Source: Archangiaceae bacterium (GTDB lineage Bacteria > Myxococcota > Myxococcia > Myxococcales > Myxococcaceae). From it: a DNA stretch of 18,933 nucleotides. This document shows, in pieces, positions 1 through 18,933 of the stretch; the stretch's first letter is position 1; each line of letters begins with the position of its first letter. The notes beneath the pieces are model-generated. The model worked only from the letters and a program-made list of their open reading frames with translations. It did not search any database and was not told where the DNA came from. The translations under genes were made by a program, and so were the position numbers. The DNA lies in the NCBI GenBank assembly GCA_043750125.1, contig JAYVCD010000452.1, positions 1 to 18,933 on the forward strand. The letters run 5' to 3'.

Positions 1-24
1 TAGATCGGCACATGTGCCGATCTA
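1..24. repeat. Perfect 24-bp palindrome TAGATCGGCACATGTGCCGATCTA
   Basis: Bases 1-12 (TAGATCGGCACA) are the exact reverse complement of 13-24 (TGTGCCGATCTA). It may extend beyond the window edge. Confidence 0.95.
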
Positions 25-128
25 CCGGCGCGAAGAATACGTCCTGAAACATTTGAAGCAGCTGACGAGGCTCACCGTCAACACCCGCGCCATCAGCATT
101 TCGCTGGGGCCTCACTGGGGGCAGACGG

Positions 129-806
129 ATGCCGGACGCAATTGAAGGTCAGTCGTCGACGATTCGGGTGGAGGTGGACGCAGCCCTGAAGGCGAAATGG
201 GAGGCGAACAAGGAAAAGATTTCCGAAGCGCAGCGCGGGGGCGCCGAGTCCTTCATCGTGCTTTGGAAATCGGTCACAGAGGTCGTCGAATCAACGCCTC
301 CCCTATATCTGGCGGCGGGGTTCGTCTCCGCGACCGCTTTTGCCGAGAAGTTCCTCAAGGTGCCGATGCGCACGGCAAAGCGAAACATGGAGGTCGCGCG
401 CGTCGCATCTCGTGCCGAGGTCGAGCGCTACGGGATCAGTAAGTTGGACTCGGCGGTGAATCTGTTGAGCGTGGACACTCCTTCGTTCGACAAGATTCGG
501 GTCGCGGTGGAACGCAAAGGCAAGCCGAGCAAGGTCAGCATCGAAGAGGCGAACATCGATGAGATCCGACTGGCGGTTCGGAACCTGCGCCCGAAAAAGC
601 CGGGGCCGATCAAGAGCCGCAACCCCGCCGCCGCCTTGCTGAACAAGGCGATGACCGATGGGAAGCTCAAGGGCGTGACGGTGGTACTGGCCAGGTCGGG
701 GATCACCTTCCGCGGGCTGGGGTTGGAAGACCTTCAGTCGCTGGCCGGAATCCTCGCCCGGGTCAAGTTGCCAGGAAGTCGGCCGGTGCTGAGGCGCGTC
801 GCGTAG
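129..806 (+). CDS. Hypothetical protein, 225 aa, basic, possibly DNA-binding (helical N-terminal region, DUF3102-like feel)
   Basis: Natural amino-acid composition, GC-rich third codon positions and a downstream terminator support a real gene. The segment LYLAAGFVSATAFAEKFLKVPMRTAKRNMEVA resembles HTH-like regions of mobile-element-associated proteins. Function is not established. Confidence 0.75.
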   Translation: MPDAIEGQSSTIRVEVDAALKAKWEANKEKISEAQRGGAESFIVLWKSVTEVVESTPPLYLAAGFVSATAFAEKFLKVPMRTAKRNMEVARVASRAEVERYGISKLDSAVNLLSVDTPSFDKIRVAVERKGKPSKVSIEEANIDEIRLAVRNLRPKKPGPIKSRNPAAALLNKAMTDGKLKGVTVVLARSGITFRGLGLEDLQSLAGILARVKLPGSRPVLRRVA

Positions 807-829
807 GTTGATTTCGGCCAGGTGAGCTC

Positions 830-871
830 GCAGGCGCGCCGCAATGGGCAAGGGCGGCGCGCCTGCTTTTT
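830..871 (+). terminator. Rho-independent terminator
   Basis: 13-bp perfect stem GCAGGCGCGCCGC (830-842) / GCGGCGCGCCTGC (854-866), 11-nt loop, then TTTTT (867-871). It starts 24 nt after the stop at 806. Confidence 0.8.
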
Positions 872-1067
872 CCCGGCCTGGCGCAGGAAGAGGCCGGGCA
901 AAAGAAGCACGTGCCGCCGGTGGGTCAAGCAGCAGCTCAAGAGCTGGGACTGAAGGGCGGCCTCACATTCCTGAGACGGGCTTGGGAATGCGAAGCGCAC
1001 CGAACAGAAAGAGGTCGACGTTTCGGTAGGTTCGCGGTGGTGTGTCCCTTGCGGCCCGCCGCGGTGA

Positions 1068-1576
1068 ATGAACGTCCCTCGATGTGCAATTTGGGTTCTC
1101 TTCGGGCTTGGCCTGGGCGGCTGCAAGCTGAGTACCTCAACGACCCTTCGTTTCGTCGCAACGCGCTGGTTGGCTCGCTTCAAAATCCTTCCAACAGCTA
1201 TTCGCAGCAGCGCCTGGGCTCGCATGCGCTGCAGACCCGCGGGTGGGACCTGCTGCCCGAATGGAATCCGCGCTCGGTCCGACTGCGGGCGGATTTTTTG
1301 AAGGGCGATGGCGAGGTCGCACCGTTGTGGGACGGGGTCAAACCGCAGACTCCACAGGCCTGGATTGCACTGGGGAAAGAAGTCTTCTTCGCCTACCCGC
1401 TTCGGGCCGAGCCGCTGGTCGAGTTCGCCGTCGCTCACCCCCAGCTTGCAGAAGCAGTGGGGCTCGAGCGCACTGCCGAGGGCGCGTACGTGGGGCCGGT
1501 GAAGGGCCATGCCTTCGGCACCGATTGGCCACAGGAAGATCGCACCGCGGTCATCGCCTGGATGCGCACGCTCTGA
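1068..1576 (+). pseudogene. Probable degraded lipoprotein gene of a cytochrome c/RoxA-like type (frameshift plus internal deletion)
   Basis: Frame 1068 encodes a signal peptide and lipobox (MNVPRCAIWVLFGLGLGG-C). Protein-like sequence continues in another frame from about 1128 (AEYLNDPSFRRNAL...WDLLPEWNPRS...LGKEVFFAYPLRAE). It ends with GHAFGTDWPQEDRTAVIAWMRTL, the C-terminal motif of RoxA/di-heme cytochrome c-like proteins, yet has no CxxCH. Confidence 0.55.
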
Positions 1577-1672
1577 TCAGGGACAAGCCCGCAGCGCGAC
1601 CATCACCCACCCGCCGAAGAAACAGCTGAGGAAGAAGAAGACGACGCCCGCGATGATCCAGCCCTTGCTCAC
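1577..1672 (-). CDS. Small single-pass membrane peptide, 31 aa (MSKGWIIAGVVFFFLSCFFGGWVMVALRACP)
   Basis: The GTG start overlaps the methyltransferase stop (GTGA, 1669-1672). Most codons end in G/C and there is one continuous hydrophobic stretch. It is below the ORF-track size cutoff. Confidence 0.6.
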   Translation of the reverse strand: MSKGWIIAGVVFFFLSCFFGGWVMVALRACP

Positions 1673-2547
1673 ACCGCGATGTGGCGCAGCTTCATCTGAA
1701 CGTCAGAAGACCAGTGGTTGGCAAACGCGCGCACGCAAGTCGACAGGTAGCGCTCGTAGTTGTTCCACACCGTCTGCCCATCGCTCATCTTCGTCGCGCC
1801 CCACTTCTCTTTGATCTTCTTCTCGTTGAGGCGCAGGCGGCGCAGCCATTCGGCAGTGGTCTTCCCGTAGTCCTCGCGGCGGGTCTTGAGCTCGATGATT
1901 TCCCAGCTCTGTCCGCAGGCGGTGACCAGCTCTTCGAGCCGGGGGTTGAGGCCGCCGGGGAAGATCACGTCGGCGGTGAACTTCAGATCTTCGAGATCCT
2001 TTCGGGTGCGCGGAACGCGGTTGCGCAAGATGGCCTGAAAGCCGAAGCAGGCGCCGGGCTTCACCCAGCTCGCGAGCTTGTTGAAGTACTCGCGGTAGAT
2101 AGGCACCGACAGACCTTCTTGCTGCTGCTTCGGCGAGACGAGGTGGTCGATCATCTCGATCGACACCAGCGCGTCGTACTTCTCGGCCGGCGCGTAATCC
2201 TTGTAGTCGACGCACCAGGTGGTGACGCCCGGCAGCTTCCGGGTGGTGAGCTCGTCATGCTGGGCGCGCGAGAGCGTGATCCCGTGCGAGCGCTTCACCT
2301 TCTTGTCCAGCGCGAGGTACTCGAGGTTCGCGCCCCAGCCGCAGCCGACATCGAGCACCAGCGAATCGGCGGTCACCTCGGCGAAGTCGGCGAGGATCCG
2401 GCTCTTGTTCACCTGCGCCTGCTCGAGCGTGGTGTTCTTTTCGTCGTAGACGGCCGACGTGTAGTGCATGCGCTCGTCGAGCCAGAGGCGAAAAAACTCG
2501 TTCGAGATGTCGTAGCCGACTTCGACTTCTTCACGGGTGGAGGTCAT
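1669..2547 (-). CDS. SAM-dependent lipid methyltransferase, CMAS/Cfa family
   Basis: YDISNEFFRLWLD, SAM motif VLDVGCGWG, GITLSRAQ, IFPGG and DYGKTTAEW are signature motifs of the cyclopropane synthase / mycolic acid methyltransferase family. Confidence 0.92.
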   Translation of the reverse strand: MTSTREEVEVGYDISNEFFRLWLDERMHYTSAVYDEKNTTLEQAQVNKSRILADFAEVTADSLVLDVGCGWGANLEYLALDKKVKRSHGITLSRAQHDELTTRKLPGVTTWCVDYKDYAPAEKYDALVSIEMIDHLVSPKQQQEGLSVPIYREYFNKLASWVKPGACFGFQAILRNRVPRTRKDLEDLKFTADVIFPGGLNPRLEELVTACGQSWEIIELKTRREDYGKTTAEWLRRLRLNEKKIKEKWGATKMSDGQTVWNNYERYLSTCVRAFANHWSSDVQMKLRHIAV

Positions 2548-2584
2548 GGGTTTGCCTTCTGTAAGAGGACTGCGTTGTTTCGAT

Positions 2585-5500
2585 TCAGGCGACGGCTTCC
2601 ATCTCGCGGGTCAGCCGCTTCAGCTCTGCCGAGACGATGTCGGCGGTTTTCTTCAGCTGCTCTTCGCTGTGCAGACTGCTGACGAAGAAACGAAGGCGCG
2701 CGAGGTGCTCTTCGACCGCAGGGTATAAAATCGGCTGCACGTTGATCCCCCGGTCTTTGAGCGCATCGGACAGCTGCAGGCAGAGCACCGAATTGCCGAC
2801 AATCGCCGGCACCACCGCCGAGTCTTTCGACAGCCCGGTATCGATGTCGCGTTCTTTGAGCAGCTTCAAGAACAGCTTGGCGTTGTTCTGCAGCCTCTTC
2901 ACCCGCTCGGGGTGGGCTTCGAGCTGACGAAGGGCCGCCAGCGCCGCCGCCGCATTCGGAGGGCTGATGCCTACCGAGTAGACGAAGCCGGGCGTGGTGT
3001 ACTTGAGGTACTCGACCAGCGCGGTGGTGCCGGCGATGTAGCCGCCGCAGCTGGCGAACGATTTGCTCAACGTCCCCATCCACAGGTCCACGTCGCTGCG
3101 GACAACGTCGTAGTACTCGCCGATGCCGTGGCCGGTCTTGCCGATGACTCCGGCCGAGTGGGCTTCGTCGACGAGCAGCAAGGCCTGGTGCTTCTTCTTC
3201 ACCGCGATGAACTTCGGCAAATCAGGAATGTCGCCGTCCATCGAGTAGGTGCCTTCGATGCAGACCAGCACCCGGCGGTAATGCGGTCGCAGCGAAGTGA
3301 GCGCGCGGTCGAGCGCCTCGAAGTCGTTGTGGGGGAAGGGCCGTCGCTTGGCACCGGACAAGCGGGCGCCTCCGATGATCGAGTCGTGCGCGAGGGCGTC
3401 GTGGAGAATCAAGTCTCCGGGCCCCACGATGTGGCCGATGACGGTGACGTTGGTCGCGTGACCCGAGACGAAGACCAGCGACGACTCGGTGCCGAAGAAG
3501 CGGGCCAGCTCTCTCTCGAGCTCGCCGGTCAGCGGCTTCTCACCCGAGGCCACACGGCTGGCCGAGACCGACGTTCCGTAGGTGTCGATCGCGGCTTTCG
3601 CGGCGGTCGAGACCACCGGGTCCCCCGAGTTGCCGACGTAGTTGTAGGACGAGAAGTTGATCATCGACTTCCCGTTCACCACCGTGGTGTCACCGCAGAT
3701 CGCCTCGTGAACGCTGAAGTACGGGTTCTTCAAGCCGAACGCGGCCGCCATCTCGATTCGCTCTTGAAGCTCGGTGTACTCGGGGAATTTGTCGAAGCGA
3801 TAAGTCGACTCGTCCGCCGCTCCCTCTCGACCCGGCGCCTCGGCCTCGGACGCTGCTGCTTCGGGGGCCTTCTTCGCGGCGGCCGCGGCGACGAACTGGG
3901 GATCGCGCTGCTTGAATTCGGCCTCGACCCCTTCCATCACCGCGAGCAGCTTCCCGCTCGAATCCGTCCACGAGAGGGTGCCGCGCATCAAATCGCCGGT
4001 CGCCGCCTCGAAGACCGCGGTGCACAGCACGGGCGCGGCGCCGAAGGGGTGCAGCTGGGTGAAGCGCTTGAAGCCCAGCGGAAAGCCGGCGCGCTGATGC
4101 TTGACCCACGCCCAATAGCCGGCGAGCTGGAAGCTCGAATCGAGCAACAGCGGGTCCACCGTCCACGCGCTGCGCAGCGGGTCTTTGACCCAGTCCGACG
4201 GACGGCAGCCCTTGACCCAGCCGCTGACGCCGGTCTCGGTGAGGCCTTCGATGCTGACGATTCCGCGCAGCCGCGGGCCGTGGAAGGTGAAGCCCGAGTA
4301 GAACTCTTCGAGCGACATCGGCAGCGAGTCGTACGCGGGAAGCTGCGGCACGGGCGGAAGCTCTTTCGCGTCGACCGCGGCGCGCACCAGACCCCGGTAG
4401 CTGTCGGTGCCGGCCTGCCGCAGCGTCACGCGCTGGCCTTCGGCGCTCTGGGCCACGTCGGCGGAAAGCCAGAGGGTGTCATTGACCAGCACCGGCTTGA
4501 GCAGCTTGAAATCTTCGATGCTGAAGCCTTCGGTTCCCCCTCGCGCGTCGAGCGCAGCGGCGGCGAGATGATCCACTGCGGCGGCCAGGGGCAGCACGCG
4601 CTGGCCGGCCATCTGGTGATCATCGAGATAGACGTGAGTCTTCGGTGAGACCGGGAACTTCGAGACGTGGTGGGCGGACGGCGCGGTGACTTCTCGGCCG
4701 ATCAACACTTCGCCGGTGCCGCGCTCGACCTCGGTGAGGAAGCTGGCCAACCCTTCTTCGTCGGTGAGAAAGGTGACGCCCTGCTCGATCATTTCGCGCT
4801 TTTTGAACCCGGGGATCCGCTGCGCCATCGCGCTGTCTTCCCAGGGCGGAAAGTCGATCGTCACGCACCGTACGGAAGGCCGCGTGCGTTGCGAGAGTGC
4901 GGCGAGCATCGCGTTGGCCGACGCGTAGTCGGTCTGACCGGCGTTGCCGAAGCGTCCAGCCCAGGATCCCACTCCGACGAACAGCTTCAGCGCCGAGGTG
5001 GCGTCGAGCAGCGCGATCGCTCCGCCCACTTTGGGCTCGAGCACGGCGTCGAGTCCGGCGGCGTCTTTCTTCGCCACCAGCGAATCGGCGATCACCCCGG
5101 CCGCATGCACGATGGCGTCGATTTTCCCGAAGGCCGCTTTGACCGCGGCGACGCCGTCGTTCACGCTCTTCGTCGAGCGCGCGTCGAGCACCTGATAGCT
5201 GCACTCGCGCGCCCCGTCGCTCTTCACCGACGCGCACGCTTTGAGCGTCTCGTCGCTTGCCGCCGAACGACCCGCGAGCACGATGGCGCAGTGGTATTTC
5301 GAGCCGAGCGCGCGGGCAAATTTCAGCCCCAGGCCCCTGGCTCCACCGGTGACGAGCACGACCGATTGGGCATCGAGCGCCGCCGCGACGGGGCCGGACG
5401 CCCGAGCTTCCTTCAGCTCGGACGTGACCCGGCCGCCGCTCGAGTAGCCGACCTCGACCCGGCGATCGGCCGACACCAGCTCATCGAACAACGCCTGCGC

Positions 5501-8500
5501 GATCGCTTCGGCGCCCAGCGCGAGCTCAACGTCGATCGCCTTGACCACCGCGTCCGGCCATTCCTGCGCCAGGGCCCGGGTGAAGGCCAGCGCTCCGACC
5601 TGGCCCAGCGCTTCGCGTCCTCCGCCGGCCGACGACAGCCGGCCGCCCAGTGCCGCGACGGTGAGGAACAGCCGGGCCTCGGGGCCGACCTTGTTCGCCA
5701 TCGCCAATACCCGCCGGGTCGCGACGCGGTAATCGTTGTCGCGCGGCGTGAGGTCGGCGAGGTGAATGACGCCTGCGAAGCTTCCTGCGGTGGTCGCATC
5801 GCCAAGCACCGCTTCGATTCCGCGTGCGGTCAATCGGGTGGCGAGCGCCTTGCCGACCCCGTGGGCATCGACGGTGATCAACACCGGACGATCAAATGAG
5901 AGAACCGACTCGCGCAGGGGACGCAGCGGAGCGGCCAGCGCGACCGGCACGTAGCGCGAAATGGGAGCCGTTGACTTGCTGTCCACCGTCAGCTCGGTCG
6001 GCTTGGCGAGCGCGCCGACGATGTGGTTGATGACCGCGGCGATGGTGGTGGTCTTGTTGAACAGCTCTCGCGGCAGACCGCCCAGCTTCGGCCAGGCCTT
6101 CGCCACATCGCCGTCGAGCTCGACCAGCATCAACGAGTCGAAGCCGAGCTCACCGGTGAGCGCCTGTTCCATCTTCAGTGCGGCTGCGGGGAACGCGCTG
6201 ATCCGCGCGACGGACGCGAGGATCTTCGCTTCGACCTGGGGGCGAACGTCTTCGACGACCGGCGGCCGCGGCTCTTTTGGCGCCACCATGTTCGAGAAGT
6301 TCGGCGGCTTGATCGCCACCGGCAGCTTCTGCGCGGCCGCGAGCGAGGCGGCGGCTCCGGGGTTTCCACTGGCGACGGCCTGCAGCGCCGCGGCCTGGGC
6401 CTTGAGGATTTCTCCTTGCTGGGTCAGCAAAGCCATCTGCTCGCGGAAGAGGCTGACGAGGGAATCCATGGGTGCTCCGGTCTTGGTGGCCGAAAAGGAA
6501 GAGGGGCGTGCGGAAGGGGCACTGGGTCGGGCGGGAGCCACGGTGCGTGGCGCTCGCTGAGCCGGGCGTTCGATGCCCCAATAGGTTTGAGTCTCGAGGG
6601 GAGAAGGCGGCAACATCACCAGTCGGGCGTCGCTGCCCTCGAGCAGCGCTGCAGCGTTGAGCGGAACTCCACGGACCCACAGCTGCGCCAGGGTGGTGAG
6701 CAGCTGCGCCCCCCCATCGCCTCCCTCGGCTGAACCCAAAGAGAAGAACGCGCTGTCTTTTCCGGCCGCGCCGCGGGCGAAGGACAGCAGCGTGTTTCCC
6801 GCGCCCACCTGGATGAACAGCTTGCAGCCCTGAGCGACAACGGTCTCGAGCGCCGAGACGAAGTCGACCGGAGCGGTCGCGTGATCCACCCAGATGTCTC
6901 GCGCCTCGTCGACCGAGGTGTACAGGCCCCCTGAGATGCACGAGGCGATCGCCGTTGCCGGGGGCGAGAGCACGAGCCGCGCGACGATGCGGCGCATTCC
7001 GTCGTCGACGCCTTCCATCAGCGGCGAATGAAAAGCGTGCGAGACCTCGAGCTGCGCGGTCTTGAGCCCGTTGGCCTCGAGCTTCTTTTTCGCCGCCGCG
7101 ATCGACGCGGTGTGGCCCGAGAGCACCAGCTGGGTCGGGTGGTTGTGATTGGCCAGCCAGACATTGTTCAGGCCCGCGAGTAGCGGTTCGACCAGCGTGC
7201 GCTCGGCCATCACTGCGAGCATCGCGCCCGGATCTTTGAGGCCGAGCTTGTTCATCAGCTGGCCCCGGCGCGCCACCAACCGCACTGCGTCCTCGGCGGG
7301 CAGCATTCCGGCGACGGAGGACGCGACGAATTCTCCGAGGCTGTGGCCCAGGACCACGGTCGGCTCGACCCCCAATTCCTTGAGCCACTGTCCCAGCGCG
7401 AGGCCGAGCGCGGCCATCGCCGGCTGACAGACTTCGGTGCGGGTCAGCAGCGCCTGCGCTTCGACTTCGTCGTACGGCTCGGCGGGGTACAGCGCGGCGA
7501 GCAGGGAAGCGCCGGCGTCATGTTGCACCGCTCCGTCCAGCGACTTGAGCCGCCGAGCGACCGCGGGGAAGCGCGAGACGACATCGCGCAGCAACCCCAC
7601 CCGCTGGGCGCCCTGGCCGGGAAAGAGGAACGCGACCTGCCGCGCCGAGGCGTCGAGCACGGTGCCGAATGTGCCAGAGTCTTCACCTTTGACGAAGGCC
7701 TCGAGCCGCTCGATGAGTTGGGCGCGACCCTGGGCCACGATCGCCAACCGGACATCGAAGCTCTGCCTCTGGGCGAGGGTGAGCGCCACGTCCGCACACG
7801 AGAGCTGAAGGGTCGCAATCTGCTCGGCCACTTCGGCGGCGTAGGTCCGCAGCAGATCCTCGTTGGCCGCAGAGAAACAGAACAGCTGGGGGTGCTCGAC
7901 TTCGGAAGAGCTGACGGGCGGCGCCTCTTCGAGCAGCACGTGGGCGTTGGTTCCTCCGAACCCGAAGCTCGATACTGCCGCGCGCCGCGGATGCTTTGGG
8001 CTCGCCTTCCAGTCGAGCTCGGACTGCGCGATCTGAAAGGGTGAGCTCTCGAGCTCGAGCGAGGGGTTGAGCTCTTCACAGGAAGGCTGGGGAGGAATCG
8101 TGCGGTGGTGGAGCACGAGCGCGGCCTTGATGAAGCCTGCGACGCCCGCGGCCGACATGGTGTGGCCGATGTTGGCCTTGATGCTCGAGAGGTAGCAGTA
8201 CGGCTCATCGAGCGGGGTTTTGGCGCGGGCCTGAAAGAAGGACTTCAGCGCGCCGACTTCGGTCGCATCGCCGACGGTGGTGGCAGTGCCGTGGGTCTCG
8301 ACGAAGCCGATCGTCTCGACCGGGAAATCGAGGTCGCGGTGCGCGCGGCCCATGGCGGCGATCTGCCCTTCGGCGCGCGGGGTCATCGGGCCATCGCCGC
8401 GCCCGTCGTTGTTGCAGCCGCTGCCCTTGATCACGGCCCAGATGCGATCGCCATCGCGGCGCGCGTCTTCGAGCTTCTTCAGCATCACCATCCCCACGCC

Positions 8501-9301
8501 TTCGCCCATCACGAACCCGTCGGCGCGGGCGTCGAAGGGACGGCAGACGCCGGACGGAGAGATGGCTCCGATGCGGGAGAAGCCGATGAGGTTGTCGGGC
8601 TGCAGGTTCAGGTAAACCCCGCCGGCGAAGGCGACGCTGCACTGTCCCGCGCGCAGGTTGATCACCGCTTCGTGAATCGCGACCAACGCCGAGCTGCAGG
8701 CCGCGTCCATCGACCAGCTGGGGCCGCCGAGATCGAAGGTCTGCGAGATGCTGGCCGCCCCCATGTTCAGCAGCGAGCCGGCGATCGAGAAGGCGCGCAT
8801 CGGGACCACGTCGGCCACCGAGGCCCTCAAGGCTTCGGCTTCAGAGGTGGACAACTTGTCGCCGAACTGTCCGTCGATGGTCTGCTGGGCGCGCACCCGC
8901 GAGATGAGCAGGTCCTTGTGCTCGGAGACCGACGCCCCGACGAAGACGCCGGCGTTGGCGCGGTCGAAGCTCTTCCCGTCGTAGCCCGCGTCCTGAATCG
9001 CCTGCCGCACCGCTTCGATCAACAGCCGATGTTGGGGGTCCATCACCTGTACCCGCCGCGGAGCGAGCCCGTAGTGAAGCGCGGCGAACTCTTTGTAGCC
9101 CTCGACGAAGGCGCCCTTGCGCACGTACGTCTTGTCGGCCGCCCGCAAGTCGGTCGCGTCGAAGAAGCTGGCGTGGTTCCAGCGCTCTTCCGGAATGTCC
9201 TCGAAGGTCACTTCCCCGGTGCGGACGACGCGCCAGAGCGCACTGAGGTCTTTGGCGTGGGGAAACTTGCACGCCATTCCGATGACGGCGATGTCGCTCA
9301 T
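2585..9301 (-). CDS. Type I PKS (KS-AT-ACP-KR-DH) fused to a C-terminal PLP-dependent alpha-oxoamine synthase (serine palmitoyltransferase/AONS family)
   Basis: KS: DAACSS, HGTAT, NIGHT. AT: GHSLG and HAFHS (malonyl type). ACP: LGFDSL. KR: VTGGARGLG, DYASAN. DH: HQMAGQRVLP and DSSFQ. AOS: NFSSYNYVG, DALAHDS, YSMDGD, DEAHS, GTLSKSFA (PLP lysine). Confidence 0.95.
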   Translation of the reverse strand: MSDIAVIGMACKFPHAKDLSALWRVVRTGEVTFEDIPEERWNHASFFDATDLRAADKTYVRKGAFVEGYKEFAALHYGLAPRRVQVMDPQHRLLIEAVRQAIQDAGYDGKSFDRANAGVFVGASVSEHKDLLISRVRAQQTIDGQFGDKLSTSEAEALRASVADVVPMRAFSIAGSLLNMGAASISQTFDLGGPSWSMDAACSSALVAIHEAVINLRAGQCSVAFAGGVYLNLQPDNLIGFSRIGAISPSGVCRPFDARADGFVMGEGVGMVMLKKLEDARRDGDRIWAVIKGSGCNNDGRGDGPMTPRAEGQIAAMGRAHRDLDFPVETIGFVETHGTATTVGDATEVGALKSFFQARAKTPLDEPYCYLSSIKANIGHTMSAAGVAGFIKAALVLHHRTIPPQPSCEELNPSLELESSPFQIAQSELDWKASPKHPRRAAVSSFGFGGTNAHVLLEEAPPVSSSEVEHPQLFCFSAANEDLLRTYAAEVAEQIATLQLSCADVALTLAQRQSFDVRLAIVAQGRAQLIERLEAFVKGEDSGTFGTVLDASARQVAFLFPGQGAQRVGLLRDVVSRFPAVARRLKSLDGAVQHDAGASLLAALYPAEPYDEVEAQALLTRTEVCQPAMAALGLALGQWLKELGVEPTVVLGHSLGEFVASSVAGMLPAEDAVRLVARRGQLMNKLGLKDPGAMLAVMAERTLVEPLLAGLNNVWLANHNHPTQLVLSGHTASIAAAKKKLEANGLKTAQLEVSHAFHSPLMEGVDDGMRRIVARLVLSPPATAIASCISGGLYTSVDEARDIWVDHATAPVDFVSALETVVAQGCKLFIQVGAGNTLLSFARGAAGKDSAFFSLGSAEGGDGGAQLLTTLAQLWVRGVPLNAAALLEGSDARLVMLPPSPLETQTYWGIERPAQRAPRTVAPARPSAPSARPSSFSATKTGAPMDSLVSLFREQMALLTQQGEILKAQAAALQAVASGNPGAAASLAAAQKLPVAIKPPNFSNMVAPKEPRPPVVEDVRPQVEAKILASVARISAFPAAALKMEQALTGELGFDSLMLVELDGDVAKAWPKLGGLPRELFNKTTTIAAVINHIVGALAKPTELTVDSKSTAPISRYVPVALAAPLRPLRESVLSFDRPVLITVDAHGVGKALATRLTARGIEAVLGDATTAGSFAGVIHLADLTPRDNDYRVATRRVLAMANKVGPEARLFLTVAALGGRLSSAGGGREALGQVGALAFTRALAQEWPDAVVKAIDVELALGAEAIAQALFDELVSADRRVEVGYSSGGRVTSELKEARASGPVAAALDAQSVVLVTGGARGLGLKFARALGSKYHCAIVLAGRSAASDETLKACASVKSDGARECSYQVLDARSTKSVNDGVAAVKAAFGKIDAIVHAAGVIADSLVAKKDAAGLDAVLEPKVGGAIALLDATSALKLFVGVGSWAGRFGNAGQTDYASANAMLAALSQRTRPSVRCVTIDFPPWEDSAMAQRIPGFKKREMIEQGVTFLTDEEGLASFLTEVERGTGEVLIGREVTAPSAHHVSKFPVSPKTHVYLDDHQMAGQRVLPLAAAVDHLAAAALDARGGTEGFSIEDFKLLKPVLVNDTLWLSADVAQSAEGQRVTLRQAGTDSYRGLVRAAVDAKELPPVPQLPAYDSLPMSLEEFYSGFTFHGPRLRGIVSIEGLTETGVSGWVKGCRPSDWVKDPLRSAWTVDPLLLDSSFQLAGYWAWVKHQRAGFPLGFKRFTQLHPFGAAPVLCTAVFEAATGDLMRGTLSWTDSSGKLLAVMEGVEAEFKQRDPQFVAAAAAKKAPEAAASEAEAPGREGAADESTYRFDKFPEYTELQERIEMAAAFGLKNPYFSVHEAICGDTTVVNGKSMINFSSYNYVGNSGDPVVSTAAKAAIDTYGTSVSASRVASGEKPLTGELERELARFFGTESSLVFVSGHATNVTVIGHIVGPGDLILHDALAHDSIIGGARLSGAKRRPFPHNDFEALDRALTSLRPHYRRVLVCIEGTYSMDGDIPDLPKFIAVKKKHQALLLVDEAHSAGVIGKTGHGIGEYYDVVRSDVDLWMGTLSKSFASCGGYIAGTTALVEYLKYTTPGFVYSVGISPPNAAAALAALRQLEAHPERVKRLQNNAKLFLKLLKERDIDTGLSKDSAVVPAIVGNSVLCLQLSDALKDRGINVQPILYPAVEEHLARLRFFVSSLHSEEQLKKTADIVSAELKRLTREMEAVA

Positions 9302-10143
9302 GCGTTGAGGATCACGGCGGAAGCCGGGGGCGTCACCGCTGCTTCCGCGACCTTGAGCTTGTCCTTCCAGACGCGGGGCAGGTCGTGGCGCGAGATCTTG
9401 AGCGCCTTGAAGATCGGGCCCCAGACCTCAGAGAGGAACACTCCGCGGTCGATGCCGGCGGTGCGCATCACCTCGACGCGTGACTCGTAGTCGGGGATCA
9501 GCTCGAACGCGGGCATGGTGAAACCGTAGAAGACCGTGGCGATGTCCTTGAGCGTCCCCTCGCGGTCGTCATCGAGAAAGTGTCCGAGGACGATTTCGTA
9601 ATACCGCGCGTGCGCCATTTCGTCTTTGGCGATCAGCTTGTAGATCGACGCCAGCGCGGGCTGGTTCTCGGCCTCGCACAGCGCCTGCTGCTTCTTGTAG
9701 ATGATGAAGGTCGTCATCTCTTGCACCGCGCCGTAGGCGGTCATCTGCCGGCCGGTGTCGAACGGTCGCTTCCATTCCTGCTTCAAGATCCGCTCTTCGT
9801 AATCGAACATCTGATCTTCGGTGCGGTGTCCGCTGCGCACGAGGAACTCGCGCAGCGACAGGGCGTGCTTGCTCTCTTCGTAGCCCCAGTTCACCGCGAA
9901 CCAGCTGCGCGCGAAGTTGTCGCGAAACAGATCGAGGTGCCCTTTGACGTAGTCGGGCAGGTACATCTCGACGCCGCAGAACGTCTCGGTGCACAGCGCC
10001 AGCTTGTCGTTGCGCGGAGCGTTTTTCGCCGCTTCCCAGTCGATGTCGGTGAACGGGTTCCAGCGGCGGGCCCGTTCGGCGTGCTCGAAGAACGTCATGT
10101 ACTCGCGGTGAAACTTTTCGCGCAGGGCTTTCGAGGCGGTCAT
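9298..10143 (-). CDS. Soluble acyl-ACP desaturase (ferritin-like di-iron family)
   Basis: Di-iron motifs WGYEESKH, VQEMTT and KDEMAH match the EExxH / QE / DExxH pattern; FTMP occurs near the C-terminus. The stop overlaps the PKS start (ATGA). Confidence 0.88.
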   Translation of the reverse strand: MTASKALREKFHREYMTFFEHAERARRWNPFTDIDWEAAKNAPRNDKLALCTETFCGVEMYLPDYVKGHLDLFRDNFARSWFAVNWGYEESKHALSLREFLVRSGHRTEDQMFDYEERILKQEWKRPFDTGRQMTAYGAVQEMTTFIIYKKQQALCEAENQPALASIYKLIAKDEMAHARYYEIVLGHFLDDDREGTLKDIATVFYGFTMPAFELIPDYESRVEVMRTAGIDRGVFLSEVWGPIFKALKISRHDLPRVWKDKLKVAEAAVTPPASAVILNA

Positions 10144-10160
10144 GGGGGCGACTCCCGTTT

Positions 10161-10424
10161 TCAGGCGGCGACTTCAGTTCCGGCGGGCACCAGGCGTTTG
10201 ACCAGCGAGGCCAGGTCTCCCAGCGTCTGGACCTTCGCGAGGTCCTCGTCGGGCATCCGGATGTTGAGCTTCTCTTCGAAATAGCTGACCAATTCCATCA
10301 CCGCGACCGAGTCGAGGCCGAGCTTGGAAATCACCGTGTCGCTGGTGAGCTCACCGAGCTTCTTCCCGTTCACTTCGAGGGCCGCCTGCTGAAACATCTG
10401 AAGAACGTTCACCGTCTGCGCCAT
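10161..10424 (-). CDS. Stand-alone acyl carrier protein
   Basis: 87 aa with the phosphopantetheine site LGLDSV and the ACP-like helix pattern ELVSYFEEKLNIRMPDEDL. Confidence 0.95.
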   Translation of the reverse strand: MAQTVNVLQMFQQAALEVNGKKLGELTSDTVISKLGLDSVAVMELVSYFEEKLNIRMPDEDLAKVQTLGDLASLVKRLVPAGTEVAA

Positions 10425-10453
10425 GGGGGTCTGTGTTCCTGTGAATGAAGAAA

Positions 10454-12337
10454 TTAGAAAAACCTGCCGACCAGCGAACGCGCGTAACGACCGGCGAGGC
10501 CGAGCTTGAGGACGGCGTCGGCGGTGGTGCGGATTTCCAGCGCGTGCCGAAGGACTTTTCTCGCCCGGTGCCGGCTGCGGCCGACCAGCGAGAGCGCGAC
10601 GTGCTTGGCGAGCACCGCTTTCTGGGACTTCCCGAGCGAGCGGCTGCCTTCCTTGCCCAGCGTCTTGTCGAGGTACTGCAGCCGGGTCTTGGCGCGCTGC
10701 AGCTTTCCGCTCGAGGTCTTCGGCAGGCTGCCGGGCGCCGCGATCACCACTTCATTCACCGCCAGCTGCAGCAGCTCGCTCATCCGCTGCTTCACCGTTT
10801 CTTTGAGCTTCTCGGGGTCCTGGGTGCGCGACTCGACCGCGACGATCAGCTCTTCGCTGTTGGCGCCGGGAATCGAGAAAGCCACGGTGCTGCCCTTGCG
10901 GACTTCAGGCACTTCGTCGGCAATCCACTCGATGCGCTGCGGTTCCCAATTGCGGCCGTTGATGATGATCAGGTCCTTCTTTCGACCGGTGATGTAGACG
11001 TTTCCGCTGACGAGGTAGCCCAGGTCTCCGGTGCGCAGCCAGCCGCCGCCGAACGTCTTCTCGGTCGCGGCGGGGTCACGGAAGTACCCCTTGGCGATCG
11101 ACGGGCCCTTGACCCACAGCTCGCCGACCCGGCGGTCTTTGAGCCGCTTCCCGTCGTCATCGAACACTGCGACTTCGTGACCCGGGAAGGTCTTGCCGAC
11201 GCTGACGAACTCGACCGCGGTTTGCGATTTGAGCGAATCGACGTGGGCCGGCTCGGCGCGGCGATCGGTCTGAAGGGGATCTTTTTCGACCACGTCGGTC
11301 GACAAATCTTCGGTCAGCGGAATGAAGGAAATCGCCAGCGTCGCTTCGGCCATTCCGTAGCAGGGCAGCAGCGACGACGGTTTGAGGCCGGCTTTCGAGA
11401 AAGTCTCGACGAACGCCTTCATCGTCGCGGGGTTGATCGGCTCGGCTCCGCAGCCGAAGGCTTTCATCGACGAGAGGTCCCAGCGGGCGAGGGCTTCGGG
11501 CTTGGCGCGCTTGGTCGCCAGCGCGTAGGCGAAGTTCGGAGCGAAGCTGATCGTCCCCCGCTTCTTGCTGATCGTATCGAGCCAGATGGTCGCGTTGCGC
11601 ACGAAGGCCATCGTCGGAATGAAGGTGCAGGCGATGCGGTGAAACAGCGGGGCGATGACGAAGCCGATCAGCCCCATGTCGTGGTACAGCGGGAGCCAAC
11701 TGACGCCGTGGTCTACGTCGGTGTCGGTGTTGAGCCCGTCGCGCATGATCGCCCACGCATTGGCGCGAAGCGAGCCGTGGGTGACTTCGACACCTTTGGG
11801 AGCCGAGGTGCTGCCGGACGTGAATTGCAAGAACGCCAGGTCTTCGGCAGTGACGGTCGCGGGCCGCTGATCCGCGTCGGCCGGAGGGTCGGTGCGCAGC
11901 GTCTCGGCGGTGATGACGCCCTGAAGGGATTTCACTTTCGCCGCGCCGCTCCACAGCACCGACTCGAGCTTGGCGTTGGTGGCCAGGTAGGTCGGCTCGG
12001 CCTTGGTCATGATCGAGACCAGCGCCTCGATGTAGGCGTCGAGCTTGCCCAGGGACAGCGGAGGGTAGAGAGGAACCGGTACGATTCCGGCCCACACCGC
12101 TCCGAAAAATGTCGGCACGAAGTCCTCGCCGTCGGGCATCACCATCGCCAGGCGGTCGCCTTTCTTCATTCCCTTGCTGCGCAGCCAGGCGCCCCGTCGC
12201 ATCGCCTCAGTCCGAAGCGCATCAAACGAGTAGTGAACGTCGGAGCCTTCCCGGCCCAAAAACGTGAAGCCCTTCTCAGTGAGACCCTGGTTGGCGTCCA
12301 GCGCTGCGATCAAGGTGGGGAAGTCGAAGATCTCCAT
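10454..12337 (-). CDS. Fatty acyl-AMP ligase (FAAL; acyl-ACP synthetase)
   Basis: LQFTSGSTSAPKGV, SWLPLYHDMGL, PCYGMAEATL followed by the FAAL-type insertion, WLRTGDLG and PKTSSGK. I place the start at Met50 of the track ORF (12337) because the upstream in-frame part is AT-rich and looks non-coding. Confidence 0.92.
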   Translation of the reverse strand: MEIFDFPTLIAALDANQGLTEKGFTFLGREGSDVHYSFDALRTEAMRRGAWLRSKGMKKGDRLAMVMPDGEDFVPTFFGAVWAGIVPVPLYPPLSLGKLDAYIEALVSIMTKAEPTYLATNAKLESVLWSGAAKVKSLQGVITAETLRTDPPADADQRPATVTAEDLAFLQFTSGSTSAPKGVEVTHGSLRANAWAIMRDGLNTDTDVDHGVSWLPLYHDMGLIGFVIAPLFHRIACTFIPTMAFVRNATIWLDTISKKRGTISFAPNFAYALATKRAKPEALARWDLSSMKAFGCGAEPINPATMKAFVETFSKAGLKPSSLLPCYGMAEATLAISFIPLTEDLSTDVVEKDPLQTDRRAEPAHVDSLKSQTAVEFVSVGKTFPGHEVAVFDDDGKRLKDRRVGELWVKGPSIAKGYFRDPAATEKTFGGGWLRTGDLGYLVSGNVYITGRKKDLIIINGRNWEPQRIEWIADEVPEVRKGSTVAFSIPGANSEELIVAVESRTQDPEKLKETVKQRMSELLQLAVNEVVIAAPGSLPKTSSGKLQRAKTRLQYLDKTLGKEGSRSLGKSQKAVLAKHVALSLVGRSRHRARKVLRHALEIRTTADAVLKLGLAGRYARSLVGRFF

Positions 12338-12429
12338 TTCGTGGGAATACGTTGGAAGGGGAAAAGGGGTCAACAGCGGACCTGCATCGCCCGAGGTCGC
12401 CGAAACGGGTGCGAAGCGAGGCACAGGAC

Positions 12430-12457
12430 AAAATAGTAAGTATTGGCAGTATGTTAA
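12430..12457 (-). promoter_or_regulatory. Candidate sigma70-type promoter for the FAAL-PKS operon
   Basis: TTAACA-N16-TATTTT on the minus strand, inside the AT-rich divergent intergenic region 12338-12679. Weak match. Confidence 0.3.
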
Positions 12458-12642
12458 AGTCGAATATCGCGCCTTATGACGCACGCAATACGCAGCACGG
12501 TGAGCCGATTGTTGCTCACAATAGCGAATCGGGTTCTGCCCCGTGCCTTGGGGCGTTTCCGGTTGGCCCGGTGCCCCTTTCGAACCCTGAATTCAACTTA
12601 CTGTATTTGTTCAACTTTAAAGTGCGCATAAAACTGCTCAGT

Positions 12643-12671
12643 TTGACACCCTTGGAGCGCTTCCCTACAAG
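12643..12671 (+). promoter_or_regulatory. sigma70-type promoter, probably giving a leaderless transcript
   Basis: Perfect TTGACA (12643-12648), 17-bp spacer, TACAAG (12666-12671). The ATG at 12680 follows after 8 nt with no Shine-Dalgarno sequence. Confidence 0.65.
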
Positions 12672-12679
12672 GCCGCGCA

Positions 12680-13876
12680 ATGCAAACCGAGCCGACCGGA
12701 GCTTCCGTGATCTCTCCCCCTCCGTCTGACGTGGTGATCAGCCGGGTCGAGACCGCCGAACAGAAGAAGCAGTTCATCCTCTTCCAGTACGAGGTCTACA
12801 AGAACGACCCGCACTTCGTCCCGCCGCTGCTGATGGATCGCGAGATGTTCTTCAACGAGAAGAAGAACCCGTGGTTCGAGTTCGGAAAAACGGATCTGTT
12901 TCTCGCGCGCCGCAACGGGAAGATCGTCGGCCGGGTCGCAGCGATCGAAGACCCCCGCTACAACGATTTTCACCAGACGAAGATCGGCTGGTTCGGAATG
13001 TTCGAATGCATCGATGACGTGGCGGTGGCCCGGGCCCTGCTGCAGACCTGCGAAGTCTGGGTCCAGGCACGCGGGCTGACCCAGATGCTCGGGCCGGCCA
13101 ACTTCTCCAGCAACAGTGAGTGGAGCACGCTGATTGACGGCTTCGACGCCGACGCGGTGCTGATGACCACCTACAACCCGAAGTACTACCCGGCGCTGAT
13201 CGAAGCGTGCGGGTACACCAAGGCGAAGGACCTGTGGGCGTTCTGGCTCGACTTGAAGACCCCTCCGCCCGAGCGGGTGGCGCGCATCGCCGAGAAGGTC
13301 CGCGCCCGGGAAGGAATCGTCATTCGCAAAGCGAACATGAAGGACTGGGACAACGAGGTGCGGAAGATCAAAGAGATCTACAACGCGGCCTGGGAAAAGA
13401 ACTGGGGCTTCGTGCCGATGACCGATCGCGAATTCGATCACCTCGCGAAGGACCTGAAGATGATCCTCATTCCCGAATTGACGCTGCTCGCCGAAGTGAA
13501 AGGGGAGGCGGTGGCCTTCGCGATCACGCTCCCCGACGCGAACCAGGCGATCAAGCTCGCCAACGGGAAGCTGACCACCTTCGGCCTGCCGATTGGCCTG
13601 GCGAAGATGCTGCTGAAGCTCAAGAAGATCAAAACCGGGCGGCTGGCGATCCTGGGAATCAAGACCGGCTTTCGCAAACGCGGCCTCGACTCGGTGCTGA
13701 TGCTCGACACCTTCCTCGCGGCCCAGAAGCTCGGCTGGACCGGGGGCGAAATCTCCTGGACCCTCGAAGACAATTCTCTCGTCAACCGCGCGATCGAGAT
13801 CTTCGGCGCCAAGAAGTACAAAACGTACCGGGTGTACGGCAAGCCGCTGGTCGCGCAGGTCGCGCTCAAAAACTGA
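12680..13876 (+). CDS. GNAT-fold N-acyltransferase, YghO / bacterial ceramide synthase (bCerS)-like, copy 1
   Basis: VGRVAAI, GWFGMFECIDD, GPANFSSN, LIDGFD, YNPKYY, KAKDLWA, IYNAAWEKNWGFVP, FRKRGLD and EISWTLEDN follow the motif series of this family. Confidence 0.85.
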   Translation: MQTEPTGASVISPPPSDVVISRVETAEQKKQFILFQYEVYKNDPHFVPPLLMDREMFFNEKKNPWFEFGKTDLFLARRNGKIVGRVAAIEDPRYNDFHQTKIGWFGMFECIDDVAVARALLQTCEVWVQARGLTQMLGPANFSSNSEWSTLIDGFDADAVLMTTYNPKYYPALIEACGYTKAKDLWAFWLDLKTPPPERVARIAEKVRAREGIVIRKANMKDWDNEVRKIKEIYNAAWEKNWGFVPMTDREFDHLAKDLKMILIPELTLLAEVKGEAVAFAITLPDANQAIKLANGKLTTFGLPIGLAKMLLKLKKIKTGRLAILGIKTGFRKRGLDSVLMLDTFLAAQKLGWTGGEISWTLEDNSLVNRAIEIFGAKKYKTYRVYGKPLVAQVALKN

Positions 13877-15066
13877 TGGCCGTCGCAGCGAAGCGGGGGA
13901 CGGACGCGCCGCCGCGGTATGCGGTGCGGGCCCCGGACGTGACCATCGAAGAAGTGGTCAATGCGCATCAGCGCGACGAGTTTTCGCGCTTTCCCCTCGA
14001 GCTCTACGCGGGCGACACCCGGTTCGTCCCTCCGATCGTGGCCGAGCGGCGCGAGTTCATCGACCCGACGATCAACCCCTTCTTCCAGCACGCCCGGGGA
14101 GCCTTCTTTCTCGCGCGCCGCAACGGGAAGGTCGTCGGTCGAATCGCAGCGGTGAACGATTCCCGGTACAACAATTTCCACGACAGCGACGTGGGCTTCT
14201 TCGGAATGTTCGAGTCGCTCAATGATCCAGGAATCGCCGCGGCGCTGTTCGAGACCGCCGCCCGGTGGATTCGTCTCAGTGGGCCGCAGATGATGATCGG
14301 CCCGCTCAACCTTTCCTTCCATCACGACATCGGCTGCCTGGTCGACGGGTTCGACCGTTCGCCCTCGATGATGATGCCGTACAACCCGCGCTACTACGCG
14401 AAGCTGTTCGAGGTGAACGGCTTCACCAAGTGCAAGGACCTCTGGAGCTACGAGCTGCTCGCCAGTGAGCCGCTGCCCGAGAAGGTCGCCCGCTTCGCCG
14501 AGCGGGTGCGCACCGCGGGCGGAATCACCATTCGTCGCATCGACCTTCGAGACGAAACGAACGAACGGCGGCGAATCAAGAACATCTACGACTCGATGCT
14601 CAAGCCCGGGTGGGGGTTTGCTCCGATTTCCGACGTCGAGTTCGACGCGGCGGTCAGTCGCCTGCGGCCGTTGATCGCGCTGCGGCCCGAGCTGTGCCTG
14701 GTCGCGGAAGCCAATGGAGAAGCGGTCGGCTTCGGGATTACCGTCCCGGACACCAACCTCGCGCAGAAGACCACCGGCGGGTATTTGTCGCGCTTTGGAC
14801 TTCCCGTCGGGCTGGCCAAGATGCTCTGGGCGGCGCGGAAGATCGACCGGCTGCGGGTGCTGATGTTCGGAATCAAGCAGGGCTGGCGACGGCGGGGAAT
14901 CGACGCGCTGCTCGCCGTTGAGACGATGCAGCAGGCGCGGAAGCTGGGTTACGTCGCGGGCGAGTTGGGGTGGGCGGCGGAAGACGACAAGCTGATCAAC
15001 CGCACCATCCAGGCCACCGGCGCCCGGCGGATCAAGACGTACCGGATTTTCGAGCGCGCGATCTGA
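13876..15066 (+). CDS. GNAT-fold N-acyltransferase, YghO / bCerS-like, copy 2 (396 aa)
   Basis: Collinear with copy 1 (VGRIAAV, GFFGMFES, YNPRYY, KCKDLWSY, WGFAP, WRRRGID). The likely start is ATG 13876, overlapping the upstream stop (TGATG), rather than 13207. Confidence 0.85.
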   Translation: MAVAAKRGTDAPPRYAVRAPDVTIEEVVNAHQRDEFSRFPLELYAGDTRFVPPIVAERREFIDPTINPFFQHARGAFFLARRNGKVVGRIAAVNDSRYNNFHDSDVGFFGMFESLNDPGIAAALFETAARWIRLSGPQMMIGPLNLSFHHDIGCLVDGFDRSPSMMMPYNPRYYAKLFEVNGFTKCKDLWSYELLASEPLPEKVARFAERVRTAGGITIRRIDLRDETNERRRIKNIYDSMLKPGWGFAPISDVEFDAAVSRLRPLIALRPELCLVAEANGEAVGFGITVPDTNLAQKTTGGYLSRFGLPVGLAKMLWAARKIDRLRVLMFGIKQGWRRRGIDALLAVETMQQARKLGYVAGELGWAAEDDKLINRTIQATGARRIKTYRIFERAI

Positions 15067-15086
15067 AGCTCTGTCATTAGGGCTTC

Positions 15087-16043
15087 GTGAATTCCCCTAC
15101 CGAGCGTCGCATCGCCCTCTTCATCGACTTCGAGAACCTCGTCACCAACACGGGGATCACCGCCTCGAATTTTGATCTGCAGCCCGCGCTCGATCGCCTG
15201 CTCGAAAAGGGAAAGGTCATCTTCCGTCGGGCGTACTGCGACTGGTCGCGCTTCAAGGACGCCAAGAGCCACCTGCACGAGTTCGGCGTCGAGCTGGTCG
15301 ATGTGCCGCCGTCGACGCGCGCCGGAAAGAACAGCGCCGACATGCGGCTGGTGATCGACGCGCTCGAGCTTTGTTACGCCCGCGAGCACATCAACACCTT
15401 CGTCATCGCCTCGGGGGACAGCGACTTCTGCCCCCTGGCCTACAAGCTGCGCGAGAACGACCGGTTCGTGATTGGGCTCGCGGTGAAGGAAGCCACCTCG
15501 CCCTTCTTCGTCAAAGCCTGCGACGAGTTCATCTACTTGCGAGGGCAGGGAAGGGGCGAAGAGCGCAGCAGCGCGCGACCGGCCTCGAGTCGAACCAGCA
15601 GCAGCAGCGGCAGTCGGCCGGATGCCCGGCACGGCCCCGCCTCGTCCTCGGGCGAATCGGCTTCGAAGAAGCCCCGCGCGGTGCCTGAGATCGCCCGCGA
15701 AGTGGTCTCGAGCCTGCTTTCGCGCGCCACTGGCCCCGTCAACCCGTCCTTGATCAAAGAGACCATCGTCCGCAAGCAGCCCGACTTCGACGAGCGGGAC
15801 CACGGCTTCTCGACCTTCTCGCGGATGCTCGAGGCGATGGAGAAAGAAGGGCTGCTCAAACGCCAGCAGCAAGGCCGCCAGTGGTACGTGGTCGCGGTGG
15901 GCGAAGGCCTTGCCGAGCCGAAGGCGGGCAGCGAGGGTGAGCATGATCGCCACCTGCCTGCAGAACCGCACGACGTTCACGAGCACCACGAGCCGGAAGA
16001 AGAGTCGATTCCGGATCCGGAAGACGACGACCTCGCGCTTTAA
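15087..16043 (+). CDS. NYN (LabA/DUF88, PIN-like) domain protein with C-terminal LOTUS/OST-HTH domain
   Basis: IALFIDFEN, RAYCDW, KNSADMRLVIDA, SGDSDF and ACDEFIY; a Ser-rich linker; then PDFDERDHGFSTFSRMLE. Confidence 0.92.
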   Translation: MNSPTERRIALFIDFENLVTNTGITASNFDLQPALDRLLEKGKVIFRRAYCDWSRFKDAKSHLHEFGVELVDVPPSTRAGKNSADMRLVIDALELCYAREHINTFVIASGDSDFCPLAYKLRENDRFVIGLAVKEATSPFFVKACDEFIYLRGQGRGEERSSARPASSRTSSSSGSRPDARHGPASSSGESASKKPRAVPEIAREVVSSLLSRATGPVNPSLIKETIVRKQPDFDERDHGFSTFSRMLEAMEKEGLLKRQQQGRQWYVVAVGEGLAEPKAGSEGEHDRHLPAEPHDVHEHHEPEEESIPDPEDDDLAL

Positions 16044-16159
16044 GTCGAACCCGCCGTGCCTTCCGGTTTCCGCCGGCGCCTCTCGATTCACCGGGCGACG
16101 AGAACGGGCTTCTTACAGATGTGAACGGGCCGCTCGGCGATCGAGCACCATTTCTGCCC

Positions 16160-16606
16160 TCAGCGGCTTGGGCGATCTCGCCAGACCAAGACCGGACAAG
16201 CCGCGTGCTGCACCACCTGTTGGCTGACCGAGCCGAGCAACAGGCGTCGAGCGATCCCCAGGCCGCGCGCTCCAAGAACGATCAGGTCGACGGCATTGTG
16301 CTCGGCCCAGGTGCAGATCGTCTCACTCACCGGGCCCAGCTCGACGGCGTGGCTCACCTTGACCGTCGAGTGCTCAGCGGCGATCTCCGTGAAGAGCGTT
16401 TTGATCTTTTCGATGTCTTCGTCCGACCTCGGCAGGCTCAGCGGCAGATAGCCAGACAGGGGGCCCAGCGGAATCATCTCGACGGGCGGCAACACCGACA
16501 GCAGTGTGACTTTGGCGTTGGCCTGGGCCGCGAGCGCCAGCCCATACCGCGCGGCGTGTCTGGAAGGCACCGAGCCGTCCACCGCGATGGCGATGTGGTG
16601 GATCAT
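16160..16606 (-). CDS. Universal stress protein (UspA family)
   Basis: IAIAVDGS, DLIVLGARG and LLGSVSQQVVQHAACPVLV. Confidence 0.95.
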   Translation of the reverse strand: MIHHIAIAVDGSVPSRHAARYGLALAAQANAKVTLLSVLPPVEMIPLGPLSGYLPLSLPRSDEDIEKIKTLFTEIAAEHSTVKVSHAVELGPVSETICTWAEHNAVDLIVLGARGLGIARRLLLGSVSQQVVQHAACPVLVWRDRPSR

Positions 16607-16646
16607 GAGCCGTTGCCCCAGGCGCTCAGTCGTCGGGTGCGAACCT

Positions 16647-16811
16647 TCATCGCGGGCTCACTGCCGCCGGAAGCTGCTTCTGCCTGCTCCGGTATGGGCG
16701 GTGCTCCACTGCTGGGGCCGCGGTGCTGAGGACGAGCACTCCGCCGCCGCTCGCCAGCTCGAGACAGCCACTGCCTGGCTCGGGCTCCTTGACTGCTTCG
16801 ACTTCGATCAT
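16647..16811 (-). CDS. Small hypothetical ORF (54 aa), possibly a gene remnant or leader
   Basis: Strong SD GAGGAGGT just before ATG 16811, downstream of a sigma54-like promoter. No recognisable domain. Confidence 0.4.
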   Translation of the reverse strand: MIEVEAVKEPEPGSGCLELASGGGVLVLSTAAPAVEHRPYRSRQKQLPAAVSPR

Positions 16812-16856
16812 GGGTACCTCCTCTTTGAAGCATGGTTGGCGTGCGGCGCAGGCGAA

Positions 16857-16873
16857 TGCAAAGCGAGGGCCGG
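16857..16873 (-). promoter_or_regulatory. sigma54-type promoter towards the USP gene
   Basis: Minus strand CCGGCCCTCGCTTTGCA has GG-N10-GC spacing with TTGCA at -12. Confidence 0.55.
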
Positions 16874-16940
16874 AACTCGCGCGAAGCCAGGACGCCGCGG
16901 CCGGACCCCGAGAGCTGCGGTTGCTGCGTCGCCTTCGCGT

Positions 16941-16959
16941 AGGTGCAGCGTCTGCACCT
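16941..16959. promoter_or_regulatory. Inverted repeat AGGTGCAG-N3-CTGCACCT, candidate enhancer-binding-protein site
   Basis: Perfect 8-bp arms, lying between two divergent sigma54-like promoters. Confidence 0.5.
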
Positions 16960-17010
16960 TCAACTCGGTCTCTGCTCGCGCAGCTCTCCGAGCATTCCAA
17001 TTGGCAAGCA

Positions 17011-17027
17011 CTGGCGCATGAGATGCA
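17011..17027 (+). promoter_or_regulatory. sigma54-type promoter towards the hemerythrin-domain gene
   Basis: CTGGCGCATGAGATGCA: GG (17013-14), N10, GC (17025-26), close to the consensus TGGCAC-N5-TTGCA. Confidence 0.6.
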
Positions 17028-17083
17028 CCCAGCCTGTGAGCCGCATCTGCCGATGGTGCGGGGCGAAGGTCACCCAAGGATTC

Positions 17084-17563
17084 ATGTTCTCTGCGCCACT
17101 CAAGAAATCCGACTCGACTCTGATGAGCTTCGAAGAGCTCGCGACGAACGAGCACCAGCAGCTCGCCAGGATCCTCGAGGACGTGGCAGTCCTGACCGAG
17201 CGTGCTTCGTATGTTCAGAGCGCGCAGCGGTTTGGCGAGCTGCGGCGAATGGTCGAGCGACACATCACCGCCGAAGAGCGCGTCGTGCTGCCGCTGTTCA
17301 TCGAACGCACCGGAGGTTCAGCCGACATCGTCGCGCAGCTGCGCAACGAACACATCCGCATCCTTCATTTGATCGACGGGGTGGGGTCGGCGATTTCCGG
17401 GTGGGATCGCACCGGCTTTGGCAACGCGGTCATCGAGCTGCGAGAGGCGTTGCGCGCGCACGACGCAACCGAGGCCCTGGTCCTTCACCCCGCCCTCAAC
17501 GATGTGATTGCGACGGCGATGGATTGGAGATGCCTCTGTGCGGCCGCAGGAGTCGACTGTTGA
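17084..17563 (+). CDS. Hemerythrin-like (HHE cation-binding) domain protein
   Basis: NEH ... HITAEE ... NEH ... HDATE gives the H / HxxxE / H / HxxxE pattern. An AAGGA SD-like sequence precedes ATG 17084. Confidence 0.85.
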   Translation: MFSAPLKKSDSTLMSFEELATNEHQQLARILEDVAVLTERASYVQSAQRFGELRRMVERHITAEERVVLPLFIERTGGSADIVAQLRNEHIRILHLIDGVGSAISGWDRTGFGNAVIELREALRAHDATEALVLHPALNDVIATAMDWRCLCAAAGVDC

Positions 17564-17820
17564 ATGCCGCAACCGCTTTCTCCTGACGAGCTCAGGCGCA
17601 GGCCACATCCTCGAAATGTTCGAGTTGTTGGGCCGCGGGCAGATGCTCGAAGGCGTCGCTCCTCTGACGGTCGGCCTCATTGAGGTGCAAAAACCCGGGT
17701 TGGAGCGCTGAAGTCCGGGGCCGTCTTCGGAGAAGCGCGAGCGCGGCACCAGCGCTGAGCGCGTTTCGCCCGGTTGGTATTGGGTCTGGAGCGGGGTCGA
17801 GAACGCCCGCCGCCAGGAGA

Positions 17821-18651
17821 TCAGCGAACGAAGCTCACCAGTTGATCGAGCTGGAGCGGGACCTGCGTTCCTCCCGACCGGACCTGTGCGTCGAACTTCA
17901 GGTTCGCGCTGCCGCCCTTGATCGCGTTCACCGCTGCGCTGCCCGCTGAGAAGAAGTTGATCGTCAGCGGCAGCGAAACCTGGCGCGCGCCCTTCGCTTC
18001 GAGCTGACCCAACGTTCCGGTCGAAAGGGTGCCGACGGAAGCTCCGGCGATCGACAGCGAGCCGACCACCTCGTTGAGGTCGAGCGGAAAGCTCGAGCGG
18101 TTGGTGACGGACAGCGGGAATTCCACCGTCGCCCCTTGAAGCGAAATCTGGGTCACCTTCGGATTGGCGAACTGCACCTGCGGCAACTTCGGGGTCTCGA
18201 AGACGTTCTGGACCGAGAGCGGAAACGAGACGATCCCAATCGGAGTCTGCAACCCGATGGATCCCTCGACCCGCCACGTCGCGGTGTCTTTGGTCAGCAG
18301 CGCTTCGATCGCCGGGACGATGTCGAGGAACCGAATCTGTGCGGGGAAGGTGAGCTCGGTCGAACCATTGGCTGGAATCTGCAGACCCTTCTGCGGTGTG
18401 CCGGCGACGACCTGCTTGTCATCGACGAACAACGCGTAGTCGATTGCCGCGAGGGAAAGCCCGACCGCGTTGGGGTTGTCGAGCTGCCACACGGTGTCGA
18501 GGCCGATGCCCGCGAGGGACGCGTTGTGCAGCGCGACGTTCTTGAATCGGAAGTTTGGTTTTTGGAAAACGCTCGTCATCAGGTCATTGAGGAACGCGCA
18601 GCCTGCGAGCAGAACGGACGCGGCAACGAGAGGAAGGACGAAGCGTTTCAT
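17821..18651 (-). CDS. Lipoprotein with two tandem LEA_2 (WHy) domains
   Basis: Signal peptide and lipobox LLAG-C. Two beta-rich repeats with LDNPNAVGLSLAAIDYAL and VTNRSSFPLDLNEVVGSL. Confidence 0.88.
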   Translation of the reverse strand: MKRFVLPLVAASVLLAGCAFLNDLMTSVFQKPNFRFKNVALHNASLAGIGLDTVWQLDNPNAVGLSLAAIDYALFVDDKQVVAGTPQKGLQIPANGSTELTFPAQIRFLDIVPAIEALLTKDTATWRVEGSIGLQTPIGIVSFPLSVQNVFETPKLPQVQFANPKVTQISLQGATVEFPLSVTNRSSFPLDLNEVVGSLSIAGASVGTLSTGTLGQLEAKGARQVSLPLTINFFSAGSAAVNAIKGGSANLKFDAQVRSGGTQVPLQLDQLVSFVR

Positions 18652-18741
18652 GAAGCAGGGTTACCAAGTTGAAGGCGACGGCGCGACAAAAGGTCGCCCG
18701 CCTCTCACGATCTGCGGGTGCACTGGGCTATGCCTGCGCGC

Positions 18742-18933
18742 ATGCGATTCTTCATCGTCGGCTGTTCTTTGCTCTTCGTCCTCGCCTGCGGGAATTCGGG
18801 TTCCAACCAGTGCACGTCCTGCCTCGGGTGCTGCAACAGCCGCGGGCTCTGTGAATCGGGCAACGCCAACGCAGTCTGCGGCGCTGCGGGAGCGACGTGC
18901 GTCGCCTGCGCTGGAACCACCACCTGCCAGACC
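18742..18933 (+). CDS. Cys-rich lipoprotein, N-terminal part, running off the window
   Basis: MRFFIVGCSLLFVLA-CGNSGSNQCTSCLGCCNSRGLCESGNANAVCGAAGATCVACAGTTTCQT: lipobox plus a CxGCC...CGxxGxxCxxC module typical of myxobacterial secreted proteins. Alternative in-frame ATG at 18730. Not in the ORF track. Confidence 0.85.
   Translation, partial: MRFFIVGCSLLFVLACGNSGSNQCTSCLGCCNSRGLCESGNANAVCGAAGATCVACAGTTTCQT

Follow-up and report, generated by a model that had tools for sequence, protein, structure and literature searches.

The CMAS family of SAM-dependent methyltransferases is a textbook case of one carbocation intermediate being steered to different products, and to our knowledge only a few of the rules that govern this steering are understood. 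The fungal sphingolipid C9-methyltransferase is a member that methylates the alkene of a long-chain base with retention of the double bond; the fungal enzymes are about 500 residues long and membrane-anchored. In the bicarbonate-dependent E. coli Cfa and CmaA1, the anion is held by a Glu, a His and a Tyr (E239, H266 and Y317 of Cfa, corresponding to E140, H167 and Y232 of CmaA1; PMC11387697 and PMC9821293, each in part). MmaA1 and Hma (MmaA4) of Mycobacterium tuberculosis are non-cyclopropanating relatives that serve mycolate synthesis. In the fischerazole pathway of Fischerella, the CMAS/CFAS-related FshF is clustered with a fatty acyl-AMP ligase (FAAL), an acyl carrier protein (ACP), a desaturase and a PKS, and it acts with a non-canonical outcome on FAAL-loaded, ACP-tethered cis-9-16:1, according to the available part of the report (PMC13548996, 2026). 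Finally, in PfSgaAB of Pseudomonas fluorescens MYb115, long-chain bases arise outside the canonical SPT route, through a type I PKS that supplies an alpha-oxoamine synthase (PMC12134224); in the text of that paper, methyltransferase, desaturase, FAAL and myxobacteria do not occur even as word stems.

The window analysed here, the whole 18,933-nucleotide stretch of DNA, comes from a myxobacterium and carries at 1669..2547 on the minus strand an intact open reading frame for a single-domain CMAS-family SAM-dependent methyltransferase of 292 residues (MT). The PF02353 (CMAS) model matched it with an E-value of 1.2e-48 (166 bits against a cut-off of 27) over 264 positions (5-268 of 273), and within its SAM-binding motif VLDVGCGWG (residues 64-72; 2332..2358, minus strand) G68, C69, G70, W71 and G72 were invariant in a 40-sequence alignment. 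An AlphaFold (AF2) model with a pLDDT of 93.8 showed a compact methyltransferase domain, for which the top-ranked Foldseek matches were the mycolic acid methyltransferases MmaA2, UmaA and CmaA1 (TM 0.81-0.85); the Foldseek alignments with characterised enzymes, both mycolic acid methyltransferases and CFA synthases, showed an identity of only 21-26%. MT shares with E. coli Cfa and CmaA1 the Pfam family, the SAM motif and the equivalents of Tyr317 and Ile268. However, its BLASTP alignment with Cfa (25% identity) spans Cfa residues 120-365 only: MT starts at about Cfa residue 110-120 and is missing the lipid-binding domain at the N-terminus, which has been tied to membrane phospholipid substrates (PMC11387697, in part).

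MT scored below the NCBIfam cut-offs for Cfa-type enzymes (NF008686, 112 bits against 400; NF040703, 111 against 650; NF053839, 108 against 600) and for the mycolic_MTase equivalog NF040660 (104 bits against 390), and none of the 60 labelled among its 109 full-length nearest representatives exceeded any Cfa or mycolic cut-off. At best, then, MT may resemble the mycolic_MTase family in its working mode; a member of that equivalog it is not. A predicted complex of MT with the ACP of its operon (alignments A1 and A2) gave a score of 0.04 (mark 0.32) and weighs neither way. Nine longer homologues were found, none of them fungal; two of them, P0275 (desaturase plus partial CMAS) and P0277 (a 36-residue CMAS piece plus partial PP-binding), were rejected as evidence for gene fusion, being single-member clusters with fragmentary domains and probable gene-calling chimeras.

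MT is the last gene of an operon in which the gaps, from FAAL to MT, are 29, 17, -4 and 37 nt. The first gene encodes the FAAL (10454..12484, minus strand; PF00501 E-value 9e-63; NF006624 534 bits against a cut-off of 600), and is followed on the same strand by a stand-alone ACP of 87 residues with an LGLDS motif (10161..10424) and a soluble di-iron acyl-ACP desaturase-like protein of 281 residues (9298..10143; PF03405 E-value 1.3e-14), whose only PDB relative was DesA2 (1za0, 2.9e-7). The desaturase stop overlaps by 4 nt the start of a 2238-residue type I PKS (2585..9301, minus strand) of the order KS-AT(HAFH)-ACP-KR-DH-AONS, whose stop codon precedes the MT start by 37 nt. Its active-site motifs DAACSS, GHSLGE, HAFH, GFDSL, YASAN, HQMAGQRVLP and LSKSF are present, and the KR and DH motifs look active. 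The C-terminal AONS domain, a PLP-dependent, BioF/SPT-like alpha-oxoamine synthase (residues 1879-2221; 2639..3667, minus strand; PF00155 E-value 6.5e-50), scored best against the bioF (326 bits) and SPT (217-287 bits) models of NCBIfam, all under cut-off.

We found no characterisation of this pathway in the literature searched, which included a FAAL review, and the operon is predicted to encode an uncharacterised myxobacterial route to a sphingosine-like amino-lipid. The FAAL would load a long fatty acid onto the ACP, the desaturase would in the source genus add a cis double bond, and the PKS would extend the chain by one malonyl unit and, by reduction and dehydration, yield a 2-enoyl thioester. 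The AONS domain would then release the chain by decarboxylative condensation with an amino acid as a 2-amino-3-oxo-alk-4-ene, which would be a ketosphingosine-like base if that amino acid is serine. With such a pathway, bacteria would have a PKS-based way of making 4-unsaturated long-chain bases. As in PfSgaAB, its type I PKS supplies an alpha-oxoamine synthase, although PfSgaAB pairs an iterative PKS with a separate synthase (PMC12134224) and the PKS described here, a single FAAL-primed module, carries the AONS as a fused domain. MT has a genetic setting similar to that of MmaA1 and Hma, in which a FAAL stands with a DesA-type desaturase and a dedicated ACP, but it comes from a myxobacterium and its chain is passed to PKS-AONS instead of mycolate. 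The Fsh pathway differs in its membrane-type desaturase and in ending in an NRPS/PKS lipopeptide instead of AONS release, and FshF is likened to MT by its description (PMC13548996, in part).

The pocket motifs of MT are YTSAVY (29-34), SIEMIDH (129-135), FGFQAI (168-173) and DYGKT (226-230). In a MAFFT alignment of 221 sequences that included E. coli K-12 Cfa from NC_000913.3, S31, E131, D134, H135, Q171, I173 and Y227 of MT corresponded to C139, G236, E239, H240, H266, I268 and Y317 of Cfa. The preliminary description, aligned by eye, had already proposed the Cys to Ser, Glu to Asp and His to Gln exchanges and the kept Tyr, and all were borne out: of the bicarbonate ligands the Glu is replaced by Asp134 and the His by Gln171, and the Tyr is conserved as Tyr227. 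Pairwise BLASTP likewise gave the Cys to Ser and Glu to Asp changes and the kept Tyr, supporting Ser31 (2455..2457, minus strand) and Tyr227 (1867..1869, minus strand). The pairing of Gln171 (2035..2037, minus strand) with His266 hinges on the placement of a five-residue insertion; BLASTP puts Q171 in the gap, HMMER against 7qos and the MAFFT alignment pair it with the His, and in the AlphaFold model it lies within strand 162-175. The stretch Glu131-Met-Ile-Asp134-His135 (2143..2157, minus strand), equivalent to Gly236-x-x-Glu239-His240 of Cfa, holds the clade-specific catalytic change.

E131, D134, H135, Q171, I173 and Y227 were invariant in 120/120 close database homologues and again in all 89 locus-derived clade sequences, so the pocket changes are not a matter of chance. 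Position 31 was variable among the same 120 homologues (S in 102, C in 16 and A in 2). In the sequences compared, the pair of Glu131 and Asp134 is specific to the MT clade. Sister enzymes of the pathway carry the pocket C-C-E-H-Q and one paralogue carries G-G-E-H-Q, and these offer natural comparators for a clade that provides a natural, invariant Gly to Glu, Glu to Asp and His to Gln pocket in an easily expressed, soluble enzyme. The exchange of Gly236 for Glu131 had been missed in the preliminary description and proved more informative than the changes listed there.

Among characterised enzymes, the cyclopropanating PcaA, CmaA1, CmaA2 and MmaA2 read S-[IL]-G-A-F-E-H on the catalytic helix, with Gly and Glu at the two positions in question; these residues were obtained through a PDB search with a relative of MT (P0133), since a search with MT residues 95-200 alone gave no matches and one with the C-terminal half alone aligned the last ~100 residues only. 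UmaA and E. coli Cfa also have Gly where MT has Glu131. MmaA1 reads S-F-E-A-F-D, the same Glu/Asp pair as E131/D134 of MT, and Hma, with a Glu/Glu pair that resembles it, binds water with Glu146, Glu149 and Ser178 (PMC8708032, in part). Both share with MT the single-domain fold (TM 0.78-0.80) and the Glu at the Gly236 position, although identity in Foldseek is 23-25% and MT has Gln where MmaA1 keeps His. According to a citing sentence in the accessible portion of PMC13548996, CFAS active-site mutants give rearranged products. In MT the changed glycine position lies three residues before Asp134. The mutant meant in that sentence is reportedly E. coli CFAS G236E, which is said to make methyl-branched unsaturated acids.

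The best reading of MT, to which we assign a probability of roughly one half, is an active enzyme that carries out the SAM-dependent alkylation of a C=C in the chain and leaves a methyl branch. Here we infer substrate, stage of action and product. MT would move the SAM methyl to an isolated double bond of the chain, either while it is on the ACP, the mode of FshF and of the mycolic acid enzymes, or after release of the lipid. The carbocation would most likely be resolved by proton loss or hydride shift, giving a methyl-branched (or methylene) chain with no ring closure. This non-ring outcome seems likely since the Glu/His/Tyr bicarbonate pocket has been rebuilt by the changes of Gly to Glu131, Glu to Asp134 and His to Gln171; the rebuilt pocket points to a methyl branch instead of a cyclopropane ring, and the product itself is beyond the reach of sequence alone. 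Methylation of the PKS 2-enoyl intermediate was considered and rejected, because a thioester-conjugated alkene should react only poorly as a nucleophile with SAM. A branched sphingoid-like lipid, should that be the product, would serve as a new biomarker for the abundant, uncultured myxobacteria of soil and freshwater, and might be one of their signalling lipids.

The link of MT to the pathway is supported by the short gaps of the operon and by its distribution. The AONS domain lies directly upstream of MT in 47/48 group-A loci, and the ACP was seen in 42 of these 48, with the FAAL too in 40 of them; the other six are truncated contigs. In a sample of 401 Myxococcota genomes PKS-AONS was common, being carried by 105, and it was present in 77 of the 78 that carried MT (scored at >=50% identity), the exception being genome G255. 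Nine sister-clade loci read FAAL-MT-ACP, and eight of them continue via an optional desaturase into the PKS. The target double bond is harder to place in most carriers: of the 42 related clusters whose sequence spans the interval, just 6 have the cluster desaturase and 36 do not, and two operon-bearing genomes, each a single contig and 97-99% complete, gave no match to it at E <= 1e-10. The same counts leave unsupported the suggestion, made when the sequence was first described, that desaturase, PKS alkene and methyltransferase could together give a base resembling fungal 9-methyl-4,8-sphingadienine.

We consider it unlikely that MT is still a cyclopropane synthase, in which Asp134, Gln171, Tyr227 and backbone amides would hold bicarbonate or another base and the amino-lipid would carry a cyclopropyl chain. 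Asp could still hold bicarbonate, so that ring closure is conceivable; Tyr227 and Ile173 are kept, and the cyclopropane synthases MmaA2 and CmaA1 are among the closest folds. At two of the sites, active plant enzymes have the same Ser and Gln: the available text of PMC3132707 gives cotton GhCPS1 a Gln at the H266 position and a Ser at C139 and GhCPS2 the Ser together with I729 listed at H266, reports cyclopropane fatty acids from both, and credits E. coli C139S with 31% of the efficiency. Gln171 does not, then, rule out ring formation, because active plant cyclopropane synthases have Gln there as well. FshF in vitro gave a cyclopropane besides its vinyl product (PMC13548996, in part). Nor is the bicarbonate site by itself a report of the product, because the 10-methylene-forming BfaB and TmpB keep it (PMC7791843, in part). 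Against ring formation, neither Glu at the Gly236 position nor Asp at Glu239 occurs in any of the four cyclopropanating mycolic enzymes or in E. coli Cfa, the Glu239 position is reported as a conserved Glu in the cotton enzymes (PMC3132707, in part), and MmaA1 and Hma, the two mycolic enzymes that carry Glu in place of this Gly, make no rings. An extra carboxylate beside the anion site should also disfavour bicarbonate. The preliminary description had likewise favoured a C-methyltransferase over a cyclopropanase, and this remains the best reading, but on other grounds: it had taken Gln at the His position as a mark of non-cyclopropanating relatives, and this Gln is present in 88/99 of the nearest 50%-cluster representatives and in GhCPS1, while MmaA1 and UmaA keep the His. 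Its real support lies instead in Glu131 and Asp134.

We regard as less probable still that MT is an N-methyltransferase whose acceptor is a primary amine, that of the AONS product or of some other amino-lipid, with Glu131 positioning the nitrogen and His135 as the base. The plant N-methyltransferases CNMT, TNMT and PavNMT share the CMAS fold (TMq 0.75-0.82) and the spacing of the catalytic helix. In CNMT an E-x-x-E-H helix, Glu204/Glu207/His208, serves N-methylation (PMC6730481, in part) and has the spacing of Glu131-x-x-Asp134-His135, an equivalence drawn from the Glu-His pair; the alkene-acting Hma has this helix as well. CNMT is a clear relative of MT (E-value 1.3e-10; TMq 0.82). The pathway product carries an amine, in this clade the MT gene stands directly after the amine-forming domain, and the pocket change coincides with MT leaving the FAAL-MT-ACP position and with most clusters having lost the desaturase. 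However, the plant enzymes are 15-19% identical to MT, act on alkaloid amines and have a three-helix N-terminal extension (PMC6730481, in part) that MT lacks, MT 12-250 aligning to 75-307 of the 6gkv chain. MT is nearer to the lipid-alkene enzymes (UmaA, E-value 2.5e-21); the pocket residues of the alkene enzymes, Tyr227, Gln171 and Ile173, are invariant. Moreover, in the sister clade the gene lies between FAAL and ACP, and no amine-forming enzyme is close to the MT-ACP-desaturase triad that an MT paralogue forms in one genome.

The weakest alternative, that MT acts on general lipids of the cell (phospholipids, ether lipids or the acyl chains of classical ceramides) and owes its place in the operon to co-regulation only, draws on ten MT-bearing genomes without PKS-AONS, on stand-alone copies without conserved neighbours, on families f14 and f15, in which MT is unlinked from the PKS cluster, and on MT being the sole CMAS gene above the Pfam cut-off in the 89% complete source genome, but it is improbable given the missing lipid-binding domain, the near-complete co-occurrence and tight linkage with PKS-AONS, the FAAL-MT-ACP order of the sister loci and the near absence of MT from g5 (1/21) and g10 (1/32), two genera that are well sampled and have complete genomes of 9-10 Mb (these matches only 30-33% identical).

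Returning to methyl-branching of a chain alkene, the stand-alone copies of MT are 68-74% identical to it and have the same pocket, and 9 of the 10 tested genomes with such a copy have no PKS-AONS orthologue. Because of these nine genomes and G255, the MT clade must have at least one substrate from outside this PKS. One possible, though doubtful, account is that in the Glu131/Asp134 lineage MT switched from FAAL-loaded acyl-ACP, the substrate of an ancestral FAAL-MT-ACP arrangement with the pocket C-C-E-H-Q, to the finished long-chain base. The product would then be a methyl-branched, 4-unsaturated sphingosine-like base, its 4-ene made by the PKS dehydratase and its branch or N-methyl group by the soluble CMAS enzyme. 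This route would be convergent with, and mechanistically unlike, the eukaryotic one of desaturase and C9-methyltransferase. Such a switch would explain the survival of MT in genomes that lack the PKS and retain stand-alone SPT-like enzymes. Among the stand-alone AOS genes of five PKS-less genomes, NCBIfam labelled three as clear and one as borderline Kbl, and six fell below all cut-offs; four of these six scored best against the bioF and SPT models.

The methyltransferase gene (MT, 1669-2547, minus strand) lies in a tightly packed minus-strand operon, delineated from the open reading frames of the window and profile searches. It encodes a fatty acyl-AMP ligase (FAAL, 10454-12484), an ACP of 87 aa (10161-10424), a soluble di-iron protein resembling acyl-ACP desaturases (9298-10143), a type I PKS of 2238 aa with the order KS-AT-ACP-KR-DH-AONS (2585-9301), where AONS is an alpha-oxoamine synthase domain, and the 292-aa MT (PF02353, E 1.2e-48), all on the minus strand, with intergenic gaps from FAAL to MT of 29, 17, -4 and 37 nt. 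MT belongs to the PF02353 family outside the Cfa and mycolic equivalogs, its score falling far under every curated Cfa or mycolic cut-off in NCBIfam. A 31-codon hydrophobic ORF (1577-1672, minus strand) has a GTG start overlapping the MT stop codon (GTGTGA); similar peptides were seen in the two closest relatives only, directly after MT at locus L001 and 1.7 kb downstream at L002.

The PKS motifs look intact (DAACSS, GHSLGE, HAFH, GFDSL, YASAN, HQMAGQRVLP, DSSFQ and LSKSF), HAFH being a malonyl-type AT motif and LSKSF carrying the PLP-lysine. The order KS-AT-ACP-KR-DH is PUFA-synthase-like (omega_3_PfaA model, 602 bits), with the AONS domain fused at the end, and profile searches detected neither an ER nor a TE domain in this PKS (2585-9301, minus strand). 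The expected product of such a protein (PKS-AONS) is a long-chain base that is 4-unsaturated and bears a 3-keto group, with no need of a lipid desaturase. The AONS domain scores under the cut-offs of the bioF, Kbl and SPT models alike; a PKS module ending in an oxoamine synthase is known from prodiginine RedL.

The preliminary description had read, from four motifs aligned by eye, that MT departs from E. coli Cfa by Cys to Ser, Glu to Asp and His to Gln while keeping the Tyr. All four motifs were found in the MT translation, and BLASTP against Cfa of E. coli K-12 (cfa, NC_000913.3; 25% identity, E 8e-22) bore out the first two changes and the kept Tyr by pairing S31 with C139, D134 with E239 and Y227 with Y317. 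Q171 was left within a 5-residue gap; because it pairs with H266 (and I173 with I268) in a 221-sequence MAFFT alignment and in a HMMER alignment to Aquifex CFAS (7qos), and lies inside strand 162-175 of the AlphaFold model (pLDDT 93.8), we accept the His to Gln change as well. Bicarbonate is reported to be bound by the side chains of E239, H266 and Y317 and the backbone of C139 and I268 (PMC11387697, PMC3132707), and the CmaA1 counterparts of the ligands are given as E140, H167 and Y232 (PMC9821293). The Glu and His ligands are thus changed in MT (D134, Q171) and the Tyr ligand is retained (Y227). A fourth change in the MAFFT alignment, overlooked earlier, replaces Cfa G236 by Glu131.

E131, D134, H135, Q171, I173 and Y227 were invariant in 120 of 120 close database homologues (71-95% identical), in which residue 31 was S in 102, C in 16 and A in 2, and all 89 sequences read from fetched loci had the pocket [S/C]-E-D-H-Q-I-Y. 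The SAM motif is also intact. The pocket is a conserved, selected active site rather than the outcome of decay.

The earlier argument that MT may not be a cyclopropanase drew on Ser31 and Gln171 among other changes, and as diagnostics these two fail. Among the nearest relatives (99 full-length sequences, each representing a 50%-identity cluster and 27-55% identical), 88 carry Gln at the His position, which makes Gln the default in a large group of short CMAS-like enzymes that is uncharacterised; 89 retain the Glu and 69 the Gly. The cotton enzymes GhCPS1 (Ser in place of C139, Gln in place of H266) and GhCPS2 (Ser in place of C139, with I729 given for the H266 position) are both described as producing cyclopropane fatty acids, and E. 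coli C139S as keeping 31% of its catalytic efficiency (PMC3132707). The His is retained in MmaA1 and UmaA in PDB alignments, and the 10-methylene-forming BfaB/TmpB enzymes were reportedly picked for their conserved bicarbonate site (PMC7791843). For all these reasons Ser31 and Gln171 say little about the product.

The diagnostic feature of the MT pocket, as judged by alignment, is instead the pair Glu131 and Asp134, which among the near relatives aligned is confined to the clade of MT (the E/D clade). In PDB alignments the catalytic helix reads S-[I/L]-G-A-F-E-H in PcaA, CmaA1, CmaA2 and MmaA2, S-I-G-A-F-E-A in UmaA and S-F-E-A-F-D-A in MmaA1, whose Glu...Asp equals that of SIEMIDH in MT. An E. 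coli CFAS G236E mutant reportedly gives methyl-branched unsaturated acids, and is presumably the active-site mutant with rearranged products. Rearranged products have been described from CFAS active-site mutants (PMC13548996). In Hma/MmaA4, Glu146, Glu149 and Ser178 are reported to hold a water molecule (PMC8708032); MmaA1 and Hma have been tied to methyl branches beside a trans-cyclopropane or an oxygen function, the precise role of MmaA1 still awaiting a knockout according to the same source (PMC3245277). The MT pocket thereby resembles those of non-cyclopropanating mycolic enzymes, and its E-x-x-D-H motif argues against bicarbonate chemistry. It would fit C- or N-methylation alike, because plant CMAS-fold N-methyltransferases use the same helix, with Glu204-x-x-Glu207-His208 described as catalytic and Glu204 as contacting the substrate nitrogen (PMC6730481).

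MT is genetically coupled to the FAAL/ACP/PKS-AONS pathway. A scan of species-representative genomes gave 190 relatives, from which 80 loci were kept, all from myxobacterial MAGs. In group A (48 loci, 74-96% identical to MT) MT directly follows the AONS end of the PKS in 47, the 48th being on a truncated contig; of the 42 loci covering the ACP-KS interval, 6 have the desaturase, and no conserved gene follows MT. Two single-contig operon-bearing genomes (99% and 97% complete) gave no match to the desaturase at E <= 1e-10. The 32 loci of group B, which are 68-74% identical and share the pocket, had no PKS part and no conserved neighbour in the fetched DNA. Whole-genome searches of 10 group-B genomes located PKS-AONS in one; the other nine lacked it and gave no AONS match at E <= 1e-60. 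In five of these, fully listed, AONS matches had at best 37-40% identity; for KS at E <= 1e-60, three of the five gave best matches of 37-45% and two gave none. Across 401 evenly drawn Myxococcota genomes, related ones being non-independent, MT (at least 50% identity) occurred in 78 and PKS-AONS in 105, its open reading frames being mostly 2000-2500 aa long: both in 77, MT alone in one (G255), PKS alone in 28 and neither in 295. No MT was found alongside the PKS-AONS (72-74% identical) of three small genomes of genus g4 (G060, G204 and G286; 2.1-2.7 Mb, 88-99% complete), whose family f1 also holds 9-13 Mb myxobacteria.

Gene order differs in a sister clade (48-54% identical by tblastn; C-C-E-H-Q at the positions of Cfa C139, G236, E239, H240 and H266) that emerged from 23 further fetched regions: eight loci have FAAL-MT-ACP-(desaturase)-PKS, three of them with the desaturase, one has FAAL-MT-ACP and two have MT-ACP. 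Families f14 and f15 have a FAAL-ACP-desaturase-PKS cluster without MT, which lies elsewhere (~630 kb off in G088). In a FastTree tree rooted on the catalytic domain of E. coli Cfa (group A subsampled to 10 of 47 rows, group B to 10 of 32), the FAAL-MT-ACP clade joins the E/D clade with support 0.77; the E/D clade itself has 1.0 and group A 0.998. A 45%-identical paralogue with pocket G-G-E-H-Q forms a stand-alone MT-ACP-desaturase triad (L099:8765-10748, contig G001:C30), flanked by a sigma-54 activator on one side and valyl-tRNA synthetase on the other, in a genome that lacks PKS-AONS. Database protein P0195 is a type I PKS of 2988 aa whose residues 2213-2473 make up a CMAS-like domain, 36% identical to MT, so that it has such a fold embedded in an assembly line.

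We propose that FAAL would load a fatty acid, with a cis double bond either pre-existing or made by the desaturase, onto the ACP, that the PKS would add two carbons and leave a 2-enoyl thioester, and that the AONS domain would release a 2-amino-3-oxo-alk-4-ene. MT would alkylate an isolated double bond in the chain, collapse of the cation giving a methyl-branched or methylene product. Two things suggest that MT acts while the chain is on the ACP: the FAAL-MT-ACP order of the sister clade, and CMAS-like FshF, reported to convert FAAL-loaded, ACP-tethered cis-9-16:1 in vitro into vinyl and cyclopropane products (PMC13548996). The lipid-binding N-terminal domain associated with membrane phospholipid substrates (PMC11387697) is absent from MT. 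MT might instead act late or as an N-methyltransferase, because PKS-less carriers speak against strict dedication to the PKS product and because the pocket change coincides with the gene leaving its FAAL-ACP position and the desaturase turning rare.

The earlier residue observation is therefore confirmed and extended, and its non-cyclopropanase reading partly supported, on the different ground of the MmaA1-like Glu131/Asp134 pair. The 9-methyl-4,8-diene base proposed with it is unsupported, the desaturase being missing from most carriers. It would need serine as the amino acid, desaturation at C4 of the starter, because the PKS and the amino acid each contribute two carbons and so move the numbering by four, and methylation of that double bond; the only element supplied by the cluster everywhere is, we infer, the 4-ene from the PKS dehydratase.

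MmaA1/Hma come closest to MT in the pocket, FshF in genetic logic and PfSgaAB in pathway, its separate iterative PKS and AOS making sphinganines (PMC12134224). Word stems for methyltransferase, desaturase, FAAL and myxobacteria are all absent from that text, and the 6,101 homologous clusters of its supplement could include myxobacterial entries. A 2025 FAAL review, in which 'oxoamine' and 'sphing' are absent, has chondrochloren, ambruticins and alkylpyrones as Myxococcota entries. A description of the cluster was not found in the literature searched, and the operon represents an uncharacterised, widespread pathway.

Divergent from the FAAL gene are tandem paralogous genes of ~395 aa each (12680-13876 and 13879-15066, plus strand), with weak GNAT acetyltransferase matches at residues ~61-137 of the first copy, likewise in its G233 orthologue, and ~264-358 of the second. 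Of the group-A loci, 23 have a homologue in the same position, as does G233 (61% identical), and the pair (12680-15066) is a possible N-acyltransferase for the amino-lipid. An NYN-domain and OST-HTH/LOTUS protein (15087-16043, plus strand) and one bearing two LEA_2 repeats (17821-18651, minus strand), both assigned by Pfam, appear unrelated to the operon.

Follow-up and report, generated by a model that had tools for sequence, protein, structure and literature searches.

A polyketide synthase fused to an Spt-like domain as a probable replacement for Spt at a candidate ceramide locus of an Archangiaceae bacterium

We analysed a window of 18,933 nt (contig JAYVCD010000452.1, positions 1 to 18,933, forward strand) from the metagenome-assembled genome (MAG) of an Archangiaceae bacterium (GCA_043750125.1, here G000), which is 89.4% complete and consists of 460 contigs. 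On the minus strand, read 5' to 3', lie genes for an AasR-like fatty acyl-AMP ligase (FAAL), an ACP, a DesA2-like diiron protein, a 2238-aa polyketide synthase (PKS) and a CMAS methyltransferase. Two GNAT genes are located on the plus strand, divergent from the FAAL operon. The features, with the evidence for each, are:

1577..1672, minus strand: hydrophobic ORF of 31 aa that overlaps the CMAS stop; its status as a gene is doubtful
1669..2547, minus strand: CMAS-family SAM methyltransferase (PF02353, E 1e-48, 166 bits)
2585..9301, minus strand: type I PKS, 2238 aa, KS-AT-ACP-KR-DH with a C-terminal alpha-oxoamine synthase (AOS) (Pfam; PfaA-like order)
2639..3667, minus strand: AOS domain, Spt-like, aa 1879-2221 (PF00155, E 6e-50)
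3923..4705, minus strand: PKS-type DH domain, aa 1533-1793 (PF21089 and PF14765)
4835..5362, minus strand: KR domain, aa 1314-1489 (PF08659, E 2e-30)
6017..6226, minus strand: internal ACP, about aa 1026-1095 (weak, sub-threshold PF00550 match, 14.9 bits, E 0.033)
6785..7630, minus strand: AT domain, aa 558-839 (PF00698, E 1e-41; GHSLGE and HAFH motifs)
8078..9298, minus strand: KS domain, aa 2-408 (PF00109 and PF02801)
9298..10143, minus strand: diiron-carboxylate protein of the acyl-ACP desaturase family, DesA2-like (PF03405, 54.2 bits, cut-off 22.7)
10161..10424, minus strand: stand-alone ACP, AcpR-like (PF00550, E 1e-11)
10454..12337, minus strand: FAAL, AasR-like (PF00501, E 9e-63; AasR homology)
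12338..12679, no strand: divergent intergenic region between FAAL and GNAT1 (sequence)
12680..13876, plus strand: GNAT1, YghO/bCerS-family N-acyltransferase, 398 aa (YghO homology)
13876..15066, plus strand: GNAT2, paralogous YghO/bCerS-family N-acyltransferase, 396 aa (YghO homology)

The genes are separated by 29 nt (FAAL/ACP), 17 nt (ACP/desaturase-like gene) and 37 nt (PKS/CMAS), or overlap by 4 nt (desaturase-like gene/PKS), 4 nt (CMAS/31-aa ORF) and 1 nt (GNAT1/GNAT2). All main ORFs have a GC3 of 0.82-0.89 and conserved orthologues, which puts the locus far beyond chance. The original prediction described an operon of FAAL, ACP, desaturase-like, PKS-AOS and CMAS genes ending in a small membrane peptide, with two divergent GNATs. 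Its gene content is confirmed as real, with the exception of the 31-aa peptide: a similar ORF follows CMAS at only one (L085) of 24 related loci, so that it is not established as a gene. An Sfp-type PPTase gene occupies its place after CMAS in other relatives.

The FAAL is 35% identical to E. coli BL21 AasR (E 1e-113), and an AasR query of its own genome returns it as the top match; against the NF006624 'fatty acyl-AMP ligase' model it scores 534 bits, under the cut-off of 600. Its reading frame extends without a stop to a GTG at 12484 (10454..12484). The ATG at 12337 is the likely start, because the alignment with AasR begins at M50 and relatives also match from M50. One sigma-70-like site was found in the FAAL/GNAT1 intergenic region (minus strand, 12457-12430), which is the chance level (1.0 expected). 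The stand-alone ACP is 33% identical to E. coli BL21 AcpR over 57 aa (E 3e-7). FAAL orthologues adjoin the PKS-AOS gene in 18 of 20 fetched loci, the ACP lies between FAAL and PKS in 17 of the 18 loci containing a FAAL, and the FAAL-ACP-PKS-AOS core is kept across Myxococcota families.

The assignment of the GNATs to the YghO/bCerS family was borne out by full-length homology to E. coli BL21 YghO (33% identity, E 4e-68 for GNAT1; 29% identity, E 7e-56 for GNAT2) and by reciprocal best hits of both with YghO; the two are 46% identical to each other. In PKS-less Myxococcaceae, GNAT orthologues are found within Spt-GNAT-CerR operons, with the GNAT1 orthologue (57-61% identity) directly 3' of Spt. 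The order is Spt-GNAT-CerR in G118, G175 and G043, and Spt-GNAT1-CerR-GNAT2, with the GNAT2 orthologue after CerR, in G080, G114 and G162; in G030, about 1.9 kb separates Spt from a GNAT-CerR pair.

Pfam identifies KS, AT, KR, DH and Aminotran_1_2 regions in the PKS. Alignment of 15 orthologues demonstrated that the catalytic motifs of all PKS domains and of the AOS are kept, the exception being the protein of L057, which has no AT. Conserved elements include the Cys-His-His triad of the KS, the glycine-rich NADP motif and catalytic Tyr of the KR, the HxxxGxxxxP motif of the DH, and the PLP Lys, the His and the DxxH motif of the AOS. The attachment motif of the internal ACP, including its serine, is invariant in all 15 sequences. 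The HAFH motif of the AT presumably denotes malonyl specificity. The order KS-AT-ACP-KR-DH, with the ACP before the KR and a PKS-type DH, is shared with PfaA of the PUFA synthases; unlike PfaA, the protein has one ACP rather than tandem ACPs and a C-terminal AOS, and no PfaB/C/D partners are found in the window. It scores 602 bits against the NCBIfam PfaA model (TIGR02813), under the cut-off of 1010.

DesA-type desaturases and CMAS-family methyltransferases act on ACP-bound chains in mycolic-acid tailoring, and the nearest solved relatives of the two remaining proteins come from that pathway in M. tuberculosis. The sole PDB match of the desaturase-like protein is DesA2 (1za0, E 2.9e-7), with two ExxH motifs visible in the alignment. 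The CMAS, of the short type seen in mycolic-acid methyltransferases, matches UmaA and MmaA1 (E about 1e-21). Here organism and pathway are different, and both proteins are only remotely similar to these structures (E 3e-7 and 2.5e-21). The desaturase-like gene, single copy in G000, occurs at 7 of 20 distant loci and at 2 of 16 close ones and is an accessory tailoring gene. CMAS is the gene after the PKS at all 21 close loci that could be assessed and was found in 7 of 20 distant ones.

The Caulobacter crescentus and E. coli BL21 ceramide clusters are described as five genes, aasR, acpR, spt, epi/cerR and aca/bCerS, the last being yghO (ECD_02850), equated with the N-acyltransferase gene aca/CC_1154 (PMC9386255). 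The locus has in common with them an AasR-like FAAL, an AcpR-like ACP, an Spt-like AOS and YghO-family N-acyltransferases. It also shares the divergent position of the acyltransferase, since in E. coli BL21 (L011) yghO faces a FAAL-epimerase-ACP-spt operon. Unlike in the five-gene cluster, the AOS forms the C-terminus of a KS-AT-ACP-KR-DH PKS, and the chain is predicted to be extended and still unsaturated when it is condensed; the GNAT is represented by two paralogues, and desaturase-like and CMAS genes are added. No orthologue of the 3-keto reductase CerR was found in the 89%-complete MAG, where the best SDR match is an OleD-like gene within an oleBCD-like cluster. The original reading, ceramide-pathway logic with Spt replaced by a PKS-fused AOS, is supported at the level of sequence, every homology that it asserted having been recovered. 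We consider it probable that the PKS-AOS takes the place of Spt and produces modified long-chain bases, which the GNATs would N-acylate.

We surveyed 201 Myxococcota genomes, including G000. A GNAT is present in 113 of them, where PKS-AOS and stand-alone Spt proved almost mutually exclusive, which supports the replacement of Spt and is a stronger test of it than gene linkage: 31 have PKS-AOS only, 62 a Myxococcus-type Spt only, two (G197 and G015) both and 18 neither. Fourteen of these 18 belong to one family (f10), and in three f10 genomes checked another type of Spt adjoins the GNAT. GNATs occur in all six Spt-lacking, PKS-bearing genomes of G000's own family, itself included, four of which are 98-100% complete (G136, G142, G177 and G055). 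A second family, the Polyangia-like f12, has Spt in 0 of 20 genomes, GNAT in 20 and PKS-AOS in 19. Related genomes are not independent, so these counts overstate the number of events.

The original prediction would have been refuted by GNATs that are not co-conserved with the PKS operon in relatives; the outcome was mixed, as the linkage held among close relatives and largely failed beyond them. A GNAT is divergent from FAAL in all 13 close-relative loci holding at least 1.5 kb upstream of FAAL, and also in G055 and in G005 (from another family), but a GNAT adjoins the operon in only 4 of 18 distant loci. None lies beside it in G136, the closest sampled genome, in G197 or in the seven f12 loci examined; in six f12 genomes examined, no AOS is found within about 9 kb of the CerR-GNAT pair that each contains.

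This pattern bears on the main alternative, that the operon makes a separate amino-lipid metabolite or signal (e.g. an amino-ketone or a sphinganine-analogue inhibitor) beside GNATs that are neighbouring housekeeping ceramide synthases. PKS-AOS does occur with Spt in the two genomes above, and 4 of the 37 genomes that have it, from families f27 and f29, contain no YghO-type GNAT (at E<=1e-40). Tailoring by desaturase and CMAS differs between loci in the manner of accessory genes of a gene cluster, no curated model assigns the AOS to SPT, and other AOS-terminated or AOS-partnered PKSs are described as giving non-membrane products, such as those of the fumonisin and myriocin type. However, such a function would leave the 31 PKS-AOS-only genomes without a source of long-chain bases. 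A GNAT also adjoins the operon in each of the 13 close relatives assessed. The PKS-AOS domain is the top match to a Myxococcus Spt query in all five PKS-bearing genomes tested, and G000 has no second intact candidate. Branching inside the fused AOS clade largely tracks taxonomic family and the operon is retained in genomes of 2.1-2.7 Mb (G055 and G199), which fits a core lipid role better than a sporadic secondary-metabolite cluster. We regard a separate metabolite as unlikely.

A second alternative concerns the amino acid. The AOS is 34% identical to E. coli BL21 Spt (E 7e-58), and serine palmitoyltransferases lead its PDB matches (E 3.5e-63), KBL being nearly as good (5e-60). It reached the cut-off of none of the curated SPT models (287 against 640, 264 against 500 and 217 against 670 bits), and its score against the bioF model (326 bits) is slightly higher. 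An E. coli Spt query of G000 returned the PKS domain, Kbl and BioF with 177, 176 and 168 bits; with scores this close, the AOS sequence alone does not establish the use of serine. The PKS-AOS might then feed the GNATs with products of glycine or alanine, giving 1-deoxy or 1-desoxymethyl 'ceramide-like' N-acyl amino-ketones or amino-alcohols instead of true sphingolipids, as the top score to an alanine-using enzyme and the close KBL-type scores would allow. In the AOS tree, on the other hand, the fused domains form a single clade (support 100/100) that joins all GNAT-linked Spt proteins and stands separate from BioF and Kbl (98/92), these two, both long-branched, being the only non-Spt references; the node uniting it with the Myxococcus and E. 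coli Spt has just 93/74. Moreover, the PKS-AOS stands in for Spt where CerR-bCerS pairs are kept, and SgaB, the AOS partner of a Pseudomonas PKS, is described as strictly serine-specific (PMC12134224). Glycine or alanine use is, in our judgement, improbable.

The AOS family of G000 consists of BioF (447 bits, cut-off 426, inside a bio operon), Kbl (649 bits, adjoining Tdh), the PKS domain and one Spt-like paralogue on contig C256, which has neither the PLP lysine nor the active-site histidines. Only the first three are catalytically intact, which makes the PKS domain the sole intact Spt candidate. That a genuine stand-alone Spt is merely missing from this incomplete, 460-contig assembly, the PKS-AOS being an extra, might be suggested by the position of the dead paralogue at a contig end, but is very improbable, since the dead paralogue recurs at the syntenic position in G142 and G177, and the four relatives named above that have the operon and are 98-100% complete contain no Myxococcus-type Spt at E<=1e-90.

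The favoured reading, replacement of Spt by the PKS-AOS, has behind it the observed gene content, homologies, intact catalytic motifs, conservation of the core and Spt-complementary distribution; every chemical step is inferred. By homology, the FAAL would adenylate a fatty acid and load it onto the AcpR-like ACP. The CMAS and, in loci that have it, the desaturase-like protein may modify the chain, with desaturation followed by addition of a methyl or cyclopropane group. The domain set of the PKS predicts that it accepts the acyl chain, extends it with malonate at least once, reduces and dehydrates it; with no ER domain, a 2-enoyl thioester would remain on the internal ACP. The AOS would join this thioester to an amino acid, of which serine is the likeliest, and release a 3-keto long-chain base, possibly already 4-unsaturated, for N-acylation by the two GNATs to ceramide precursors. 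The locus thereby points to a bacterial pathway for modified sphingolipids that is so far undescribed.

PKS-derived sphingoid bases are themselves known. In Pseudomonas fluorescens MYb115, C24-C28 sphinganines are described as products of SgaA (an iterative PKS of type I), SgaB (a stand-alone AOS that has SPT activity) and SgaC (a KDS reductase), with homologues mainly in Burkholderia and other host-associated bacteria (PMC12134224). Both systems would use a PKS to supply the acyl thioester for an Spt-type condensation. Compared by description only, PKS and AOS are separate proteins in Sga and fused here, and the Sga description drawn on mentions no FAAL/ACP loading pair, bCerS-type GNAT, desaturase or CMAS (PMC12134224). 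The earlier view that the arrangement is uncharacterised therefore stands for the architecture, which differs from that of Sga with its separate enzymes and, as described, no ceramide-synthase link, but not for PKS-derived sphingolipids as such, a route to which appeared in 2025 (PMC12134224). Sphinganine-analogue pathways of fungi (fumonisin FUM1/FUM8, sphingofungin, myriocin) likewise join a PKS chain and an amino acid through an AOS into a sphingoid-like backbone; they are eukaryotic, use separate enzymes, yield toxins or inhibitors rather than membrane ceramides and, as described, have no bCerS link. At least 1667 fused PKS-AOS relatives occur in metagenomes, all of them named generically.

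The window is one complete contig, C452, in a metagenome-assembled genome of 6.17 Mb (G000; 460 contigs, 89.4% complete), and relatives of its proteins carry the names Myxococcaceae, Archangium or Myxococcota MAGs. The ORFs and protein families identified here confirm the central gene content of the original prediction: a fatty acyl-AMP ligase (FAAL), an acyl carrier protein (ACP), a desaturase-like protein, a polyketide synthase with a C-terminal α-oxoamine synthase domain (PKS-AOS) and a CMAS-family SAM methyltransferase are packed together, with two divergent N-acyltransferases (GNAT1 and GNAT2) alongside.

Predicted genes of the window
129-806, plus strand: ORF without family match
734-1510, minus strand: ORF without family match, low GC3
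1577-1672, minus strand: hydrophobic ORF, 31 aa
1669-2547, minus strand: CMAS methyltransferase (PF02353)
2585-9301, minus strand: PKS-AOS, 2238 aa, domain order KS, AT, ACP, KR, DH, AOS
9298-10143, minus strand: diiron desaturase-like protein (PF03405)
10161-10424, minus strand: stand-alone ACP
10454-12337, minus strand: FAAL, frame open to 12484
12680-13876, plus strand: GNAT1, divergent from the minus-strand ORFs
13876-15066, plus strand: GNAT2, 46% identical to GNAT1
15087-16043, plus strand: NYN/LOTUS protein
16160-16606, minus strand: universal stress protein
16943-17563, plus strand: hemerythrin-domain protein
17821-18651, minus strand: LEA_2 protein

The six closely packed minus-strand ORFs, from the 31-aa ORF to the FAAL, are separated by gaps of 17-37 nt or overlap by 4 nt, and GC3 is 0.82-0.89 across all main ORFs. 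We placed the FAAL start at the ATG at 12337 because homology begins there, though the frame is open further upstream. Scanning the window for promoters and terminators gave matches at chance level. A small membrane peptide had also been predicted as an operon member; the 31-aa ORF is indeed present, but a similar ORF follows CMAS in only one of 24 related loci, and we did not count it as a part of the system.

Both acyltransferases align over their full length with YghO of E. coli BL21 (GNAT1, 33% identity, E = 4e-68; GNAT2, 29% identity, E = 7e-56). In the reciprocal searches YghO matched only GNAT1 and GNAT2 in G000, and yghO was the only match of GNAT1 in the BL21 chromosome, in agreement with their predicted assignment as YghO/bCerS-like proteins. 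The PF00583 GNAT domain scored 25.2 bits in GNAT2 and 19.6 bits in GNAT1, above and below the cut-off of 20.7, respectively, and neither protein had a match among the NCBIfam models or by PDB sequence search. According to the available part of PMC9386255, yghO (ECD_02850) is the N-acyltransferase gene aca/CC_1154, one of the five genes listed there for ceramide synthesis in Caulobacter and E. coli BL21. GNAT orthologues are operonic with serine palmitoyltransferase (Spt) and the ceramide-pathway reductase CerR in seven of the eight PKS-less genomes examined; among these eight, G156 has no CerR nearby, and in G030 Spt lies ~1.9 kb from a GNAT-CerR pair. The gene orders in PKS-less Myxococcaceae are Spt-GNAT-CerR and Spt-GNAT1-CerR-GNAT2. 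These operons suggest that GNAT is the ceramide-synthase partner of Spt in Myxococcota; in the window, the GNATs have the PKS-AOS operon as their neighbouring partner.

The FAAL is 35% identical to E. coli AasR (E = 1e-113) and is the best match of AasR in G000, with 340 bits compared to 250-286 bits for three other FAALs, and the ACP aligns weakly with the ceramide-cluster ACP, AcpR. The two genes form an AasR/AcpR-like pair, both homologous and adjacent, which is kept in 17 of the 18 FAAL-holding loci; the FAAL is found a short way upstream of the PKS in 18 of the 20 fetched loci. The desaturase-like protein scored 54.2 bits on PF03405 (cut-off 22.7) and shows two ExxH diiron motifs in an alignment with mycobacterial DesA2, its nearest structure, and CMAS scored 166.2 bits on PF02353 (cut-off 27), with UmaA/MmaA1 as its nearest structures. 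Each of these two genes is found in seven of the 20 fetched loci. Because their presence varies independently between loci, we regard them as accessory tailoring genes. In family f5 (locus L050 of genome G189, 7509-9259), ~1.7 kb of further sequence lies between ACP and PKS, an interval that elsewhere holds the desaturase-like gene or is empty.

The domain order of the PKS matches the KS-AT-ACP(n)-KR-DH order of PfaA, but with a single ACP, and the protein scored 602 bits on the PfaA model TIGR02813, whose cut-off is 1010. The Pfam score of the internal ACP was sub-threshold; its attachment serine and all other catalytic motifs of the PKS and AOS parts are conserved in 15 orthologues. These include the PLP lysine and the His and Asp-His residues of the AOS domain (PF00155, E = 6e-50), which align with those of Spt, BioF and Kbl. 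The AOS domain shares 34% identity with E. coli Spt and, among solved structures, is closest to serine palmitoyltransferases, with KBL nearly as close. It reached no curated SPT cut-off (NF047600, 287 of 640 bits; NF047599, 264 of 500; NF047603, 217 of 670), and scored 326 bits on the bioF model, with a cut-off of 426. The Myxococcus-type Spt also fell below the SPT cut-off (506 vs. 640 bits), with SPT clearly its top model. Sequence scores such as these HMM and PDB values cannot separate serine from alanine or glycine use by the AOS domain. Public data hold at least 1667 clusters of fused PKS-AOS proteins, which carry only generic names.

A tree of AOS sequences was rooted with only two outgroups, the BioF and Kbl proteins from G000, and included no reference for ALAS or CqsA. 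In it, the fused AOS domains formed one clade (support 100/100), which joins the PKS-AOS domains with those of the small-genome FAAL-AOS fusions and a small number of others. This clade grouped with all GNAT-linked Spt proteins, away from BioF and Kbl (98/92), and was sister to the Myxococcus/E. coli Spt group (93/74); the order within it largely tracks taxonomic family. Besides the PKS domain, G000 encodes three AOS homologues: BioF, in a bioB-bioF-bioA operon, and Kbl, beside Tdh, both above curated cut-offs, and a paralogue located at one end of contig C256.

AOS paralogue of G000
Contig C256 (locus L007), 10516-11793, plus strand: Spt-like AOS paralogue

In this paralogue and its syntenic counterparts in genomes G177 (contig C200) and G142 (contig C59), the PLP lysine and active-site histidines are lost with the frame still open, and on these grounds we rejected it as a true Spt. 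In the tree, paralogues of this type are placed beside the Myxococcus/E. coli Spt group (95/82) on very long branches. They evolve fast: their identity between genomes is ~40%, compared with 64-70% for the neighbouring genes. They lie by an L3-like gene and a 597-aa ORF and, in G000, face an FA_hydroxylase-SDR fusion gene. No neighbours in common with the Spt operons of PKS-less genomes were found, so that an origin of the paralogue as a positional remnant of such an operon is not supported. The LCB1 subunit of eukaryotic SPT is lysine-less, and the missing lysine is its likeness to the C256 paralogue.

Several other AOS architectures were observed. The Myxococcus-type Spt (locus L077, 10673-12208, minus strand; orthologues in family f1) is ~510 aa long and has a conserved C-terminal extension of ~120 aa without a Pfam match; in 47 f1 genomes, the match extends over all 512 aa of the query. 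Single-frame FAAL-AOS proteins of ~1000-1090 aa occur in small-genome Myxococcota of 1-2.5 Mb, family f16 (L128 of G054, 8001-10799; L129 of G145, 7886-11053). Their AOS shares 58-60% identity with the PKS-AOS domain, and they have no PKS part; a YghO-type GNAT was found in none of the 21 f16 genomes. A different AOS-containing PKS occurs in G090, a Myxococcus-like genome with Spt as well (L132, contig C2, 9077-11497). There, KS and KR domains are followed by two tandem AOS domains that share 43% and 49% identity with the PKS-AOS domain.

We tabulated the matches of four queries in 200 sampled Myxococcota genomes and G000; one unpublished genome (G196) was counted in tallies only. A fused PKS-AOS with a large open frame was found in 37 genomes of eight families, 35 of which have the orthologous FAAL. 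The YghO-type GNAT was found in 113 genomes, accompanied by PKS-AOS only in 31, by Myxococcus-type Spt only in 62, by both in two and by neither in 18; four PKS-AOS genomes had no YghO-type GNAT. Fourteen of the 18 "neither" genomes belong to family f10, and in the three f10 genomes checked another type of Spt adjoins GNAT. Because related genomes are non-independent, the pattern of PKS-AOS and Spt reflects a handful of lineages rather than 31 events. In family f12 (n = 20), Spt was found in no genome, GNAT in all 20 and PKS-AOS in 19, and in six f12 genomes CerR and GNAT are paired and no AOS lies close by. The closest match to Spt was the PKS-AOS domain in all five PKS-bearing genomes tested. 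Within the window's own family, all six PKS-bearing, Spt-less genomes, including G000, retain the GNATs; genomes G136, G142, G177 and G055 are 98-100% complete. The expected co-conservation of the GNAT genes with the PKS operon holds in part: they adjoin the operon in each of the 13 loci that could be assessed in close species-level relatives, all uncultured "Archangium-like" MAGs (two loci being the same contigs as in G142 and G177), as well as in G055 and the distant G005, but not in G136, G197 or the seven f12 loci examined.

In the proposed mechanism, all chemical steps of which are inferred, FAAL would load a fatty acid onto the free ACP, and the PKS would extend the chain with malonate and then reduce and dehydrate the product. 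The AT domain has a HAFH motif, which we take to indicate malonyl specificity. As the PKS lacks an ER domain, the terminal AOS probably receives a 2-enoyl thioester, from which, with serine, a 3-keto-4-ene base would result. The GNATs are proposed to N-acylate this (3-keto) long-chain base, and the desaturase-like protein and CMAS might introduce a double bond and either a methyl or a cyclopropane group. Fungal 9-methyl-sphingadienine bears a comparable mark.

Taken together, these data allow a reading that we offer only tentatively as a whole, in which a FAAL/ACP-primed, PfaA-like PKS with a terminal Spt, joining a 2-enoyl thioester and serine, would be the committed sphingolipid step in a large part of the Myxococcota. 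Its range would take in a family resembling Polyangia, with 19 of its 20 sampled genomes, together with several smaller families and a clade of uncultured Archangium-like bacteria. On this reading, the PKS dehydratase would introduce the 4,5-double bond of a sphingosine-type base before condensation, without a sphingolipid Δ4 desaturase; optional desaturase and CMAS modules would give methyl or cyclopropane marks; and the ancestral free Spt would have been lost after the takeover or have decayed to the lysine-less paralogue.

The window shares its layout with the ceramide locus of E. coli BL21, where yghO is divergent from FAAL-epimerase-ACP-spt. Whereas the Caulobacter and E. coli ceramide clusters have a free Spt, the window has a putative PKS-Spt fusion, with a logic that appears otherwise alike. 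PKS-derived sphingolipids of Pseudomonas fluorescens were published in 2025 (PMC12134224). As far as the available part of that paper describes it, the Sga system keeps PKS, AOS and reductase as separate proteins and shows no link to bCerS, in contrast to the fused PKS-AOS of the window; SgaAB (PKS plus AOS with SPT activity), likened here by description only, appears analogous in architecture. No SgaC-like KDS reductase was identified. Myxobacterial aasR-acpR-like operons are mentioned "in different genomic contexts", with the context left unspecified, in the available part of PMC9386255. Full-text literature searches, covering main articles, found no description of a myxobacterial PKS-AOS fusion. 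Within that scope, the view of the arrangement as uncharacterized holds for the fusion, but PKS-derived sphingolipids as such have been known since 2025 (PMC12134224, as available in part). If the reading is true, PKS-derived sphingolipids would have a second architecture in this fusion, the first one linked to a bacterial ceramide synthase, and the fusion suggests that unsaturated or branched long-chain bases may be made independently of a desaturase. Surveys of bacterial and metagenomic sphingolipids look for stand-alone Spt, bCerS and CerR (e.g., PMC11334938, in its available part); should the PKS-fused AOS act as Spt in these lineages, such surveys may mis-score many Myxococcota. Because PKS-AOS and Spt are distributed in a complementary way, cultured myxobacteria offer a direct test of the idea.

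With E. coli CerR and the CerR-like protein of G177 as queries, no CerR orthologue was found in G000 (89.4% complete). The best SDR match (contig C213, 7831-8829) was rejected, as it is OleD-like and lies inside an oleBCD-like cluster; this run of abhydrolase, AMP-ligase and 3β-HSD-type SDR genes (L135, C213, 7831-11371) is found beside a PPTase (7064-7762), and a FabA-like gene lies at the end of the same contig. An LPS-less, sphingolipid-dependent envelope was also rejected, since LpxC is present in G000. In several relatives an Sfp-type PPTase follows CMAS (e.g., L100, 12983-13729). Similarity between the window and L100, a close relative, stops just past CMAS at about position 1600, and window positions 1-1670 hold the 31-aa ORF and ORFs without family match in place of the PPTase. 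Downstream of the GNATs, the genes at 15087-18651 are apparently unrelated to lipid synthesis.

Follow-up and report, generated by a model that had tools for sequence, protein, structure and literature searches.

A PKS fused to an SPT-like domain in a soil myxobacterium: an apparent substitute for the enzyme that starts bacterial ceramide synthesis and a possible source of the sphingosine-type double bond

Can a single giant polypeptide that joins an ER-less PKS module to an SPT-like domain initiate a ceramide-type lipid pathway and create the sphingosine-type double bond along the way? This question is raised by a stretch of 18,933 nucleotides from a soil myxobacterium (referred to as the window), in which one ORF encodes such a protein as part of an operon with the order FAAL-ACP-(di-iron desaturase)-PKS/AOS-CMAS methyltransferase, adjoined by two divergent double-GNAT genes (Table 1). 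An earlier note on this DNA had proposed that KR and DH acting without an ER, followed by release through an alpha-oxoamine synthase (AOS), install the 4E double bond of sphingosine without oxygen. The underlying observation is confirmed and the interpretation as a whole is partly supported: the fusion apparently does the work of the enzyme with which ceramide synthesis usually begins in bacteria, and possibly builds the sphingosine-type double bond directly.

Table 1. Features of the window with their coordinates and the basis of assignment.
Feature	Coordinates	Strand	Basis
CMAS-family SAM methyltransferase, 292 aa, 37 bp 3' of synthase	1669..2547	-	Pfam CMAS, E 1.2e-48
KS-AT-ACP-KR-DH-AOS megasynthase, 2238 aa	2585..9301	-	ORF call, Pfam, NCBIfam, 120 homologues
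Terminal AOS domain (Pfam Aminotran_1_2 1879-2221, whole ~1840-2238)	2639..3667	-	Pfam; PLP Lys K2080
DH, residues 1533-1793	3923..4705	-	Pfam; H1562xxxG1566xxxxP1571, D1721xxxQ1725
KR catalytic subdomain, residues 1314-1489	4835..5362	-	Pfam; S1446, Y1459, N1463, D1406
Internal ACP, residues ~1035-1115	5957..6199	-	Motif GFDSLM, S1056
AT, residues 558-839	6785..7630	-	Pfam; GHSLGE and HAFH
KS with linker, residues 2-497	7811..9298	-	Pfam; C202, H337, H380
Soluble di-iron acyl-ACP-desaturase-like protein, 281 aa, accessory gene	9298..10143	-	Pfam FA_desaturase_2, E 1.3e-14
Free-standing ACP, 87 aa, LGLDSV serine	10161..10424	-	Pfam PP-binding, E 1e-11
FAAL (fatty acyl-AMP ligase), 676 aa, predicted starter fatty acid activation	10454..12484	-	Pfam AMP-binding, E 9e-63
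Double-GNAT N-acyltransferase, 398 aa, bacterial-ceramide-synthase-like, divergent from operon	12680..13876	+	Weak GNAT matches
Second double-GNAT paralogue, 397 aa, 46% identical to first	13873..15066	+	Sequence comparison

Pfam matches and motifs agree with the intact KS, malonyl-type AT, KR, DH and terminal AOS domains described in the earlier note, each motif being retained in 117-120 of 120 full-length homologues (47-100% identity). Invariant throughout this set are the KS residues C202, H337 and H380, the ACP motif GFDSLM (1053-1058), S1446, Y1459 and N1463 of the KR, and H1562, G1566, P1571, D1721 and Q1725 of the DH. D1406 from the LDD-type motif of the KR is found in 119 homologues and the AT motifs GHSLGE and HAFH in 117-119, the latter presumably marking a malonyl-type AT. 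Eight residues ahead of its Tyr, the KR carries F instead of W, which we take to indicate a B-type enzyme. The internal ACP was missed by Pfam in the synthase itself, while PF00550 is recorded for some homologues; the domain order follows from its location at residues ~1035-1115, and neither this PfaA-like order nor the strand had been given in the earlier note. The Pfam scan of the 2238-aa protein found neither an ER nor a thioesterase family, and an ER-type family is recorded in 0 of the 120 homologues. Domain set and intact residues hence agree with the proposed logic of KR and DH without ER and of the AOS as releasing domain. Yet, KS-AT-ACP-KR-DH is also the order of PfaA (602 bits to TIGR02813), and PUFA synthases rely on a separate ER. 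Conceivably, the module might thus only lengthen a fatty acid, with a trans-acting ER before condensation, or a later reduction of the enone, affording a saturated base. The genome encodes one PfaD-family ER, and the products published for the PKS route SgaAB are saturated (PMC12134224). However, this ER sits inside a 2629-aa frame of another synthase (contig C325), none of the PKS/AOS loci examined has a conserved ER gene, and a two-carbon module would bring no evident benefit, since ordinary fatty acids already supply such chain lengths. A saturated base is therefore improbable.

The FAAL and ACP genes lie upstream of the synthase on the same strand, in keeping with the priming by this pair that had been suggested. 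Among NCBIfam models, the former scores best with PRK09192 ('fatty acyl-AMP ligase'), although its 534 bits do not reach the 600-bit cut-off. FAAL is kept upstream of the synthase across related loci, the position of the free ACP between FAAL and PKS is conserved in related loci as well, and the order FAAL-ACP-PKS/AOS recurs across Myxococcota loci. The CMAS gene lies 3' of the synthase in 24 close related loci, and the top PDB matches of its product are all lipid-olefin methyltransferases (UmaA, MmaA1, cyclopropane fatty acid synthases). The desaturase gene, whose stop overlaps the PKS start (ATGA), is found in only six related loci. Its product, with M. tuberculosis DesA2 as closest PDB entry (E 2.9e-7), possesses all six metal ligands (E59, E90xxH93, E142, E175xxH178). 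Because the operon also encodes this O2-dependent desaturase, the framing 'without oxygen' is only partly apt: O2 would not be required to form the 4E double bond, yet a di-iron acyl-ACP-desaturase-like protein belongs to the same operon.

The terminal AOS domain retains H1972, D2045, H2048, K2080 and R2204 in 119-120 of the 120 homologues. It passes no HMM cut-off for Spt, BioF or Kbl, staying below all three Spt equivalog cut-offs (287 vs 640, 264 vs 500 and 217 vs 670) and reaching its highest NCBIfam AOS score with the bioF model (326 bits, below the 426-bit cut-off). Although this top score might hint at an 8-amino-7-oxononanoate synthase for biotin, such a role can be rejected: a true BioF (447 bits, above the cut-off) is encoded between bioB and bioA elsewhere in the genome (contig C436), which also has a separate Kbl, and the tree places the domain far from this BioF. 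The grouping with BioF, named beforehand as speaking against the proposal, did not occur. The AOS phylogeny suggested in the earlier note thus sets the domain apart from BioF, but places it outside the myxobacterial Spt in a clade with FAAL-ACP-AOS and KS-AT-ACP-AOS fusions; planctomycete FAAL-ACP-AOS fusions are 57-63% identical to it. Judged by its sequence, the domain is not a canonical Spt and belongs with other AOS domains fused to carrier proteins, which form a clade of their own. Its closest solved relatives are SPTs, but with a small margin in PDB score over KBL (Arabidopsis LCB2a 217 bits, Sphingobacterium SPT 211, E. coli KBL 207); dedicated BioF entries score ~152-170 bits and the dual BioF/KBL enzyme 8s1y 205.

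Measured against the active site described for SmSPT (PMC10196870), the counterparts of His138, Ser185, Asp210, His213, Thr241, Ser243 and Lys244 are all conserved, and a SYNY motif matching LCB2a is present in 120 of 120 homologues. Since AOS enzymes at large share the conserved active-site residues, the amino acid is not fixed by sequence. Instead of serine, alanine or glycine may be condensed by the same pathway logic to give an unsaturated base of the 1-deoxy or 1-desoxymethyl type and then a 1-deoxyceramide. The position of the domain outside the Spt clade and under all Spt cut-offs, the top score of the bioF model and the near equality of KBL and SPT among solved structures are consistent with this option, as is a Tyr in place of SmSPT Asn52, which reaches the serine hydroxyl via water (PMC10196870). 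In addition, 1-deoxyceramides were reported in a Black Sea sphingolipid survey (PMC11334938). On the other hand, the Y-N-Y motif also occurs in the serine-using Arabidopsis LCB2a, in the published PKS route, the unfused AOS is described as strongly preferring serine (PMC12134224), and the complementarity with Spt together with the retention of its GNAT partner suggests the same lipid class. Alanine or glycine is thus possible but unlikely.

This GNAT partner deserves closer consideration. The first GNAT of the window is 50-59% identical to the product of the gene directly 3' of canonical Spt in six of six myxobacterial loci from three families. In the two of these loci in which the following gene was scanned, it encodes an NAD-epimerase-family reductase both times, with MMPL and PAP2 genes alongside in one and a PAP2 gene in the other. 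The start of the second GNAT gene overlaps the stop of the first, and the two are the sole copies in the genome (89.4% complete). A GNAT gene lies beside FAAL in 16 of 17 close loci with enough flank and is absent within the 20 kb fetched for distant fusion loci (8/8). From the gene neighbourhood and the literature, we infer that the GNAT is probably the ceramide synthase. The window contains no CerR-like gene, and a close CerR was not found in the genome, where the best candidate is 32% identical (contig C213); CerR-like genes do occur inside eight PKS loci.

A survey of 401 Myxococcota genomes, counting contiguous DH+AOS matches as fusion and matches with E <= 1e-130 as canonical Spt, revealed the fusion in at least 79 and Spt in about 166 genomes. 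At this threshold, only one genome (G015) encodes both; with three others that combine the fusion with a more divergent Spt (G197, G213, G250), the number of genomes with both a fusion and an Spt-GNAT locus rises to four. An almost mutually exclusive distribution of fusion and canonical Spt thus emerges, although the four genomes imply that the fusion is not always a replacement, and the pattern may go back to a small number of evolutionary events, since related genomes are not independent. The GNAT generally accompanies either of the two and is retained by Spt-less genomes bearing the fusion: in family f5, fusion, Spt and GNAT are present in 16, 0 and 17 of 17 genomes, and in family f14 in 19, 0 and 20 of 20. 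The fusion is also found in 16 of 17 genomes of genus g23, all three genes are missing from both genomes of genus g17, and family f29 has the fusion in two of four genomes and the GNAT in none. In the 89.4% complete genome under study, no Spt above the cut-off was found. Owing to the GNAT homology to the Spt partner, the near-exclusion of fusion and Spt and the GNAT retention, the sphingolipid link drawn in the earlier note is well supported. A different outcome, already raised there, would be an iterating PKS that, lacking an ER, affords a conjugated polyene amino-ketone; such a product would be a specialised metabolite and not the precursor of a membrane ceramide. Single modules that face a competing off-loading domain are able to iterate, and the SgaA PKS is described as iterative (PMC12134224). 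Nevertheless, a long fatty starter is suggested by the conserved FAAL and ACP loading pair, a link to the Spt-partner GNAT exists, and the near-universal presence of the gene in f5, f14 and g23 is unlike patchy secondary-metabolite clusters, which makes a polyene very improbable.

We give even chances to the window encoding an enzyme that makes the long-chain base for a ceramide-type lipid pathway, replacing the free-standing serine palmitoyltransferase in this lineage. This reading draws on the domain set, the intact catalytic residues, the operon conservation, the GNAT homology and the gene distribution, from which we infer all chemical steps. First, FAAL would adenylate a fatty acid and load it onto the small ACP; at this particular locus, the di-iron desaturase may introduce a double bond into the acyl-ACP before the next step. 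The KS would accept the chain for a single malonate extension on the internal ACP, and the B-type KR and the DH would convert the 3-keto group into a (2E)-enoyl thioester, with no ER following. Then, the C-terminal PLP domain could catalyze a decarboxylative condensation with an amino acid, most likely L-serine, to release a 2-amino-3-keto-4-ene long-chain base. The literature surveyed contained no example of an AOS that acts on a 2-enoyl thioester; in the proposed scheme, the 2E double bond may persist as the delta-4 bond of the finished lipid. Finally, the double-GNATs may N-acylate the base, a reductase encoded elsewhere may reduce C3, and the CMAS-type methyltransferase may modify an olefin in the chain. 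In eukaryotes, DEGS-type delta-4 desaturases introduce the double bond by O2-dependent desaturation of dihydroceramide; here, it would instead arise during chain assembly via KR and DH. The fungal sphingolipid C9-methyltransferase belongs to the CMAS family. If the proposal is true, the end result would hence resemble the product of DEGS and C9-methyltransferase, i.e. a 4E-unsaturated base that may carry more unsaturation and a methyl branch.

In its overall plan, the locus resembles the canonical bacterial ceramide pathway, reportedly also described by Stankeviciute 2022: a dedicated acyl-activating enzyme and an ACP feed a PLP-dependent AOS, and an N-acyltransferase gene homologous to the one beside myxobacterial Spt is adjacent. 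It differs by the KS-AT-ACP-KR-DH module inserted between ACP and AOS, by the clade of the AOS and by the missing CerR-like gene. That pathway comprises AasR, AcpR and Spt, then bCerS and CerR (PMC11324152, PMC11334938, PMC9386255). For the Caulobacter set as described, i.e. the acyl-ACP synthetase AasR, the special ACP AcpR, Spt, the N-acyltransferase CerS and the dehydrogenase CerR (PMC11324152), four of five roles have counterparts in the window. PKS-made sphingolipids were already published in 2025, which lowers part of the novelty: PfSgaAB from Pseudomonas fluorescens MYb115 provides a non-canonical route that pairs a type I PKS with an AOS showing the activity of an SPT (Peters et al. 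2025, PMC12134224). Such two-gene clusters are reported to be widespread, and their products are C24-C28 sphinganines, for which a KDSR-like SDR was proposed as reductase (PMC12134224). As in PfSgaAB, a type I PKS would hand its acyl chain to an AOS; unlike these separate proteins, to judge from their published description, the synthase is a single ER-less polypeptide accompanied by FAAL/ACP priming, a CMAS methyltransferase and Spt-partner GNATs.

The KS-AT-ACP-KR-DH-AOS layout is absent from the layouts in the table passage considered from an AOS survey, which records A-CP-AOS proteins for Blastopirellula and Microscilla (PMC3870968). Like these proteins and RedL, PigH and SxtA, the synthase would use a fused AOS to release a carrier-protein-tethered acyl group. 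AOS-type release from an assembly line is the chemistry of RedL and SxtA. Similarly, fumonisin Fum8 and sphingofungin SphA condense a polyketide chain with an amino acid, as proposed here, although in these pathways the enzymes are separate, the PKSs are highly reducing and iterative, and the products are toxins instead of membrane lipids. SphA is itself among the PDB matches of the AOS domain.

The synthase P0001, a single polypeptide, contains Pfam families for KS, AT, KR and DH domains and, at its C-terminus, a domain of the class I/II aminotransferase fold, the alpha-oxoamine synthase (AOS) domain, and neither an ER nor a thioesterase family was detected by Pfam. A carrier domain missed by Pfam is marked by the motif GFDSLM (residues 1053-1058) between AT and KR, and the domain order is hence KS-AT-ACP-KR-DH-AOS. 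Conservation of the motifs was assessed in an alignment with the top 120 full-length homologues (identity 47-100%), for none of which (0/120) an ER-type Pfam family is listed. The Cys-His-His triad of the KS (C202, H337, H380) and the motif with the phosphopantetheine serine are present in 120/120, and the AT motifs GHSLGE (652-657) and HAFH (755-758) are kept in 117-119, the latter of which we take to be a malonyl-specific signature. S1446, Y1459 and N1463 of the KR occur in all homologues and the Asp of its LDD-type motif in 119; the residue eight positions before the catalytic Tyr is Phe, not Trp. By the usual rules (Caffrey; Keatinge-Clay), the LDD-type Asp and the missing Trp presumably define a B-type KR. 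Such a domain gives a D-3-hydroxy product, from which a DH forms the trans-2-enoyl thioester, and H1562 of HxxxGxxxxP as well as D1721 and Q1725 of DxxxQ are invariant in the DH (120/120). The catalytic set of the AOS domain (K2080, H1972, D2045, H2048 and R2204) is found in 119-120 of the 120 homologues; its first four members align to Lys244, His138, Asp210 and His213 of the Sphingobacterium SPT (SmSPT), and the roles given in passages of PMC10196870 are those of the PLP lysine, the stacking His, the Asp to the pyridine nitrogen, the His to O3' and the carboxylate Arg. Pfam and the motif alignment thus confirm the earlier note, which had read intact KS, AT, KR and DH domains, no ER or TE and a terminal AOS domain from the sequence.

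Features of the window, with the operon delimited by codon-position GC and family scans
Feature	Position	Strand	Remarks
Coding region	129-806	+	3' of the methyltransferase gene; no family match
Coding region	734-1510 or 911-1576	- or +, respectively	3' of the methyltransferase gene; no family match; strand left undecided by codon-position GC
CMAS-family methyltransferase	1669-2547	-	Solved relatives are lipid-olefin methyltransferases without exception
Synthase P0001	2585-9301	-	Single ORF, 2238 aa
Soluble di-iron acyl-ACP-desaturase-like gene	9298-10143	-	Best solved relative M. tuberculosis DesA2; six of six ligand positions present
ACP	10161-10424	-	Operon gene, family scan
FAAL	10454-12484	-	Operon gene, family scan
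Double-GNAT gene 1	12680-13876	Divergent from operon	~398 aa
Double-GNAT gene 2	13873-15066	Divergent from operon	~398 aa; paralogue, 46% identical to gene 1
NYN ribonuclease domain fused to OST-HTH/LOTUS	15087-16043	+	Just 3' of double-GNAT gene 2
LEA_2-domain protein	17821-18651	-	Toward the other contig end

The window is the entire contig C452 (18,933 bp) of a 6.17 Mb genome in 460 contigs (89.4% complete, 1.96% contaminated), and the public relatives closest to it are Myxococcota assembled from soil metagenomes under the labels Myxococcaceae or Archangium. Across the related Myxococcota loci examined, FAAL, ACP and the fused PKS/AOS are retained. The CMAS gene lies downstream of the synthase in 24 close loci, and a GNAT gene adjoins FAAL in 16 of the 17 close loci with sufficient flank; the desaturase occurs in merely three close loci (L002, L013, L020). 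Among eight distant loci that were fetched, three carry the desaturase, three the CMAS gene and two a CerR-like reductase, and a GNAT gene was found within the 20 kb fetched in none (0/8). In two loci from distant families (L113, 8753-9592; L115, 7396-8241), the CMAS gene is placed between FAAL and ACP rather than 3' of the synthase, which indicates that the gene set was retained and its order shuffled. Since the CMAS gene is conserved even without the desaturase, its olefin substrate would be either the DH-derived bond (after reduction at C3) or an unsaturated starter.

The identity of the AOS domain was approached by family models, a tree and residue comparison. As an Spt equivalog it falls below the NCBIfam cut-offs (NF047600, 287 vs 640; NF047599, 264 vs 500; NF047603, 217 vs 670), and the tree places it outside the Spt clade and hence not among canonical members. 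Assignment as BioF (TIGR00858, 326 vs a cut-off of 426 bits) or as Kbl (281 vs 460 bits) likewise failed, in the former case with no biotin operon context and in the latter with no tdh linkage. The genome owns a genuine BioF (447 bits), flanked by bioB and bioA, as well as a genuine Kbl (649 bits) beside tdh on contig C116, which removes the biotin reading; that the domain is a BioF, the outcome that the earlier note had set against its own proposal, can practically be dismissed, given a score under the cut-off and a position in the tree separate from BioF and Kbl. This tree of 40 sequences had 11 myxobacterial Spt, one BioF and one Kbl as its sole references. Within this frame, the domain belongs to a clade of carrier-fused AOS domains (SH-aLRT 100) apart from the 11 myxobacterial Spt and from BioF and Kbl. 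The three main clades join at an effective trifurcation, and the tree therefore singles out no nearest clade. The same clade holds Planctomycetota FAAL-ACP-AOS proteins (57-63% identical; e.g. locus L067, 7748-11272) and a KS-AT-ACP-AOS protein of Smaragdicoccus.

Among solved structures, the best matches of the AOS domain are Arabidopsis LCB2a (217 bits), the Sphingobacterium SPT (211) and human SPTLC2 (207), with KBL also at 207. Of the SmSPT residues named in the passages of PMC10196870, His138, Ser185, Asp210, His213, Thr241, Ser243 and Lys244 are retained without exception. Solely the Asn52 position differs, being Tyr within an invariant S-Y-N-Y motif that is shared with Arabidopsis LCB2a. 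Because the retained residues are common to AOS enzymes and Asn52 alone is changed, the sequence by itself leaves the amino acid unfixed, and support for L-serine comes from gene context and distribution. Alanine or glycine might be condensed in place of serine, an alternative that we regard as unlikely. At residues 1949-1951 of P0001, right after the Gly-His aligned to SmSPT Phe114, 88-89 of the 120 homologues carry ATN vs 29-31 with GVF, and this split may mark subfamilies with different substrates.

The reading given in the earlier note is borne out in part, and the connection to sphingolipids that it had drawn is strengthened by the GNAT partner and by the distribution of Spt and the fusion. 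In six canonical Spt loci fetched from three Myxococcota families, a double-GNAT gene is located directly 3' of Spt (6/6), and its product is 50-59% identical to that of double-GNAT gene 1 of the window and 47-50% to that of gene 2. The next gene encodes an NAD-epimerase-family reductase in the two loci scanned, L098 and L101; a PAP2 gene is present in both, in L098 divergently oriented and together with a divergent MMPL gene. In 2022, Stankeviciute et al. reportedly identified bCerS as a GNAT and CerR as an epimerase-family enzyme. The myxobacterial Spt-GNAT-reductase loci thus correspond to the bacterial ceramide set of Spt, N-acyltransferase and reductase as described in parts of PMC11324152 and PMC11334938, and the GNATs of the window are probably N-acyltransferases of the bCerS type linked to an AOS gene. 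For these GNATs, Pfam and NCBIfam return weak GNAT matches and nothing further, sequences in the PDB gave no match at E <= 1, and the ESM Atlas returned generic GNAT clusters only. A CerR-type reductase is absent from the window, and the best match in its genome, on contig C213, is 32% identical; CerR-like genes do occur inside eight other PKS/AOS loci. The canonical Spt genes (L098, 9171-10709 (-), and other loci) encode 512-526 aa, of which the AOS fold spans residues 45-383 only, and the C-terminal extension of ~130 aa has no Pfam family.

The distribution was surveyed in 401 evenly drawn Myxococcota genomes, with the fusion scored as a contiguous DH+AOS match and canonical Spt at E <= 1e-130. 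At least 79 genomes carry the fusion and about 166 carry Spt, counts that include related and thus non-independent genomes, so that few separate replacement events may underlie the pattern; both occur at these levels solely in G015, a 72%-complete assembly, and three further genomes (G197, G213, G250) combine the fusion with a more divergent Spt-GNAT locus. In family f5, the fusion is present in 16, Spt in none and GNAT in all of 17 genomes, and family f14 shows the same pattern (19, 0 and 20 of 20). In the family to which the window belongs, Spt is missing from all 43 genomes of the fusion-bearing genera (g1, g4, g11, g12, g16, g22, g23, g24, g29), as opposed to the large-genome genera (g3, g5, g10, g15, g20) with Spt in 82/82 and no fusion. 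GNAT was found in 28 of the 29 genomes of g22 and g23 and in neither of the two genomes of g17, a genus devoid of both Spt and the fusion. GNAT accordingly accompanies whichever gene is there, Spt or fusion; family f29 has the fusion and no GNAT. The window's own genome contains neither an Spt over the cut-off nor any GNAT copy besides the two of the window.

Mechanistically, a comparison with the Caulobacter scheme, in which passages of PMC11324152 describe AasR, acyl-AcpR and Spt followed by CerS and CerR, reveals functional counterparts of four of the five components in the window (FAAL, ACP, AOS, GNAT), whereas an extension module is inserted between ACP and AOS. That P0001 supplies the long-chain base of a ceramide-type pathway in place of free-standing Spt is, in our estimate, about as likely as not, and we infer all of the chemical steps that follow. 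A chain loaded by FAAL could undergo one malonate extension, which is the simplest reading, after which a B-type KR and the DH would yield a (2E)-enoyl-ACP. A decarboxylative Claisen condensation with the amino acid would then release a 2-amino-3-keto-4-ene base, with N-acylation and reduction at C3 taking place afterwards. P0001 shares its domain order with PfaA and scores 602 bits against TIGR02813. That the PKS works iteratively and forms polyenes appears very improbable to us. No hidden ER is present inside P0001. Loss of the double bond to a trans-acting reductase seems quite improbable; the sole PfaD-type ER that the genome encodes lies within a different synthase. The latter (contig C325, ~2100-13400, L118) has this ER in one 2629-aa open frame with KS-AT, followed by ACP-KR-DH and more KS-like domains, and looks like a PUFA-synthase-like system.

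Returning to a retained double bond and serine as the amino acid, a FAAL-primed, ER-less PKS/AOS may have displaced Spt as the sole ceramide entry in several Myxococcota families and may write the 4E bond, a reading that we hold tentatively and at less than even chances. It would represent a convergent route to sphingosine-like bases that requires neither O2 nor a desaturase for this bond. The desaturase and CMAS could then decorate the base further, in parallel to fungal 9-methyl-4,8-sphingadienine; fungal bases combine delta-4 and delta-8 bonds with a C9-methyl group, which the gene set of the window recalls. The earlier note's wording "without oxygen" holds for the bond itself, which would need no O2, but not for the operon, in which a gene of the O2-dependent desaturase type is encoded as well, and there is no sign that the soil Myxococcota in question are anaerobes. 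Independence from a DEGS-type desaturase is hence more defensible than oxygen-free synthesis.

Eukaryotes place the defining allylic double bond of sphingosine with an O2-dependent desaturase. The current picture of bacterial ceramide synthesis runs from Spt via bCerS to CerR. One published exception to this order is SgaAB of P. fluorescens (2025), for which passages of PMC12134224 describe PKS-derived sphingolipids from an iterative PKS and, as a separate protein, an AOS shown to prefer serine, the products being saturated C24-C28 sphinganines. Compared by description, the two activities are fused in the window and separate in SgaAB, and the main text of PMC12134224 contains none of the words fused, fusion, dehydratase, enoyl and myxo. 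Its supplement lists 6101 SgaAB-like clusters, which may include such fusions. In the table passage of PMC3870968, a 2013 survey, the layouts A-CP-AOS, CP-AOS, A-CP-KS-AT-AOS, CP-CP-AOS and KR-CP-AOS are given and KS-AT-ACP-KR-DH-AOS is not among them. In the literature searched, mostly outside subscription journals and supplements, no report of this fusion or of a bacterial PKS-derived delta-4 bond was found.

Should the fused ER-less synthase indeed feed the same N-acyltransferase, surveys of sphingolipid potential by Spt homology would overlook whole Myxococcota families, bacteria would own an assembly-line means of setting the allylic double bond, and the enzyme would offer a compact means of preparing sphingoid bases with unsaturation or branching. 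The widespread Planctomycetota FAAL-ACP-AOS fusions would also gain a testable function. These single proteins are carried by many Planctomycetota, including Kuenenia-labelled MAGs (loci L030-L080 generally). The Smaragdicoccus locus (L065, 5310-14344) encodes FAAL, KS-AT-ACP-AOS and an MMPL-FHA transporter, with an AOS similarly close to that of the window; a GNAT homologue is absent from the flanks of both types of loci.

A third AOS-like gene of the window's genome, at the end of contig C256 (L083, 8517-9794 (+)), falls together with the myxobacterial Spt sequences of the tree. In its product, the PLP lysine is replaced by Gly and the O3' histidine by Leu, and judged by these residues the protein looks catalytically dead, recalling the non-catalytic LCB1/SPTLC1 subunit. 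The gene upstream on the opposite strand (7367-8506) matches FA_hydroxylase as well as a model for a sterol-desaturase/SDR fusion.
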